DNA of 64,000 nt from Actinomycetota bacterium (GCA_052390575.1 JBQTGU010000018.1:34125-98124), one strand, 5' to 3'; shown: positions 1-64,000, numbered from the stretch's first letter. Numbers and translations: made by a program. The notes: generated from the letters alone by a model not told the origin.

Positions 1-890
1 TCGACGTCGTCGGGTGGCACGAGTACGGCCGCGTCCGCCAGCACCTCGGGGAGCGACGCGACGCGGGTCGCGACCACCGCCGCGCCGCACGCCATCGCCT
101 CTACCGGCGGGAGCCCGAAGCCTTCGTAGCGACTGGGGTAGGCGACGACGGTAGCGGCGCCGTAGAGCGCGGCGAGGTCGCCGCGGGGCACGTAGCCGAG
201 CGCCCGCGCCGACGACGGCACCGGCGTCCCCCACAGGGACGTCCCCACCAGCACCAACGGCACGCTGACGGTCGCGCAGGCCGTCGCCAGCCCGGCCACG
301 TCCTTGCGGGGCTCGATCGTGCCCACGTGCAGCACGAACCGGTCAGGCAGCCGGTACCGGCGGCGGACGCGCTCGACCTCGGGCGCGGCCGCCGGCGCGC
401 AGTCGGACGGCGGGGCCAGCGGCACGACGACGGCATCGCGCCGGAAGCGGGCCGAGATCCGATCGGCGGTGAAGCCGGAGTCGGCGATGACTGCATCGGC
501 GGACCGGATCGCATGACGAGCCTGGAGACGCTTCCCGGCCGCGCGACGTCGGCTGAACGCCCACGGCACGTCGAACACGGAGAGGTCGTGCACGGTCACG
601 ACCGTGGGCACGCGGGGCCGTAGCGGGAGGGACGCGTCCAATCCATGGAAGAGCGACGCGTCGCGGGGCGGGCGGGCGCCGGCCAGGGCGCGCCTCGCTC
701 CGGCCGCGACCGGGCGTACCCGGCGCTCCACCGTCGCGGGCAGCTCGTCCACCGCGTCGGCCTGCACGTCAGCCACGAGGTCGGCGTCGACCTGCTCGGG
801 GAGCACGGCGAGGAGCTCCCGTATGTAGGTGGAGACGCCCGCGCCGTCCGGTCGCAGCGCCAGCGCGTTCAGCGCGATTCGCTGACGCAC
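1..890 (-). CDS. Glycosyltransferase, GT-B fold (GT4-like); C-terminus runs off the window
   Basis: Absent from the ORF track because it has no stop in the window. My reverse-strand translation from GTG at 890 reads MRQRIALNALALRPDGAGVSTYIRELLAVLPEQ. Near the window edge it reads RYEGFGLPPVEAMACGAAVVATRVASLPEVLADAAVLVPPDDV, a GT4 C-terminal motif. The start overlaps the stop of the upstream gene (869). Confidence 0.8.
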   Translation of the reverse strand, partial: MRQRIALNALALRPDGAGVSTYIRELLAVLPEQVDADLVADVQADAVDELPATVERRVRPVAAGARRALAGARPPRDASLFHGLDASLPLRPRVPTVVTVHDLSVFDVPWAFSRRRAAGKRLQARHAIRSADAVIADSGFTADRISARFRRDAVVVPLAPPSDCAPAAAPEVERVRRRYRLPDRFVLHVGTIEPRKDVAGLATACATVSVPLVLVGTSLWGTPVPSSARALGYVPRGDLAALYGAATVVAYPSRYEGFGLPPVEAMACGAAVVATRVASLPEVLADAAVLVPPDDV

Positions 891-2293
891 GTGGCGACGA
901 CGGCGAGCAGGAGCCAGAAGTACGCGTCGAGCGGGAAGATCTCGAAGTAGGTCGCGACGAACGACACGGCCGCCGCCGCGAGGATCGAACCGGCGACACC
1001 GCTGGCGAAGGCACCGTCGACTCCGTCGAGGCGGTGAGCGGCGACGTGACTGGCCGAGAAGGTCGTGACGAAGAGCAGCACGAGCAGCCACAGCCCGATG
1101 ACACCCAGCTCGAGCGCGGTCTTGAAGTAGTAGTTGTCGGGCTGGAGGATATCGACCTCCTCGCCCTCGATCTCGGCCGCTTTCTCGGCCGCGCTGCCGC
1201 TCGCGCCGATCCCCATTCCGAGGGGATGCGAGCTGATCGCGCTGGTGTTCTGGCGCCAGATGTCGAAGCGCTCCTCGGAGCTGGACCGCGAAAGGAACGC
1301 GGCGCTGTAGCTCGTGACCAACACCAGCGCGACGATCCCGATGGCGACGAGGTGCGCGAGCGGGATGAGCAGTGAGCGGAACTTCGTCAGGGCGATGTAC
1401 GTGATACCGACCGCGATCCCGAGCCACGCCGCCCGCGTGACCGTGAACACGAGCCCGGCGCCGATCACGGGAAGCGCGAGGAGGAACAGCCGGTTCCGAC
1501 GGCGCTGCGGATCGGCGAGCGCGCACGGGACGCCGATCAGGACCGCCAACATCAGGAACAGCGCGAAGGGGAACGGCTGGTTGAACGTGGAGAAGGAACG
1601 GAGCGTGAAGCCGCTGGCGAACCGGATGGTCGAGTTGTACTCCCAGCCCAACTCGTTGAGCGTCGGATGGCCCAGCACCTGTTGCACGATGCCAAAGGCC
1701 GCGGTGACGACGCCGTTCACCATGATGATCGTGACCAGCCGGTCGCGCTCCGTCCGGTCGAGTGGACAGCGCCACACCGCCAGCGCGAGCAGCAGGTAGA
1801 AGAACCCGACCTTCACACCGACCAGGCCCTGGGTGCCGCCGACCGCGAGTGCCGACACCACGCCGAGGGCGGCGAACACGCCTGTCACCGCGACCCAGTG
1901 CGGCAAGCGGCGGCCCGATTCGGCCCGGGCCTCGTCGGGCGCGACGAACGTCGCCGCCAGGACCAGGAGCACGAGGGCTTCCTTCCAACCGGCGGGGAAC
2001 GGGACGACCTCCCGCAGCCCGTCGTACGGCAGGAGGGCAGCCAGGACGAGCACACCTCGTTGGGGCCGGACGAGGACCGCGGCGGCGGCGCCCACGAGCA
2101 CCAGGCCGAGCACGATGAGCACGAGCAGCGCCGCCGCGGAGCCGGGAACACCGGCAAGGACCGCGACGAGCGCGACATTCGCGGCGACCGCGGCCGCCAC
2201 CAGCGCGCGCCGCGGGCGCAGCCGCGTCACCCGGGTGATGGTCGAGGCGTTCACCGAGCGCGAAGCCCCCACATGCGCGCGCGAGACCCACAC
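869..2293 (-). CDS. O-antigen ligase / Wzy-like polytopic membrane protein
   Basis: 474 aa with about 10 or more hydrophobic segments and a larger loop in the C-terminal half, as in Wzy_C/O-antigen ligase family proteins. It sits in a glycan locus. The exact start is uncertain. Confidence 0.65.
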   Translation of the reverse strand: MWVSRAHVGASRSVNASTITRVTRLRPRRALVAAAVAANVALVAVLAGVPGSAAALLVLIVLGLVLVGAAAAVLVRPQRGVLVLAALLPYDGLREVVPFPAGWKEALVLLVLAATFVAPDEARAESGRRLPHWVAVTGVFAALGVVSALAVGGTQGLVGVKVGFFYLLLALAVWRCPLDRTERDRLVTIIMVNGVVTAAFGIVQQVLGHPTLNELGWEYNSTIRFASGFTLRSFSTFNQPFPFALFLMLAVLIGVPCALADPQRRRNRLFLLALPVIGAGLVFTVTRAAWLGIAVGITYIALTKFRSLLIPLAHLVAIGIVALVLVTSYSAAFLSRSSSEERFDIWRQNTSAISSHPLGMGIGASGSAAEKAAEIEGEEVDILQPDNYYFKTALELGVIGLWLLVLLFVTTFSASHVAAHRLDGVDGAFASGVAGSILAAAAVSFVATYFEIFPLDAYFWLLLAVVATCVSESR

Positions 2294-2349
2294 AACCGGG
2301 TTGACATCCGCAAAAACCGCATAGTCATGCAGTACCCTCGAACCCTGCC

Positions 2350-3642
2350 ATGGATCTCGTCGAGCATTTTCGGCTCATCTGGCGGAGGCGGTGGCTGATC
2401 CTCGGCGTCTCCATCGTGATCGCGGGCCTCGTGTTCGCGCGCAGCCGAACGCTGCCGAAAGTGTACGAGGCGACGGCCACGATCGACGTCATTCCCACCA
2501 CCGTTGACAGCGACGAGTCCTTCACCGAAGAGCAGGTCGGCCTGGCCACCGACCGGTTCGCCGCGCTCGCGGGCGCGACGACCGTCCTCGAGGACGCGGT
2601 CGAGCGCTCGGGCCTCGACATCGGCGTGGGCACCGCGCGGGGTCGGGCGTCCGCGAGCGGATCCTCGGACCCCGGTTTCGTCGAGGTGCGCGCCGAGGGG
2701 CCGTCGCCCCGCGCCGCCGATGCGCTCGCCGACGGCCTCGTCGACGCGCTCATCGAAGCTGCCGCCGGCGAGACGGCCCCGGACGCGGAACCGCCGCCGG
2801 GCCCCCGCGTCGTCTCGCCCGCGAGGGCGTCGTCCAGCCCCATCCGCCCCCAGCCGTCGCGGGACGCCCTGCTCGCCTTCCTGGTGGCGCTGGTGGTCAA
2901 CGCCGAGCTGGCCGCGCTCCTGGGCTTCCTGGCCGGGCGGCTCCCGGCGGGCCGTGTTCGGGAGGAGGTCGAGCGAGTGACCGACGTGCCGGTGCTGGCC
3001 CGCATACCGCGCCGGGGACGCGACGAGGTGGTCGAGGCGTTCCGAGAGCTGCGGGCACAGGTCGAGTTCGCCCGCGGAGACGTCGACGTGCGCAGCGTGG
3101 CAGTCACGTCGGTAGAGCCGGGCGCGGGAGCCTCGTTCGTCGCCCGCGGCCTGGCCCAGATCTCGGCCAACCTCAAGGCCTCAGTCGTGCTCGTGGACGC
3201 CAACCTGCGGCGCCCGTCGGTCGCGGCCGAGCTGAACCTTCCGCCGTCACCCGGGCTCGGCGACGTCCTACTCGGCACCCCGTTCGACCCGAGCCTGCTC
3301 CGGCAGGCAAACCCGCTCCAGACCCGCTTCCGGGTGCTCACCGCCGGGTTGGCCGTGCCCGACGCTCCCGGCCTCCTGGGCGCGGGCGCACTCCGCAAGC
3401 TCCTCGACCAGCTTGCGGACGCCGAGATCATCGTCGTCGACGCACCCGCGGTCACCGAGGTCGCCGACGCCCTCGTGATCGGCGCCCAGGTGGATGCGTC
3501 GATTCTCGTCGTCGACGCCCGCGCCACCCGGCGTCGGGTTCTCCACGACGCGGTGCGGCGCCTCACCCCGCACGCCCGGCTGCTCGGGAGCGTCGTGAAC
3601 CGAGACGATCCGGAACGACGGCCGCGGCGCTGGGCCCGCTGA
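2350..3642 (+). CDS. Wzz-type chain-length-determinant domain fused to a CpsD/Wzc-like P-loop domain with degenerate kinase motifs
   Basis: The N-terminus MDLVEHFRLIWRRRWLILGVSIVIAGLVF...YEATATIDV is a Wzz motif, followed by a second TM segment. The P-loop region reads VTSVEPGAGASFVARGLA, then VVLVDANLRRPS, then IIVVDAPAV. There is no C-terminal Tyr cluster. Confidence 0.75.
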   Translation: MDLVEHFRLIWRRRWLILGVSIVIAGLVFARSRTLPKVYEATATIDVIPTTVDSDESFTEEQVGLATDRFAALAGATTVLEDAVERSGLDIGVGTARGRASASGSSDPGFVEVRAEGPSPRAADALADGLVDALIEAAAGETAPDAEPPPGPRVVSPARASSSPIRPQPSRDALLAFLVALVVNAELAALLGFLAGRLPAGRVREEVERVTDVPVLARIPRRGRDEVVEAFRELRAQVEFARGDVDVRSVAVTSVEPGAGASFVARGLAQISANLKASVVLVDANLRRPSVAAELNLPPSPGLGDVLLGTPFDPSLLRQANPLQTRFRVLTAGLAVPDAPGLLGAGALRKLLDQLADAEIIVVDAPAVTEVADALVIGAQVDASILVVDARATRRRVLHDAVRRLTPHARLLGSVVNRDDPERRPRRWAR

Positions 3643-3671
3643 CCGACGGCTGGTCTGCCGCGGGACAGTCG

Positions 3672-4784
3672 GTGCGGGTCGCGATCGTCCACGAGCGCTT
3701 CACCATCTGGGGCGGCGGCGAGCGGGTGGTGCAGGAGCTCCACCGGATCTTCCCCGACGCGACCATCCACGCTGCGCTCGTCGACCGGTCCATGCTGTCC
3801 CCCGAGCTCGCCGACGCCGACATCCGATCGACCGGGCTCCAGCGCTTGTACCGAGGCCACGACCGCTACGCCCACCTTCTCCCGCTCCTCCCTCTCGCGT
3901 TCGCGCGCATGGACCTCTCCGGCGTGGATCTCGTGATCACCAGCCACTACGCCTTCGCCAACCGGGTGCGGCCGCCCCGGGGGGTGCCGGTCGTCGCCTA
4001 CACCCACACCCCCGCTCGGTGGATCTGGGACCGGGCGATGCGGGCGGGCGAGCGCGGTGGCCGCGCCGCCGGTCTCGTGTTGGGGGCGTTCGCCACGACC
4101 CAGCGCCGGGCCGACCGGGCCGCGGCCGGTCGCCTCCGGGCGATCGTGGCGAACTCGCGCAACGTCGCCGGCCGGATCGAACGGTGGTGGGGACGGTCTT
4201 CCACCGTGGTCCATCCCCCCGTCGACGTCGACTGGTTCACGCCCGACCCCGGCGTGCCGCGGGAGGACTTCTTCCTCGTGGCGGGGCGCCTCGTCCCGTA
4301 CAAGAAGCCGCTCGTCGCGATGGCGGCCGCGGAGCAGGCGGGCGTACGGCTCGTAGTCTCGGGCGAGGGCCGTCAGCTCGAGCTGGCCCGCGCCCGCGCC
4401 GGGCCCCGCATGGAGGTGCTGGGTCGGGTAGACGGCCCCACGCTGCGCGACCTGTACCGGAGGTGCCGGGCGCTGGTGTTCCCGGGCGAGGAGGACTTCG
4501 GGATGATCCCGGTGGAGGCACAGGCGTGCGGCGCGCCGGTCGTCGCGCGGGCAGCCGGAGGGGTGTTGGAGTCAGTCGACGAGACGACGGGCGTGCTCTA
4601 CCGGACGCCCGGAGACGGGCCCGGGGAGGTCACCGCGCTGGCCGACGCGCTTCGGCGATTCGATCCCGCCCGGTTCGATCCGGCGTCGATTCGCCAGCGG
4701 GCGGAGGCCTTCTCGGCGCCACGGTTTCGCGAGCAGTTCGTCGCCGCTCTCGACGATGCGGTGGGAGAGCCGTCCGGTCACTGA
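3672..4784 (+). CDS. Glycosyltransferase family 4
   Basis: GTG start. The N-terminus is MRVAIVHERFTIWGGGERVV. The C-terminus has FPGEEDFGMIPVEAQACGAPVVARAAGGVLESV, the GT-B E-x7-E region. Confidence 0.8.
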   Translation: MRVAIVHERFTIWGGGERVVQELHRIFPDATIHAALVDRSMLSPELADADIRSTGLQRLYRGHDRYAHLLPLLPLAFARMDLSGVDLVITSHYAFANRVRPPRGVPVVAYTHTPARWIWDRAMRAGERGGRAAGLVLGAFATTQRRADRAAAGRLRAIVANSRNVAGRIERWWGRSSTVVHPPVDVDWFTPDPGVPREDFFLVAGRLVPYKKPLVAMAAAEQAGVRLVVSGEGRQLELARARAGPRMEVLGRVDGPTLRDLYRRCRALVFPGEEDFGMIPVEAQACGAPVVARAAGGVLESVDETTGVLYRTPGDGPGEVTALADALRRFDPARFDPASIRQRAEAFSAPRFREQFVAALDDAVGEPSGH

Positions 4785-4799
4785 GTTCGGACGCGTCGA

Positions 4800-5945
4800 T
4801 CAGGCGGCGGCGTCTTTGAACGCGGTTAGCGCCGGCTCCTTCGGGGTCCCGTCGACCTTCACGAGCCCGAAGTTGTCCTCGCGGTCGTCCGGGTTCGTGC
4901 CCGCGTCACGGTACGAGTACCAGAACAGCGGCCCGGTGTAGGACCACGACTGCCAGGCGTCGAAGGCCTCGGTCACGTACGCGGCCACGTACTCGGGGGT
5001 CGAGCCGTTGACGGTCGGCGCGCCCATCTCGGTGCCCCAGATCTTCTTGGCGCCATCGCCGTGGTCGACCATCGTCTGGTGGAGCATCGGGGTCACGCCT
5101 CCGAAGGCGTTCCAGTTGTACTCCGCCTCGGGCTTCAACGGCATGTACGGGTAGTTGTAGGGGTGGTGGGCCACGGCGTCGAAGGAACCTCCGCCTCCCG
5201 CGCTGTACACCCGCTGCAGGAACGTCACCGGGGCGATCATGCTGCCGTCAGGGGCGTCGGGTGCGGGTGAGGTGCCACCGGTGATCACCGTCGCGCCGGG
5301 GTCGACCGCCTTGATCGCGGCGTAGGCCTGCTTGAGGAGGGCGGTGTAGCGGGCGGCGTCGGGCTTGGGGCTCCAGAACCAGTGGCTGTTGGGCTCGTTC
5401 CAGATCTCCCAGTCACGCACGCCCTGGGACTGGTAGCGCTGCACCGCCGCCCGGGAGAAGTTGGCGAAGTCGGCCGGGTTGTTGGGCGGGTTCTTGTCGG
5501 AGGTGCCGGCCGGGCGGGCCCAGGCGGGGGTGTAGGTGATGAGGCCGAGGACCTTGAGGCCGCGAGAGCGGATCCCGCTCACCACCCGGTCGATCGGGCC
5601 CCAGTTCCAGCTGGTCGGCCCGGGCTGGGCCACTCCCCAGTCGACGTCGACCCGCACGTACTCGGCACCGGCGGCAGCGATGCCGTCGAGGCGGGCGGCC
5701 AGCTCGGCGTCGCTGCCCCAGAGGAGCGACGAGCCTTCGGCGAAGCCGGCCCCGCCGACGAGCCCGCCGCCGCCGCCGAGCTGCGGTGCCGCCGGCAACG
5801 GCTCCGACTTGCCCGGGCCTCCGGCGCTGCCGCCGCCGGCCAGGGGGCCGCACCCCGCGACCAGCAGCCCCAGGGCCGTGATGGCAAATACTGCCAGTCG
5901 AGGCCGGCGTGTGGTTCGGGTCCCCTTCTCCTTCTCCGCTCGCAT
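4800..5945 (-). CDS. Secreted lipoprotein glycoside hydrolase (GH5/GH39-like clan GH-A, PslG-like role)
   Basis: Trimmed to the ATG at 5945 (MRAEKEKG...). Lipobox LLVAGC. WEIWNEPN is the acid/base Glu motif and IWGTEMG the nucleophile Glu motif. Confidence 0.7.
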   Translation of the reverse strand: MRAEKEKGTRTTRRPRLAVFAITALGLLVAGCGPLAGGGSAGGPGKSEPLPAAPQLGGGGGLVGGAGFAEGSSLLWGSDAELAARLDGIAAAGAEYVRVDVDWGVAQPGPTSWNWGPIDRVVSGIRSRGLKVLGLITYTPAWARPAGTSDKNPPNNPADFANFSRAAVQRYQSQGVRDWEIWNEPNSHWFWSPKPDAARYTALLKQAYAAIKAVDPGATVITGGTSPAPDAPDGSMIAPVTFLQRVYSAGGGGSFDAVAHHPYNYPYMPLKPEAEYNWNAFGGVTPMLHQTMVDHGDGAKKIWGTEMGAPTVNGSTPEYVAAYVTEAFDAWQSWSYTGPLFWYSYRDAGTNPDDREDNFGLVKVDGTPKEPALTAFKDAAA

Positions 5946-6100
5946 ACGGGGAGGGTGTCGACCACGTATGGTGGCACCTTGAATACATAGAGTGGGAAAA
6001 CCGCTCTGTGCACCCAATAAGGCGCGAAAGAGCTACGAGCGGTGATGCAACTGGGACGGATTGCTGCCTCGGCGCCCGGACGGGCGCCGGAGCGGAACGC

Positions 6101-7531
6101 CTAGTAGGCGCCCTCGCGGCGGAGGACCGCGCTGAAGGTCCGGCCGAGGATGGCGAGGTCCATGCTCGGCGACCAGTTGTAGATGTAATACAGGTCGAGC
6201 CGCAGCGATTCGCTCCAGGCCAGATCGGACCGCCCGCTCACCTGCCACAGGCCGGTGAGGCCGGGCTTCACGAGCAGGCGCCAGCGGGCGTCCTGGTCGT
6301 AGCGGGCGACCTCGCTCGGCACTGCGGGACGCGGGCCGACCAGCGACATCTCGCCCGTCAGCACGTGCCAGAGCTGGGGCAGCTCGTCGATGGAGAAGCG
6401 GCGCAGCCACTTGCCCACCGGGGTGCAGCGGGGGTCGTCGCGGATCTTGAACACCAGACCGTCGCGCTCGTTCAGGTGGCGCAGCTGGTCGAGGTCGGCC
6501 TCGGCGCCGACCACCATCGTGCGGAACTTGCGCATCTTGAACACCCGGCCACGGCGCCCGACCCGGTCCTGACCGAAGAGCACCGGGCCCGGACTGGTGA
6601 ACTTGACCAGGAGGGCGACGATCGCGAGCACGGGCGCCGCCAGGACGAGCAGCGCCGTGGCCACGACGATGTCCACCGCCCGCTTCACTGCTTCGGCTTT
6701 GAGCCTCAGGGCGGCGCGGCGCACCCGCTGGAGCGGGATGCCCCGCACGTCGTCGTTCTCCGGCCCGGCCCCGACCCCGATGTCGAAGAAGCGGGGCACG
6801 ACGTGCAGCTCGACGTCGTACTGGACTGCGATGCGCAGCACGTTCACGAGGTCGGCCTCGCGGCTCGGACCGAACGCCACGATCACCCGGTGGATCCCGC
6901 CCCGGTCGAGGAGCGGGCCGAGGCTGTCGACGTCGCCCAGCAGCGGAAGTGGGAGCTCGTCGTCGACGCAGTCGAGAAAGCCCAGGGCGTGCACGCCGTA
7001 CTCGGGGTGCTCCTCGAAGATGCGGGCGAGCTCGACCCCAATCCCGCCGGCCCCGAGGATGACCGTGCCTTCGAGCAGGTGGCCGTGGCGGCGAGCCTCG
7101 CGCACGACCCCGTAGGTCAGCGCCCGCCCGGCGACGACGAGCACCATGCCGACGATCACGAGCGCGAACACGGAGGGGTCGGCCCCCGTGAGCAGCGCCA
7201 CCGGTGCGACGAGCAGGAGCGGGATCGCCAGCCGCCCGATGAGCCACGGCGTCGCCTGGAGTGCCGACATGGTGATGCGCGAGCGGTAGCCGTCGGACGC
7301 CGCGATCGTCGCGATCGTGAGCGCGACGTAGGCGATGCCCAAGAACGACGACGCCGCGCGGGTCAGGAGGAGCGCGGCCGCCAGCGCGAGGCCGTCGTAC
7401 AGGCAGAGAAAGACCGGGACCGCCCAGCGCGCCCGGGTCGTGTGCCGAGCCGGGACGACCAGCGGCTCGGAGACCGTGAGCTCGGGCCGGGCCTCCCCGA
7501 GCTGCTCGAAGACGTGCGTCGCGACGGCCAT
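6101..7531 (-). CDS. Polyprenyl-phosphate hexose-1-phosphate transferase, WbaP/EpsB-type (large PGT)
   Basis: N-terminal TM block, a Rossmann-like middle (VILGAGGIG), and a C-terminal catalytic domain with KMRKFRTM, DELPQLWHVLTGEMSLVGPRP and KPGLTGLWQV. Confidence 0.85.
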   Translation of the reverse strand: MAVATHVFEQLGEARPELTVSEPLVVPARHTTRARWAVPVFLCLYDGLALAAALLLTRAASSFLGIAYVALTIATIAASDGYRSRITMSALQATPWLIGRLAIPLLLVAPVALLTGADPSVFALVIVGMVLVVAGRALTYGVVREARRHGHLLEGTVILGAGGIGVELARIFEEHPEYGVHALGFLDCVDDELPLPLLGDVDSLGPLLDRGGIHRVIVAFGPSREADLVNVLRIAVQYDVELHVVPRFFDIGVGAGPENDDVRGIPLQRVRRAALRLKAEAVKRAVDIVVATALLVLAAPVLAIVALLVKFTSPGPVLFGQDRVGRRGRVFKMRKFRTMVVGAEADLDQLRHLNERDGLVFKIRDDPRCTPVGKWLRRFSIDELPQLWHVLTGEMSLVGPRPAVPSEVARYDQDARWRLLVKPGLTGLWQVSGRSDLAWSESLRLDLYYIYNWSPSMDLAILGRTFSAVLRREGAY

Positions 7532-7566
7532 GTCAGCCCCGGGGAAGCCTCACGCGGACGCTGAAA

Positions 7567-7893
7567 TCAGGTCTCGACCCGCGCCGGACGGCGACCGAGT
7601 CGGACCATGACCACACCGGCGCCCGTGATTCCGAGACCGATCAGGGTGAGACCCGCGATCTGACCACCGGTCACGGGGAGCGACCCGCCCCCACCGGACG
7701 TCTCGGTCGTGCTGGTGCCACCGGCGGTGGGCTGCGACGCCGTGCTCGGCACGGTGGGCGTGCTACTGGGCGTGGGGTAGGGGTCCCCGCCCTGCTGGGC
7801 CAGCGCCACCGCCGGGAGCATGACGCCCGCGGCGACGGTCCCGGCTGCCAGCAGCCGGAGAGCCCGCTTCTGAATCCTGCTCGTGCTTCTCAT
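7567..7893 (-). CDS. Small (108 aa) secreted Pro/Ser/Thr/Gly-rich protein with LPXTG cell-wall sorting signal
   Basis: Signal peptide ending AVALA|QQ, then low-complexity PTPSSTPTVPSTASQPTAGGTSTTETSGGGGS. This is followed by LPVTG, the hydrophobic helix GQIAGLTLIGLGITGAGVVMV, and the tail RLGRRPAR. Confidence 0.7.
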   Translation of the reverse strand: MRSTSRIQKRALRLLAAGTVAAGVMLPAVALAQQGGDPYPTPSSTPTVPSTASQPTAGGTSTTETSGGGGSLPVTGGQIAGLTLIGLGITGAGVVMVRLGRRPARVET

Positions 7894-8139
7894 GCGCCCC
7901 TCTTATCGTCCTCGTGCCTCGGTCACTCGAGGGCCTTCTGCCCCCAGCAGCCCCCAGCCCGCCCCCAACGAGTCCGCCTTGCAGCGGTTGTCACGGAGCG
8001 TAGCAGAAAGGTCCCCGGTTGAGAAGAGCGGAGAGTGGTCAAACGCGGGGGAGCTTGTTGATATTACGGGGTGTTTCGGGCAAAAGGGACGACCACTCGG
8101 CGCGTTCAGCGACCGCGGAGGGGCCGATTCGGGCTCTGG

Positions 8140-9915
8140 CTACCACTCCACGCGTTCGGCGTGGTCGTCCCGCCACTTCCGGTCGCCGCTCCGCCAGGCG
8201 ATCGCCGGCTCCCGGGCCGACGGCTCCACCCGCAGCCCCGAGGCGCCCTCGGGCAGGCGAAAGCGCAGCGTCAGCTCGCGCCGCTCCCCCCGGGCGAGCT
8301 GGACGGTCGTGGCCACGACCCGGGCGGGCCCGTCGGGGCCGTCGGCCACCAGCTGCTCGGCCCCGTCCCAGCTCAGGTCGAACGCCGCCCCGGGGACGTC
8401 GATCGCGAGGATCCCGAGATAGACGCCTTCGGCCGCGCCGCTGCGGGGATGGGGCCCCACCACGTAGGCGGGCTCGCCGAACGGAGCCTCGTTGACGATC
8501 TCGAGGCCGACCGTGACCTCGGTGTCGGGGCCGGCGGTGTCGACGTCGATCGAGCCCGTGACCGCCATGAACTGGTCGAGCTTGTTCCCGCCGATGTTCA
8601 TCAGCGAGACCAGCAGTGAGTCCTCGTCGAGCTCGCCCGCGATCCCGGCCGCCTCCCACCCCCGCTGCTCGATGGGGTTCGCCGACCACGCCATGACGTG
8701 GCGGCCGCCACCCGCGGGGGCGAGCTCGTCGACCAGCGTCGGCGGCTCCCAGTCGCGGGTCTCGAACGCGTCGATGGCGGTCCGTGCCACCACACCGAGC
8801 TGGTCGCGTCGCGCGGACTGGTCGGCGTCCTGCAGGGGCGCGAGCCGGTATTGCTCGAGGAACACGTAGTGGAGGACGTTCTCGGCGTCGAGCGCGACGC
8901 CACCGGCGTCGATCGGTCCCTCGGCCGCGAGCAGGCCCTGCAGCGTGAGTGGGTCCACGACGATGACGCCGTCGACCGACTCGCCCGTGAGCGCCCGCCA
9001 CATCTCGACCGCCAGCGGCGCGGTGACGTCGAAGCGGGGCGTGGTCGCGAGCTGGCGGAGGTCCTCGGTGGGGCCCAGCCAACCCCAGCGGTCGGCGAAC
9101 TCGCCCGCGACCGGCACCGCCCCCGGCGGCAGGAGTAGGTCGCCGGTCGGGCGCATCTCGCCCAGCTGGAACGCGCCGTCCTGGACCGCGAGCACGCCCG
9201 CGCTCAGCCACATCCCCGATCCCGCCCGCATCTCGGCGTTGTTCGCCGCCAGCACCAGGTAGCGCCGGGGGCCGCGGAGGAACTCGGCGAAACCGGCGGC
9301 GGCCGCTTCGGAGTCGACGAGCGAAGCCTGCACCTCCTTGAGCCGGGCGGCGAAGTCGACACGGGCGTCGCCGACCGGCCCCACCAGGAAGAAGTCGGGG
9401 CCGAGGTCGACGTCCTCGAGGCGCCGCTGGGCGCGCGTCGTGATCCGGACGACCTCCTCCATGAGCGCGATCCGAGCCGCCCCCGCCTCGGGCCGTTCCT
9501 CGAACGCCCGCTCGGCGTCGCGCATCGCCTCCCGGCCGATCGCGACCACGGCGGCCGCCGCCTCGGTCTGGGCGTCGACCGAGCGCACCTGCTCACCTAC
9601 CAGCGGGACGAACTTCAGCGGCGCGAGGAACGGCGAGCCCGCCCGGTCCTCGGCCCGCTCGAACGCCTCCTCTGCCTCCCCGAGCGCGGCGCGGCCCTTG
9701 CCGCGCACTAGGTCGCCCGGCGACAGGTCCTCGCGGGCGTCCTCGAGCCGCTCGATGCCGGCGTCGATGTCGCGCTTCGCCTGGACGACGAGGACGGTCG
9801 AGACCACCAGCCACACGAACGCGACTCCGCCCAGCCCGAGGAGGGCGAGCCGCGCCCGCCGACCCCATGCCGATTGCTCGTAGGGGTCGTCGTGCTCGCC
9901 CATGACGACCGACAT
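8140..9915 (-). CDS. DUF4012 domain-containing membrane-anchored protein
   Basis: Trimmed to the ATG at 9915 (MSVVMGEHDD...). One N-terminal TM, a coiled N-terminal region, and the family-typical PRRYLVLAANNAEMRAGSGMWLSAG. The protein after the TM is predicted extracytoplasmic. Confidence 0.75.
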   Translation of the reverse strand: MSVVMGEHDDPYEQSAWGRRARLALLGLGGVAFVWLVVSTVLVVQAKRDIDAGIERLEDAREDLSPGDLVRGKGRAALGEAEEAFERAEDRAGSPFLAPLKFVPLVGEQVRSVDAQTEAAAAVVAIGREAMRDAERAFEERPEAGAARIALMEEVVRITTRAQRRLEDVDLGPDFFLVGPVGDARVDFAARLKEVQASLVDSEAAAAGFAEFLRGPRRYLVLAANNAEMRAGSGMWLSAGVLAVQDGAFQLGEMRPTGDLLLPPGAVPVAGEFADRWGWLGPTEDLRQLATTPRFDVTAPLAVEMWRALTGESVDGVIVVDPLTLQGLLAAEGPIDAGGVALDAENVLHYVFLEQYRLAPLQDADQSARRDQLGVVARTAIDAFETRDWEPPTLVDELAPAGGGRHVMAWSANPIEQRGWEAAGIAGELDEDSLLVSLMNIGGNKLDQFMAVTGSIDVDTAGPDTEVTVGLEIVNEAPFGEPAYVVGPHPRSGAAEGVYLGILAIDVPGAAFDLSWDGAEQLVADGPDGPARVVATTVQLARGERRELTLRFRLPEGASGLRVEPSAREPAIAWRSGDRKWRDDHAERVEW

Positions 9916-9978
9916 CGTTCGAGCGTAGGCGGGCGCGCTTCCCCGGCCGTGGCGCGACGCCGACGTAGCCTCGGCCCG

Positions 9979-10707
9979 ATGACGCAGACCGACGCGCCGG
10001 TGGACACCGAGGCGCCCCGCGTCACGCCCGCGCTCCTCCGGTGGGCCGACACCATGTGCGGCCGCCGGCTGGCCGGCGTGCATCACGACCGCCGCGGCAA
10101 CCGGCCCTCGGACGCGCGGTTCCGGGTGGCGAACCGTGTCTTCGACTCGGCCCGGCTCGCGCACACCGACGTCGCGGTCCCGTCGCTGGACGCCTTCCGG
10201 GCCGTGGACGGGCTCGAGCCCGAGGAGCAACGAATCTACGACGCCGCCGCCCGCTGGTACGTCACGCTGTTCGGCGAGCGCGCCGTCCGGGCGGTCGACC
10301 TGGACGACTGGGAGTCACCCGTCGCCGAGCTCGGCGTCCGGCTGGTCGGACCGGCCGGGCTCCCGGTGGAGGATGCCGACGGACACCGCGAGCTGCGGCT
10401 GCTCCGGGTCGGCGCCCGCCGCCCGGTCGCGGGCGACCCGCTCGAGTCGATCGAGGCACGGTTCGCACTCGAACGAGTGGCCGGGTGGGCCGGTGGCGGG
10501 TCACTGCGGCTGTGTGTGGCCGACCTGGTGCAGGGCGCGTTGATCGAGCGCGAGGTCGACGTCGACCGCGTGCTGGACGCCGACGTGCGACCGTGGCTCG
10601 CCCAGCGGGTCGCGGTGATCCGCGCGCGGGTCGCGGACGCGGCGCCCCAGCCCGGCCTCGAGTGCGCCCACTGCCGCTACGTCGCCGGCTGCGCCGCCCA
10701 TGCCTGA
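9979..10707 (+). CDS. PD-(D/E)XK (Cas4/RecB-like) family protein with a 4-Cys cluster; the catalytic motif looks degenerate
   Basis: Trimmed to the ATG at 9979. Cys pattern is C(TMCGRR)...C-x2-C-x5-C (ECAHCRYVAGC). ELRLLRVG sits where the paralog has DARDYKTG. There is an 8-nt overlap (ATGCCTGA) with the next gene. Confidence 0.55.
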   Translation: MTQTDAPVDTEAPRVTPALLRWADTMCGRRLAGVHHDRRGNRPSDARFRVANRVFDSARLAHTDVAVPSLDAFRAVDGLEPEEQRIYDAAARWYVTLFGERAVRAVDLDDWESPVAELGVRLVGPAGLPVEDADGHRELRLLRVGARRPVAGDPLESIEARFALERVAGWAGGGSLRLCVADLVQGALIEREVDVDRVLDADVRPWLAQRVAVIRARVADAAPQPGLECAHCRYVAGCAAHA

Positions 10708-11464
10708 CCGCCTGCTGGGCGACATCGTCCCGCTCAGCGCCTCGTCGCTCGACACGTGGCTGCGGTGCCGACGCGAGTTTCTCGCCGCCCAGCTGCTCGG
10801 TCTGCCCGAGAGCGACGCCGGTGGCTCCCCCGACCAGGGCCTGCTGGTCCACGACCTCCTGCGACACATCCATCAGCAGGGCTCGTGCCGCGATGCGGGG
10901 CACGTGGAGGGGGTATTGGCCGCGCACGGCCTCGACGGATCGAGTGCGGTGCGGGGTTTCGTCGACCGCCACGCCCGGCGCTGTCCCCCCGACGCCGCCG
11001 GCGAGCACGAGGTCGAGCGGGCCCGGTTCCACCGCCGGCCAGCACCGATGTTCATGGCCACCGGGCGCATCGACGCGGTCTGGCGCCATCGGGGCCTGCT
11101 CGACGCCCGCGACTACAAGACCGGCCGGTCGTTCACCGAGCGGGTCGCCGACGACCCGCGGGCGCGCCTCCAGGCGTGGCTGCTCGCGCCGCTCGCCCGG
11201 GACGAGGGGCTCCGCCTGCGGTTGCGCTACGAGTTCCTTTCCGCCGAGGTCACCGACGACCCCGAGCCCTTCGAACCCGACGGCGACGAGCTGGCCGCGA
11301 TCGAAGAGGAGCTGCGCGAGGTCGTCGCGGCGATGTGGGGCGAGGAGGCGTTCGCGGGCGTGGCCGACGCGGCCCTGTGCGGCCACTGCCGCTACCGCTC
11401 GATCTGCCCCGACAGCGCGTCGCCGGGCGAGCCCGCGTGGCCCGTGCCGCCCGAGGACGGGTAG
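10700..11464 (+). CDS. PD-(D/E)XK nuclease family protein, Cas4/AddB-like Fe-S type
   Basis: N-terminal SASSLDTWLRCRREF, then GRIDAVW...LLDARDYKTG (motifs II/III), and C-terminal LCGHCRYRSIC (C-x2-C-x5-C). Confidence 0.7.
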   Translation: MPDRLLGDIVPLSASSLDTWLRCRREFLAAQLLGLPESDAGGSPDQGLLVHDLLRHIHQQGSCRDAGHVEGVLAAHGLDGSSAVRGFVDRHARRCPPDAAGEHEVERARFHRRPAPMFMATGRIDAVWRHRGLLDARDYKTGRSFTERVADDPRARLQAWLLAPLARDEGLRLRLRYEFLSAEVTDDPEPFEPDGDELAAIEEELREVVAAMWGEEAFAGVADAALCGHCRYRSICPDSASPGEPAWPVPPEDG

Positions 11465-12984
11465 TGGCGGTCGACGGTCGTACCCCCGTCCTCGTCGGGG
11501 TCGGGCAGCGTTCGCAACCGGTCGAGGATCTGGCGGCCGCGCTCGAGCCGATCGACCTGCTCGCCGAGGCGGCGCGTGCTGCCGCCGACGACGCCGGGGC
11601 ACCGGGGTTGGCGGCGGCCGCCGACACCGTGGCCGTCGTCGACATCGTGTCGTGGAAGTACCCCGATCCCGGCGCCCTGCTCGCCCGGCGGCTCGGGCGG
11701 GAGGCGCCGGTGCACTCGGTCACGACGACGCTGGGAGGCAACTCGCCCCAGCTGCTCGTGAACGAGCTCGCTCCCGCCATCGCCGGCGGCGCCGCCGACG
11801 TCGTGCTGATCGGGGGCGCGGAGTCGATGTACACGCGCCTGCGAGCCCGACGGGAGCCCAAGACGTGGCTCGACTGGGCGCCGGCCGACGATCCGCCGTG
11901 CCCGCGGGTGCTGGGCGACGGCCGTCCCGGGACCAACGACTACGAGATGGCGCACCTGGCGGTCGCGCCGACGCTCATCTACCCGCTGCTCGAGACGGCG
12001 GTGCGGGCCGCCGCCGGGCGCAATGTCGAGGAGCACCAGCAGTACGTGAGCGAGCTGTGGTCGACGTTCGCAGCGGTGGCGGCCGCGAATCCCTTTGCGT
12101 GGTCACGCGACGCGTGGTCGCCGGAGGCGATCCGGGCGCCGTCGCCCGACAACCGCATGGTCACGTTCCCGTACACGAAGCGAATGTGCGCCAACATCGA
12201 GGTCGACCAGGCCGCGGCGGTGTTGCTGTGCGCGTACGAGGCCGCGCAGGCCGCGGGCGTGCCCGACGATCGTCTGGTGTTCCCCCTGGCGGGGGCCGAC
12301 GCCCACGACCACTTCTTCTTCTCGGAGCGGGCGTCGTTGGCGGAGTCACCCGCGATCGGGATCGCGGGGCGGGCGATGTTCGAGGCCGCCGGCCTTCGTC
12401 TCGACGACGTCGCCCGCTTCGACCTCTACTCCTGCTTCCCGTCGGCGGTGCAGATCGCAATGGGGGCGCTCGGATTGGCGGGGCCGCAGGGCGGGGATGA
12501 TCGGCCGTTGACCGTCACCGGCGGACTCGCGTTCGCGGGCGGGCCTGCCAACGACTACCCGACACATGCGATCGCGGCAATGGTCGAGGCGTGCCGGCGC
12601 GATCCCGGCTCGGTCGGAATGGTGAGCGCGCTGGGGTGGTACGTCACGAAGCACTCGTTGGGCCTGTACTCGACGAAGCCGAGCTCGGACGGGTTCGCGC
12701 GCGTCGATCCGGCCGAGACCCAGGCCCGGGTCGACGCGCTGCCGAGTCGGTCGGTGGCGGGTGCGTACGAGGGCGAGGCGATGATCGAGGCGACGTCGGT
12801 GGTGATCGAGCGGGACGGCTCGCCGTCGCTGGCGATCGTGTCGCTCCTCACGCCGTCGGGCGAGCGGGTGCTGGCGAACTCGCGTGACGTGGGCGTCATG
12901 GCCTCGATGACGGAGGAGGCGTGGGAGGGCCGCCCCGTGCGGGTTCGTACCGATGGCACCTCCAATCAGGTCGTGCCTCACTAG
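11464..12984 (+). CDS. Thiolase-superfamily protein lacking the nucleophilic Cys, with an OB-fold-like C-terminal extension
   Basis: GTG start overlapping the upstream TAG (TAGTG). Thiolase-like VLVGVGQ...GGAADVVLIGGAESM, but TTLGGNSP sits where thiolases have the C-x-S-G nucleophile. DLYSCFP is present. About 110 aa of DUF35-like tail. Confidence 0.65.
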   Translation: MAVDGRTPVLVGVGQRSQPVEDLAAALEPIDLLAEAARAAADDAGAPGLAAAADTVAVVDIVSWKYPDPGALLARRLGREAPVHSVTTTLGGNSPQLLVNELAPAIAGGAADVVLIGGAESMYTRLRARREPKTWLDWAPADDPPCPRVLGDGRPGTNDYEMAHLAVAPTLIYPLLETAVRAAAGRNVEEHQQYVSELWSTFAAVAAANPFAWSRDAWSPEAIRAPSPDNRMVTFPYTKRMCANIEVDQAAAVLLCAYEAAQAAGVPDDRLVFPLAGADAHDHFFFSERASLAESPAIGIAGRAMFEAAGLRLDDVARFDLYSCFPSAVQIAMGALGLAGPQGGDDRPLTVTGGLAFAGGPANDYPTHAIAAMVEACRRDPGSVGMVSALGWYVTKHSLGLYSTKPSSDGFARVDPAETQARVDALPSRSVAGAYEGEAMIEATSVVIERDGSPSLAIVSLLTPSGERVLANSRDVGVMASMTEEAWEGRPVRVRTDGTSNQVVPH

Positions 12985-13032
12985 CCACACCAGCCCCATC
13001 CTCCACAACATCAGACTACGAGAAAATATCCC

Positions 13033-13062
13033 TTGCATCTCTTTGTGCCGTTTGGTTAGAGT
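13033..13062 (+). promoter_or_regulatory. Putative sigma-70-type promoter (TTGCAT - 18 nt - TAGAGT) of the DUF222/HNH gene
   Basis: It lies in the only clearly AT-richer stretch between 12985 and 13094. The hexamers are at 13033..13038 and 13057..13062. RBS GGAAGGA is at 13084..13090, ahead of the ATG at 13095. Confidence 0.45.
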
Positions 13063-13078
13063 ACGAACGTACGTTCCC
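13063..13078 (+). promoter_or_regulatory. LexA/SOS-box-like palindrome aCGAAC-GTAC-GTTCcc
   Basis: The core GAAC-N4-GTTC (13065..13076) matches the actinobacterial SOS box TCGAAC-N4-GTTCGA. It lies immediately downstream of the putative -10. Confidence 0.45.
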
Positions 13079-13094
13079 TCCGGGAAGGAACGTG

Positions 13095-14234
13095 ATGGGG
13101 AACCTGCAATCGGCCATCGACGAGCACGCCGCTGAGGACCTCAGCACGGTCGCGGCGACGGAGATCGCCGACGACGCGCTCGAGCAGTTGCGCGAATCCG
13201 AGCGGCTGCACGCCCAGGCGCTCCGGCGCCTGGCGGTCGTGGACGCATCGGGTGTTTGGGCCGACGACGGGTCGCCGTCGAGCAAGGCGTAGCTGCGCCG
13301 CCACGGTCGGATGACTCCGGGCGCCGCGGCCGAGCGGGTGCGGATCGCCCGCCGCCTCGGCGACCAGCCCCGGACGCGCGACGCGTTCCAGGCGGGTGAC
13401 ATCGGATACGAGCACGTCCGCCAGGTCAGCCGAGTCCTTGCCGAGACGCGCGACCGCGTCGAGCCCGCGAAGTGGGACGAGGCAGAGGCGATGCTCGTCG
13501 ACGTGGCGCGCGAGCACGACCCTCGCTCCCTGCGCCGGGTCTGCGAGCACTTTCGGCATGCTGTCGACGCCGAAGGGTTCCACCAGTCTGAGACCGAGCG
13601 GTTCGACCGCCGGCGCTTCCACATGTCGCCGCTCATGGACGGCATGGAGGCCATCGACGGGCTGGCCGACGCCGAAGGGGCGGCTGTGCTGCGAACCGCG
13701 ATCGACGCGCTGTGCCGACCGGTTCCGGGCGACACGCGCCCACCCGCGCAGCAGCGCATCGACGCGCTCGTCGAGCTCGCTCGCCGCGAGCTCGACCGCG
13801 GCGACCTACCTGTTAGCGGGGGCGAGCGGCCTCATGTCGGAGTGACGGTCCCATTGGCGACGCTCGAAGCCCGCGTGGGTGCCCCCGCGGCCGAGCTGGA
13901 GTGGTCCGAGCAGCCCATCAGCGGCGAAGCGGCTCGGCGGCTGGCGTGCGATGCGCGTATCAGCCGCATCATCACCGACGGGAAGAGCGAACCGCTCGAC
14001 GTCGGTCGGGCCACCTGCACGATTCCGCCGGCGCTGCGCCGAGCGGTGATCGCCCGGGACAAGCACTGCACCGCACCGGGTTGCGATCGGCCGCCGGCGT
14101 GGTGCGACGTGCATCACGAGATCCACTGGATCGACGGCGGGCCGACCGCGCTCTGGAACCTGCGGCTCCTCTGCCGGCTGCACCACCACGACGAGCATCC
14201 GGAGCTCGAGGACGAGTGGCCGCGCGGCCCCTGA
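13095..14234 (+). pseudogene. DUF222 (13E12-repeat type) HNH endonuclease gene interrupted by an in-frame TAG
   Basis: Track ORFs 12921..13292 and 13311..14234 are in the same frame. The sequence reads ...DDGSPSSKA*LRRHGRMTPGAAAERVRIARRL, where family members have A-W-L, which is consistent with TGG to TAG at 13290..13292. The C-terminal HNH reads CTAPGCDRPPAWCDVHHEIHWIDGGPTALWNLRLLCRLHH. Confidence 0.75.
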
Positions 14235-14852
14235 CTAGGTGGTGTTCCCCCACTCGTCCCAGTACGTGATCTCCTCCACCGGGCGGCGCTTGGCGGGCTT
14301 GAAGTCCTCGCCCTGGTAGTAGGCGACCGGCAGCAGCGCCGCCTGGATGTACCCGTCGGGGATCCCGAGCAGCTCGGCTGCCTCGCGCTCGTGGGGCAGG
14401 TGGAGCGTGGTGAGGACGGTACCGAGGCCGCGGCTGCGCAACGCGAGCTGGAAGCTCCAGACCGCGGGGTAGATCGAGGCGTACACTCCGGCGTGGGCGG
14501 CGCCCTTCGTGTAGTCCTCGATGCACGGGATCACGTGGACCGGTACCTCGTGCAGGTGCTCGGCCAGCCAGATCGCCGACTCTGCCACCCGCGACTTGGG
14601 GGCGTCGTCGCCGGCACTGGCGATGTAGGGGCCGAACACCTCGCGGTACCAGTCGGCCAGGGCGGCGCGCTTGTCGGCGTCGGTCACGACCATCCAGCGC
14701 CAGCCCTGGCGGTTCGACCCCGTCGGCGCCTGGATGGCGAGCCGCAGGCACTCGACGACCACGTCGCGCGGGACCGGCCGGGTGAGGTCGAGGCGCTTGC
14801 GAACGGCGCGGGTCGTCGACAGGAGCTGGTTGACGCTTTCGCGGTCTATGAC
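14235..14852 (-). CDS. Nitroreductase family protein (start codon unresolved)
   Basis: The conserved part begins IDRESVNQLLSTTRAVRKRLDLTRPVPRDVVVECLRLAIQAPTGSNRQGWRWMVVTD. The long track ORF (to 15755) is an artefact. There is no ATG/GTG/TTG near the conserved N-terminus. Confidence 0.7.
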   Translation of the reverse strand, partial: VIDRESVNQLLSTTRAVRKRLDLTRPVPRDVVVECLRLAIQAPTGSNRQGWRWMVVTDADKRAALADWYREVFGPYIASAGDDAPKSRVAESAIWLAEHLHEVPVHVIPCIEDYTKGAAHAGVYASIYPAVWSFQLALRSRGLGTVLTTLHLPHEREAAELLGIPDGYIQAALLPVAYYQGEDFKPAKRRPVEEITYWDEWGNTT

Positions 14853-15073
14853 TCGTCCTTCGGCGTGAGGTCGACCCGCAGCGTCAGCACGCCGTCCTCG
14901 AACTCCCAGGTGGCGTCGCCGACGATGGCGAAGTCCTGGAAGTCGAGCTCGGCCTGATCGATGAAGCGCTGCCGCTCTTCCCCCGCCACCGGCGGGAGCG
15001 GCCGGTCCTTCACCGCCGCGGCGCGCTCGCGGAAGCGCTGCAACATCGCCTCGACGTCGAGCTGATCGGCCAC
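14846..15073 (-). CDS. Small hypothetical protein (75 aa)
   Basis: Complete ATG ORF with an acidic, non-repetitive sequence and typical third-position GC. It fits exactly between prmC and the nitroreductase. I recognised no family. Confidence 0.5.
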   Translation of the reverse strand: MADQLDVEAMLQRFRERAAAVKDRPLPPVAGEERQRFIDQAELDFQDFAIVGDATWEFEDGVLTLRVDLTPKDES

Positions 15074-15082
15074 GCGCGCACG

Positions 15083-16003
15083 TTACCCAAGCCCGGCGAC
15101 GAGTACCCGGTCTCGACCGGTGAGATCGGGACGAACGAGCGCTTCGGCGAACCCGGCGGCCCGGGCGCGCTCGAGCGCATCGTCCCGCTGATGCGGCGCC
15201 AGCTCGCAGACGAGCACGCCCCCGGGCTCGAGCCAGGCGGGCGCGCCGGCGACGATCAGCTCGATCGCCTCCAGGCCGGTCGGCCCGCTCACGAGCGCGT
15301 CCACCGGTTCGTACTCCCGGACCGCCGGCGCCAGCCCCGCGCGCTCCCTCTCCGCCACGTACGGCGGGTTCGTGACGACCATGCGCAGCCGGCCCCGGAG
15401 CTCGGGGGGCAGCGCGTCGAACCAGTCGCCCCGCGCGAGTCGCACCCGGACTGCGGGCTGCCCGACGCCGGCCAGGTTGGCCCGGGCCACCGCCAGCGCG
15501 TCGTCGCTCGCGTCGGTCGCCCAGATCTCGGCGTCCGGCAGCTCGGCGGCCAGCGCGAGCGCGAGCGCGCCGGAGCCGGTTCCGAGGTCGGCGATTGCGT
15601 ACGCGGTGACCGTCCCCGTCCACGGATTGGAGGTGCCACGACGAGCGCCGAGGCGCTGGGCCTCCTCGATCGCGACTTCGGCGGTGACCTCGGTCTCGGG
15701 CCGCGGGATCAGGACCCGCCGGTCGACCAACAGGTCGAGGCCGCGGAAGGACCACTCACCCAGGACGTACTGGAGCGGCTCACCGCCGGTGCGACGGTCG
15801 AGCATCACCCCGAGGTTCTCCGCGCCGCGCGTCGTCGCCGGCTCGGCCTCGTACGCCACCAGCTCGGCACCGTCGTAGCCCGAGACCCCCTCGACCATCC
15901 AGCGCGCCTCGCGGCCGGGGTCGGGCACACCCGCGCCGCGCAGCTCGCGCTCGGCGCGCGCCCGCAGGTCGCGCCAGGTCGTGCGCTCAGTCGTTGCCCG
16001 CAC
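15083..16003 (-). CDS. prmC: Release-factor glutamine N5-methyltransferase
   Basis: GTG at 16003 overlaps the prfA 3' end. Motifs: PLQYVLGEWSFRGLDLLVDRRVLIPRPETE, DLGTGSGALALA, and the catalytic TNPPYV. Confidence 0.85.
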   Translation of the reverse strand: MRATTERTTWRDLRARAERELRGAGVPDPGREARWMVEGVSGYDGAELVAYEAEPATTRGAENLGVMLDRRTGGEPLQYVLGEWSFRGLDLLVDRRVLIPRPETEVTAEVAIEEAQRLGARRGTSNPWTGTVTAYAIADLGTGSGALALALAAELPDAEIWATDASDDALAVARANLAGVGQPAVRVRLARGDWFDALPPELRGRLRMVVTNPPYVAERERAGLAPAVREYEPVDALVSGPTGLEAIELIVAGAPAWLEPGGVLVCELAPHQRDDALERARAAGFAEALVRPDLTGRDRVLVAGLG

Positions 16004-17057
16004 CCAGCTGGTCGGCCCGCTCGGCCGCGGCGAGGGCGTCGACGATCTCGTCGATCTCACCCGCGAGCACCTGATCGAGGGAGTGGAGGGTGACACCGAC
16101 GCGGTGGTCGGTCACCCGGTTGTCCTTGAAGTTGTACGTGCGGACCTTCTCCGAGCGGCCGCCCCCCTTCACCTGGTCGCGCCGGGTCGACGACAACTCC
16201 TGGGCCTGCTGCTCGCGCTCGAGCTCGAGGAGGCGCGACCGCAGGATGCGCAGGGCCTTCTCCTTGTTCTGTAGCTGACTCTTCTCGTCCTGGCAGGTCA
16301 CGACCAGCCCGGTCGGCTTGTGCGTGATCCGCACCGCCGAGTCGGTGGTGTTCACCGACTGCCCGCCGGGGCCACTCGAGCGGTAGACGTTGATCTCGAG
16401 CTCGTTGGGGTCGATGCGGATGTCGACCTCCTCGGCCTCGGGCAGGACCGCGACGGTGGCCGCGCTCGTGTGCACCCGGCCCTGACTCTCGGTCACGGGC
16501 ACGCGCTGCACCCGGTGAGGCCCGCCTTCGTGCTTGAGCCGGTCCCACGCGTCCGGGCCCTTCACCACGAACGAGATCTCCCGGAAGCCGCCCATATCGG
16601 ACGGCTGACTCGCGAGCTCCTCCACCTTCCAGCCGTGGTTCTCGGCGTAGCGCTTGTACATGCCGAAGAGGTCGCCGGCCCAGAGGTTGGCCTCCTCGCC
16701 GCCCTCCGCGCCCCGGATCTCGACGATGACGTTCTTGCCCGTGTTGGGATCGGCGGGGACGAGCAGCTCGCGGAGCCGGGCATCGAGCTCGGCCAGCGCC
16801 GCCTCCTTATCCTCGACCTCGGCCCGGACGTAGTCGCGCATGTCCGCTTCGACCTCGCCGTTCAACAGCTCGCGGGCGTCGGCGACGTCCTGCTCCACCG
16901 CGCGGTACTCGCGGTAGGCGTCGACCACGGGTTTGAGCTCGGCGTGGCGCCGGCCGGCGTCGCGCGCGGCCGCCTGGTCCCCGGCCGCGTACAGCTCGGG
17001 GAGGCGGGACTCGAGCTTCTCGAGCTCGGCCTCGAGATCGGCGAGACGCTCGAACAT
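15987..17057 (-). CDS. prfA: Peptide chain release factor 1
   Basis: MFERLADLEAELEKLE..., the PVTESQGRVHTS region, and the GGQ motif SGPGGQSVNTTDSAVRITHKPTG. Confidence 0.95.
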   Translation of the reverse strand: MFERLADLEAELEKLESRLPELYAAGDQAAARDAGRRHAELKPVVDAYREYRAVEQDVADARELLNGEVEADMRDYVRAEVEDKEAALAELDARLRELLVPADPNTGKNVIVEIRGAEGGEEANLWAGDLFGMYKRYAENHGWKVEELASQPSDMGGFREISFVVKGPDAWDRLKHEGGPHRVQRVPVTESQGRVHTSAATVAVLPEAEEVDIRIDPNELEINVYRSSGPGGQSVNTTDSAVRITHKPTGLVVTCQDEKSQLQNKEKALRILRSRLLELEREQQAQELSSTRRDQVKGGGRSEKVRTYNFKDNRVTDHRVGVTLHSLDQVLAGEIDEIVDALAAAERADQLGAGND

Positions 17058-17062
17058 GAGCC

Positions 17063-17084
17063 CAGGGTACCGGTCGGTACCCTG
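17063..17084 (-). terminator. GC-rich near-perfect inverted repeat CAGGGTACCG-gt-CGGTACCCTG between DUF1501 stop and prfA start
   Basis: 10-nt arms. It lies 9 nt after the TAG at 17094..17096 and ends 5 nt before the prfA ATG (17057). There is no U-tract. Confidence 0.35.
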
Positions 17085-17093
17085 CGCCCCCGG

Positions 17094-18419
17094 CTAGGAA
17101 CGGAAGACGGGGAGAACGTCGAAGTCGTCGCCGAGGACGGGCCGGGACTCGACGCCCAGCCAGTCGAGCCCGGTCGCGTACAGGGCTCGGAAGTCGACGT
17201 GGTGCTCGAGGTTGCCGCCGCGGTCGAGCGTGCCGAGGTTCGGGGGCGTTCCGTAGCGGCCGCCCAGCACCTGAGCGCCGGCGACGAAGTGCACATTGGC
17301 GGTGCCGTGGTCGGTACCGCTGCCGTTCTCGGCCGGCCGGCGGCCGAATTCGGAGACGGTCATGAGTGCGACGTCCTCGTCGGCGCCGATTGTGGCGAAG
17401 AACTGCTCGATGCCGTCGTCGAGCTGCTGCATGAGCAGCGGATGGCGGTCGGCCTGGCCCTGGTGCGTGTCGAAGTCGCCGATGCCGTTGATGTAGATCA
17501 CGCGCGGCTTGGCCTTCGACGTGATCAGCTGCGCCGCCAGCGCCAGCGAGTCGCCCACGGTGGGGTCTCCGTAGCGGCCCTGGCCCGTCATGGCCGCCTG
17601 CCCGTCATCCTCCTTGTCGGCGTCGGCCGGGTCACCCTCGCCCCGGCCGCTCGACTCACCGAGGGCGCGGTCGAGGTCGGTGCGGGCGGTCCCGGTCAGG
17701 CCGATGGCCCGCTCGACCTGGTCGACGAGCGTGGTCGCGTCGACGGAGGCGGGCGCGAAGCCCGACCACGCCGCCAGCAAGTCGTCGCGGTCGTCGATCC
17801 AGGCGGGGAGCTGAGGCTGGAGTCCGGTGGTGTCGGCGATGGAGGTGGCGAACGACTGCTCACCGAGCAACGCGCGCGACGGCCCCGGACCGATGCTCAC
17901 CGCCGCCAGCGGGTCGTCGAAGCCGATCGTGCCGTCGAGGTACTTCCCCAGCCATCCGGCGTTGCCGCTCCCGCCCCGGGCCGACCACCAGATGTCGAAC
18001 GAGCCGAAGTGGGAGAGGTCGGGTTCGGGATAGCCGATGCCCTCGACGATCGCGACCTGCCCGGCGCCGAACCGCTCGGCCAGCTTCGGCAGGTTCGGGT
18101 GCAGCCCGACCTGCCCGTCGAGGTCGATCGGGTTCGTCACCCCCAGCGTCGGACGCAGGTCGTTGTAGGTACCGTCGTTCAGGGGCACCACCGTGTTGAG
18201 GCCGTCGTTGCCGCCGCCCATCTCGACGACCACAAGGGTGCGGCCGTTCCACGCCGCGAGCTCGCCGGCGCCGAGGGCCTCGCCGCCCGAGCTCGTCGCC
18301 GGATCGCGCCGCCATACCGTGAGGCCGTACCCAGAGGCCGCGGCCGCGCCGGCGGCCACGCCGAGGCCGGTGAGGAACTTGCGGCGGGAGACGCCGGACT
18401 CCGACAGGTAGTCGCTCAT
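17094..18419 (-). CDS. DUF1501 domain-containing protein (Tat-exported, sulfatase-fold family)
   Basis: Trimmed to the ATG at 18419. Tat signal MSDYLSESGVSRRKFLTGLGVAAGAAAASG. ATGA overlap with the upstream DUF1800 gene. Confidence 0.85.
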   Translation of the reverse strand: MSDYLSESGVSRRKFLTGLGVAAGAAAASGYGLTVWRRDPATSSGGEALGAGELAAWNGRTLVVVEMGGGNDGLNTVVPLNDGTYNDLRPTLGVTNPIDLDGQVGLHPNLPKLAERFGAGQVAIVEGIGYPEPDLSHFGSFDIWWSARGGSGNAGWLGKYLDGTIGFDDPLAAVSIGPGPSRALLGEQSFATSIADTTGLQPQLPAWIDDRDDLLAAWSGFAPASVDATTLVDQVERAIGLTGTARTDLDRALGESSGRGEGDPADADKEDDGQAAMTGQGRYGDPTVGDSLALAAQLITSKAKPRVIYINGIGDFDTHQGQADRHPLLMQQLDDGIEQFFATIGADEDVALMTVSEFGRRPAENGSGTDHGTANVHFVAGAQVLGGRYGTPPNLGTLDRGGNLEHHVDFRALYATGLDWLGVESRPVLGDDFDVLPVFRS

Positions 18420-19708
18420 ATCGCGGCGTACTCCGGTGAGGTGAAAACGAGGGCAAGCCGGCGGCCCGGGTCGGGCTCGCCGGCCACGACGTCGCGCGAC
18501 CGCGCGCTCACGTCGAAGAGCCCGAAGCGGGCGAAGAGGCCGTCGACGTCGTCCGGGACGGTGGTGGGCAGCGCGTCGATCGCGCCGAGGAGGTCGAACG
18601 TGTGCACGAGCTGGTGGGGGCCGAGCAGGCTCTCGCCGCTCGGGAAGCCGCCGACGTTCGGGGGGACGAACGGGATGTACCCCATCGTCCGCAGCGCCCG
18701 ACCCAGCGGCGACTGCTGCGGGTTGCGGCCGCGACCGTTGCCGCCCTGACCGGCGGCGAGGGTCGCGCCGGGCACCGACTGGATCAGCCCGATCAGCTTC
18801 TCGACCGGGGTACGGGCCTTGGTCCGGACGGCGGCATCGCCGGTGAAGGCGGCTTCGGCCACGATCGCCTCGACCAACGGGAGGATGGCGTAGTCGCGGG
18901 CGAAGGCGTCGCCGAGACGCGCCGCGGTCTTGTCGTCGGGCTCCACGCCGACAAGCTCCCGGTAGAGCTTCGACGCGACGAACCGGCCGGTGGCGGGCTC
19001 GGCCAGGATCACGTCGAGGGCGCCGTCCATGTCGAGCGCACCGGTCGTGCCGAGCAGGGTCTTCTCGCCGGCGTCGTGGCGCTGGGGAGCGAAGTACGCG
19101 CTCCAGAGGGGAACGTCGTCGCGGGTGAACCGGCGGCCGGGCACGTTCACGACCCAGCCGCTGAACGCCCGCGACGCTTCGACGACGTCTTCCTGGGTGT
19201 AGCCGCCGATTCCGAGCGTGAACAGCTCCATGCACTCACGGCCGAAGTTCTCGTTGACCTGGCGCGCCTGGTTGGTGATGCCGTCGAGGTAGAAGAGCAT
19301 CGCCGGATCCCGCGAGATCGCTCGCAGGAGGTCGGCGAAGTTTCCGGTGGCGTGCTGCCGGATCGTCAGGTGCTGCTGGTACATCAGGTACGGCACCCGC
19401 ACCTTCACGATGCTGGTGGCGAAGTGGTCGTGCCAGAACCACACCAGGCGCTCCTCCACCAGCCTCGGGCTGATGGTCATCTGTCCCGCCCACCAGCCGA
19501 TGGCGGTGGCGATCTCGCCCGGCTGAGGATTGCCGTAGTCGGTCGGCACCGCCATCTCCAGCGGGGGCGCGGGGGCGGCCGCCAGGTCCAGGGCGGCGGC
19601 GATGGCGGCGTCGGTGTCGGCCAGGGCGTCGAGACGGTCGGGGTGGACGCCCATCGAGAGACGCCGGACCACGTGGGCGACCTTCTCGCGACTACCTACT
19701 CTCGCCAC
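18416..19708 (-). CDS. DUF1800 domain-containing protein
   Basis: LVWFWHDHFATS and MLFYLDGITN are family hallmarks. It forms the canonical DUF1800-DUF1501 gene pair. Confidence 0.8.
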   Translation of the reverse strand: MARVGSREKVAHVVRRLSMGVHPDRLDALADTDAAIAAALDLAAAPAPPLEMAVPTDYGNPQPGEIATAIGWWAGQMTISPRLVEERLVWFWHDHFATSIVKVRVPYLMYQQHLTIRQHATGNFADLLRAISRDPAMLFYLDGITNQARQVNENFGRECMELFTLGIGGYTQEDVVEASRAFSGWVVNVPGRRFTRDDVPLWSAYFAPQRHDAGEKTLLGTTGALDMDGALDVILAEPATGRFVASKLYRELVGVEPDDKTAARLGDAFARDYAILPLVEAIVAEAAFTGDAAVRTKARTPVEKLIGLIQSVPGATLAAGQGGNGRGRNPQQSPLGRALRTMGYIPFVPPNVGGFPSGESLLGPHQLVHTFDLLGAIDALPTTVPDDVDGLFARFGLFDVSARSRDVVAGEPDPGRRLALVFTSPEYAAI

Positions 19709-19744
19709 GGGGCTCAGTGTCGCCCCGGTCTGTCAGGGGAGTGT

Positions 19745-19767
19745 GAAGCCCGACTGAGGAGGGCTTC
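19745..19767 (-). terminator. Hairpin GAAGCCC-9nt-GGGCTTC just downstream of the LLM gene stop
   Basis: 7-bp stem, 6 nt after the stop at 19774..19776. A second hairpin, CGGGGC-7nt-GCCCCG, follows. There is no U-tract. Confidence 0.3.
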
Positions 19768-19773
19768 AGGGAG

Positions 19774-21144
19774 TCAGCTGGTGCGCCAGGCCTCCAGAAC
19801 GGAGTTGTCGCCGCCGGCGCTCTGCTCCGCGACCTGGTCGAGGAACTGGTGGAACTCGTCGGCGCCGGCGCGGTCGGCCATGGCCCGGGGGATGGCCGGG
19901 AACTCGTAGTCGGACGACGGCAGCGGCGGGTGGTCCTCGGCGGGCTTGCGGGCCATCACCTTGTCGGCGATCGGGGCCATACGCTTGGCCTTGTCCCGCA
20001 CGGCCTGCTCGTCGCGGCCCTTGAACTCGGGCAGCACCTCGCGCCCGAACAGCTCGAGGCTCTCCATGATGTGCTCGTGGCGGTTCTTGCCCGCCTGGCT
20101 CACGAAGATGACCTGGTCGACGCCGCACTCCTCGTAGCGACGGAGGAACTCGCGGATCTGATCGGGAGTCCCGACCGCGCCCCGCAGGCCGCCCAGCCCG
20201 TTCTCGACGACCTTGGCACCGAGGCGGTCGTTGTTAGCGGCGGCCGCGTGGACCGCGGCCGGGTCGTAGCCCTGCTCCGCCCGGCGCTTCTGGTACTCGG
20301 CCCACACGTCGGTCTTGCCCGGGTGGTGGCGGCCGAAGACGTAGTAGTGCGCGAGCGAGTAGCCGAAGAAGTTCGCCCCTTCGAGCCCGCGGAGCAGCGC
20401 CTGGTCCTCGTCGGGATGGCACATGAAGGTGGACACGCAGGCGACGTTGGCGTTGACCGCGTCGCCGATCGGCACCCCCTGCTCCTCGAGGGTGTCGTAG
20501 TAGTCGTTGATCCACCACTTCGCCTCTTCGGGATCGACGAACGCGAACGTCAGCGCGCCGATCGCCTTCTGGGCGGCGAGGTGCATGGTGTCGCGCCGGC
20601 TGCACGCCACCCACACCGGCGGGTGGGGCTTCTGCCGGGGCTTGGGCACGACGTTGCGGGGCGGCATCGTGACCCACTTGCCGGCGTGGCCGCTGAAGGG
20701 CTCCTCGGTCAGGCAGCGCAGCGCGACCCGGAGGCCCTCCTCCCACATCGGCCGCTTGTCTTCCGGGTCGATCAGGAAGCCGCCGAGCTCAGCCTCTGAC
20801 GACGACTCGCCGGTGCCGAAGTCGACCCGGCCGCCGGAGACGAGGTCGAGCATGGCGATGCGCTCGGCGACCCGGGCGGGGTGGTTGAACGCCGGCGGGG
20901 TCTGCACGATGCCGTGGCCGAGGCGCATGTTCTTGGTGCGCTGCGAGACCGCGGCGAGGAACACCTCGGGCGCGCTCGAGTGGCTGTACTCCTCGAGGAA
21001 GTGGTGCTCGACCTCCCAGACGTATTCGATGCCGAGCGAGTCCGCGTACTCGCACTGCTCGAGCGCCTGTTGGAGCAGCTCGTACTCCGACTCCTCGTCC
21101 CAGGGGCGCGGCAGCTGGTGCTCGTAGAACAGGCCGAACTTCAT
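19774..21144 (-). CDS. LLM-class (luciferase-like) flavin-dependent oxidoreductase
   Basis: Trimmed to the ATG at 21144: MKFGLFYEHQLPRPW...VWEVEHHF...RVDFGTGESSS. ATGA overlap with the upstream gene. About 90 aa of C-terminal extension. Confidence 0.85.
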   Translation of the reverse strand: MKFGLFYEHQLPRPWDEESEYELLQQALEQCEYADSLGIEYVWEVEHHFLEEYSHSSAPEVFLAAVSQRTKNMRLGHGIVQTPPAFNHPARVAERIAMLDLVSGGRVDFGTGESSSEAELGGFLIDPEDKRPMWEEGLRVALRCLTEEPFSGHAGKWVTMPPRNVVPKPRQKPHPPVWVACSRRDTMHLAAQKAIGALTFAFVDPEEAKWWINDYYDTLEEQGVPIGDAVNANVACVSTFMCHPDEDQALLRGLEGANFFGYSLAHYYVFGRHHPGKTDVWAEYQKRRAEQGYDPAAVHAAAANNDRLGAKVVENGLGGLRGAVGTPDQIREFLRRYEECGVDQVIFVSQAGKNRHEHIMESLELFGREVLPEFKGRDEQAVRDKAKRMAPIADKVMARKPAEDHPPLPSSDYEFPAIPRAMADRAGADEFHQFLDQVAEQSAGGDNSVLEAWRTS

Positions 21145-22310
21145 CCTTTTCTCGCTCGCTCGCTGCGGCGCAGGGTACCCGCGCCGCGGGCGCTCGCTCG
21201 CTGGCGAGCGCGCGGCAGCCAGTCGATCGTGCCCAGCTCGTCGAACTCCTCGAGCAGGTCGTCGCCCCCCGGGTTGGCCTTCATCGCCCGCTCGATCTCG
21301 CGCCTCGTGGCCTCGAGGAACTGATCGCGACGGGGACCGAGCGAGTCGGCCAGGCCCCGGTCCCACAGCTCGCCGATGACCCTCGTGCCTTCCAGCTTCT
21401 TCCCGGACTCGCCCACGAAGGTGCGGTCGCGCATCTCGGTGATGGCGGTCTTGAGGTACTCGACGTGCGGGGCTTCGTCCGCCCGGATGTACGAGACCAC
21501 CTTGGCGGCATCGCCGTCGCCCGCAACCAGGTCGGTGTCGGAGAGCACCGCCTCGGCCCACGCGAACGTGTGGAAGGCGGAGATCTCGATCAGCAGGATC
21601 CCGATCATGCGCTGCACGAGCATCTCGAGCCCGAAGTCGAGGTCGGAGAACACCCGCTGCTCTTCCATCCTCATGCGCTCGCTCACTGCGGGCCGGGCCA
21701 TCCCCGATTGGGTTGGCCGGCCCGCGGGCGCTCGCTCGCTGGTGAGGCCCATGCGCTCGAGCATGGTGGCGGTCTGGTCCTCGGTGATCGGCTCCTCGAA
21801 CGCGATGTCGCGCGCCGCGAACCACATCTGCTTGTGGCCGGCCTCGTCCTCGAAGCCGGCTTCGTCGCGGGCGTGGGCCTCGAACAGGCCCCGGCTGAGG
21901 TGGGCGGTCGCGGTGCCGGTGATGCTCCCGTCGAAGAAGCGCTGGATGTCGCCGACGTCGGCGTAGCGGATCATGGCGCCGAAGCCCTCGACGGTGCCGA
22001 TGCGGGTGAGGACGGTGATCATCGGCTCGCGCACGCCGTTGCGCACGAGGAACTTGGCCTGGGCCACGTTGGGGTAGCTCTCGGGCCACGTCGCCAGGGG
22101 CACGTCGATGAGGTCGGTGCCGAACTGCTCGCGGTGGTGCCGCTGCCACGCGTCAATGGCGGGCTCGCGGAACTTCGTGCGGGGCGAGCGGTACTCGCCG
22201 GTGGCGTCGAAGCCACCGTGGCAACGCACGCCCGCGGCGATGAGGGGCTCGGCGATCTCGTCCGAGGCGAGCAGCTCCGCCCCGGACCAGTCGGTCTGGA
22301 GATTGCTCAC
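21141..22310 (-). CDS. Hypothetical protein with ferritin-like/di-iron-type E...ExxH signatures
   Basis: GTG start at 22310. Two ExxH elements are present (FEDEAGHKQMW and RADEAPHVEYL), each preceded by upstream Glu residues. It is translationally coupled to the LLM gene and contains repeat copies A and B in-frame. Confidence 0.55.
   Translation of the reverse strand: MSNLQTDWSGAELLASDEIAEPLIAAGVRCHGGFDATGEYRSPRTKFREPAIDAWQRHHREQFGTDLIDVPLATWPESYPNVAQAKFLVRNGVREPMITVLTRIGTVEGFGAMIRYADVGDIQRFFDGSITGTATAHLSRGLFEAHARDEAGFEDEAGHKQMWFAARDIAFEEPITEDQTATMLERMGLTSERAPAGRPTQSGMARPAVSERMRMEEQRVFSDLDFGLEMLVQRMIGILLIEISAFHTFAWAEAVLSDTDLVAGDGDAAKVVSYIRADEAPHVEYLKTAITEMRDRTFVGESGKKLEGTRVIGELWDRGLADSLGPRRDQFLEATRREIERAMKANPGGDDLLEEFDELGTIDWLPRARQRASARGAGTLRRSERARKG
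21151..21214. repeat. GC-rich palindromic repeat, copy A (CTCGCT direct-repeat arms flanking a hairpin)
   Basis: Left arm GCTCGCTCGCTGCGG (21154..21168), hairpin core cgcaGGGTACCCgcg, right arm CCGCGGGCGCTCGCTCGCTGG (21184..21204), which is identical to 21722..21742. It forms the 3' tail of CDS 21141..22310. Confidence 0.6.
21675..21747. repeat. GC-rich palindromic repeat, copy B (inside the CDS)
   Basis: Left arm GCTCGCTCACTGCGG (21677..21691; 14/15 identical to copy A), a different 30-nt self-complementary core, and right arm CCGCGGGCGCTCGCTCGCTGG (21722..21742). It encodes LTSERAPAGRPTQSGMARPAVSER. Confidence 0.6.
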
Positions 22311-22316
22311 GGGCCG

Positions 22317-22347
22317 AGCCTACGACTCTTGCACATCGAGTGCAAGA
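22317..22347 (-). promoter_or_regulatory. Putative leaderless promoter (TTGCAC-17-TAGGCT) overlapped by the perfect 8-bp inverted repeat TCTTGCAC-5nt-GTGCAAGA
   Basis: On the minus strand, the -35 is at 22345..22340 and the -10 at 22322..22317. The GTG start (22310) is 6 nt after the -10. The palindrome spans 22327..22347. Confidence 0.4.
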
Positions 22348-22401
22348 ACATTGTGCCCGATGTCACAGGCCGGGTACCAGGCGAATTGCGACGAAAGCGG
22401 G

Positions 22402-23340
22402 TTAGAGCGCGCCGCGGAACGCCGGCAGCGCGGCCGGCGCGGGCTCCCGCCGGGCCTCGACCTCGGCCAACTGGTCGGCGGTCATGACCGCCTTGAGCGA
22501 CGTGATCGCGACCTCGAGCTGGTCGAGGCTGGGCGGGCGGGTCGTGAGCTTCTGGAGCGCGAGGCCAGGTCGCATGAGGACGCGCATCCAGGCCTTGTCC
22601 ATGTGGCGGGCGGCGAAGCGGATGATCTCGTAGCTGATGCCGGCGATGAGCGGGATCAGCAGCACCCGTGACGCGATCAGCAACGGGAGCGCGGGACGGC
22701 CGAAGAAGGCGTACACGACGATGGTGATGACCATCACGGTGAGGAGGAAGTTCGTCCCGCAGCGGACGTGCTCGGTGGTAAAGCGCTGCGCCGACTCCGG
22801 GGTGACCTCGACGCCGTTCTCGTAGGCCGCGATCGCCTTGTGCTCGGCGCCGTGGTACTGGAAGACGCGCTTGATGTCGGCCATCAGCCCGATGAGCAGG
22901 ATGTAGCCGATGAAGAGGCCGAGGCGCAGCCCGCCCTCGGCGGCGTGGAGCCAGAACCCGTCGAGGGGCAGGAGCCGGTTGAGGCCCCGCGCCCCGAACG
23001 CCGGCAGCAGGATGAAGATGGCGGTGAACACGGTCAGCGCGACCGCCATCGTCCAGCCGATCGCCTTCGACGACAGCTGCTCTTCCTCGGGCACCTGCTT
23101 GTTGGCCGACCACGACAGCGCCCTGAAACCGAGGGTCAGCGACTCGGCCAGGGTGACGACGCCGCGGACGAGCGGGACCTTCGACCAGCGCTCGGCCCAG
23201 CGGGGTGCGTCGTGGACCTCGACCTCGATGTCGCCGTCGAGCGTGCGCACGGCGACGGCCCAGGCGCGCTCGCCCCGCATCATGACGCCTTCCATCACGG
23301 CCTGCCCGCCCATGTACTTGGGCAGGGGCTGGCGCGCCAA
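22402..23340 (-). CDS. DUF1385 domain-containing membrane protein
   Basis: Probable TTG start at 23340 (alternative ATG at 23313). YMGGQAVMEGVMMRG and QYHGAEHKAI are family hallmarks. Confidence 0.8.
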   Translation of the reverse strand: MARQPLPKYMGGQAVMEGVMMRGERAWAVAVRTLDGDIEVEVHDAPRWAERWSKVPLVRGVVTLAESLTLGFRALSWSANKQVPEEEQLSSKAIGWTMAVALTVFTAIFILLPAFGARGLNRLLPLDGFWLHAAEGGLRLGLFIGYILLIGLMADIKRVFQYHGAEHKAIAAYENGVEVTPESAQRFTTEHVRCGTNFLLTVMVITIVVYAFFGRPALPLLIASRVLLIPLIAGISYEIIRFAARHMDKAWMRVLMRPGLALQKLTTRPPSLDQLEVAITSLKAVMTADQLAEVEARREPAPAALPAFRGAL

Positions 23341-23345
23341 CGGGG

Positions 23346-23567
23346 TTAGGCCTTCTTCTTGGCCGCGTCGGCCTTGGCGTACCGGCGCTGGAAGCGCTCG
23401 ACGCGGCCGCCGGTGTCGACCAGCTTCTGCTTGCCCGTGTAGAAGGGATGGCACTCCGAGCACAGCTCGGCTCGGAGCTCGGGCACGGTCGAGCGGGTCG
23501 TGAACGTGTTGCCGCACGAGCAGGTCACGCGGCACTCGACGTATTCGGGGTGGATATCAGCCTTCAT
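23346..23567 (-). CDS. rpmE: 50S ribosomal protein L31 (Zn-ribbon, type A)
   Basis: [26 protein letters not shown]...[14 protein letters not shown]. The CxC...CxxC cysteines are present. Confidence 0.95.
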
Positions 23568-23574
23568 GCTTTGC

Positions 23575-23662
23575 CTCGCTCTCTCGGCGCCAGGATACCT
23601 GGCGCCGCCCTTCGGGACGCTCGCTCGGCGGCGAGCTCCCTGCGCTCGCTCCGCTCGCTCCG
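23575..23662. repeat. GC-rich palindromic repeat, copy C (diverged) in the rho-rpmE intergenic region
   Basis: CTCGCTCTCTC, then the perfect hairpin GGCGCCAGG-ata-CCTGGCGCC (23586..23606), then ACGCTCGCTCGGCGGCGAGC (second hairpin at 23619..23636), then GCGCTCGCTCCGCTCGCTCC. Confidence 0.5.
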
Positions 23663-23673
23663 GTCGCCGCGCG

Positions 23674-25419
23674 CTAGGAACCCGGAGTCGGCGCCTTGGC
23701 GATCTCGGCGAGGAACTCGTCGTTGCTCTTGGTGGTGCGGATCTTGTCCATGAGCAGCTCGAGGCCCTTGCCGTCCTCCAGGGCGTTGAGCACCCGGCGC
23801 AGCTTCCACACCTGCTGGAGCTGGTTGCGGTCGAACAGCAGCTCCTCGTGGCGGGTACTCGACCCCTCGACATCGATCGACGGGTAGATCCGCCGCTCCG
23901 AGAGGCGCCGGTCGAGGCGCAGCTCCATGTTGCCGGTGCCCTTGAACTCCTCGAAGATCACCTCGTCCATACGGCTGCCGGTCTCGATGAGGGCGGTGGC
24001 GATGATGGTCAACGATCCGCCTTCCTCGATATTCCGCGCCGCGCCGAAGAATCGCTTGGGTGGGTAGAGGGCGGTCGAGTCGACACCACCGGAGAGGATG
24101 CGGCCCGACGCCGGCGCCGACAGGTTGTACGCCCGGGCCAGGCGGGTGATGCCGTCGAGCACGATCACGACGTCCTTGCCCATCTCGACGAGCCGCTTGG
24201 CCCGCTCGATGGTGAGCTCGGCCACCTGGGTGTGCTCCTCGGACGGGCGGTCGAACGTGCTCGCCACCACTTCGCCGTTGATGACGTGGCGGCGCATGTC
24301 GGTGACCTCCTCGGGCCGCTCGTCGACGAGCAGCACCATGAGGTGCACCTCAGGGTTGTTGCGCTCGACCGAGTAGACGAGCTGCTTGAGGATGGTGGTC
24401 TTGCCCGCCTTGGGCGGCGACACGACCAGGCCGCGCTGGCCCTTCCCGATGGGCGAGATGAGATCGACGATGCGCCCGGTCATGTTGAGCGGGTCGTCGT
24501 CGAGCTCGAGGCGCAGCTGGGAGTCGGGGAACAGCGGCGTGAGATCCTCGAAGCGGGGACGGGCGCGCGCCTCGTCGGGGCTCATGTCGTTGATCTCGTC
24601 GACGCGCAGGAGCGCGGGGTACTTCTCGGTGCGGGCGGCGGGCCGGGTCATGCCCTTCACGTAGTCGCCCTTGCGGAGCGAGAACCGCTTCACCTGCGAG
24701 GCCGAGACGTACACGTCCTTGCTCCCGGCCAGGTAGCCGGTCGCCCGCAGGAAGCCGTAGCCCTCGTCGCGCAGGTCGAGCAGCCCCTCGGTGGGCTCGG
24801 GCTCGCCCTGGGGCTCGGCGTCTTCGCCCTGGCGGTCGCGGCCCCGGCGGCGGCGGCGGCGGCGGTTGCCCTCGCCGTAGCTCTGGCGCTCGTCCTCTCC
24901 GTCGACCTTGGGCCCGTCAGTCTTGGGCTGGTCGACCTTCGGCTCGTTGGTACGGGTCCGGGTGGCGGTGGCGGTGCCGCCGCCCGATGACCCGCCCTCG
25001 TCCGAGCCGCCGCCCTCACGGGACGAACCGGCTTCGCCCGAGCGGGCCCGGGGGCGCGGCGCGGCCGCGGGCGCGTCGTTCGCGGAGTCGGCGTTGTCGG
25101 AGTCGGCGCCGTCGGTGACGGATGCGAGCGCGTCCTCCTCGGCGGCGAGCGCCGCGATCGGGTCGGCGTCGACCTCACTGGCGCGCGCGGACCGGACCCG
25201 GCGGGGTTTGTCGGTCGAGGTGGTGGCGTCGTCATTCTCGGACGCGCCGGCATCGCCCGAGTCGCCGTTGGCGGCGTCGAGGATGGCGTCGATGAGGTCC
25301 GCCTTCTTCATGCGGGTGGCGGCGCGCACGCCCATCGCACCCGCGATCTCGTGGAGCTGCTCGCGATCCTTGCCGTCGAGCACGGACCGCTCGAGCTCCT
25401 GTTGCTGTTCCTCCGCCAT
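23674..25419 (-). CDS. rho: Transcription termination factor Rho (with the actinobacterial Arg/Asp/Gly-rich N-terminal insertion)
   Basis: N-terminal [26 protein letters not shown], the CSD-like [10 protein letters not shown], and the ATPase core [13 protein letters not shown]...[10 protein letters not shown]. Confidence 0.95.
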
Positions 25420-25432
25420 TTGGAGGCTCTCC

Positions 25433-26401
25433 TTATTGGGTCGGGGAAGTGGTCGGGGTCAATTGGGAAGTGGAAGAAGTGGACGTGACGGAGGACGGCA
25501 CCGCCCGGGTGGCCTCGGTCGCCACCAGCTCGATGACCTGCGAGAGGGTGGCGTCGAGGTTGTAGGACGGGATGATCGGCATGCCGTGCTCCATGGCCAG
25601 CGACTTCACGTAGCGCTGGATCTTGCGGATGGTGTCGAAGTGGTCGAGATACCGGTCGGAGACTCGCCCCCGTGATTCGTGGGCCCGCAGGATGAAGTGC
25701 GAGCGGTGCAGCTCCTCGTCGTCGACCGTGACCACGAAGGGGACCACGACCGCACCCTCGAACTGGGAAAGGTCGAGGAATCCCGGGGCGATGTGGGCGC
25801 CCTCGAGGATCAGGTCGGTACCCTCCATGATGGCACGCCGGACGAGGGCGCGTACGCCAACCATGACCGCGGCCGACTGCTCGCGGAAACCGATGATCAC
25901 CGGGTCGGCGCTGCGGGGCAGCGGGTTGCGGCTGGCGAGCCGCTCGGCCTCGAACGACGAGGTGTGCAGGGTGGGCAGCATCTCGTCGCTGAACATCGCC
26001 CGCATGACCTCACGGATGGCGTCGGTCGGGATGATGCGGGTCAACCCGAGCCGCGCCGCCAGCTGGGTGGCGATCGTCGACTTGCCCACGCCGGTGGCGC
26101 CACCGATGAGGATGACCAGGGGACGATCGAGCTCGTTCGCGACCTGCCACTTGGTGAACGACTCGGCGTAGCGCTCCCCCACCTCGTCGACCAGCACCTC
26201 GTGGGCGACGTCGATCAGCTCGGCCCGGGTGAGCGAGAGGACGCCGGCCTCGTGCAGCCGCTCCTCGACCTGCTCGGCGACGTGGAAGGCGCGCGCCGGC
26301 GCGAGTCCGGTGGCCATGATCGAGGCGGCCATCAGCCCCTTCGAGTACGGGAGCTGATGCTCTTCGCCCGAGATGACGATGTGTCGCGCTTGCTGCTTCA
26401 T
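25433..26401 (-). CDS. 2-phosphoglycerate kinase-like P-loop kinase
   Basis: Trimmed to the ATG at 26401 (ATGA overlap with the upstream gene). N-terminus MKQQARHIVISGEEHQLPYSKGLMA, then LILIGGATGVGKSTIATQLAARLGLTRIIPTDAIREVMR, as in archaeal 2PGK. Ser/Thr-rich tail. Confidence 0.7.
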   Translation of the reverse strand: MKQQARHIVISGEEHQLPYSKGLMAASIMATGLAPARAFHVAEQVEERLHEAGVLSLTRAELIDVAHEVLVDEVGERYAESFTKWQVANELDRPLVILIGGATGVGKSTIATQLAARLGLTRIIPTDAIREVMRAMFSDEMLPTLHTSSFEAERLASRNPLPRSADPVIIGFREQSAAVMVGVRALVRRAIMEGTDLILEGAHIAPGFLDLSQFEGAVVVPFVVTVDDEELHRSHFILRAHESRGRVSDRYLDHFDTIRKIQRYVKSLAMEHGMPIIPSYNLDATLSQVIELVATEATRAVPSSVTSTSSTSQLTPTTSPTQ

Positions 26402-27780
26402 GGTCGTGGGGCTGCTCCGAACCGCTTGGTCGCGAGCTCGGCCACCGCCGTCACGGCGGCGTCGAACTCGTCGGTGCCGGTGTCCGCCGAGACGGGCTCC
26501 GGCCGGTTGTCGCAGTAGATGACCTCCATGCCCCGCTCGAGCGCCGCCCGGGTGGCGACGTCGACCGCGGCTGCCTTCAATTCCGTCACGAGCACCTCGA
26601 CGCCCTCGGGGAGCCGGGCCAGGTCCTCGACGAGCCGGGCTCGGTCGGCGAGGTTGCTGGTCCAGCCCACGACGGTGGCGTGGTGCTGCGACCCCAGATG
26701 GGCCGCCGACCGGGCCGCAACCGGCTCGGGGGCGGTGGTGGCAAAGAAGATGGACCGCTGCGCAATCGAGGCGAGAGGCCAGGGTCGCAGGACGGTGCGG
26801 ACGACCGGGGTGTCCGGGATGATGCTCCGGATGCGGTCTTCCAGCCGTTCGGGCGGGATGGCACCCCGACTCGAGCCGGGCGGTGCAACTTCCGAAAGTG
26901 TAACGACGACCGCATCGCTCAGCAAAAGGGGGTAGGGCCCGAGGTAGCCGGTGGCGACCTCGGGATCGGCGGTCGCGGGCACGACGCAGATGGTGGCGTC
27001 GGCGTGGACCGGTGGGATGGCCGCCCCCGAGCCCTCGAGCACGAGGAGCGCCTCGGGGCGCGCGTTCGCGAGCGCGACCCCGTCGGCGAACGTGCTCGAG
27101 ACCGGCGCGCCCGCCAGCCCGCCCCCGCACCGGCGGGTGCCGACGGTGGTGACGCCGGCGGTGAGCGCGTCCTCGAGGTGGTCGCTGGCGGCGTGGCGGC
27201 CGGCGTCGGCCCGCCGGACGAGCGCCCCCGGAGACAGGTCGGTGTTGGTGGGGTCGACCAGCTCGGGCTCCGACGGTCCGCCCCGACCCATCGCCACGAT
27301 GACCGGGGCGAGCCCGCGAGCGGCGAACGCCCGCGCCGCCGCCGCCGCGACTGCGGTCTTGCCGGTGCGCTTCCCGGTCCCGATGATCGCCACGCTCGGC
27401 TTCGTGGCCAGGTGCGGACGAGGCGGCGGGTCGAAGCGGAAGTCGGCGCCGCGGTAGGGGACGTCATGATGCAGCGCGTGCGCGGCCAGCAGCATGCGGG
27501 TGCGGGCATCGACCACGGGCTCGTCGGAGAGGTCGACCACCTCGTCGGGATCGAAGCGCTCGAGGCCCGCGAGCAGCGCGGCGAGCGGGGTCGCGCCGGT
27601 GACGACCGCGTCGGCCGCGAGGCCGTAGTCGGGAATCTCGTCGATCCGCAGCTTCTCGCTCCCGCCCAGCAGGGCGGCGCCGACGACGTCGCTCCCGGCG
27701 GCGCGCAGCTCGGCGAGGGCGGCGCGGACGACCGGCGGGTAGTGCTCGCCGTCGACGAGCACGAGCGTGCGTAGGTTCAA
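26398..27780 (-). CDS. cpgS: Cyclic 2,3-diphosphoglycerate synthetase-like protein
   Basis: 460 aa. N-terminus LVLVDGEHYPPVV and P-loop AIIGTGKRTGKTAVAAA. I recognise the length and architecture as the archaeal cDPG synthetase family. It lies next to a 2PGK-like gene. Confidence 0.65.
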   Translation of the reverse strand: MNLRTLVLVDGEHYPPVVRAALAELRAAGSDVVGAALLGGSEKLRIDEIPDYGLAADAVVTGATPLAALLAGLERFDPDEVVDLSDEPVVDARTRMLLAAHALHHDVPYRGADFRFDPPPRPHLATKPSVAIIGTGKRTGKTAVAAAAARAFAARGLAPVIVAMGRGGPSEPELVDPTNTDLSPGALVRRADAGRHAASDHLEDALTAGVTTVGTRRCGGGLAGAPVSSTFADGVALANARPEALLVLEGSGAAIPPVHADATICVVPATADPEVATGYLGPYPLLLSDAVVVTLSEVAPPGSSRGAIPPERLEDRIRSIIPDTPVVRTVLRPWPLASIAQRSIFFATTAPEPVAARSAAHLGSQHHATVVGWTSNLADRARLVEDLARLPEGVEVLVTELKAAAVDVATRAALERGMEVIYCDNRPEPVSADTGTDEFDAAVTAVAELATKRFGAAPRP

Positions 27781-27792
27781 GATCCGCTCCCG

Positions 27793-28962
27793 CTATGACG
27801 CGAGCAGGCGCTCCATCAGGGTGTGCGCGACCACCGGGTCGCCCCCGGCGACGCCGCGTTCGGTGTACTCGCCCCCCGGGCCGGGCGCGGTGGAGTCGAA
27901 GAGGAGGTACGGCACCGGGTCGGAGGTGTGCGTCTTCAACACACACGGCGTGGCGTGGTCGGGCATGACCAGCAGCCGCCACGGCTCGTCGCCGAGCGCT
28001 TCGGCGAGCGGGCCGATGATGTCGGTGTCCCAGCGCTCCAGCGCGGCGACCTTCTCGGCCACGTCGCCCTGGTGCCCGGCCTCGTCGGTGGCCTCCACAT
28101 GAAGAAGGAAGAAGGCGCGGTCGGCGAGTGATCGGAGGCAGGCATCGCGCTGGGCGACGTAGTCGTTGTCGAAGCCCGCGGTCGCGCCGGGGACGTCGAC
28201 GACGTCGAGGCCGGTGAGCACGCCGAGGCCCCGGACCAGGTCGACGGCCGAGCTCAACCGGCCCTCGATGCCGTACTTGTCGACGAAGGCGGGCATCGAC
28301 GGGCGCACGCCCTGGCCCCACAGCCAGATCTGGGTCGCGGACGCGCCAACCTCGCCGGCCGCGGCCCGGACGATCTCCTTGGACGCATCCATCAGGGCGG
28401 TCAGCTTGGGCGCCACCGGACCGGTGGGCATGACCGCGGCCCGGCCGGTGAGGTCGTGGGGCGGGACGCACTCGGCGTCTCCGAGGTCGGCCGGCACGAC
28501 GCAGAGGTGGCGGTACTCGACCCCGGCGTGGAAGCGCACGCCGTCGCGCCCGCCGCCGAGCGCCTCGTCGAGGGCGGCGATAACCGGGTGACTCTGCTCG
28601 CTCGTGAGGTGACCGGCGGCGAAGTCGACCATGGTCGGCGGGTCGGTGGAGTCGTCGATGGTGACGAGGTTGCAGCGGAACGCCACCTCGTCGGGCGCGA
28701 GCTCGACCCCCATCGCCGCCGCCTCGATCGGCGCCCGACCGGTGTGGAACACGGTGGGGTCGTAGCCGAGGATGGCCATGTTGCCGACGTCGCTGCCCGG
28801 GGCGAGGCCGTCGGGGATCACCGCCGCCCGTCCCACTTCGGCGCGGGCGGCCAGGCGGGCCAGCGCCGGCATCGCCGCCGCCTCGAGCGGCGTCCGGTCG
28901 TCGAGCTCTTGAAGCGGCTCGTCCGCGCAGCCGTCGGGGACGAGCACCACGTACTTCATCAC
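27793..28962 (-). CDS. apgM: Cofactor-independent phosphoglycerate mutase, archaeal type (ApgM family; the family also contains proposed homoserine kinases)
   Basis: MMKYVVLVPDGCADEP..., GSDVGNMAILGYDP, HVEATDEAGHQGD and LLVMPDHATP are metalloenzyme-superfamily motifs. Confidence 0.75.
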   Translation of the reverse strand: MMKYVVLVPDGCADEPLQELDDRTPLEAAAMPALARLAARAEVGRAAVIPDGLAPGSDVGNMAILGYDPTVFHTGRAPIEAAAMGVELAPDEVAFRCNLVTIDDSTDPPTMVDFAAGHLTSEQSHPVIAALDEALGGGRDGVRFHAGVEYRHLCVVPADLGDAECVPPHDLTGRAAVMPTGPVAPKLTALMDASKEIVRAAAGEVGASATQIWLWGQGVRPSMPAFVDKYGIEGRLSSAVDLVRGLGVLTGLDVVDVPGATAGFDNDYVAQRDACLRSLADRAFFLLHVEATDEAGHQGDVAEKVAALERWDTDIIGPLAEALGDEPWRLLVMPDHATPCVLKTHTSDPVPYLLFDSTAPGPGGEYTERGVAGGDPVVAHTLMERLLAS

Positions 28963-29015
28963 GAAGATGGTACGCCGCGGGTTGGGGACGTCCCCCCGCC
29001 GGTAGCCTGCGCTGC

Positions 29016-30233
29016 ATGCGCCGAGCGCTCATCGTCCTGGCCTGCGTCGTGATGTTCGCGGTGGCATGCGACGGTGGGGACGACGACTCGTCGAAGCCGA
29101 AGTCGCAACCGGCCACGACGACGACACCCGCGACCACCGAGGCGCCCTCCACCGCGCCCGCCGACCTCAACGCCGCGGCGGTGACGCTCACGCCCGTCGC
29201 CCAGGTCGAGGCGCCCACCGCGATGGCGGTGCGCCGCGACCACCCCGCGCTCTATGTCGCCGAGCAGGTCGGGCGGGTGCGGGTAGTCAATGACGGCGTC
29301 CTCCGCGAGGACCCGACCCTCGACATCACCGACCGCACGCAGAGCGGCGGCGAGCAAGGGTTGCTCGGCATCGCGTTCTCGCCCGACGGCACGAAGCTCT
29401 ACGTGCACTACAGCGACGCCACCAACAACGGTGACAACCAGGTCGACGAGTACACGATGGAGGGGGACACCGCCGACCCCGCATCGCGGCGGCCGATCAT
29501 CACGATCGAGACGCTCCAGGCCAACCACAACGGCGGCCAGCTCGCGTCCGGGCCCGACGACTTCCTGTACATCGGGCTCGGAGACGGGGGCGGCGCCGCT
29601 GACGAGGGCGCCGGCCACGCCGAGGGCGGCAACGGCCAGTCCCTCGACACGCTCCTGGGCAAGATCCTGCGTATCGACCCCAACCCGTCCGGCGACCAGC
29701 CCTACACGATCCCGGCCGACAACCCGTTCGCGAGCGGCGGTGGCCGGCCCGAGATCTGGGCCTACGGCCTGCGTAACCCGTGGCGGTTCTCGTTCGACCG
29801 CGAGACCGGCGACCTCTGGATCGGCGACGTGGGCCAGAACGCGTATGAAGAGGTCGACTTCATGCCCGCGGGCGAGGGTGCGGGCGCCAACTACGGCTGG
29901 GCCCGCTACGAGGGCAACCACCCGTTCAGCGGTGACGAGATCCCGGACACGGTCCCCGCCATCTTCGAGTACGCGAACCCCGACCAGGGATGCTCCGTCA
30001 CGGGCGGCTTCGTGTACCGCGGCACCCGCATCCCGAACCTCGTCGGGGCGTACGTCTTCGCCGACTACTGCCAGGGTGACGTCCGGGCGCTGCGCCAGGA
30101 GAACGGCGAGGTTGCAGTCGAGCGGTTCCTCGACGTGAACGCGGCCAACATCGCCGCCTTCGGCCAGGACAACGACGGCGAGCTGTACGTCCTCTCCCAG
30201 GGCGACGGAGTCCTCCGCATCGATCCGGCCTGA
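29016..30233 (+). CDS. PQQ-dependent sugar dehydrogenase (soluble glucose/sorbosone dehydrogenase family), lipoprotein
   Basis: Lipobox MFAVAC, then GEQGLLGIAFSPD, HNGGQLASGPDDFLYIGLGDGG and YGLRNPWRFSFD. Confidence 0.85.
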   Translation: MRRALIVLACVVMFAVACDGGDDDSSKPKSQPATTTTPATTEAPSTAPADLNAAAVTLTPVAQVEAPTAMAVRRDHPALYVAEQVGRVRVVNDGVLREDPTLDITDRTQSGGEQGLLGIAFSPDGTKLYVHYSDATNNGDNQVDEYTMEGDTADPASRRPIITIETLQANHNGGQLASGPDDFLYIGLGDGGGAADEGAGHAEGGNGQSLDTLLGKILRIDPNPSGDQPYTIPADNPFASGGGRPEIWAYGLRNPWRFSFDRETGDLWIGDVGQNAYEEVDFMPAGEGAGANYGWARYEGNHPFSGDEIPDTVPAIFEYANPDQGCSVTGGFVYRGTRIPNLVGAYVFADYCQGDVRALRQENGEVAVERFLDVNAANIAAFGQDNDGELYVLSQGDGVLRIDPA

Positions 30234-30297
30234 CCACGCCCGGCGCCGGGAAGGGGGATCGTGGCCCCCTGGCGTTCGCCCTCTAGCATGGTGCCCG

Positions 30298-31959
30298 ATG
30301 AGACGCCGACGTCGCACACCCGCAGTCGCCCCTGCCCCCGAGACCTCCCCCGAGACCTCCGGGGCGCCGACCGGCGAGGCCGACGCGGCCGACGAAGGGC
30401 AGCTCGAGGCGCCGCGGCCGCCGCTGCGCGCGGCCGAGCTGCACTACGACGAGGGCGTCGAGCTCCTGAAGGCGGCCGTGGAGGGGGTGCGCCACCACGC
30501 GCCCCGGCCAGTCGAGTTGCCGGTGCGACCGGACGCCAAGCGGCGGGGGCCGCGCAACGGGAAGCGGCCGGGGAACGGACGCGGGCGCGACCCGTTCGCC
30601 GAGCCGTTCGCCGAGCCTTTCGTCGAGCAGCCGGACGCCGAGCAGCCGGACGCCGAGGAGATCGAGGAGATCGAAGCGATCGAGGACCTCGACAGCGAGC
30701 CCGCCGACGTCCGGCGCCGTCGCCGCGGCGCCCGGCACCGCCACGGCACCACGATCAGGCGGGGGACGGATCCCTACGCCGGCGAGCTCGACCTCGCCGG
30801 CAACGGCGAACAAGACCTCGCCGGCAACGGCGAGCACGCCCAGACGCTCGAGCGGTCCGACGCCGATGACGTCGGCGCCGACACCAGCCCGACCGTGGAG
30901 CCGGCGGCGCCGGGAGCTTTCGAGGAGGGCGAGCTGAGCACCGGGCTCGACCACGCGCTGGTGACGGCCGCGGACGCGGCGACGATCCCACGCGAAGAGC
31001 GACCGCCGCTCCTCGCTCGTCGACACGCACGGACACTCGTTGCCGCGGGCACAGCGTTGGCGCTCGTGGTCGCGGGCATCCTGGCGGTCGCGGCAGTGAG
31101 CGATCGCGGCGGCGACAAGTCGACGCCGGCAGGCGGCGCCCCCTCCGAGCCCGTCCGCTTCGTGTTCGACGAGGTTCCGGTCGCCCCGGGCGCGACCGTC
31201 GAGCGGGGGTGGGCCCTACGCGGACCGGACGGCTCGCGCTTCGACGGGACGCTCACGTTCTCCAACTCGACCGGAACCCCCGTCGCCGTCAGTCACACCG
31301 AGGTGATCCCGAAGGCGCTGGCGTCGTCGGTCGACGACATCGAGTTCGAGCCCGCTCCGGTCGTGGTCGAGGCCGACCCCGTCGTTCGTTTCGACGTCAC
31401 GGTCCCCGCCAACGGCACCGCCGAGGCGTCCTACCGCATCGAGGTGGCGCCCCTCGGGGCGGACCGCTCCCGCCTCGAGGAATGGGCCGATGCGCTCGAG
31501 ACCGAGCTCGCATCCCGGGCGGCAGCCGCGGCCACGACCACCACGACCACGACCGCGCCCCCCCAGACGACGCCGACCACCAGCGCCGCGCCACCTCCGA
31601 AGGGCGGCGCCGCACCCGGACCTCCGGCGCCCGCCGCGCGCGGCACGATCATCATCGCCGCGACGTCAGGTGGAGGAACGGGTACGTTCGGGTTCAGCGG
31701 TCCCGGCGGGAACCTGTCGGTGACGACGTCCGGTTCCCCGAACGGTTCGGGACAGGCGGGTGCGATGGCCGTGTCCCCGGGCACCTACTCATGGACCGAG
31801 GTCTCGCAGTCAGCTGGCTGGGTCTTCCACAGCATTCACTGCACCGACATGGAGGCGGCTCCCTTCGAGCACCGTTCCACGATTTCGGGCGCGACGGCCA
31901 CGATCAACGTTCAGCCCGGTGAGACCGTCGTCTGCACGTGGGCGAGTGAGCCCGCCTGA
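30298..31959 (+). CDS. Hypothetical single-pass membrane protein with a repeat-rich charged N-terminus and an extracytoplasmic beta-sandwich-like C-terminus
   Basis: TM helix TLVAAGTALALVVAGILAVAAV and Thr/Pro linker TTTTTTTAPPQTTPTTSAAPPP. The C-terminus PGTYSWTEVSQSAGWVFHSIHC...GETVVCTW resembles Cna-B/SdrD-B-type domains. The start is uncertain. Confidence 0.55.
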   Translation: MRRRRRTPAVAPAPETSPETSGAPTGEADAADEGQLEAPRPPLRAAELHYDEGVELLKAAVEGVRHHAPRPVELPVRPDAKRRGPRNGKRPGNGRGRDPFAEPFAEPFVEQPDAEQPDAEEIEEIEAIEDLDSEPADVRRRRRGARHRHGTTIRRGTDPYAGELDLAGNGEQDLAGNGEHAQTLERSDADDVGADTSPTVEPAAPGAFEEGELSTGLDHALVTAADAATIPREERPPLLARRHARTLVAAGTALALVVAGILAVAAVSDRGGDKSTPAGGAPSEPVRFVFDEVPVAPGATVERGWALRGPDGSRFDGTLTFSNSTGTPVAVSHTEVIPKALASSVDDIEFEPAPVVVEADPVVRFDVTVPANGTAEASYRIEVAPLGADRSRLEEWADALETELASRAAAAATTTTTTTAPPQTTPTTSAAPPPKGGAAPGPPAPAARGTIIIAATSGGGTGTFGFSGPGGNLSVTTSGSPNGSGQAGAMAVSPGTYSWTEVSQSAGWVFHSIHCTDMEAAPFEHRSTISGATATINVQPGETVVCTWASEPA

Positions 31960-31983
31960 CCACGTGCAGCCCGACGACCCTGC

Positions 31984-32577
31984 CTAGGATCCCCCCTCGC
32001 CCCAGGCCAGGTTCACGAACCGGGTGAGGAGGGCATCGAGCAGGTCGGCGGTCGCGTCGTAGCCCTCGGGCGGTCCGCCCGTCGGGTCGCGAACGTCGTC
32101 GTCAGGCGACGAGCCCAGCAGGTCCGCTCGTCGTCTGCCCGCGTGCACCCGTGCGACCCACTGCGCGAGCGGCTCCTCGCTCCGTCGTGCGCCCACGGCC
32201 GAAGCCCGGCGCACCAGCTCCTTGATCGTGAACGTGCGCGGCCACGCGTCCGGGTCGAGCACGACGACCTCACGGACGTGCGCCCGCTCCAGGCCGAGGA
32301 CGAGATCGGCGCCACGGACCACGCCTTTCTCCAACTGCCGGCTGAGCCGCTCCGCGGCGCGGAGTCCCCGATCCTCGAGCGCCCGCCGCGCGTCCGCCAG
32401 GGACGGCCGGCCCGCTTCGAGCAGACCGGCAGAGGTCACCGTGGCCGGGACGCCGCGCTGGTCGAGCCGGTGCCGCAGCACGGCTTCCGCCATGGGGGAA
32501 CGGCAGAGGTTCGCCGTGCAGACGATCAGTACTCGGGGAGCACGAGCCGCGACGGCACCATGAGGCGGTACCGGCAT
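31984..32577 (-). CDS. Low-molecular-weight protein tyrosine phosphatase
   Basis: Trimmed to the ATG at 32577. Catalytic loop VLIVCTANLCRSPMAE (C-x5-R-S) and a DP loop, VRDPTGG. Confidence 0.85.
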   Translation of the reverse strand: MPVPPHGAVAARAPRVLIVCTANLCRSPMAEAVLRHRLDQRGVPATVTSAGLLEAGRPSLADARRALEDRGLRAAERLSRQLEKGVVRGADLVLGLERAHVREVVVLDPDAWPRTFTIKELVRRASAVGARRSEEPLAQWVARVHAGRRRADLLGSSPDDDVRDPTGGPPEGYDATADLLDALLTRFVNLAWGEGGS

Positions 32578-32614
32578 TCGGTCAGCGGCCGCCGCGCCCT
32601 CGGCGCGGCCCAAC

Positions 32615-32890
32615 TCAGGCGATTGCTTCGCTGGTGTCCCTGGCGCGACCACGCACGCCCGCCCGGCGGCGCGCCGCCAGGACGAGGACGATCCCGGCGA
32701 CGAGCGTCGCCAAGCCGATCCAGACGAGCGGCATCGTCTCCGAGCCGGTGACGGCGAATTCGCCGCCCCCGCCCCCCGCTCCCTGGCCCGCGCCGGCAGG
32801 CGAAGGAGGGTACTGCTGCGCCCACGCCGAGCCGGCGGACACGAGGAGCATGACCATGCTCCCGGCAAGAAGAATCAAGATCCTACGCAT
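32615..32890 (-). CDS. Small (91 aa) secreted Gly/Pro-rich protein with an LAXTG-like (FAVTG) sorting signal; paralog of 7567..7893
   Basis: Signal peptide ending SAWA|QQ, then YPPSPAGAGQGAGGGGGE, FAVTG, the helix PLVWIGLATLVAGIVLVLAA, and RRRAGVRGRAR. RBS GGAGGA precedes the ATG. Confidence 0.6.
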   Translation of the reverse strand: MRRILILLAGSMVMLLVSAGSAWAQQYPPSPAGAGQGAGGGGGEFAVTGSETMPLVWIGLATLVAGIVLVLAARRRAGVRGRARDTSEAIA

Positions 32891-32947
32891 GCCGAATCCT
32901 CCGGCTCATCGAAAGCGGGGCTAGGCCCCGTGACGCGGACAGGCGAG

Positions 32948-32976
32948 ACTCTGCCACGGACCGGACCGCTTGTCCA
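32948..32976 (-). promoter_or_regulatory. Putative promoter TGGACA-17-CAGAGT for the small FAVTG gene
   Basis: Hexamers on the minus strand at 32976..32971 and 32953..32948. A short hairpin, CGGGGC-tag-GCCCCG (32926..32940), lies in the leader. Confidence 0.3.
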
Positions 32977-33005
32977 GCATCGGTTTTTCCGCCTTTGGGC
33001 CCATC

Positions 33006-35981
33006 TCACGGACCGTGGTGGAGCTGGTCCCAGAGCGTGCGCCCGCCCGCCGGCTCCAGGCGGACCCGCACGCGGGTGGACTCCCGGGCCTCGACCCGGC
33101 CCTCGGCGGCCCGGTCGCCGTCGCGGGTGAGCCCGTCGACCTCGGCGATCCGCCACCCGTCCGGCACCTCGAGGCGGACCGAGACGTCGTCCGGGGCCAG
33201 GAAGGGCTGCGGGATGATCTCGAGCTCGTACCAGTCGTCAGGCAGGCGAACGGCTCCAGCCACGTCGAGCGAGAGCGTGGTCGTGGATCCGGCGAAGGTG
33301 CTCACGAACGTCGCGAACACGTTGCGTCCGAGCTCGCGATCGCTCTCCAGGGACGTCACGTTGTGCTCGAGGTCCGACCGTGTGACGTCGGAGGGGGTGA
33401 AGACCGAGACGAAGGAGAAGTTCTCCCCGGCGACGAAGCGGTCCTCGAGCCCCTCGGCCGGCCCGATGACGGCAACCGGCAGCCCGCTGCTCGGCGCGGT
33501 GTTCTCGAGCGCCACGTCGACCTGGCCGGTCACCTCGGCGTACTCGCCGGAGCCCACCGGATCGATCGTGACCGAGTAGTCGACGTGGCGCCTGAGGTAG
33601 TAGTCGAGCTTGTTGGCCCCGGCGTTCTGGGTGACCACGATGAGGGAGTCGCTCTCGGGCCGCGGCACTGAGCCTTCGGTGTTCACGAGCTCGGAGAGCG
33701 CCTGTTCCTCCGGCCTCGTGAAGTACACGGAGACGTGGCCCTCGCGGCTGGCCCGCCCGAGAACCTCGGCGATCCGGCTGGGCCGACCGAGGTCGTCGGA
33801 CTCGGTCGCGACATCGACGACCTCCTCGGCGACGTCGCCGAGGAAGTCGGCCCGCTCGGGCGTGGCCTCGAAGGCCACGTACGCCTGGCTCAACGTCACG
33901 TCGACGACGTTGTCGGCCGTGATCGGCACCGGCCATCCCTCGACCGGCACCGGGCCGGTGAGCTCGAGCAGGGCGGCGAGACCGACGGGGTCGACGGCGA
34001 CCACGCCGTCGACCTTCTCCCCGCCCGACTCCGGGTAGAGCTCGGCGATCACCTGGCCGACCACCGGGAACTCGGGTGACATGTTCACGTTCTGCCACGT
34101 CAGCTCGGGCTCGAAGCGGCCGTAGCGCCGCAGGTACTCCTCGGGGCCGGAGATAGTCCGGCTGCGGTCGCCACCTTCGTTCAGCACGGTCACTCGCCTG
34201 ATGAACTCGAGGTCGACCTTGCCGTTCTCGGCGGTCAGGATTCCCCAGCTGCCGATGAAACCTCCCGTCGCCCGGAGCTCGGCGGGGTTCTGCACCGCGA
34301 GGAAGTAGCGGCGCGGTCCGTTCCCCCCCAGGACCTCGGGCGCGAGCCGGGCGGCTCCCGCGCCCCGGGCGGCGTCCTGCTCGGCGCGCGCGAGCTCGTG
34401 CTCGACCTTGTCGAGCGCCTCGTGGACGGGCGCGAGCAGAAACCCCGTGTGGATGTCAGCGACCCGTTCCTCCGTCCCGCTGAGGAGCGCGGCCGCCTCC
34501 TCCAGGCTCGGCGTGATGCGCCGCACCTCGTCGAGGGGGATCGTCCCGTCTCGCACCCGGAGCTTGTCTTGATCCACGGGCCCGGTTAGCCGCTCGCCCG
34601 CTCGGGCCAGGTCCAGGCCCGCGTCGGCGAGCTCGCGGGTGGCATGGAGGTTCGCCCCCAGCACGGGAACGACGAGCCCACCCAGCACGACCGGGTTGTA
34701 CAGACGATCGCGCGCGTCCGCGAAGGCTGCGGACGCCTCTTCGAACCGTTCGGCCGCAACGTCGGGATCACCCCTTCGTGCCGCGGAGATCCCGCGCTCG
34801 GCCAGCCGCCGACCATCCTCGAGTGAGCGGCGGGACTCGATGCCCGCCACGACGCCGGGGATCGACGCGAGCGTCGCCGCGACCCCCACGCCCAACACGA
34901 CGAGCACGACGCGGCCGCTGATGCCCTCGGCTCGCCCCTCGTACACGCGTCCTCGGCCGGCCACGCTCGCCAGCACGACCAGCGGGAGCGCGGCGACGGC
35001 TGCGCCCGGCCCGACCGGCAGCACGCCCCGCCCCACGAAGATCGCCACGACCGACAGGGTGAGTTGGACGGCTACGAGCACTCGGACGACGCCTGCGGTT
35101 CGCCACCCGCGCGCGCGGAGGCGGTGCGGGAGGTGATCGGGCCGGCGCGTGGTCAGTCGCCGGCGGTGACGCAGGCGGCTGAACGCCACCATCACGGTGT
35201 CGGTGATCGGGAGCCCGAGCAGGATCAGCGGAACGGCGAGGCTCCCGGGCGAAGCGATCGCGGGCTCAAGCTCGATCGCCGCCACCGCCAGGATGGCGCC
35301 GGTCGGCAGACCACCGGCCTGACCGACGAACAGCGACGCCGGCCGCAGGTTGTACGTCAGGAAGCCGAGACAGGCACCGGCTGCCGCGGCCGCGATCGTG
35401 GCGAGACCATCCTGGTCACCGAAGGCGGCGAGGCCGAATGCGCCACCGGCGGCGGCGGCGGCCACGCCGGCAAGCAGGCCGTCGGTGTTGCCGATCCCAG
35501 CAACTGCGGCGGTGACGCCGGCGATCCACACGACCGTGACCACGGCATCCGTCGTGGGGACGCCGAAGAACTCGACCCGGGCCCCGCCGACCACGGGCAC
35601 GACCGAGATCGCGAGGATCGACCAGGAGAGGGACCGCTCCCGCAGTCGGCCCTGGTCGGCCAGCACCCCGACGACCGCGAACGCGACCACGGCGGGAGCC
35701 AGCGCCAGCAGCTCGCGGGCATGGTCGGGCGCGAGCAGCCATCCCGCCAGTGACGCCACCAACACGACGCCCCCCGAACGCCGGATGAGTCGAGCGGATG
35801 AGGAGCCTCGGGCGCTGCGGCGCAACTGAGCCCCCGCGATGACTGGGAGCAACGCCGACACCGAGAATGCCAGCGCCCACCGGTCCGCCACCCGGGGGAC
35901 GCTAGACGTCCTTCCCCTTCCGGCGGTGGCGGGCGGCGGTGTGCGCGCGCCGTCTACGACTGCGCCTAGGACCTCGGACAT
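33006..35981 (-). CDS. Fusion protein: degenerate MraY/WecA-like polytopic membrane domain + DUF4012 domain
   Basis: The N-terminal ~380 aa have about 10 TM segments with WecA-like remnants (IGNTDGLLAGVAA, PITDTVMVAFSRLRHRR, RPDHLPHRLRARG). The C-terminal ~600 aa carry the DUF4012 hallmark PRRYFLAVQNPAELRATGGFIGSWG. Confidence 0.75.
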   Translation of the reverse strand: MSEVLGAVVDGARTPPPATAGRGRTSSVPRVADRWALAFSVSALLPVIAGAQLRRSARGSSSARLIRRSGGVVLVASLAGWLLAPDHARELLALAPAVVAFAVVGVLADQGRLRERSLSWSILAISVVPVVGGARVEFFGVPTTDAVVTVVWIAGVTAAVAGIGNTDGLLAGVAAAAAGGAFGLAAFGDQDGLATIAAAAAGACLGFLTYNLRPASLFVGQAGGLPTGAILAVAAIELEPAIASPGSLAVPLILLGLPITDTVMVAFSRLRHRRRLTTRRPDHLPHRLRARGWRTAGVVRVLVAVQLTLSVVAIFVGRGVLPVGPGAAVAALPLVVLASVAGRGRVYEGRAEGISGRVVLVVLGVGVAATLASIPGVVAGIESRRSLEDGRRLAERGISAARRGDPDVAAERFEEASAAFADARDRLYNPVVLGGLVVPVLGANLHATRELADAGLDLARAGERLTGPVDQDKLRVRDGTIPLDEVRRITPSLEEAAALLSGTEERVADIHTGFLLAPVHEALDKVEHELARAEQDAARGAGAARLAPEVLGGNGPRRYFLAVQNPAELRATGGFIGSWGILTAENGKVDLEFIRRVTVLNEGGDRSRTISGPEEYLRRYGRFEPELTWQNVNMSPEFPVVGQVIAELYPESGGEKVDGVVAVDPVGLAALLELTGPVPVEGWPVPITADNVVDVTLSQAYVAFEATPERADFLGDVAEEVVDVATESDDLGRPSRIAEVLGRASREGHVSVYFTRPEEQALSELVNTEGSVPRPESDSLIVVTQNAGANKLDYYLRRHVDYSVTIDPVGSGEYAEVTGQVDVALENTAPSSGLPVAVIGPAEGLEDRFVAGENFSFVSVFTPSDVTRSDLEHNVTSLESDRELGRNVFATFVSTFAGSTTTLSLDVAGAVRLPDDWYELEIIPQPFLAPDDVSVRLEVPDGWRIAEVDGLTRDGDRAAEGRVEARESTRVRVRLEPAGGRTLWDQLHHGP

Positions 35982-36134
35982 CTGCCGCGCGGTGAAGGCG
36001 CGTCAGCCCGTCGTGGGGCAGCGAAGAGCTACGGCGGACACATCATCCTTCGGCGGCGCTGAGCGTCGTCATCGTCAGAGGCTCTCCGGCATCGCGGTGG
36101 CGATGTACGGCAGCAACTTCCGCCCCGCAGGGCT

Positions 36135-37427
36135 ATGAGGGAGGACGACGTGCTCCGCCAGGCCCACGACGTGCGACCCGTACCGAACATGTACGGATCG
36201 GAATACATTTGGCACGACATCGCGTCGCGGCCTCAGACGGTCCGTGGCCGACTTGGGTTGCACACGCCGGAATCGAGGAGAAGAGTGACTATCGTGGGCG
36301 GGTTCCAACCGCGCGTCGCCGTCTCTGTGCGGACGGTGCTAATCACGACCGAAATCGCCCAGATGCTGGCCGACTCGCTCGAGCACCTCGGAGCCCACGC
36401 TTGGGTCGTTCGTGAGCGCGACCATGCGACGCCAACACCCGAGGTGCTCGTGATCGTCGGCGCCGGCCCGGAGTTCGGCTCGCTCGAGCGGTTGCTCAGT
36501 TCTTGGCCGAAGCGACCGTTCACCATCCTGTGGGCGTTGGAGCCCTTTCCACCTCCAGACCTGCCCGAGGACACCGTCCGCCGCGGTCAGCGGATGGCGG
36601 AGGTCGACGCCCGGCTTCGCCTCCCGGAGAACCGGCTTGGCGTCACGTTGCGGCACATCTTGCCGAATGGACTGCGAGAACGAGCCTCGCGTTTGCGGGC
36701 TCGCCTCACCGCCGGCTCCGGCGCGCTGATCGACCGCGGACACCAGGCGGCGCCGGGGAGGATCGACCGCCACGCGTTCCGCCGCCTGCGGTGGGTGACA
36801 AGGAACGTCCAAGCCGGAAGCATCGGCCACGTCATGGTGACGAACACGAACGCTGTGCGCATCCTCGCCGACCACGGGATCCACGCCACCCGGGCACCCG
36901 TGGGCTATCACCGCTGGATGGGCGGCGACCTCAGCCGCGCGCGGGACATCGACGTGGCGTTCCTCGGGAACCCGGCGGGCGCCCGAGCAGGCCGGCTAGC
37001 AACCATCAAGGAGGAGCTCGCCCAGCTCGGCATCGCCCTCACGGTGCCGCTTCCGATATGGGAACGCAGCGAGCGGACCGCCTTTCTCAGCCGTACACGA
37101 GTGCTTGTGAACCTTCGCAGCAACTCATGGCACCCCGAGCTCGAGCGCTTCGTGCTGGCGGCTGCCAACGGTGCCCTCGTAGTCTCCGAGGCCCCAATCC
37201 CAGCGACCGAGCCTTTCGTGAACGCCACGCATTTCGTCGCCGTTCCCGCGAACGAGATCCCCGACACCGTGGCTCATTACATCGACCACGAGAACGAGCG
37301 TCGCGCCATCGCCGACAATGCCCACGAGCTCGTCACGACGGAGGTCACGATGGCAGCGGTTGCCCACCGAGTGCTTGCGGTGGCGGCAGGAATTGGCCTG
37401 TTCGATGACTCCGAACACCGCAAGTGA
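36135..37427 (+). CDS. CgeB-like / Glyco_trans_1_2-type putative glycosyltransferase (start uncertain; alternative GTG at 36327)
   Basis: The C-terminal part reads ERFVLAAANGALVVSEAPIP...HFVAVPANEIPDTVAHYIDHENERRAIADNAHELV, as in CgeB-family proteins. The region is AT-richer. Confidence 0.5.
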   Translation: MREDDVLRQAHDVRPVPNMYGSEYIWHDIASRPQTVRGRLGLHTPESRRRVTIVGGFQPRVAVSVRTVLITTEIAQMLADSLEHLGAHAWVVRERDHATPTPEVLVIVGAGPEFGSLERLLSSWPKRPFTILWALEPFPPPDLPEDTVRRGQRMAEVDARLRLPENRLGVTLRHILPNGLRERASRLRARLTAGSGALIDRGHQAAPGRIDRHAFRRLRWVTRNVQAGSIGHVMVTNTNAVRILADHGIHATRAPVGYHRWMGGDLSRARDIDVAFLGNPAGARAGRLATIKEELAQLGIALTVPLPIWERSERTAFLSRTRVLVNLRSNSWHPELERFVLAAANGALVVSEAPIPATEPFVNATHFVAVPANEIPDTVAHYIDHENERRAIADNAHELVTTEVTMAAVAHRVLAVAAGIGLFDDSEHRK

Positions 37428-37436
37428 GATGTGGCG

Positions 37437-38240
37437 TCACGCTCGCCGTACCCGGGCCAGCTGTGTAGTCAGGGTTCCCCATTCCTCCTTGAACTCGTTG
37501 ACGGGAGGAAGAAGCTCCACACGCCATCGGTTCCGGTCGATGGAGTCGACGAGCGCCCTGACGCCATAGCCTCCTCTCACGACACCGTCTTCGTTGGTGT
37601 AGTCATCGAAGATGACAACCGAGCCGTCATGGAGAAAGGCCTGCACGTTCGCCCAGTCGGACGCCACGGTCTCGTAGGAATGACCGCCGTCGATGAATAC
37701 GAGGTCCATCGGCGGCAACCGTGCTTTGCGAAGTGTCTCGCGAGAGTCGCCACCCAGGAGGTGCACGGTGGCTCCTCGCCGCTCCAGCCTGGCCCGGATG
37801 TCTTGTTCGGACAGCGGCATCGACGAAAGCTCGCGCGCCAGGAGCTCGGGCGCGGCGTGTTCGCGGAACACATCGAACCCCCAGTACTCGGCCCGACCAT
37901 GCGTCTTGAGCACCTCGGCAATCAGCAGTCGGGCGCTTCTGCCACCGCTGACACCGATCTCCAGGATCCTCGGCCCGGACGCGGCACGCGCCTCGCGCCT
38001 CAGCGTCTGGTAGCGGGACGGAAGGCCCCGACGGAAGCCCGGATCGATGACCCGCTTGGCGCGTCCGGCGGCCCACCGAAGTGTCCTCCGGATGCCCTTC
38101 GGCCTTCGGAGCCCACGAAGCACGAGGCCGATCCTTGACCACTCGCGCCGCCGGGCACCCCGATGGTCCTCGCTGTGTCCACGAGCGGCTCCGGTCATCC
38201 GGGCGATGATACGAGGCCTGTCGATGTCGTCGACGGGCAT
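37437..38240 (-). CDS. Class I SAM-dependent methyltransferase (Methyltransf_24-like)
   Basis: ILEIGVSGGRSARLL (motif I) and DLVFIDGGHSYETVASDW. Confidence 0.7.
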   Translation of the reverse strand: MPVDDIDRPRIIARMTGAARGHSEDHRGARRREWSRIGLVLRGLRRPKGIRRTLRWAAGRAKRVIDPGFRRGLPSRYQTLRREARAASGPRILEIGVSGGRSARLLIAEVLKTHGRAEYWGFDVFREHAAPELLARELSSMPLSEQDIRARLERRGATVHLLGGDSRETLRKARLPPMDLVFIDGGHSYETVASDWANVQAFLHDGSVVIFDDYTNEDGVVRGGYGVRALVDSIDRNRWRVELLPPVNEFKEEWGTLTTQLARVRRA

Positions 38241-38344
38241 GGGACCGTACGGGGAACGAGGCTCGGAGACCCAGCCGAGGCCGGTGGCGCGCGCCTGACG
38301 CCCTCTCTAGGACGCCGCATCTATTGCGGGTCCGTTCCGGGACG

Positions 38345-40282
38345 TCAGGGCTGGCCGGGTGCGGCGGCGGGCTTGTCACCGGTCGCGGCCCACTCGTGGT
38401 CCCGCGCGGAGGGCTCGGGAATCACGGTGACGATATGCAGCAAAAGGCGGCGGGCCTCGTCCTGGTCGCCCTGCTCGGCGACAAGCTGCAGCTGCTCGAG
38501 GGTGCGCTCGAGCTGCTCGGCGGACATCCGGGCCGGTCGCAACGCGACGACGGAGGGGTGCTCTGTCGACGCGACCGCTTCCCACGGCGCCCGCAGCTCC
38601 TCGATCAGCTTCTCGCCCGGGCGCGGGCCGGTGATCTGCACTTCGATATCGGACCCGACCTCGAGCCCGCAGAGGTGGATCATCCGTTCGGCGAGCTCGA
38701 GGATGTTCACCGGCTCGCCCATCTCCAGCATGAAGACTTCGTTGTCGCGGGCGATCGCGGCGGCCTGGAGCACCAGGCTCACGGCCTCGGACACGCTCAT
38801 GAAGAAGCGCGTCATCTCGGGGTCGGTCACTGTCACGGGACCACCCGCGGCGATCTGCTGTTGAAACGTCGGGATGACGCTCCCCCGGCTGCCGAGGACA
38901 TTGCCGAATCGCACCGAGCAGTACTGGTGGCCCGGTGGCGTGCGCGCGAGAACGATCTGCTCCGCCAGCCACTTCGATGCACCCATCACGTTCGCCGGTC
39001 GGGCGGCCTTGTCGGTCGAGACGAAGACCAGGCGCTCCACCCCGACGCGCACGGCAGCGTCGGCGACGTACACGGTGCCGAGCACATTGGTGCACACGGC
39101 CTCGCACGCGTGCTGCTCCAGGATCGGGACGTGCTTGTGGGCGGCGGCGTGGAACACGACGTCGGGACGCGTCTGATCGAAGACCCGATCGACCACCTCC
39201 CGGTCGCCGACGTCGGCGAGCACCTGCTTGACGAAGCCCGGCAACCGGGCGGCGGCATCGTGGAGGTGGGTCTCGTCCCGGTCGACGAGCACGAGTGAGC
39301 CCGGGTCGAACTCGGCTACCTGGCGGGCGATCTCGGAGCCGATGGATCCGCCGCCCCCGGTGATGAGCACCCGCCGGCCGCGCAGGAAGTCGCGCACGAC
39401 GCCGGAGTCGACCTCCACCTGGCGCCGGCCGAGGAGGTCTTCGATGCGGAGGTCGCGGGCATCCCGCACCGAGACGTCCCCGTGCATCAAGTCGGCGATG
39501 GTCGGGAGCGTCTTGACCGGGACGCCGGCCGCGGCCGCCGCCGTCGCCACCCGACGGGCGACCTCCGGGCCGGCCGAGGGGATCGCCAGGAGCACCTGGT
39601 GGGCGCCGTGCTCGTGGATCACCTTCGTGAGATCGCCGACCGTCCCGGCGATTCGGACTCCGCCGACGGAACGGCCCCGGATGCGCGGGTTGTCGTCCAC
39701 GACCGCCACCGGTGTCAGCCCGATCTTCTCGTTGCGGCGCATCTCGCGCAGGATCGTCGCCCCGGCCGAGCCCGCGCCGACCACCACGACCCGCAGACCG
39801 AGGGTGCGGTCAACCGCTTGCCGGAACGCGAACAGTCGCGACTGGAAGCGGACCGCACCCAGGAGAAGGCTGGTGAAGAGGGGGCCCATCAGGAGGACCG
39901 AGAGGGGCATGCGGAGCGGTCCCTCCCAGGCGAACAGGCCGAACAGCACCGCCCCGGAGGTGAGGCCGGCGAGCAGGAGGCGACGGGCCTCTTCGATGCT
40001 GGCGTGCTCCCACATGTGGCCGTACGCGCCCCAGAGGCGGTTGGCGACCAGGTGCACCAGGACGGCGACGGGGAGGAACACCCGGAGCCGCGCCCAGAAG
40101 TGGGACGGAACCGAAAGCTCGAAGCGCAGCAGCACCAACGCGGTGTACGCGGTCAGGACCAGGAAGCAGTCGAGGAATGCCAACGCGACATCGCCGGGGA
40201 TCCGGCTGGCGGCCCGCGCGATCTCCAAACTGGCCCGCCGAGCGGGCGGGCGAAGGGATGACCGTCGCCGCTGGGCCCTCAC
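38345..40282 (-). CDS. Membrane-anchored NDP-sugar 4,6-dehydratase/epimerase, CapD/PglF/WbpM family
   Basis: Four N-terminal TM segments, then LRVVVVGAGSAG, VLITGGGGSIGSEIARQV and STDKAARPANVMGASKWLAE. Confidence 0.9.
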   Translation of the reverse strand: MRAQRRRSSLRPPARRASLEIARAASRIPGDVALAFLDCFLVLTAYTALVLLRFELSVPSHFWARLRVFLPVAVLVHLVANRLWGAYGHMWEHASIEEARRLLLAGLTSGAVLFGLFAWEGPLRMPLSVLLMGPLFTSLLLGAVRFQSRLFAFRQAVDRTLGLRVVVVGAGSAGATILREMRRNEKIGLTPVAVVDDNPRIRGRSVGGVRIAGTVGDLTKVIHEHGAHQVLLAIPSAGPEVARRVATAAAAAGVPVKTLPTIADLMHGDVSVRDARDLRIEDLLGRRQVEVDSGVVRDFLRGRRVLITGGGGSIGSEIARQVAEFDPGSLVLVDRDETHLHDAAARLPGFVKQVLADVGDREVVDRVFDQTRPDVVFHAAAHKHVPILEQHACEAVCTNVLGTVYVADAAVRVGVERLVFVSTDKAARPANVMGASKWLAEQIVLARTPPGHQYCSVRFGNVLGSRGSVIPTFQQQIAAGGPVTVTDPEMTRFFMSVSEAVSLVLQAAAIARDNEVFMLEMGEPVNILELAERMIHLCGLEVGSDIEVQITGPRPGEKLIEELRAPWEAVASTEHPSVVALRPARMSAEQLERTLEQLQLVAEQGDQDEARRLLLHIVTVIPEPSARDHEWAATGDKPAAAPGQP

Positions 40283-40335
40283 CAGGGCTTTTTATCGCGT
40301 CGGGCAGGGGGGTACCAGCATTGCCGGGCACCGTC

Positions 40336-41406
40336 CTACCGGCGTTGGAGGATGCGGCCGAGGAGCCCGTCCCACGCCTCTGCGACGACCCGGAGCTCGA
40401 AGCGGTCCCGGCAGGGTGTACGCGCCGCCTCGCCCAGTGCGACGGGGTCATCGAGCACGTCACGGATGGCGCGAGCGAAGCCGTCGGGGTCGGCGGGGGG
40501 AGCGAGGCGGCCGGTCACGCCGTCGACCACGATGTCGGACACCGACCCGACATCGGTTGCGACTGCCGGCACACCCATGAGGCCCGCTTCGATGAGCACG
40601 CCGGGGAGGCCCTCGGTGAGGCTCGGGAGCACGATCGCGTCCGCAGCTGCCAGCGCTTGACTGGGGTCTTGCACGCTTCCCACGAAGCGGACGCGGCCGG
40701 GCGCGGCGGTTGCCGCCCGCGCTTCGAGGGCAGTCCGGTCGGGACCGTCGCCGGCCACGAGCAGGTGCACGCCCGGCAGCCGTGACATCGCGTCGACCGC
40801 GGTTCCGACGTCCTTTTCGGGGCTGAGCGCACCGAGGTACACGAGGACGGGTACGTCTGGGGCGAGGCCGAACCGCTCGCGGGCTCGGGCGTGGGAGGCC
40901 GCGCTGACGGGCGGGAAGCTGTCGGCCGGAACGCCGTGAGGGATGACGCAGACGCGTTCCGGGCGAACCGCGAAGTCGCGCGTGAGCGTCACCGCGATCG
41001 CGTCGGTCAGCGCGACCACGGCACGGGCGCGCCCGAGGAGGACCCGGGATCGGAGCCGGCGCAGTGGGGTCGTTGCCCAATCGCCGGGCTCCCCGATGTT
41101 CCGGTAGACGAACGGGACTCGTGTCCCGGCCAGCGCGAGGGCCGAGGCCGGCAGCGTCGTGGACCCGTGCGCGATCACCGCCGCCGTCTCGCGGGCCCGC
41201 GACCGGAGCGCCCTGAGGGTCGCGGCGGCGAGGCGGCGCCGACCCAACGCGGTGACCGGCAGCCCGCCACCGTGCGCGCCCGGGGCGAGCGCGACCGTGT
41301 CCACCGACCAGCCCCGCTCCTGCAGTGCCTGCCCGAGCTCGACGGCACGGGTCTCGGCACCACGCCGATCGGTTGTGGTGATGACTTGCAGCAGCCGGCG
41401 CGTCAA
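40336..41406 (-). CDS. Glycosyltransferase family 4
   Basis: TTG start overlapping the upstream stop (TTGA). The C-terminus reads LPSLTEGLPGVLIEAGLMGVPAVATDVGSVSDIV. Confidence 0.8.
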   Translation of the reverse strand: MTRRLLQVITTTDRRGAETRAVELGQALQERGWSVDTVALAPGAHGGGLPVTALGRRRLAAATLRALRSRARETAAVIAHGSTTLPASALALAGTRVPFVYRNIGEPGDWATTPLRRLRSRVLLGRARAVVALTDAIAVTLTRDFAVRPERVCVIPHGVPADSFPPVSAASHARARERFGLAPDVPVLVYLGALSPEKDVGTAVDAMSRLPGVHLLVAGDGPDRTALEARAATAAPGRVRFVGSVQDPSQALAAADAIVLPSLTEGLPGVLIEAGLMGVPAVATDVGSVSDIVVDGVTGRLAPPADPDGFARAIRDVLDDPVALGEAARTPCRDRFELRVVAEAWDGLLGRILQRR

Positions 41407-42323
41407 CCGGTCCTCGCGGGTTCGCCGGCAGGAGCTCGGTACCGGCGGACGCGCCAGACGCGGTCGCCCAGCGGAGGCGCGAGCGCGAGCGCGAGCCGAG
41501 CGTGATGCTTCCAGTTCCGAGGGTCCGTCCGCGACGCTCGGGCCAGAAGGCGCCGAGCGTTCCGGTAGTCGCCGGTCCTCGCGGCGGCGACGCCGGCGGT
41601 GGCATACCAGTCACCCAGGAACCGGGGCGACCGGGCCAGCCGCTCGTGGTGCCGTTCGAGCACGAACGTGGCCCCGCTCACCACCCGGGCCGGCGTGCGC
41701 CGCGCCTCGGGCTCTCGCAGCAGACGCCGGATGAGCGGCTTCTCGACGACATTTACCGGCCATCCCCGGGCGCGGCACAGCGGGAGGAGCCGCAGCGCGA
41801 ACTCCGTCTGGTGGCTGCACTGCAGGCCCTCGGCGAATCCCCCCGCGGCGTGGTACGCGTGGCGCGGTACTGCGAACGTCCCCGCCACGAACAGCCAGCG
41901 ATACCCCTCGAAGGCCGCGCCGAGTGGCTCCGGCAAACGCGTCCCCACCACGCGCCCGTCCTCGTCCACGGCGAGCTCCCCGCACGTGACCACCGCGTCG
42001 TCGTCGCCACCGCGCCCGGCGTCGAGCTCAGCCAACCAGTCCGGCAAGGCTTCGTCGTCGTCGTCCAGGAACACGATGGAGCCGCCCGTCGCCTGCTCCA
42101 CTCCGGTGTTGCGAGCCGCCGACAGCCCGCCGTTGTCGCGGTAGACGTAGCGGACGCGATCGTCGTCGATCGCGCTCACGACGGCTTTGGTGTCGTCGAC
42201 GGACCCGTCGTCGACGACGATGAGCTCGAAAGCGCGGAACGACTGGTCGAGAACGCTGTCGATCGCGCGTGAAACGAGTGAAGCGCGGTTGTAGGTGCAG
42301 ATCACCACGCTGAATGCGGGCAC
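41403..42323 (-). CDS. Glycosyltransferase family 2
   Basis: FSVVICTYNRASLVSRAIDSVLDQSFRAFELIVVDDGSVDDT and the DxD region IVFLDDDDEALPDW. Confidence 0.9.
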   Translation of the reverse strand: MPAFSVVICTYNRASLVSRAIDSVLDQSFRAFELIVVDDGSVDDTKAVVSAIDDDRVRYVYRDNGGLSAARNTGVEQATGGSIVFLDDDDEALPDWLAELDAGRGGDDDAVVTCGELAVDEDGRVVGTRLPEPLGAAFEGYRWLFVAGTFAVPRHAYHAAGGFAEGLQCSHQTEFALRLLPLCRARGWPVNVVEKPLIRRLLREPEARRTPARVVSGATFVLERHHERLARSPRFLGDWYATAGVAAARTGDYRNARRLLARASRTDPRNWKHHARLALALAPPLGDRVWRVRRYRAPAGEPARTG

Positions 42324-42334
42324 GAACGCCGATC

Positions 42335-43498
42335 CTACGGCGTGTCCGACTCCCTCGGTGTCCCTCGGGCGCGCAGTTCGTGGTACGTCTCGATGACGAT
42401 GTCGACGACGCGGCGCTCGTCGAAATCACTCAGGGCACGTCGCCGCCCCGCGGCGCCCATGGTCTCCCGCAGGCGCTCGTCCTCACCGAGCCGTTCGATC
42501 GCGGCTGCGAGTGCCGCGGGATCGGCCGGATGTACGAGCATGCCGGTGACTCCGTCTTCGACGACCTGCCGGCATCCCCGGACATCGGAAGCCACGACCG
42601 GGAGACCCATCGCCGCCGCCTCCATGGCGGCGCGGGGGAAACCCTCGCGACGCGTCGGGAGCACGAAGATGTCCATCGCCCGGTACACGGCCTCGATGTC
42701 GGCCCTGAACCCGAGGAAGCGCATCCCCGAGCGGCGGGCGCGCTCCTGCAACCCCGCGGGGAGCCGGTCGGCCTTCTCCGGGTCCTCGGGACCGACCGCG
42801 ATCACGACGAACCGGGGGTCGAGGAGCTCGGCCGCGGCAATGAGCTCCGGGTAGCCCTTCTCTGCGACCAGCCGCCCCACGATGCCGACCACGATCTCGT
42901 GCTCCCGCGCCCCGACGAGGCGGCGCACCGCGAGCCGCGCGTCGTCCGGAACGTGTCCGGGATCGAAGCGATCGAGGTCGATCCCGTTCCCGAGCAGTCG
43001 GGATCGTCGAGCGGGCACGATGCGCCACCGGGTGATGAGCTCGAGATCCTCGACGTTCTGCACGAGCTCGGCATCGGAGAACCGCGCGGCGATCCACTCG
43101 AGCGCGTAGACGAGCATCCGCTTGCCCCAACGGTCACGCTCGGTCGCGTAGAGACCGTGGAGGGTGTTGACGACGATGGGCACGCCGGCCAAGCGACCGA
43201 TCACTCTGCCGTAGAGACTGGGCTTCGGGTTGTGCGTATGGAGCACGTCGAAGCGCTCGCTCCGGAGAATGCGCCACAGCTCACGGGCGGCGCGCAGATC
43301 GCCGAGCGGGTTGAAACCTCGTGTCGATGAGGGAAGCGCGATGTGCCGGACGCCGGAGCGTTCCAGCTCGCCGACCCACGGGCCCGGCGCGCTGATCCCG
43401 ATCGCCTCGCCGCCGTCGTCGACGACGGCACGGAGCTGAGGACCCAGCATGAACCACAGCGTGCTGTCGACGGTCGTCAGATGAGCGACGCGCACCAC
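42335..43498 (-). CDS. Glycosyltransferase family 4
   Basis: Trimmed to the GTG at 43498 (VVRVAHLTTVDSTL...). The C-terminus reads LPTRREGFPRAAMEAAAMGLPVVASDVRGCRQVV. Confidence 0.8.
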   Translation of the reverse strand: MVRVAHLTTVDSTLWFMLGPQLRAVVDDGGEAIGISAPGPWVGELERSGVRHIALPSSTRGFNPLGDLRAARELWRILRSERFDVLHTHNPKPSLYGRVIGRLAGVPIVVNTLHGLYATERDRWGKRMLVYALEWIAARFSDAELVQNVEDLELITRWRIVPARRSRLLGNGIDLDRFDPGHVPDDARLAVRRLVGAREHEIVVGIVGRLVAEKGYPELIAAAELLDPRFVVIAVGPEDPEKADRLPAGLQERARRSGMRFLGFRADIEAVYRAMDIFVLPTRREGFPRAAMEAAAMGLPVVASDVRGCRQVVEDGVTGMLVHPADPAALAAAIERLGEDERLRETMGAAGRRRALSDFDERRVVDIVIETYHELRARGTPRESDTP

Positions 43499-43505
43499 GG
43501 CCTCG

Positions 43506-44195
43506 TCACCGCTGCAGGGAGAGCCGGCGGTCGAGGCCGCCGAGGTCGGCGACCTCGAAGTCCACGTCCGGACCACTGTCGGCTCCGACGTGGAGGCTCT
43601 GCGCCCGTCGGACCCGGACCGTGCGCCAGCCGAGCGCACGCGGGGCGGCGAAGTCCTTGGCCGGGTTGTCGGCGACGTAGACGCAGCTGGGGCCGTCGTG
43701 CCCGATACTCCGTTCGATCTCCTGGAACGCACGCGGGTGCGGCTTGCCGTAGCCGGGGCCGAGCTGTTCGGTGAGCACCGTGACCTGCGACCACTCGTCG
43801 ACGCCAAGGGCCCTCGCCTTGGCGAGCTGACTGCGAATCGGGCCGTCGGTCACGGCCCCGAGCGGAACCTGCCCGGAGAGGGCATCGAGGGCCGCCCGGG
43901 CGTCGGGCAGCACCTGGATCGCCGGTTCGTGATTCCGGTACAGGTCCACGAGCACCGGGACGAGCTCGGCGTCGGGGGCAACGCCGCATTCCGCGAGGAC
44001 ACGGTCGAAGATCGTGCCCCGCACCCCGCTCTCGAAGGCCTGCCACGCCCGCTCGGCGAAGTCGGGCACGCCCACGCGGTCTCGCACCCACTCGCCGACC
44101 GCCTGAAAGCCGCTTCGCACGTAGTCCCGCTCGAGATAGATGGTGTCATCGAGGTCGAACACCACGCAGCCGGCGGGGCCCGTCCGAGACCTCAC
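43506..44195 (-). CDS. HAD-superfamily hydrolase
   Basis: GTG start (GTGA overlap). Motif I is CVVFDLDDTIY, with a later VYVADNPAKDF. Confidence 0.75.
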   Translation of the reverse strand: MRSRTGPAGCVVFDLDDTIYLERDYVRSGFQAVGEWVRDRVGVPDFAERAWQAFESGVRGTIFDRVLAECGVAPDAELVPVLVDLYRNHEPAIQVLPDARAALDALSGQVPLGAVTDGPIRSQLAKARALGVDEWSQVTVLTEQLGPGYGKPHPRAFQEIERSIGHDGPSCVYVADNPAKDFAAPRALGWRTVRVRRAQSLHVGADSGPDVDFEVADLGGLDRRLSLQR

Positions 44196-45181
44196 AAGCC
44201 CAGCTCGTCCTCCGCCACGAACACCGCCTCGTCGTAGCGCAGCATCACGAGCCCAGCGCGCCAGCCGTCAGGCGCCGCCGTGGACGGCAGACCGAGGACG
44301 TCCTCGATGATCCAGCGCGGGAAGGCCGCGCCCGCTTCCCACGAGAGCGGGTAGCCACCGCCGAACCGGGGGTTGATCTCGATGACACGCGCGTCCCCGC
44401 CGGCGTCATCGAGAAAGGCTTGCACAGTGAGTGGACCGAACGCACCCGGGAGTCGCTCGCACACCTTGCATCCGAGCTCGGCCAGGCGATCGCAGCGTAC
44501 GGTGACGCCCTTGCTCACCTCGCCGGCGCGCACCTCGATCCGGCGCCGAGGCACCGCACACAGGGCTTGACCGCGGCGGTTCACGAGGACGTCGATCGTG
44601 TGCTCGTTGCCGGGCGCGATCGTCTGGACCACGACGTCGCCGCGCCGCCCGGCTACCTCCAGCTCCTCGCGGCTGTCGACGCGCGCGACGCCCTGTGAGG
44701 CACTGCCAGAACGGGGCTTCACGATGAGCGGGAACGCCCAGCGGAGAGGATCCGCGATCGCCTCGGCGAGAGATCCTTGCCGCACGGTCGGGAACCCCTC
44801 CCGTTCGAGCCAGGCGTGGGTGCGTTCCTTGTCGCCGGCGATCGCGACCGTCTCCGGAGCCGACACGACGACGGTGGTCCCCACGTCGGCAAAACGCCCG
44901 CGATGCTCGGCGAGGATCGGAAGCTCGGTGTCGATGGTCGGCACGACGAGCGTGACCTCGTGGGCGCGACACAGCTCGACCAGCGCGGGCACGAACTCGG
45001 GCGCATCGCAGCGCGGTACCTGGAAGGCGCGGTCAGCGACCGCGCACGCGGCGGACAGCTTCGAGGCGTCGGCGGCCATGACGTCGCCCTCAAGCCCCAG
45101 ACTGGTCAGACTTCGCGCGAACGCCCGGAGCAGCGCGACCCGTCGGCCGGCCGACGAGATCAAGACGGTGACCCGGGTCAT
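44192..45181 (-). CDS. ATP-grasp domain protein (carboxylate-amine ligase type)
   Basis: VTVLISSAGRRVALLRAF, PLIVKPRSGSASQGV and IEINPRFGGGYP. Confidence 0.75.
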   Translation of the reverse strand: MTRVTVLISSAGRRVALLRAFARSLTSLGLEGDVMAADASKLSAACAVADRAFQVPRCDAPEFVPALVELCRAHEVTLVVPTIDTELPILAEHRGRFADVGTTVVVSAPETVAIAGDKERTHAWLEREGFPTVRQGSLAEAIADPLRWAFPLIVKPRSGSASQGVARVDSREELEVAGRRGDVVVQTIAPGNEHTIDVLVNRRGQALCAVPRRRIEVRAGEVSKGVTVRCDRLAELGCKVCERLPGAFGPLTVQAFLDDAGGDARVIEINPRFGGGYPLSWEAGAAFPRWIIEDVLGLPSTAAPDGWRAGLVMLRYDEAVFVAEDELGL

Positions 45182-45867
45182 CAGGCCGACGCGTCAGGCC
45201 TGTGCTGGCCCCGGTCGCGGCCGGGCAGCTCGGGCATCGTGGCGTGGCCATCGTGGCTGACGCCCTCGCGGCTCCAGACTCGACCGACCGTCATCACCAG
45301 AATCCTGATGTCGAGCCCGAGGCTGCGGTGGTCCACGTACCAGACGTCGAGCTCGAGCCGCTCGTCCCACGAGAGCGCGTTCCGACCGCGCACCTGCGCC
45401 CACCCGGTGATTCCGGGCCGAACCTCCAGGCGCCGGGCCTGGCGAGGCGTGTAGCGGTCCAGGTAGCGCACCGGCAGCGGGCGCGGGCCCACGAGGCTCA
45501 TGTCCCCCGTCAGCACGTTCACCAGGGACGGCAGCTCGTCGATGCTCGAGCTCCGGAGGAATCGACCGACTGACGTCGCGCGCTGCGAGTCGGCGTCGGG
45601 GACCTGCTCACCCGGCCGGAGCGCACGCATCGTCCGGAGTTTCACGAGCTCGAATTCGCGGGCGCCGATCCCGGTTCGGCGGTCCCGGAAGAACACCGGC
45701 CGGCCCATCGTCAGCACGATCGCCAGCGCCGCCAGGAGGAGCACCGGCGCGCACAGCACGAGCAGCAGGCCCGCGCCCAGTACGTCGACGAGCCGCCTCG
45801 CGCCATCGGCCAGCGAGGAACGCCTCCCCCGGACGACCCGGCGGGGGGACGCGGTACCAAGATCCAC
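45181..45867 (-). CDS. Small monotopic phosphoglycosyl transferase, PglC/WcaJ-C-terminal type
   Basis: Trimmed to the GTG at 45867. Re-entrant helix LLLVLCAPVLLLAALAIVLTMGRPVFF, then KLRTM, DELPSLVNVLTGDMSLVGPRP and RPGITGWAQV. Confidence 0.85.
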   Translation of the reverse strand: MDLGTASPRRVVRGRRSSLADGARRLVDVLGAGLLLVLCAPVLLLAALAIVLTMGRPVFFRDRRTGIGAREFELVKLRTMRALRPGEQVPDADSQRATSVGRFLRSSSIDELPSLVNVLTGDMSLVGPRPLPVRYLDRYTPRQARRLEVRPGITGWAQVRGRNALSWDERLELDVWYVDHRSLGLDIRILVMTVGRVWSREGVSHDGHATMPELPGRDRGQHRPDASA

Positions 45868-45890
45868 GATCGAATCGTACGCTCCACCGC

Positions 45891-47027
45891 ATGGACGGCT
45901 CCCCACGGAAGCGAGTGCTTGTGGTGTCGCACGAGGCCACGCGCACAGGCGCGCCGAAGGTGGCGGTCGAGGCCGTGCGCGCCCTCCACTATCACGGGTT
46001 CGAGGTGGTTGCGCTCCTGCGCGCCGGCGGCCCGCTGACGGTGGAGTTCCGGTCAGCAGCCGACCGCCTCGACCGCGAGCGGCTTCCGCGTCTCCGTGCT
46101 CAGCTGCGCCGCCCACAAGCGTTGCGGCGTCGCGTCAGGCGCGTGGATGCGGGCATCGCCGCCCGCCTGCTCCGGAGGTGGCAGCCCGATCTCGTGTACC
46201 TCAACACGGTGGTCTCGGCGGTGTTCGCCCGCCCAGCGCTGGCGCTCGGTATCCCGACGGTCGTCCATCTGCACGAGCTCGACCCGATGCTCGGGGCTGG
46301 AATGGCGCGGTACCAGCTGGCCGAGATCGCCGACCACCTGCGCTGGGTGGCGTGCTCGGGCGCGGTCCGAAATCAGCTCGTCCTCGCCACGGGATTGGAC
46401 CGTGATCGAGTCGAGGTCGTCCCGTCTCCGGTCGACGCGGTCCACCTCCAGCGGGTCGCGGCCGAACGCGCGGTCGCCAGATGTGATCGACAACCGATCG
46501 TCGGTGCCTGCGGGACTGCCGACGTGCGCAAGGGGGTCGACCTGTGGCTGGAGATGGCCGCACTCATGGCGCGGAACCCGCGTCAAGGGCCTCCGGTGCG
46601 CTTCGTCTGGGCCGGAAGAACACCCGATCGCGAGCCCCGCCGGCTCGTGAGCAGCCTGGGGCTCAACGACCGGGTGCAGTTCACCGGCGAGCTCGAGGAC
46701 CCGAGCCCGCTGCTGGCGATCATGGACGTGTTCACCCTCCCGTCACGTTCCGACCCGTTCCCACTCGTCGTGCTCGAAGCCATGGCCCTCGGGCGACCGA
46801 TCGTGGCGTTCGACGTCGGTGGTGTCGCCGAGCAGCTCGCCGACACTGGAGTGCTCGTCGCGCCCGGCGACGTCACCGGGCTCGCTCGCGAAGTGCAGCG
46901 CCTCCTGGATGATCCCGAGGCGGCGCGGCAGTTGGGCGACCGGGCCGCCTCGCGGGTACGCGAACGGTTCGGGGTCGAGGGTTTCCGCGCGGCCATCACC
47001 GGAATCGTGGAGCGGTCACTGCCGTAG
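45891..47027 (+). CDS. Glycosyltransferase family 4
   Basis: N-terminus RVLVVSHEATRTGAPKV. C-terminus LPSRSDPFPLVVLEAMALGRPIVAFDVGGVAEQL. Confidence 0.8.
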   Translation: MDGSPRKRVLVVSHEATRTGAPKVAVEAVRALHYHGFEVVALLRAGGPLTVEFRSAADRLDRERLPRLRAQLRRPQALRRRVRRVDAGIAARLLRRWQPDLVYLNTVVSAVFARPALALGIPTVVHLHELDPMLGAGMARYQLAEIADHLRWVACSGAVRNQLVLATGLDRDRVEVVPSPVDAVHLQRVAAERAVARCDRQPIVGACGTADVRKGVDLWLEMAALMARNPRQGPPVRFVWAGRTPDREPRRLVSSLGLNDRVQFTGELEDPSPLLAIMDVFTLPSRSDPFPLVVLEAMALGRPIVAFDVGGVAEQLADTGVLVAPGDVTGLAREVQRLLDDPEAARQLGDRAASRVRERFGVEGFRAAITGIVERSLP

Positions 47028-48140
47028 GTACAGCTCCTCGAGCCGCCGGCTGATCCCAGAAGGGTCGAAGGCCCGGGCGCGCTCTCGCCCGGCCGAGGCG
47101 AGACGGCGCCGCAGGGCGGGCTCGTCGGCGAGCCGGCCCAGCGCTCGCGCTGCGGCCGCGGTGTCGCCCCGGGGAAACAGGATGCCGGCGTCCCCCACCA
47201 CCTCCCTGACCGCGGGAATGTCGGCGGCGACCACCGGGAGGCCCTCGGTCATCGCTTCGGCGGCGACGCGAGAGAACGACTCGGCGCGTGAGGGACACAG
47301 CACGATGTCGCAGTCCGCGTACGCCGCGCCCACGTCCTGCGCCTTGCCTCGAAGCTCGACCGCGCCCGGGGAGAGCTCGTCGAGCTCGTGCCAGACCCGT
47401 TCGATCGCCGGTGGAATCCCGTGGTGGCGGCGGGCGAAGACGAGCAGCCGCATGTCCTGTCGGTCGGCGAGCCGGCGGGCGACCTCGGGAAGCAGGTCAA
47501 AGCCCTTTACCAACGTGTCGGTACCGAGATACCCGACCCGGAGGATCACGCCCGAGGTCGTCTCACCCGTCCGTCGTGTGGCCTCGATGGGGTTGGGGAC
47601 GACGTGCACTCGTGCCCCTTTCATCCAGCGGGTCGTCCTCAGCTCACGAGCCAGCGCGTCCGAGACGGCGGCCCACTCGACCCGCGGCGCGGCGCGAGCC
47701 GCGAGCACCGCCAGGCGGTACGACCGCCGCGCGGCGGCGTCGGTCTCGTGGACCCACACGACGAGCGGCACTCGGGCGATCGCGGCCGCGGGTGCCGCGA
47801 GGAGCGCATCGATGAGCCCGTTGGCGTGGATCGCGACCAGTCGCCTCCGCCTACGGATCGTGGTCGCGATCAGGCGGGCGGTGGCCACAACGGCCGCCGC
47901 CGACCGCAGACCGCGACCCGTCGCCCACGGCAGGGGTACGTGGTCGCCCACGAGGTGCTCGTCAATGAGGGCGGCGGCGACAGGACCGCCGTCGGGGGCG
48001 GCGAGGACACGCCCGAGGCCGCGGTCCAGGTGACGGAGCACCGTCCGGAGGCTGACCGCGGATCCACCGAAGTAACCCACGTGCGTGACGAAGAGGACAG
48101 TGTCGCCTCGGGTCGCGGCTCCACGACCAGCAACTTGCAT
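47016..48140 (-). CDS. Glycosyltransferase family 4
   Basis: VLFVTHVGYFGGSAVSL and CPSRAESFSRVAAEAMTEGLPVVAADIPAVREVV. Confidence 0.8.
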   Translation of the reverse strand: MQVAGRGAATRGDTVLFVTHVGYFGGSAVSLRTVLRHLDRGLGRVLAAPDGGPVAAALIDEHLVGDHVPLPWATGRGLRSAAAVVATARLIATTIRRRRRLVAIHANGLIDALLAAPAAAIARVPLVVWVHETDAAARRSYRLAVLAARAAPRVEWAAVSDALARELRTTRWMKGARVHVVPNPIEATRRTGETTSGVILRVGYLGTDTLVKGFDLLPEVARRLADRQDMRLLVFARRHHGIPPAIERVWHELDELSPGAVELRGKAQDVGAAYADCDIVLCPSRAESFSRVAAEAMTEGLPVVAADIPAVREVVGDAGILFPRGDTAAAARALGRLADEPALRRRLASAGRERARAFDPSGISRRLEELYLRQ

Positions 48141-48164
48141 CCTTCCTCACCGTATCCTGGCCGC

Positions 48165-49262
48165 TTGCGGTTGTTCCTCCTCAAGTCGTTCGATGCGCGG
48201 GCCGCCGCGCTCCCCGTCGGAAACGACGGTTGGAGGCTCCCGTACGCGATCGACTCCTTGGCGCGGGTGGGCGTCGAGCTCGAGTACTCCGACGCCGTGC
48301 ATACGCGGTTCTGGAGGTGGCGACCGCTCCGGCGGGTCATTCGGCGCCTGGAGCGGCTCTCGACGCCGTTCCTCCAGACTCTGTTGGCGACGCGGCGCAT
48401 CGCACGCGCCGACGTGACCGTCGCGCTGTTCGAGAGTCAAGGCAACTTCCTGGCGTGGCTGCGATCGATGCGGATCTGGCCGTACACGCGGCCGCGCTTC
48501 GCGATCATGGCGACCTGGCTCGCGCACGACGCGCCGAGCTTTGGCCGGTTCCGGCTTCGTTGGTACCGCCGCGCCTACCGCGGCGTCGACCGGCTCATCT
48601 ACTTCTCTCGCAACCAGACCGTCGTGTACCGGGACCTCCTCGGGATCACCGGCGAGCGGCTGGCCTGGGTGCCCTTCGGGGTGGACCACGAGTACTTCGC
48701 CCCCGTCGACGTGCCCGAGGACGACTACGTCGTTGCGGTCGGTCGAGACCGGGGCCGTGACTGGCGGACGCTCTTCGCGGCGGTCCGCGGGACACACCTG
48801 AAGGTGAAGTTGGCCTGCCGGGAAGAGGACATCGCCGGGCTTGTCGTCCCCGCAAATGTCGAAGTCGTCGGCGTCCTCGACCGCGACGTGTACCGCGACC
48901 TCACTGCCCGAGCCCGGGTTGCCGTCGTCCCGACCGAGGTCCGGGCGTACCCGACCGGCCAGAGCGTGGTCCTCGAATCGATGTCGATGGCGAAGTGCTG
49001 CATCGTGACCGAGACCCCGGCCATGTCCGACTACGTGGTCGACGGCGTGAACGCGCTGCTCGTTCCGCCCGGCGACGCCGACGCGTTGCGCGCTGCGCTG
49101 CAGGCCGCCGTTTCGGGTGCCGAACTGCGCCGCCGAGTCGGCGACGCCGCCCGCCAAGCCGTTGTCGAGCAGTTCAGCGCGGTCCGCATGTGGGAGCGAA
49201 TCGCCGGCATCCTCGCGACCGCGGTCGACGACCCGCACGATCGGGCGGGAGGCAATCGCTGA
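48165..49262 (+). CDS. Glycosyltransferase-like protein (GT-B C-terminal domain)
   Basis: Trimmed to the TTG at 48165, 24 nt from the divergent neighbour. The C-terminus reads GQSVVLESMSMAKCCIVTETPAMSDYVVDGVNALLVPPGD. Confidence 0.6.
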   Translation: MRLFLLKSFDARAAALPVGNDGWRLPYAIDSLARVGVELEYSDAVHTRFWRWRPLRRVIRRLERLSTPFLQTLLATRRIARADVTVALFESQGNFLAWLRSMRIWPYTRPRFAIMATWLAHDAPSFGRFRLRWYRRAYRGVDRLIYFSRNQTVVYRDLLGITGERLAWVPFGVDHEYFAPVDVPEDDYVVAVGRDRGRDWRTLFAAVRGTHLKVKLACREEDIAGLVVPANVEVVGVLDRDVYRDLTARARVAVVPTEVRAYPTGQSVVLESMSMAKCCIVTETPAMSDYVVDGVNALLVPPGDADALRAALQAAVSGAELRRRVGDAARQAVVEQFSAVRMWERIAGILATAVDDPHDRAGGNR

Positions 49263-50143
49263 TGTCCGACGCAATGGTCGACCTCGTGCGGAGCGGATTC
49301 CGAGACGGCCTGGTCGCGGGAGTCGTCGCGCTCGTCGCGGTTGCCGCGCTCGCGATCGTTCTCCGCCCCGACCCGCCCGTCGGCCTGGCCGGGAGCGCGG
49401 CCGCGGTGGCTGCCATCGTCGCGTTCGGCGCCCGCTCGCTTCCGGAGGAGCTGCTCGCCGGGGTGGCGGCGCTCCTCATCGCGCCGTTGATCGCGCACCT
49501 GGCCTCCAGCGGTTTCGGCGTGCGAGCGGTCTCCGTCGTTCCGGGCGCGGCCCTCGTCGCACTCGGAACTCGGCCGGTCGAGATGGACTGGCTCCGCGTC
49601 GTCGCACCGGTCGCGGTCGTCGTCGTCTCCCTGCTGCTGATGGACTTCGACCGGGCCAACACCGCGAGCCGGCTGGCGCCGGTTCTGTTGGGGGGCAGCG
49701 CGCTGGGGCTCTATGCGACCGTGCCCGAGACCGGACGGGCGGTCGTGCTGGTGGGCGTCCTCTTGCCCCTGGCCGTTCTCGCGTGGCCGTTTCGGACCGG
49801 CGCCCTCGGCGCGGCCGGGGCCGGCGCCGTCACAGGCCTGTTCGTCTGGGTGGCCGCGCTCGGCGCCGGGACCCGACCGGCGGCGGCGGTGGGGGCGCTC
49901 GCCTCCCTCGGCGTCCTGCTGGTCGAGCCGGTCGTCCGGCACGCCGTCGGACTGACGCCCGCTACCCGGCCGTTCGCACCACGCGCCCTGGCGACCGTCG
50001 CGTTGCACGCCGGAGTCGTGGTGATCGGCGGGCGGGTGGCGGGGACGCAGTCCTCGGTGAGCGCGGCGGTCGTCATCGCCGGTGGCGCGCTCCTGGTCTG
50101 TGCGCTCGCCGTCATCGTGATCAACCGGCCGCGGCCGCGATGA
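49262..50143 (+). CDS. Polytopic Ala/Val/Leu/Gly-rich membrane protein of unknown function
   Basis: The ATG overlaps the upstream TGA (TGATG). About 8-9 hydrophobic segments. I recognised no family. Confidence 0.5.
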   Translation: MSDAMVDLVRSGFRDGLVAGVVALVAVAALAIVLRPDPPVGLAGSAAAVAAIVAFGARSLPEELLAGVAALLIAPLIAHLASSGFGVRAVSVVPGAALVALGTRPVEMDWLRVVAPVAVVVVSLLLMDFDRANTASRLAPVLLGGSALGLYATVPETGRAVVLVGVLLPLAVLAWPFRTGALGAAGAGAVTGLFVWVAALGAGTRPAAAVGALASLGVLLVEPVVRHAVGLTPATRPFAPRALATVALHAGVVVIGGRVAGTQSSVSAAVVIAGGALLVCALAVIVINRPRPR

Positions 50144-51258
50144 GCCGCCGGTTGCGTGTCCTGTGGCTGATCAAGGGCCTCGGGCCCGGCGGGGCCGAGC
50201 GTCTCCTCGTGACGGCCGCCGGTGTTCGCGACACGGCCGCATTCGACTACCGGGTGGCCTACCTCCTTCCCTGGAAGAACCACCTCGTTCCCGAGCTGGA
50301 GTCGGTGGGAGTCCCGGCGCGGTGCCTCGAGGTGCGGAACGAGCGCGACGTGCGCTGGGCCGTCGCGCTCCGCCGCCTTCTCGTCGAGGAGGGGATCGAC
50401 GTCGTGCACGTCCACTCCCCGTACCCGGCGGGGATCGCCCGGGTCGTCGTCCGCACGATCCCGCGCGACCGCCGCCCGCGAGTGGTCTCCACCGAGCACA
50501 ACGGCTGGCCGACGTTCACGCCGACCACGCGGTTCCTGAACGGCATCACCCTCGCGATGGGTGACGCCAGCATCGCGGTGTCCGAGCAGGTGCGCGCCTC
50601 GGTATGGAGCAGACTGCGGCGCCGGGTCGAGACCATACGCCACGGCGTGCCGCTGGCGTGCGTCCAGAGCCAGCGGCGCGAGCGCGATGCGGCCCGTGAC
50701 GAGCTCGGGATCGATCCCGACGCCGTCCTGGTGGGCACGGTCGCCAACTACAACATGAAGAAGGACTACCCGACGCTCCTTCATGCCTTCCGGCACGTCG
50801 CGAGTCGCTTCCCGAGCGCGCGGTTCTGCGCCATCGGACAAGGACCGCTCGAGAACGAGATCCTCGCCCTCCGGCGACAACTCGACCTCGAAGGCGTCAT
50901 GGAGCTCCCGGGTTACCGCGTCGACGCGGTCCGTCTGATGGCGGCCTTCGACGTCTTCGTGCTCGCCTCCCGGGTCGAGGGCCTTCCCGTGGTGCTGATG
51001 GAGGCGCTGGCGCTCGGCCTTCCGGTTGTCGCCACCGCCGTCGGCGGCGTGCCGGAGGCGGTGCGGGCGGGTGTCGAGGGCATGCTCATGCCGCCGGGAC
51101 GGCCCGATCAGCTGGGCGCGGCGATCGGCGAGCTCGTCACCGATCCCGACCGGCGCGCCGCGCTCGGACGGGCGGCAGCCCGCCGGGGTGAGGAGTTCGA
51201 CATCGCAAGCGCCGTGCACCGGATCGAATCGATCTACCGCCAGGTCGCGGGACGATGA
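50140..51258 (+). CDS. Glycosyltransferase family 4
   Basis: ATGA overlap. N-terminus LRVLWLIKGLGPGGAERL. C-terminus LASRVEGLPVVLMEALALGLPVVATAVGGVPEAV. Confidence 0.85.
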   Translation: MSRRLRVLWLIKGLGPGGAERLLVTAAGVRDTAAFDYRVAYLLPWKNHLVPELESVGVPARCLEVRNERDVRWAVALRRLLVEEGIDVVHVHSPYPAGIARVVVRTIPRDRRPRVVSTEHNGWPTFTPTTRFLNGITLAMGDASIAVSEQVRASVWSRLRRRVETIRHGVPLACVQSQRRERDAARDELGIDPDAVLVGTVANYNMKKDYPTLLHAFRHVASRFPSARFCAIGQGPLENEILALRRQLDLEGVMELPGYRVDAVRLMAAFDVFVLASRVEGLPVVLMEALALGLPVVATAVGGVPEAVRAGVEGMLMPPGRPDQLGAAIGELVTDPDRRAALGRAAARRGEEFDIASAVHRIESIYRQVAGR

Positions 51259-52238
51259 CCCCTGCCCACTCGGCTCACGCGATCGAGATCCGGCGGGCAC
51301 GAGACGAAGACAACCCGGCGATCCTCGCCCTCCTCCAGGACGCGCTCAGCCGGGAGATCGACCCGCGTCACGCCCAGCTGTTCAGCTGGAAGCACGTCGA
51401 GAACGTGTTCGGCCCCTCGCCGGCGTGGCTGGCGCTCGACCGAGACCGGGTCGTCGGCTTTCGGACCTTCATGCGCTGGCGGTTCGAGACGGGCGAGCAA
51501 ACCCTCGGCGCGGTTCGCGCCGTCGACACCGCGACCGATCCCTCGTACCAGGGCCGCGGGATCTTCACCCAGCTGACCCGCCGCGCGCTCGAGGAGCTGC
51601 GCACCGAGGCGATCGAGTTCGTCTTCAACACGCCCAATGCCCAGAGCCGCCCGGGCTACGAGAAGATGGGCTGGGAGGTGGTGGGGCGCCTCCCGATCGC
51701 GGTCCGGGCGACCTCGGCACGAGGGCTGCTTCGCCTGAGCCGCGCCCGCGCCCCCGCGGATCAGTGGTCGGAGCCGACCCGCGCCGGCAGCGATCTCGCT
51801 CTGATCCTCGAAGGCGGGCGACTGCCGGAGCTCCTCGCGTCCCGTCCGCAATCGGACGGCCTCCGTACACCGATCAGCGTCGAATACCTGGTCTGGCGGT
51901 ACGGGCATCCGTGGCTCGGATACCGCGGCTTCGTCGGCACCGACGGCATCGAGGCCGGGCTGGTGATCTTCCGGATCCGGCGGCGTGGACGAGCGCGCGA
52001 AGCCAGCGTCTGCGAGGTGCTGACACCCGGCGACGATCGCGGACTGCAGCGCCGCCTCGTGGGCGAGTTCACGCGGGCGGTCGACGCCGACTACGCGCTC
52101 ACGCTCGGTCGCCGGATCGGCGGGCTGATTCCGCTGCCGGGGCAGGGGCCGGTCCTTCTCTGGCGCGGGGTGACGGTCGCGAGCATGCCCCGTCGACCCC
52201 AATGGCATCTCACACTCGGTGACATCGAGCGGGCGTAG
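51255..52238 (+). CDS. GNAT-family acyltransferase with an extra C-terminal domain
   Basis: ATGA overlap. IEIRRARDEDNPAILALL and the acetyl-CoA loop YQGRGIFTQLTRRAL. Confidence 0.7.
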   Translation: MTPAHSAHAIEIRRARDEDNPAILALLQDALSREIDPRHAQLFSWKHVENVFGPSPAWLALDRDRVVGFRTFMRWRFETGEQTLGAVRAVDTATDPSYQGRGIFTQLTRRALEELRTEAIEFVFNTPNAQSRPGYEKMGWEVVGRLPIAVRATSARGLLRLSRARAPADQWSEPTRAGSDLALILEGGRLPELLASRPQSDGLRTPISVEYLVWRYGHPWLGYRGFVGTDGIEAGLVIFRIRRRGRAREASVCEVLTPGDDRGLQRRLVGEFTRAVDADYALTLGRRIGGLIPLPGQGPVLLWRGVTVASMPRRPQWHLTLGDIERA

Positions 52239-52319
52239 GCGGCGACAAGTCCCGCGCCAATGATGCGCGCCTAGGATTGTCAGTTCAATGCCGAGCGCAC
52301 CACACCGTGATCGCGCAAG

Positions 52320-53135
52320 ATGCTGAGCACCCTCGCGCAGCGGACACTCAAGGTGACGGCCGCGGCCGTGGACCACGTTCGTCGGCCCGTTCGCGGCGTC
52401 GTCATCCTCCTGTACCACCGCGTCGGCGGGCGTTCCCGCCTCTCCGTCGACCTGCCGGCGGCATTGTTCGACGAGCAGATGAGCGCGCTGGCCGCGGGAT
52501 CAGACGTCGTCACCCTGGACGACGCCATCGAGATCCTCACCGCCGGCGCCGCGCCCGAAGCCGACCCGGTGGTTGTCACCTTCGACGACGGCACCGCCGA
52601 CTTCGTCGACGAGGCCCTGCCGATCCTCGAGCGCTACCAGATCCCCGCGACCGTCTACGTGGCGACCGACTTCGTCGACCGGGGACGACCGTTCCCCCAT
52701 GCGGGCATGCCGCTGTCGTGGGAGGCACTGGGTGACGCGATCGGCACCGGACTGGTGACGGTGGGATCGCACACACACACGCACGTCCTGCTGGACCGGG
52801 TGGCCGCACCCGAGGCCGAAGCCGAGCTCGACCGCTCGACCGAGCTCATTGGCGAGCGGTTGGGGGTACCGGCCCGGCACTTCGCCTATCCCAAGGCGGC
52901 ACCCGGCTCCGCCGCCGCCGACGCGGCCGTTCGGAAGCGGTTCCGCTCGGCCGCGCTCGCCGGGAACCGTCCCAACCCCTACGGCCGGACCGACCCGCAC
53001 CGTCTCGCGCGCTCGCCGATCCAGACCACCGACGGCATGCGGTTCTTCCGGCGCAAGATCGCGGGAGGGATGGAGTTCGAGGAGCGCGTGCGACAAGTCA
53101 TGAACCGGCGCCGGTACGCGGGCGCGACGACGTGA
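52320..53135 (+). CDS. Polysaccharide deacetylase (NodB/CE4 family)
   Basis: VVVTFDDGTADFVDEALPILERYQIPATVYV and VGSHTHTHV. Confidence 0.85.
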   Translation: MLSTLAQRTLKVTAAAVDHVRRPVRGVVILLYHRVGGRSRLSVDLPAALFDEQMSALAAGSDVVTLDDAIEILTAGAAPEADPVVVTFDDGTADFVDEALPILERYQIPATVYVATDFVDRGRPFPHAGMPLSWEALGDAIGTGLVTVGSHTHTHVLLDRVAAPEAEAELDRSTELIGERLGVPARHFAYPKAAPGSAAADAAVRKRFRSAALAGNRPNPYGRTDPHRLARSPIQTTDGMRFFRRKIAGGMEFEERVRQVMNRRRYAGATT

Positions 53136-54340
53136 GCACGCTCGCGCTGCTCGGGGGAGAGCCGTCGTTCCCCGAGGGCCTGCCCTTCGTTCGCCCCCCC
53201 GTCCCCCCACTCGAGCGGGTCATGAACCGCCTCTCACCGTCGTACGAGCGCGGGATCCTCACGAACGGTCCCCTTGTGAGCGAACTCGAGGAACGGATCC
53301 GCGATCGGCTGCAGGTGCGGAACGTCGTCGCGGTCGCGTCGTGCACGGCGGGCTTGATGCTCACGCTGCGCGCGCTCCGTCTCGAGCAGCCCGTCCTGCT
53401 GCCGAGCTTCACCTTCTCGGCATCGGCGCACGCGGTGGCGTGGAACGGATGCCGCCCCCGGTTCGCGGAATGCGACCCGGAGTCCTTCCAGCTCGATCCG
53501 GCCGACGCGGCTCTACGGCTCGACGGCGTCGATGCCGTGCTGGCGACTCACGTATTCGGAGCTCCGTGTTCACCGAGCGCGATCGAGTCACTCGGTCGTG
53601 ACGCCGACGCGCCGGTCGTCTTCGACGCGGCTCATGGCTTCGGCGCGCGTTCGGGTGACCGCCCGATCGGTGGCTTCGGCGACGCCGAGGTGTTCAGCCT
53701 GAGCCCCACCAAGCCGTTCACCGCCGGCGAGGGCGGATTGGTGACGACCGACCGCGACGACCTCGCCGCTGATGTCCGCATCGGACGCGACTACGCCAAC
53801 CCGGGCGACTACGACAGTCGGTTCCCGGGGTTGAACGCGAGGCTGTCGGAGCTCCATGCGGCCTTGGCGCTCGAATCTCTCGCCCAGCTCGATGACAACC
53901 TGCGAACGCGGCGGACGCTCGCCCAGCGGTATGTCGATCGCCTGGCGGACGTCCCGGGAGTGCGCGTGCAACGCGTCCGGTCCGGCGACGAGTCGACGTG
54001 GAAGGACTTCACGATCATCGTGGACGAAAACGATTTCGGCGTCGGCCGCGACCTGCTCGTTACCGCTCTGCGCGCCGAGGGCATCGACACCCGCTGCTAT
54101 TTCGACCCCCCGGTTCATCTCCAGCATGCGTACCGTGCGGCGGGCACCAACCGCCTTCCGGTGACCGAGCATGTCACGGCGCGCGTCGTCAGCCTGCCGC
54201 TCTATCCGAGCCTGTCTCCGGCTGCGGTGGACCGGGTCTGCGAAGTCGTGGCGCGCGTACACGCCAATGATTCGGCGGTCGCGGCGGCGGACGACAACTA
54301 CGGCGACGTCGCCCCGTCAGCGGCGCGCACGCACTCGTAG
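53132..54340 (+). CDS. DegT/DnrJ/EryC1/StrS-family sugar aminotransferase
   Basis: GTGA overlap. LTNGPLVSELEERI and the PLP-Lys region FSLSPTKPFTAGEGGLVTT. Confidence 0.9.
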   Translation: MSTLALLGGEPSFPEGLPFVRPPVPPLERVMNRLSPSYERGILTNGPLVSELEERIRDRLQVRNVVAVASCTAGLMLTLRALRLEQPVLLPSFTFSASAHAVAWNGCRPRFAECDPESFQLDPADAALRLDGVDAVLATHVFGAPCSPSAIESLGRDADAPVVFDAAHGFGARSGDRPIGGFGDAEVFSLSPTKPFTAGEGGLVTTDRDDLAADVRIGRDYANPGDYDSRFPGLNARLSELHAALALESLAQLDDNLRTRRTLAQRYVDRLADVPGVRVQRVRSGDESTWKDFTIIVDENDFGVGRDLLVTALRAEGIDTRCYFDPPVHLQHAYRAAGTNRLPVTEHVTARVVSLPLYPSLSPAAVDRVCEVVARVHANDSAVAAADDNYGDVAPSAARTHS

Positions 54341-55092
54341 ACGATCGTCTCGCACGCGATCTCCTCCGTCATGACGGTGCGGGCGAGCAGGGCGCGCGCC
54401 GCGGCCTGGAGCCGACCTCTCGGAGTGCGAATGCGCTTGAGGCGAACGCCACGGAACGACTCCAGTGCAAGACCGGTGCGGGCGCCGAGCTCGACGATGT
54501 TCCCCGGGGCGAAGTACGCCACGTGATCGACGCTGTCGCGCGCATCGCCCCGAGTGCCCCGCCACACCCGGTGAAGGGCGAACGGGTTCGGCGTGCTGAA
54601 CACGAACCGGCCCCGGTCGCCGAGCATCTCGCCGACGTTTCGGAACATCGCCTCCGGATCGCCGAGATGCTCCAACACCTCGCCCGCCACAATCAGGTCG
54701 AACGTCTCGTCGAGGCGATCTCGGGTGACGTCGCAGCTGCGCACGTCGTAACCGCGTGCCGCCACCATCTCGACCGCGTCCGACACGACATCGATGCCCA
54801 CACACCGCGAGGCCACGGCAACGAGGCGCGCGTGGAGCCAGGACGGACCGTCGGTGAAGGAGATGTCGTGGTCGACGAACCCGATGTCGAGGACGTTCCG
54901 ATCGCGCGCGAGCTCGCAGAGATACCCAGCGCGGTCGTCGACGGGCGGGCGCCGTGCGGCTCGTACCTGCTCGGCCCGATGGCCGAGGGCCTCGGCCGAG
55001 TTCGGGTCTCGGGAGATCTCGGACCAGCGCACCGGCAGAATCGTACGATGACCGGGCCCGAACCGCAGACTTGCCGGTTCGACTCGGGCCAC
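54298..55092 (-). CDS. Class I SAM-dependent methyltransferase
   Basis: GTG start. NVLDIGFVDHD (atypical motif I), then FDLIVAGEVLEHLGDP and RFVFSTPNP. The 3' end overlaps the convergent DegT gene by 43 nt. Confidence 0.65.
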   Translation of the reverse strand: MARVEPASLRFGPGHRTILPVRWSEISRDPNSAEALGHRAEQVRAARRPPVDDRAGYLCELARDRNVLDIGFVDHDISFTDGPSWLHARLVAVASRCVGIDVVSDAVEMVAARGYDVRSCDVTRDRLDETFDLIVAGEVLEHLGDPEAMFRNVGEMLGDRGRFVFSTPNPFALHRVWRGTRGDARDSVDHVAYFAPGNIVELGARTGLALESFRGVRLKRIRTPRGRLQAAARALLARTVMTEEIACETIVYECVRAADGATSP

Positions 55093-55100
55093 TGACGAGC

Positions 55101-56237
55101 ATGCAGCTTGTATACGTCATCGACAGCCTGGCGCCGGCGGGGACGGAACGCTCGCTCGTCGCGGTCGCGCCCGAGTACCGCGCGCGGGGCGTCGCCCTCG
55201 AAGTGGTCTACCTGCGCGATCGAGACGATCTTCGACCCGAGCTGATCGCCGCGGGGGCCCGGGTGATCTCGCTCTCGGGCCGCGGCGGACGTCTCGGCAA
55301 TGTGCGTCGAGTGCGGACGTACCTCAGCGAACGCCGCCCCGATCTCGTCCACACCAGCCTGTTCGAGGCGGACGTTGCCGGCCGGGTGGCAGCTCGACTG
55401 GTCGGAATACCCGTCGTTTCGACGTTCGTGAACGAGGAGTACGGGCCGGCGCACGTCCGGAACCCGAACCTCCGCCCCTGGAAGGTTCGAGCCGCCCAGG
55501 CGCTCGATGCCGCGACCGGCCGGTTCGTGAGGAGATTCCACTCGGTCTCGGGACACGTAGCCGATGTGATGGCACGACGGCTCGCCATACCTCGGGCGCG
55601 GATCGACGTCGTTCCGCGCGGTCGCGACCCGGTCTTGTTGGGAGAGCGGAGTCGAGATCGGCGGGCGCGGGCCCGGCAGCAGTTGGGGCTCACCGACGAC
55701 GAGCGCGTCGTCCTGGCCGTCGCCCGCCACGACTACCAGAAAGGCCTCGACGTTCTCGTCGAGGCCCTGGCATCGGTACGCGCGGCAGTCCCAGGGACGC
55801 GGCTCTTGGTCGCGGGTCGAGCCGGGCAACAGACGGCCGAGCTCGAGGATCGGGCACGTGGTCTCGGCGTCGACGCGGCGATGACCCTGCTCGGAAAACG
55901 AGACGACGTCGGCGACCTGCTTTGTGCCGCCGATGTCTCCGTACTGCCGTCTCGACGCGAGGGGATGCCGGGGTCGCTCCTGGAAGCCATGGCGCTCGAG
56001 ACACCGATCGTCGCCAGCGACCTTCCCCAGATCCGGGAAGTCGTCGACGAGCGCAGCGCGTTGTTGGTCGAGCCCCAGTCGCCCGAGGCGCTCGCCGGAG
56101 CCATCGCCAGCACTTTGCGGGACCCCGAAGAGGCCGCGCGGCGGGCTGCCGTCGCGCGGGCGCGATTCGTCGAACACTTCACGATCGACCGCGTGGCCGA
56201 GAAGATGTTGGACTTCTATCGGCGGGCGCTCGGCTGA
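55101..56237 (+). CDS. Glycosyltransferase family 4
   Basis: Trimmed to the ATG at 55101 (MQLVYVIDSLAPAGTERS). C-terminus LPSRREGMPGSLLEAMALETPIVASDLPQIREVV. Confidence 0.85.
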   Translation: MQLVYVIDSLAPAGTERSLVAVAPEYRARGVALEVVYLRDRDDLRPELIAAGARVISLSGRGGRLGNVRRVRTYLSERRPDLVHTSLFEADVAGRVAARLVGIPVVSTFVNEEYGPAHVRNPNLRPWKVRAAQALDAATGRFVRRFHSVSGHVADVMARRLAIPRARIDVVPRGRDPVLLGERSRDRRARARQQLGLTDDERVVLAVARHDYQKGLDVLVEALASVRAAVPGTRLLVAGRAGQQTAELEDRARGLGVDAAMTLLGKRDDVGDLLCAADVSVLPSRREGMPGSLLEAMALETPIVASDLPQIREVVDERSALLVEPQSPEALAGAIASTLRDPEEAARRAAVARARFVEHFTIDRVAEKMLDFYRRALG

Positions 56238-56268
56238 GGTCCACCGCCATCGGCGCTGCGGGGCAGCG

Positions 56269-57003
56269 TCAGGCCCGGTATCGCACCCGCCGCCAGCCTT
56301 TCTGGAGCCGGCGGAACGCGGGGTCAGGAGTCACCCGCCGCACGAGTCCCCGCAGACCTCGGGCGATCCGCGGCACGGTGATCATCCGGAAGCGCCGCAC
56401 CCGGCGGAGGACGGTGCTTTCGGTGTCGGCGCCCAGCGCGTGGAGCCAGTGGTGGGTCTTTGCCTCGACGGTGCGTCCGTACATCACCCACCCGGCGTCG
56501 AGGGCGTTCCGGAACCCGAGCGCGCGCAAACGCTGCCGAACTTCACCCTCGCGGTGGGCGTGGGATGGAATCTTGCGGACGTCCCAGTGGACGACCATCT
56601 CCTCCACCTTGCGGATCTCACCGGAATCGATGAGGTCGTCGAGGATGTCGCACTCACTCCCCTCGCAGTTCAGCTTCACGTACACGACGTCGTCCGCGGC
56701 GACGTTGTCCCGGAACCAGTCGCTCGCCTTCACGAACCTCGCCATCTCGTGCTCGTCGAGATCGTGGCCCCGGTCGAAGATGCTTGCGCCCAGGGTCCCG
56801 GGGGCGAAGATCGCACGCTCCGTCGTCTCGTTCCAGAGCCCGAACGGACAGACGGTGACGCGCGTGTCGTCGAAGCCCAGGAGCTGGGTCTGGCATTCGC
56901 TCGTCGGCTCGAAGCAGACGATGCGGTCGAAGCCGTACCTCGGATCGAGGACGGCTTCGAGGGTCTCGCCCACGTGCGCGCCCACGTCGAGAAAGAGCTT
57001 CAC
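56269..57003 (-). CDS. FkbM-family methyltransferase
   Basis: MKLFLDVGAHVGETLEAVL...IVCFEP and LNCEGSECDIL. Confidence 0.75.
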   Translation of the reverse strand: MKLFLDVGAHVGETLEAVLDPRYGFDRIVCFEPTSECQTQLLGFDDTRVTVCPFGLWNETTERAIFAPGTLGASIFDRGHDLDEHEMARFVKASDWFRDNVAADDVVYVKLNCEGSECDILDDLIDSGEIRKVEEMVVHWDVRKIPSHAHREGEVRQRLRALGFRNALDAGWVMYGRTVEAKTHHWLHALGADTESTVLRRVRRFRMITVPRIARGLRGLVRRVTPDPAFRRLQKGWRRVRYRA

Positions 57004-57106
57004 GGGCTCGGAACCTCAGCGGTGTCCAAGCGCGGGCTCATCGGTGCAATGATGCACCAGGACCGGTGTCGTCACGTTTGCCCTGGGGCGAGGCGGAGCG
57101 CGAGTC

Positions 57107-58111
57107 GTGAGGCTGTTGATCGCATGCACGGCGGAGAACAGTGAGTATTGGTGTACGGAAGTAGAGAACCTCGCGCTCTCAGTGCGCCGTTTCGGTGGAG
57201 GCCTCGCGGACACGCCCGTCACCGCCTGCTTCGTTGACGCGGTCGACGACGAATACCGCGACCGCTTGACCCGACTCGACGTTGAAGTCGTGACGGTTCC
57301 GCGATCCGACTACGGGACACCGCCGACCAACAAGTTACGGATGCTCGAGCTTGCGCACGATCACGCCTTCGACGTGTTACTCGCACTCGATTGCGACGTC
57401 ATCATCACCGGGGACATCTCGCCGTGGCTCTCTCGAGACAAACTTCGGGGAACCCCCGAACACGCCGACCGTCTCACGCCGGCGCAATGGAGGATGGCTT
57501 TCGAGGCGCTCGACGTCCCCGAGCCCGACCGCGCCACGCGCATGGTCGCAACCGGCAAAACGACGTACCCGTTCTTCAGCAGCGGTGTGCTCATGGTCCC
57601 CCGGTCGATGTGCTTGGAGCTGGCAACGGTCTGGCAGCAACTGTGCCGGGAATACGACAAACTCTGCGATGCCGAAGAGCAACTGGAGCCGACTCGCTGG
57701 TTCACCGATGAGATCACGCTCACCTGCGCGATCACTTCGCTGGGCGTGACCGTCGATCCGCTGCCAATTTCGCTCAACCTCTGCACGACAGTCCCGGTGC
57801 ACCCGTCGTATGGTCACGAGGTTCAACGCCCGTATGTCCTGCACTACCGCAACGAGATCGACAGCGACGGCTTCGTGCTTGCATCGCGACACGATGCTGT
57901 GAACAGCGCCATCGACGCGTTCAACGTGGAGCGCAGCGCCACGTTCAACCTTCGGTATGCCCACATCTCGAAGCCACCGTGGGCACGGCGACTCGTTCGC
58001 TGGCTCCACCGGCAGCACTGGTACACGTTCCGCCCCGTCCGCGCCCTGCGGAGGTCGCCCACCGGAGCACTGGGCCGCCGCGTGCTGCAGCGTCTCGCCC
58101 GAAGCCGCTAG
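57107..58111 (+). CDS. Putative GT-A fold nucleotide-diphospho-sugar transferase (GT8-like)
   Basis: GTG start. NKLRMLEL...FDVLLALDCDVIITGD is a DxD-type motif. The region is AT-richer. Confidence 0.5.
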   Translation: MRLLIACTAENSEYWCTEVENLALSVRRFGGGLADTPVTACFVDAVDDEYRDRLTRLDVEVVTVPRSDYGTPPTNKLRMLELAHDHAFDVLLALDCDVIITGDISPWLSRDKLRGTPEHADRLTPAQWRMAFEALDVPEPDRATRMVATGKTTYPFFSSGVLMVPRSMCLELATVWQQLCREYDKLCDAEEQLEPTRWFTDEITLTCAITSLGVTVDPLPISLNLCTTVPVHPSYGHEVQRPYVLHYRNEIDSDGFVLASRHDAVNSAIDAFNVERSATFNLRYAHISKPPWARRLVRWLHRQHWYTFRPVRALRRSPTGALGRRVLQRLARSR

Positions 58112-59139
58112 GCCCGGGTCTCTACCGGCGCACGGTTGCGCTTCTCCTCGGCGCGCCGCCCGAGGATCCCCTGCACGCTCTCGTAAGGAATGAATGCATC
58201 GAGCGCGTAGTCGGACTTGAACCACTCGTACGCCGTCGCGGATCTGCTCGCTCGCTCCTGTGGCCTGGTGAGGAAGCGAGCACACGTATCGGGGATGTCC
58301 TGGTACTCGCACGTGATCACGTTCTCCTCGAACGCGGGGTCGAGAACGGGGTCCGCCACCGCCGACGGCTTCTCGTGCACGACGAACAGCCCGTTCGACA
58401 GGGGATGGTCGACCCGGGCGAGATCGAAGATCTGCGCCTGCGGTTCCTTGTAGTGGTGGATCCCGAGCACGATCTTGGTACGCGCCAGGAACTCGTCGAG
58501 CTGCTCTCCGTACGCGGGGTTGGCCTGACTCAGAACCTTGACGTTCATGCCGCGTTGCTCGAGCTGCTCGAGCATTCGCTGCCTCCGCCCGGACACGATG
58601 CCGAAGAACAGCACGTCGATGTCCTGCGGGAGCTTCTTCCCCTCGTTGTGTCTCCGGAAGCTGGTTTCGTAGTAGGGGGCATAACCGAGGGGAACGAAGT
58701 GGAAGGGCACGCCGAGCCTTTCGACGTGCTCGGCCTCGGACCGTTTGTAGCCCCACACTCCCCTGGCGTTCCGTATCCCCTTCGACCAGTGGACATTGTC
58801 GGTCCACCGGCTGATGGCGAGCGGCTCGGCGTTCACGAAGATGTAGTTCTTCGGGAACAACTCGAACGGAACGTTGTTCCAGAACCCGATCCAGAGGTCG
58901 AGGCTCGACTTCAGCCGGACGAGCATCGAGAGCGACAGACCCGAACGAACCTGGGTGCGAAAGCCCCGCCTGCGCAAGAGGTCGGCGATCGCCTCGGACT
59001 TGCGCGCGAACGCAGGATGTCGGTAGTAGACAACGACTCGCCGGCGCCGGAACCGGCCGAACAGGCGGAGGGGAAGGCACGCGAGGGCCAGACCGCGAAA
59101 TGCCACTCGCTTGAGCATCCGTGACAACCGTCGGCGCAT
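58108..59139 (-). CDS. CgeB-like / Glyco_trans_1_2-type putative glycosyltransferase
   Basis: DIDVLFFGIVSGRRQRMLEQLEQRG...KIVLGIHHY...LFVVHEKPS...YQDIPDTCARFL has the same architecture as 36135..37427. The region is AT-richer. Confidence 0.5.
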   Translation of the reverse strand: MRRRLSRMLKRVAFRGLALACLPLRLFGRFRRRRVVVYYRHPAFARKSEAIADLLRRRGFRTQVRSGLSLSMLVRLKSSLDLWIGFWNNVPFELFPKNYIFVNAEPLAISRWTDNVHWSKGIRNARGVWGYKRSEAEHVERLGVPFHFVPLGYAPYYETSFRRHNEGKKLPQDIDVLFFGIVSGRRQRMLEQLEQRGMNVKVLSQANPAYGEQLDEFLARTKIVLGIHHYKEPQAQIFDLARVDHPLSNGLFVVHEKPSAVADPVLDPAFEENVITCEYQDIPDTCARFLTRPQERASRSATAYEWFKSDYALDAFIPYESVQGILGRRAEEKRNRAPVETRA

Positions 59140-59157
59140 CCTACGGCGCTCTGAGCA

Positions 59158-59649
59158 TCACAGCTTCTTCGCCATGACGATGCTGTCGACCGGCGTGCCC
59201 GCCCTGACGGCGACTTCCTTCTTGCGATCGATCTCGGCGAAGCCGAGGCTCCGATAGAGCGCGAGAGCGACGGTGTTGTGACTCAGCACCTCGAGTTGTG
59301 CGATCGAGACGCGATGGCGGTCCTTCACGAGCGGAAGGAACGCTTCGTAGGCCGGGCGCGCGAGACCACGCCCGCGAAAGCGCTTGTGCAGGTCCGCGCC
59401 CACGTAGATCGACGCATTCTCCGGATCATGATGGCTGAGCCTGAAGTAGCCGATGCGCTCTCCGCCGTACCTGATGACGTGGAAATCCGGTGACTCCTCG
59501 CGAAACCAGGTCTCACACTCCGCCAGCGTGAACACGCGATTGTCGTGAAGGGAATTGCGGCACTCGTTTCTGACCTCGATCAGGAACGGAAGATCCTCGT
59601 GTGCGAGAGGCTCGAACGCGAACCTCGGTTCGGATCCTGCTCTTACCAT
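59158..59649 (-). CDS. GNAT-family N-acetyltransferase
   Basis: RFRGRGLARPAYEAFLPLV (acetyl-CoA loop). 7-nt overlap with the upstream aminotransferase gene. Confidence 0.8.
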   Translation of the reverse strand: MVRAGSEPRFAFEPLAHEDLPFLIEVRNECRNSLHDNRVFTLAECETWFREESPDFHVIRYGGERIGYFRLSHHDPENASIYVGADLHKRFRGRGLARPAYEAFLPLVKDRHRVSIAQLEVLSHNTVALALYRSLGFAEIDRKKEVAVRAGTPVDSIVMAKKL

Positions 59650-60803
59650 CCCGACCGGATGACGCTCACGACTCGCTCGGCATCGGCAGCCGTCATCCGA
59701 GTGTGGAGCGGGAGCACGAGATAGTCGTCCTCGATCGCGTCCATGTTGGGGAAGGTTCCCCGCGACTCGCGAAACAGCGTGTACCGGTCGTTCCGATAGT
59801 GGACCTGATTCGATTCGATGCGGTTCTCGAGCAGCTTCCGTTGCAGCCCGACGCGATCGTCGGCGAGCACGGTGCAGGTCCAGGCGGCGTGCACTCGGTC
59901 CTCCAACCCGCCTCCGATGAATCGGATACCCGGCGCGTTCGAAAGGCCGCGCTCATAGATCGCGAAGAGCTCCCGACGGTGTGCGTGTGTCTCCTCCCAG
60001 TCCTCGAGTGCAGCGAGCCCCATTGCGGCCGAGATGTCGGTCATCTGGTACTTGAAGCCGATCTCCCAGATGTCGTTGTCCCAGGTGGCCTTCTGCTTGC
60101 CCTCGCGGTCGATCCCGAACCACCGGATTCGCTTCGCCTTCGGAAGCAGGTCGGAGTCCCGGATCGCGAGCATGCCGCCATCGCCGGTCGTGATGTGCTT
60201 GATCGCCTGGAACGAGAACGTCGTGAACTCGGAGATGGAACCGACACTCCATCCCTTGTACGAGGCGCCGAGGGCCTGGGCGGCGTCCTCGATGACGGGA
60301 ACGCCGGCCTCGTCGGCGATCCGGCGGAGCTCGTCCATGTCACACGGCAGGCCGCCGTAGTGGACGCACACGATCGCGGCGGTCTTTTCGGTCACCAGAC
60401 GGCGCACGTGATCGACATCGATGTTCAGGGAGTGGGGTTGGACGTCGGCAAACACCGGCTTGGCACCGATGTAGAGGAGCGGGATGTTGGTCGCCGTGCA
60501 GGTGAACAGGGGGGTGATGACTTCGTCCCCGGCCTTGACACCGGCCAAGAGATAGGCGAGGTGCAAGGCGTCGGTTCCCGAACCCACGGCGGCAGTGCTC
60601 GCGCCGTTACAGAACACCTCCGAGAACTCCGACTCGAATCTCTCGACCGAGGGCCCCTGCCCGATCCATCGACTCCCCAGTTGGGCGCTGACCAGGTCGC
60701 GGGCGCGTTCGCTGATGTGCGGGTAGAAGAGGACGATGTTGCCTTTTGCCTCTTCCATCAGTGGCAGGTCGACGGGAACGGTCATATGTGGGTCGCGTTC
60801 CAT
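59643..60803 (-). CDS. DegT/DnrJ/EryC1/StrS-family sugar aminotransferase
   Basis: I prefer the ATG at 60803 because SD GAGGGG lies 6 nt upstream; alternatives are 60827 and 60785. The PLP-Lys region is FSFQAIKHITTGDGGMLAI. Confidence 0.9.
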   Translation of the reverse strand: MERDPHMTVPVDLPLMEEAKGNIVLFYPHISERARDLVSAQLGSRWIGQGPSVERFESEFSEVFCNGASTAAVGSGTDALHLAYLLAGVKAGDEVITPLFTCTATNIPLLYIGAKPVFADVQPHSLNIDVDHVRRLVTEKTAAIVCVHYGGLPCDMDELRRIADEAGVPVIEDAAQALGASYKGWSVGSISEFTTFSFQAIKHITTGDGGMLAIRDSDLLPKAKRIRWFGIDREGKQKATWDNDIWEIGFKYQMTDISAAMGLAALEDWEETHAHRRELFAIYERGLSNAPGIRFIGGGLEDRVHAAWTCTVLADDRVGLQRKLLENRIESNQVHYRNDRYTLFRESRGTFPNMDAIEDDYLVLPLHTRMTAADAERVVSVIRSGW

Positions 60804-60827
60804 TGAAGGCCCCTCGAGGGAATTCAC

Positions 60828-62036
60828 CTAGGACGGTTGGCGGGTGCTGGCGGGCTCCCTGACTTCCCACGTGGTGGCCGCGTAGACGGGGGCGAGTCGC
60901 ACGATCCCGACAGGAGGACGCTCCAGGTCGGGGCCGACCACGTCGAACTGGGCCGCCGGCCCCCAGGGAAGCGCCGCGACGGCGTCCTTCCCGGTGTAGA
61001 CCGCGGTCCACACGTAGAAGCGGCCCCGCGGCAGCGGAAGCTCCTCGATCCGACACTCGAACTCGGTGTTGCCGGTCTCGAGCAGCACGTCGCGCGTGAA
61101 GAGGAGAATGGGCGTTCCCGGCCCCTCCGTGATGCCCAGCAGCAGGCGACCTCGTAGCTCGCGGCGTGAGTCCAGCACGACGGTCACCACGAGCGGCTCG
61201 GTGGTGTGCGGCGGGCGCTCACCGTCGCCGGTTGCGGACACCTTCACCACCTGGAGTTCATCGCCCTGCTGCACCTCCAGCTCGGCGCCAGCCTCGACCG
61301 CCCGCCGGTACTGACCGAGCACGTCACGCGCCGATCCGTCCGCGCGCACGACACCGCGCTCGAGCCACACGCTCCGCGCGCAGGTCGCCTCGATCGTGGG
61401 TAGGTCGTGTGACACGTAGATGAGGGTCGTGCCCTGGGCCAGGACCTCGCGCATGCGCACCAGACAGCGCTGTTGGAACGAAGCGTCGCCGACGGCGAGG
61501 ACCTCGTCAACGAGGAGCACATCGGGCTCGAGGAAGGCCGCGACGCCGAATCCAAGGCGCATCTTCATGCCACTCGAGTAGTGCTTGATCTGCCGGTCGA
61601 CCGCCTGCTCCAGCTCGGCGAAGCCGACGATGTCGTCGAAGCGCCTTGCGACATCGCGCCGGTTGAGTCCGAGAAGCGACCCGTACAGGAAGATGTTCTC
61701 GCGGCCCGACAGCTCCTGATGCAGACCAGTCGTCACCTCGATCAGGGCACCGACTCTGCCTCGGGCCTCGACGCGCCCCGCGTACGGGTACATCACCCGG
61801 GTGAGGATCTTCAGCAGAGTCGACTTGCCGGACCCGTTGGTCCCGACGAGCCCAAGCGAGCTTCCGGGCTCCATTGCGAAGTCGACGTCTCGTAACGCCC
61901 AGACCCAGGGCAGGCGCACCTCCCCCCGCAGGCGACCGAGCAGGATGGCGACTTGGTCAGATGCGCGCACCCGCCGGCGGTCGGGACGGAATCGCTTCCA
62001 CACGTGCGAGACGGTCACCGTACCGTCAAGCGACAT
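60828..62036 (-). CDS. Polysaccharide/O-antigen ABC exporter ATP-binding protein (Wzt/TagH type) with a C-terminal beta-sandwich extension
   Basis: GTNGSGKSTLLK, YSSGMKMRLGF and LLVDEVLAVGD, plus about 150 aa of extra C-terminal domain. 11-nt overlap with the permease gene. Confidence 0.9.
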   Translation of the reverse strand: MSLDGTVTVSHVWKRFRPDRRRVRASDQVAILLGRLRGEVRLPWVWALRDVDFAMEPGSSLGLVGTNGSGKSTLLKILTRVMYPYAGRVEARGRVGALIEVTTGLHQELSGRENIFLYGSLLGLNRRDVARRFDDIVGFAELEQAVDRQIKHYSSGMKMRLGFGVAAFLEPDVLLVDEVLAVGDASFQQRCLVRMREVLAQGTTLIYVSHDLPTIEATCARSVWLERGVVRADGSARDVLGQYRRAVEAGAELEVQQGDELQVVKVSATGDGERPPHTTEPLVVTVVLDSRRELRGRLLLGITEGPGTPILLFTRDVLLETGNTEFECRIEELPLPRGRFYVWTAVYTGKDAVAALPWGPAAQFDVVGPDLERPPVGIVRLAPVYAATTWEVREPASTRQPS

Positions 62037-62877
62037 CGGCGATTCCCGTCTCGAGTCGCTTGAATGTCATGTAACCACCCACGAGAACGATGCACGCGGT
62101 GAGAGCGCCGAGGCCGAGCAGGTCCCAGTTCGGCGGCTGCCCGTAGAGGATGGTTCGGCGGTAACCGTCGATCACAGGAACAAGCGGGTTCACCAGGCAA
62201 TAGACGCGCCGAAAACCCTCGGGGATCGACGCAAGGCTGTAGGCGACCGGCGTGGCAAAGAGTCCGAGCTGCAGCACGATAACGATGAGGTGCCGGAGGT
62301 CACGGAGGTAGACCACGATCGAAGAAAGCAGGAATAACAGACCGAGCGTGAAGGCGACCTGGACGGCGAGCAGCAGCGGAACCCAAAGGGTGGTGGCTTT
62401 CGGCGCGAACGTCGTGGCCCCAAACAGGACGCCGAGGACGAGCGTTGCGACCGCCATGTCGACGCCGGCGACCAGGACGCTGGCCAACGGAAAGACCTCG
62501 CGCGGGCAGTAGACCTTGTTCAGCAGGGGCATATTCATCAACAGGCACGGCCCGCCCAGCGAGACGGAATTGGAGAAGAACGTCCAGGGCAGGAGCGCGA
62601 CGTACGTGAACAGGGCGTAAGGCACGTCACCCGTCCGCACGTCGGCCACACGCCGGAAGAACAGCGTGAACACGATCATGTACATCACCGGGATCACGAC
62701 GGCCCACGCGAACCCCAGCACGGTCTGCTTGTAGCGGGCCCGGATGTCGCGCTCGGCCAGGGTTCGCACGAGCTCTCGCCTCTGCCAAAGCTCCGCAAGT
62801 GCAGTCGAGATGCGGAGCCGGCGACGGAAGCGAAGGTGGCGCGGTGGCTCGGTGGGAAGGGTGACGGACGGGGTCAT
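62026..62877 (-). CDS. ABC-2 type polysaccharide exporter permease (Wzm/TagG type)
   Basis: Trimmed to the ATG at 62877. LWQRRELVRTLAERDIRARYKQTVLGFAWAVV, followed by 6 TM segments. Confidence 0.85.
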   Translation of the reverse strand: MTPSVTLPTEPPRHLRFRRRLRISTALAELWQRRELVRTLAERDIRARYKQTVLGFAWAVVIPVMYMIVFTLFFRRVADVRTGDVPYALFTYVALLPWTFFSNSVSLGGPCLLMNMPLLNKVYCPREVFPLASVLVAGVDMAVATLVLGVLFGATTFAPKATTLWVPLLLAVQVAFTLGLLFLLSSIVVYLRDLRHLIVIVLQLGLFATPVAYSLASIPEGFRRVYCLVNPLVPVIDGYRRTILYGQPPNWDLLGLGALTACIVLVGGYMTFKRLETGIADVA

Positions 62878-63006
62878 CCTGGTGGAGGTGCAGAGACGAA
62901 GGTACAGGGCGTCAGGACAGCATAGGCGCACCGAGCGCGGAGACCCTGGTGGGGCGCGGGCGGCTTCGGTGACACCGACATCGGGCGCGCGCGATCATGC
63001 CCGGCG

Positions 63007-64000
63007 ATGCCCGACGTCCCCTCCGACATACACCGCCCGTCGGCCTCGCCGGGATTGGGGTCGATCTTCGGTCTGGCGACGTTCGGTGCGCTTGTCGTCT
63101 ACGCCGGTGCGCTGCCGTGGGCCATCGCCAGCGGTAGCTACGACCTCTGGGGAGGCCTGCTCATCGCGCCGGTGCTCGCGCTGATCTCTCTTCCGCTGCT
63201 CCGTCGGCTCGGCCGCCAGGACGGCGACCCATGGATCCGGAACCTGCTGGGTGCGGCCCTGGTCGTCAAGCTCGTGGGCGCGTTGATCAGGTATGCGGTG
63301 ACTTCCAACATTCTGCGGGCGGGTGATGCCGACGCGTACCATGACGCGGGTCGCGAGCTCGCCAAGGAGTTCCGGGCGTGGGAATTCGCCGGGACGGCTT
63401 TCCAGGAGCACGTGCCCGATTGGGTCGGGACCCCGTTCATCCGGCTGCTCACCGGCTTCGTGTACACGGTGACCGGGCCCACGAAGCTTGGCGGGTTCGT
63501 CGTGTTCTCCTGGCTCGGCTTCTGGGGCCTCTACCTCTTCTACCGTGCGTTCCGCATCGCCGTCCCCGACGGCAACCACCGGCTGTACGCCGTCCTGGTG
63601 TTCTTCCTCCCGTCGCTCGTCTTCTGGCCGTCGAGCATCGGCAAAGAGGCCTGGATGCAGTTGACGATCGGAGTCTGCGCCTACGCCGCCGCCTGCATCT
63701 TTACGCAGCGCCGCGGCGGCTTCCCGCTCCTTGTCCTCGGGCTTTGGGGTGCGGCCATGGTCCGACCGCACATGGCGCTCATCGCGATCGTTGCCGTTGG
63801 CGCCGGGTACGTCCTCCGACAACCCCGCCGCGCCGCGTCCGGCGTTCCGGGGTTCGGCCGACTGCTCGGCATCGTCTTGCTGCTCGTGATCGGGGCGGCC
63901 GTCGTCAGCCAGACCGAGAGCTTCTTCGGTGTCGACGCATCCGGCACGAGCGCGGTCGATCAGGTCCTGGAACGTGCCGAGACGCAGAGCGGCCAGGGTG
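63007..64000 (+). CDS. Polytopic membrane protein, N-terminal part (runs off the window); possible polymerase/GT-C-like
   Basis: Not in the track because it has no stop in the window. My translation from the ATG at 63007 reads MPDVPSDIHRPSASPGLGSIFGLATFGALVVYAGALPW...FFLPSLVFWPSSIGKEAWMQLTIGV..., with multiple TM segments and good third-position GC. It displaces the antisense track ORF 62995..63822. Confidence 0.6.
   Translation, partial: MPDVPSDIHRPSASPGLGSIFGLATFGALVVYAGALPWAIASGSYDLWGGLLIAPVLALISLPLLRRLGRQDGDPWIRNLLGAALVVKLVGALIRYAVTSNILRAGDADAYHDAGRELAKEFRAWEFAGTAFQEHVPDWVGTPFIRLLTGFVYTVTGPTKLGGFVVFSWLGFWGLYLFYRAFRIAVPDGNHRLYAVLVFFLPSLVFWPSSIGKEAWMQLTIGVCAYAAACIFTQRRGGFPLLVLGLWGAAMVRPHMALIAIVAVGAGYVLRQPRRAASGVPGFGRLLGIVLLLVIGAAVVSQTESFFGVDASGTSAVDQVLERAETQSGQG

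Follow-up and report, generated by a model that had tools for sequence, protein, structure and literature searches.

A probable pseudo-enzyme relative of WecA and MraY is fused to DUF4012 in an actinobacterial membrane protein

Polytopic phosphoglycosyl transferases (PGTs; MraY, WecA, DPAGT1) act as gatekeepers of glycoconjugate synthesis and have drawn much study as targets for antibiotics. Within the 64,000-nucleotide stretch of actinobacterial DNA analysed here (the window), one gene on the minus strand joins a domain of this type, with several of its hallmark residues replaced, to the domain DUF4012, and the locus raises the question of whether such a domain still transfers sugar phosphate and, if it does not, why it is kept. 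Literature searches found no report of a natural pseudo-enzyme in the polytopic PGT superfamily (MraY/WecA), no paper describing a PGT-DUF4012 fusion, though intact fusions exist in databases, and, for PF13196, nothing relevant on function, DUF4012 being mentioned only as an unexplained gene.

The fusion gene and its architecture

The preliminary description of the locus had given a 991-aa reading frame with a PGT-related N-terminal part and a C-terminal DUF4012 domain. The frame is present at 33006..35981 (-), extending mechanically up to an ATG at 35981, and both parts were recognised by Pfam: PF00953 (Glycos_transf_4) at aa 94-238 (E=5.6e-13; 49.6 bits, cutoff 27) and PF13196 at aa 554-701 (E=1.3e-39; 136.5 bits, cutoff 28), with a phmmer match to MraY 5jnq (E=3.5e-9). 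The start was corrected, the true one probably being GTG 35891, which would give 961 aa, because all orthologues (953-1012 aa) begin (M/V)A(D/N)RW at equivalent starts and a 93%-identical orthologue (L007) has a stop codon 6 codons 5' of the equivalent position. GC3 of the fusion gene is 0.89. The gene and its parts are as follows.

33006..35891 (-): fusion gene of a probable pseudo-PGT and DUF4012; 961 aa from GTG 35891, stop codon 33006-33008
34956..35891 (-): degenerate domain of polytopic PGT fold (MraY/WecA, PF00953), ~11 predicted TM helices (Pfam, AF2, Foldseek)
34839..34955 (-): Arg-rich linker (RGRVYEGRAEGISGR), predicted to be cytoplasmic, and extra TM helix (sequence, AF2 model)
34332..34838 (-): DUF4012 part 1, long alpha-helical stalk (helices 2-173 of the AF2 C-terminal model)
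33879..34322 (-): DUF4012 part 2, alpha/beta core under PF13196 (Pfam, alignment A2)
33009..33878 (-): DUF4012 part 3, alpha/beta elements followed by beta-sandwich domains (alignment A2, AF2 model)

Structure prediction of the fusion, proposed earlier as a check, gave a confident full-length AF2 model (pLDDT 91.8) with an MraY fold and an extra TM helix, in which a continuous helix (326-372 in the 961 numbering) runs through the linker and extra TM segment. Foldseek matched this model to about 20 MraY chains, with target-normalised TM-scores of 0.65-0.79 over ~320 columns. By the positive-inside rule and the known WecA/MraY topology, the Arg-rich loop preceding the TM helix would be cytoplasmic, and we infer that DUF4012 is membrane-anchored and extracytoplasmic.

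The DUF4012 part was modelled separately with high confidence (pLDDT 95.1, pTM 0.92), and a profile search recovered 617 relatives. In a 137-sequence alignment (A2), E568, R570, G574, G659, D664 and Y701 of the core (991 numbering) were family-invariant, as was, in part 3, an NxxxNK(L/I)D motif that includes K791. Foldseek found no solved-structure relative of this model in the PDB, returning weak beta-sandwich matches (Ost1/ribophorin I, M1 aminopeptidase N-domains and 4g2a; query-normalised TM-score ≤0.21) that offer no functional lead because they cover beta-sandwich sub-domains only. Identification of the ectodomain as Wzz (PF02706) or an LCP ligase (PF03816) was rejected, with no Pfam match at E≤1 and, for either model, no Wzz or LCP structure in the top 50 Foldseek matches listed.

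An assembly or sequencing artefact, in which a frameshift has run together two genes, one wecA-like and one for DUF4012, had been named as a reason to doubt the fusion; it was rejected as vanishingly improbable. No evidence in its favour was found; the same uninterrupted architecture occurs as continuous ORFs in dozens (>60) of independent assemblies, among them many MAG contigs, from differing samples and pipelines, fusion relatives keep both the linker and the additional TM helix, and the full-length model is confident. Full-length proteins carrying both PF00953 and PF13196 numbered 29, at 39-93% identity to the query, with more in further searches. Like other members of the PGT-DUF4012 fusion clade, the query has a PF00953-type domain, a linker TM helix and DUF4012 in one ORF, and its DUF4012 part groups with other fusions in the DUF4012 tree. 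The opposite case was seen at a few MAG loci (L048, L050, L051, L079), where fusion genes are split by apparent frameshifts.

Catalytic motifs of the PGT-like domain

Four motifs had been described as degenerate from a first reading of the sequence. Alignment to the corresponding motifs of WecA and MraY from E. coli and of active-looking actinobacterial PGTs shows that the catalytic set is not all intact: three of the four are substituted (DD, NxxNxxDGxDG and GDxGS), while the fourth, DHLPHRL, is the normal motif of the subfamily.

35649..35663 (-): motif 1, LADQG, aa 107-111, in place of (L/V)DD(R/Y)x
35475..35510 (-): motif 2, AAVAGIGNTDGL, aa 158-169, in place of NAxNxxD(G/N)xDGL
35310..35354 (-): YNLRPASLFVGQAGG, region from YNxxPA to GDxGS (alignment with PGTs)
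35118..35141 (-): loop-E motif PDHLPHRL, aa 281-288, intact, matching DHLSHRL of active relatives

Substitutions affect 4/7 hallmark catalytic positions (DD to AD, NxxNxxDGxDG to AxxAxxGNxDG, GDxGS to GQxGG). The first Asp of motif 1 (WecA D90 / MraY-Aa D117) is Ala, with the second Asp (D91 / D118) retained; motif 2 has Ala for both Asn and Gly for the first Asp, its final D-G-L alone being retained; and in FVGQAGG (aa 218-224) the Mg2+-binding Asp of GDxGS (MraY-Aa D265 / DPAGT1 D252) is Gln, a position at which sister clades have Arg or Lys. YNxxPA and Phe, which homology places in the uridine-pocket region, are retained, and the loop-E motif falls within the range seen in active subfamily members, DH(L/M/T)(S/T)HRL. 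Across 39 degenerate domains, N211, P214, A215, D282, H283 and H286 were 100% conserved and R287 97% conserved. The residues selectively conserved in the degenerate domain are those of the uridine pocket and of loop E (pyrophosphate/sugar). Measured against the PNPT superfamily, the query has the family profile, a predicted 10-11 TM MraY-type fold and the loop-E His motif (HHH in MraY), but lacks DD(xxD), NxxNxxDGxDG(L) and the Mg2+-binding Asp of GDxGS. It scored far below the NCBIfam equivalog cutoffs for wecA (TIGR02380; 23.3 bits against 326) and mraY (TIGR00445; 40.4 bits against 192).

Residue roles in the query were drawn from published work on MraY and DPAGT1. In MraY the DDD motif is required, D265 coordinates Mg2+ and, of the D117/D118 pair of MraY-Aa, D117 is the proposed base, with N171 and D174 among the highlighted invariant residues of the B. 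subtilis enzyme (PMC6606608, PMC5039524). DPAGT1 Asn185 is a Mg2+ ligand, N185A retaining 1.2% and N185D 0.7% of activity; D252A retains 7%, D252N is ~5-fold more active, and D115/D116 mutants have at least 10% activity left (PMC6218659). The D252N and D115/D116 data mean that one homologue can tolerate two of the four substitutions taken singly, and that the Asp to Gln change alone is not decisive. The case for catalytic loss rests more on the absence of the first Asp of DGxDG and of the second Asn of NxxN, which, from motif spacing, we take to be the equivalent of DPAGT1 Asn185. On these grounds the PGT-like domain appears to be catalytically dead.

Relatives, selection and neighbouring genes

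A survey of domain architectures, suggested in the preliminary description, found DUF4012 fused to intact PGTs in many lineages and to degenerate ones in others. The full DDNNDDD set was kept in 27/39 long 50%-cluster representatives and at 9 genome loci, the loci having been scanned with a 12-sequence alignment (A5) as query; intact fusions include P0029, P0125, P0132 and P0135 and loci L003, L005, L011, L012, L034, L039, L057, L060 and L061. The degenerate state of the query is derived, since many fusions retain every catalytic residue and take basal positions in the NJ tree (without support values), and the patterns of motif decay differ among lineages. Intact fusions have architecture, linker, DUF4012 module and DUF4012-tree clade in common with the query, which differs in no longer having the full catalytic set, and would thus be a pseudo-enzyme variant within a PGT-DUF4012 family that has no published description. 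At one near-intact fusion (P0013), an intact stand-alone PGT paralogue lies 4 bp upstream.

Relative to the 93%-identical orthologue, omega was 0.18 for the PGT-like domain and 0.095 for the DUF4012 core, with 88% identity in the PGT-like domain against 97% in the remainder of the protein. The degenerate domain is under purifying selection and is maintained rather than decaying.

The following neighbours in the window bear on the setting of the fusion.

45181..46116 (-): PglC-like monotopic PGT (Bac_transf; Pfam PF02397, E=1.4e-58)
8140..9915 (-): second DUF4012 gene, unfused, in a separate Wzy/Wzz-type cluster (Pfam, E=6.6e-31)
6101..7531 (-): WbaP-like large monotopic PGT (CoA_binding_3 and Bac_transf; Pfam PF02397, E=2.6e-65)
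32615..32890 (-): conserved 91-aa ORF downstream of the fusion (sequences compared across loci)
31984..32577 (-): low-molecular-weight protein tyrosine phosphatase (LMW-PTP; Pfam PF01451, E=1.3e-18; CX5R as CTANLCRS; probable Met start)
38345..40282 (-): PglF/CapD-like membrane 4,6-dehydratase (Polysacc_synt_2; Pfam, synteny)

The DE dyad is catalytic in Bac_transf PGTs. Both this dyad (IDELPS) and the PRP motif are present in the 45181..46116 product, which is likely to be the real priming enzyme of this cluster. Its distance of 9 kb from the fusion and its membership of another superfamily mean that a direct heterodimer of pseudo-PGT and PGT is not implied. In a test of 35 fusion loci with 10-kb flanks, enlarged from an ambiguous 6-locus test, a separate intact PGT lay near 7/22 of the degenerate fusions and 0/13 of those that were intact or near-intact (one-sided Fisher test, p=0.025, ignoring phylogenetic non-independence); at 15/22 degenerate loci none was found within 10 kb. 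Since intact fusions carry the full DDNNDDD set and no other PGT was found within 10 kb of them, they probably prime their own pathway.

The unfused DUF4012 gene of the window has its Met start at 9915 and encodes one TM helix as judged from sequence, in agreement with what had been said of it, and the WbaP-like PGT gene lies ~600 bp away. Unfused DUF4012 proteins (this one and BL105A_0406 of B. longum 105-A) are homologous to the query over the whole ~600-aa ectodomain and are encoded in EPS/CPS clusters, that of B. longum included, beside a priming transferase (and Wzz). Unlike the query they have an anchor of 1 or ~5 TM helices, the latter in short forms of ~780 aa, and a partner PGT that is a separate monotopic Bac_transf enzyme. 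They have no detectable PGT fold; for the short-form N-terminus, considered as a possible decayed remnant of a PGT, hhalign gave a probability of 10.6% (P=0.003; TG....D segments in register). Short-form DUF4012 genes lay beside Bac_transf in 6/14 cases. The proposed tie between DUF4012 and lipid-carrier glycan metabolism is thus stronger than originally argued, given intact PGT fusions and unfused genes that often adjoin monotopic PGTs.

The 91-aa ORF looks like a sortase-anchored mini-protein, with a signal peptide (AWA|QQYPP), a short Gly/Pro-rich segment, an FAVTG sorting-signal-like motif, a TM helix and an Arg-rich tail; at the P0011 locus a Sortase gene adjoins it. In a regex survey, one or both of its two motifs turned up downstream at 12/27 of the degenerate loci, 4/12 of the intact and 6/33 of the short-form ones, and a role as universal partner was rejected: present in well under half of loci, it is a frequent but non-obligate neighbour. 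LMW-PTP adjoins the fusion at the P0003, P0135, P0001, P0026 and P0012 loci and lies further off at P0011, and the 4,6-dehydratase is directly upstream of the fusion gene at P0003, P0011 and P0026. Some intact fusions share the LMW-PTP and the small secreted or anchored ORF with the query. The window also encodes an ABC-2 exporter, at 60828-62931.

Possible roles of the degenerate domain

With WecA/TagO/WbpL-type PGTs (PF00953; MraY and DPAGT1 solved) the query shares its predicted fold, the order and spacing of motifs, the second DGL, YNxxPA, Phe and DHxxHRL, and a setting in a surface-polysaccharide cluster; it departs from them in the substituted hallmark positions, the extra TM helix and the ~600-aa, putatively extracytoplasmic domain. 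We think it probable that a PGT domain fused to DUF4012 became a pseudo-enzyme, kept as an anchor that specifically binds a ligand or machinery while a separate enzyme primes. The protein would lie in the inner membrane of an Acidimicrobiia-like actinobacterium, and its ancestry would lie in proteins that join a WecA-type polytopic PGT, through one extra TM helix, to extracytoplasmic DUF4012. In the query lineage the domain has lost the DD motif's first Asp, both Asn of NxxNxxDGxDG together with that motif's first Asp, and the Asp that binds Mg2+. It keeps the MraY fold, DHLxHRL and, in the uridine pocket, the second DGL, YNxxPA and Phe; glycan priming would fall to the separate PglC-like Bac_transf (45181-46116). 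Presumably no longer able to transfer sugar phosphate, the domain may serve as a specific membrane anchor that binds UDP-sugar or UMP, undecaprenyl phosphate or the initiation machinery, and so couple the outside-facing DUF4012 to the onset of polysaccharide assembly. If a role may be conjectured for DUF4012 itself, for which the searches found neither a functional annotation nor a structural relative, it would most likely act on or sense glycan, exported or still lipid-linked, on the outer side of the membrane. Direct hand-over of lipid-linked glycan between the domains is not obvious, as the PGT active site is cytoplasmic and DUF4012 would lie outside.

Two other readings of the N-terminal domain have to be weighed against this one. 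The first, in which the domain is a relic that merely holds the protein in the membrane, binds no ligand or partner and leaves all function to DUF4012, would fit the unrelated anchors found elsewhere (one TM helix in the 8140..9915 product, ~5 in the ~780-aa short forms) and the rank of the PGT-like domain as the fastest-evolving part of the protein; it is made unlikely by the near-complete conservation, over the 39 degenerate sequences, of polar cytoplasmic-loop residues that mere anchoring does not need (N211, D282, H283 and H286 at 100%, R287 at 97%) and that are identical to those of active PGTs, and by retention of the complete 11-TM fold at 39-93% identity with omega of 0.18. Very unlikely, in our judgement, is a still-active PGT with a non-canonical site, for example with Gln and other residues holding Mg2+, acting as a second priming enzyme. 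The hyperactive D252N and partly active D115/D116 mutants of DPAGT1, the intact uridine pocket and loop-E motif, the purifying selection on the domain and the 15/22 degenerate loci without another PGT within 10 kb all speak for it; against it, Ala replaces the presumed Asn185 equivalent, at which neither Ala nor Asp leaves more than 1.2% of DPAGT1 activity, Gly replaces the Asp that is invariant as D174 in B. subtilis MraY, and Arg or Lys replaces the Mg2+-binding Asp in sister clades. Motif patterns also vary widely by lineage, as expected once catalytic constraint is released, the domain evolves faster than the remaining protein (88% vs 97% identity), the wecA and mraY cutoffs are missed by far, and a bona fide PGT is already in the cluster.

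Priming-type domains joined to added modules in the membrane or facing the periplasm are also known from WbaP/WcaJ-type large monotopic PGTs, with their non-catalytic accessory domains, and PGT-Wzy_C fusions (P0038), where the joining suggests that initiation is coupled to later steps; relative to the query these have another catalytic superfamily or accessory domain, and an active PGT domain. A speculative extension of the pseudo-enzyme reading, decidedly unlikely as it stands, is that DUF4012 is a missing extracytoplasmic component of late glycan assembly in Acidimicrobiia and other monoderms, coupled to priming and gated by a pseudo-enzyme sensor. If so, it would be an enzyme or receptor of new fold that takes the finished lipid-linked polymer and hands it on, the wall and the co-encoded sortase-anchored QxYPP mini-protein being possible acceptors; obligate coupling of DUF4012 to priming would balance use and release of the lipid carrier, and the recurrent fused pseudo-PGT would sense UDP-sugar or undecaprenyl phosphate and gate the late step.

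DUF4012 is, on the present comparisons, a regular partner of enzymes that start bacterial surface-polysaccharide synthesis. Whether fused to an active transferase, fused to an apparently dead one or encoded beside monotopic PGTs, it can now be tested as a partner of the initiating transferase, and the series from intact through near-intact to apparently dead fusions offers a natural mutational experiment that may separate catalytic from ligand-binding residues of PGTs.

The fusion gene and its relatives

33006..35981, - strand: fusion ORF, 991 aa, GC3 0.89

The codon-position G+C of this ORF fits the pattern of a real gene in a window of approximately 71% G+C, and Pfam matches were found to PF00953 (Glycos_transf_4) at aa 94-238 (E=5.6e-13; 49.6 bits, gathering score 27) and to PF13196 (DUF4012) at aa 554-701 (E=1.3e-39), with scores far under the cutoffs for the NCBIfam mraY and wecA equivalogs. 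As orthologues open with (M/V)A(D/N)RW and a stop codon lies six codons 5' of this start in a 93%-identical orthologue, the true start is probably GTG 35891, giving 961 aa; residues are numbered here on the 991-aa ORF.

The PF00953+PF13196 architecture was found by word-indexed search in 29 full-length proteins (39-93% identity; named sources Acidimicrobiia or Actinomycetota), and many further relatives came from searching with a DUF4012 profile and from exhaustive HMMER searching. In GTDB species genomes a scan picked up 80 loci, and at many of them the fusion ORF is likewise uninterrupted. This recurrence rules out an artefact, including the sequencing frameshift that the preliminary description had listed among the findings that would refute it. 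Database auto-annotation labels the fusions either MraY/WecA-type transferases or DUF4012 proteins; our literature search found neither a description of the fusion family nor a natural pseudo-enzyme for the polytopic phosphoglycosyl transferase (PGT) superfamily. Two intact-motif actinobacterial PF00953 PGTs, P0038 (993 aa; with a Wzy_C/O-antigen-ligase-like domain and TPR) and P0037 (696 aa; with a long multi-TM C-terminal region), are a further example of priming enzymes carrying a module that acts outside, at a late step.

Residues, fold and selection in the PGT-like domain

The N-terminal domain was aligned with E. coli WecA and MraY (NC_000913), with every fusion relative and with three actinobacterial PGTs that look active.

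Catalytic positions in the query
WecA D90 position: Ala
WecA D91 position: Asp, kept
First Asn of NxxN: Ala
Second Asn of NxxN: Ala
WecA D156 position: Gly
WecA D159-G-L: kept
WecA D217 in GDxGS (MraY-Aa D265): Gln
Loop-E motif: DHLPHRL (active relatives DHLSHRL, DHMTHRL)

The four motif strings quoted in the preliminary description as degenerate were all found where it had placed them; three are indeed substituted, but DHLPHRL is intact and matches the pattern of active relatives. In MraY the 'DDD' residues D117, D118 and D265 are required, with D265 binding Mg2+ and D117 the proposed base, and the uracil pocket comprises K70, G194, L195, D196 and F262 (PMC6606608; PMC5039524). Of the invariant residues highlighted in B. 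subtilis MraY (D98, D99, K116, N171, D174, D231, H289, H290; PMC5039524), the query, as judged by motif spacing, lacks the equivalents of D98, N171, D174 and D231. The Mg2+ ligands of DPAGT1 are Asn185 and Asp252, with 1.2% activity in N185A, 7% in D252A, at least 10% left in D115/D116 mutants, and approximately 5-fold more activity in D252N (PMC6218659). Because of this last result, the Asp to Gln change at the Mg2+ position of the query, taken alone, is not decisive for inactivity; stronger arguments are that the second Asn and the first Asp of DGxDG are gone, and that sister clades in the alignment of fusion relatives carry Arg or Lys where the Mg2+-binding Asp is expected. At genome loci L054 and L071, the sole deviation from the canonical set is Asp to Asn at the Mg2+ position, the same change as in the more active human DPAGT1 D252N.

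The full-length AlphaFold2 model had a pLDDT of 91.8, and its N-terminal part superposed on whole MraY chains (target-normalised TM-score 0.65-0.79, approximately 320 columns). Compared with the 93% orthologue (L007), the PGT-like domain had a Nei-Gojobori omega of 0.18 (88% amino-acid identity), the linker and stalk 0.12 (94%) and the DUF4012 core 0.095 (97%). Across 39 degenerate domains, N211, P214, A215, D282, H283 and H286 were 100% conserved and R287 97% conserved, all seven being identical to those in active PGTs, and the catalytic positions (DDNNDDD in the full set) varied freely among degenerate fusions (ADAAGDQ, IEKDGDR, DNNNDNA, xQERDPE). The nucleotide/pyrophosphate-side loops have been selectively kept in degenerate domains, and constraint on catalytic and metal positions has been released.

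Origin of the degenerate state and the DUF4012 domain

Every PGT motif is kept in the related proteins P0029, P0125, P0132 and P0135, and among long representatives (at least 850 aa, 50%-cluster, retrieved with the query N-terminal domain) 27 were intact, 1 near-intact and 11 degenerate, with DUF4012 present in 27 of the 28 newly found. When the DUF4012 region was placed in a neighbour-joining tree (no support values), all fusions fell into one clade apart from unfused short forms, with intact fusions basal and near-intact ones beside different degenerate subclades. The P0013 genome also carries the fused domain as a separate, intact paralogue of 345 aa, encoded 4 bp upstream of the fusion gene; this paralogue shares the N-terminus of the fusion and ends just past the linker motif. 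The degenerate state of the query domain is thus derived.

The model of aa 378-991 (pLDDT 95.1, pTM 0.92; 137-sequence alignment) starts with a TM helix that continues as a long stalk of helices, followed by an alpha/beta core and, at the C-terminus, beta-sandwiches. For this model, Foldseek against the PDB returned only sub-domain beta-sandwich similarities (query-normalised TM-score at most 0.21). The polar residues E568, R570, D664, Y701 and K791, invariant in that alignment, suggest a defined site. Our literature search met DUF4012 in three papers and PF13196 in none. Most unfused DUF4012 proteins of approximately 780 aa (e.g. P0041-P0047) have an N-terminal region of approximately 195 aa with about 5 TM helices and a conserved PTG....D motif, which lines up in register with the G.R...TG....D segment that precedes PGT motif 2 in fusion proteins (weak hhalign match, probability 10.6%, P=0.003); this region could be an extremely decayed PGT remnant. 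Tandem arrangements were seen at L054 (9521-14514; a near-intact fusion, DDNNDDN, directly followed by a short-form gene) and L089 (113-4325; two consecutive short forms).

Gene neighbourhoods and a possible role

The window holds two polysaccharide clusters, A (0.9-10 kb) and B (approximately 30-63 kb).

869-9915: cluster A, separate Wzy type; Wzy_C, Wzz, GT1, GH5 'cellulase', WbaP-like Bac_transf PGT, single-TM DUF4012
32615-32890, - strand: mini-ORF directly downstream of the fusion gene

Cluster B comprises genes for a SpaA-like protein, an LMW-PTP, the 91-aa mini-ORF product, the fusion protein, a GT-like protein, a methyltransferase and a PglF-like dehydratase, and also for GT1/GT2, ATP-grasp, a PglC-like Bac_transf PGT (DE dyad and PRP motif present), GNATs, a deacetylase, two DegT aminotransferases and an ABC-2 exporter. 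A and B are thus alike in encoding one PGT and one DUF4012 protein each; LCP (PF03816) had no match among window genes scanned against Pfam. The stretch 36135-38240 (2.1 kb; G+C 0.66 against approximately 0.72), with a GT-like gene (+) and a Methyltransf_24 gene (-), sits between dehydratase and fusion gene and looks like a recent insertion, since the two genes directly adjoin at the P0003, P0011 and P0026 loci. The gene at 30298-31959 (+) codes for 553 aa, and its product may be located at the cell surface and tied to cluster B: the N-terminus is acidic and rich in repeats, the C-terminus is a SpaA_4 prealbumin-like domain, and there is also one TM segment and a linker rich in Thr and Pro. 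A similar SpaA_4 protein is present at the P0011 locus. Between the clusters, the PD-(D/E)XK nuclease (10700-11464) and DUF222 (13311-14234) genes are possibly mobile-element related, and are followed by the housekeeping genes prmC, prfA and rho, syntenic with the P0003 contig.

The mini-ORF product has a signal peptide whose end reads AxA|Q(Q/E)YPP. Next come a variable segment, just approximately 22 residues long in the window, a motif resembling LPXTG (variants FAVTG, LAITG, LPRTG, LPTTG, LAFTG), a TM helix and a tail rich in Arg. QxYPP is the conserved N-terminus of the mature peptide. Counterparts lie at L004 13014-13307, L005 13046-13543, L007 4775-5047, L008 12994-13491 and L009 10402-10884. 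Its product looks like a sortase substrate, and a Sortase gene adjoins it at the P0011 locus. In a regex survey, one or both of two mini-ORF motifs turned up downstream of the DUF4012 gene at 12/27 degenerate loci, 4/12 intact ones and 6/33 with a short form.

Among 35 non-redundant fusion loci, each flanked by 8 kb or more of sequence, a separate intact PGT (PF00953-type or Bac_transf) lay within 10 kb of 7/22 degenerate fusions compared to 0/13 intact or near-intact ones (one-sided Fisher p=0.025, the lineages not being fully independent). A Bac_transf gene also stood beside 6 of 14 short-form DUF4012 genes, the same arrangement as in B. longum 105-A, where DUF4012 lies between the priming transferase and wzz (PMC5412050).

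From its residues we infer that the query PGT domain is a pseudo-enzyme. The preliminary description had proposed that the dead domain is retained for binding polyprenyl-linked intermediates. Feeding these to DUF4012 would run into a problem of topology, since the PGT site is cytoplasmic and DUF4012 is predicted to be extracytoplasmic. The best-supported reading is of a pseudo-PGT retained as a membrane module that is specific and probably binds a ligand or a partner, and which would hold the outside-facing DUF4012 attached to the initiation machinery, with priming in the query cluster carried out by the separate PGT. The role of DUF4012 itself is a matter of conjecture, bounded by its steady partnership with priming transferases.
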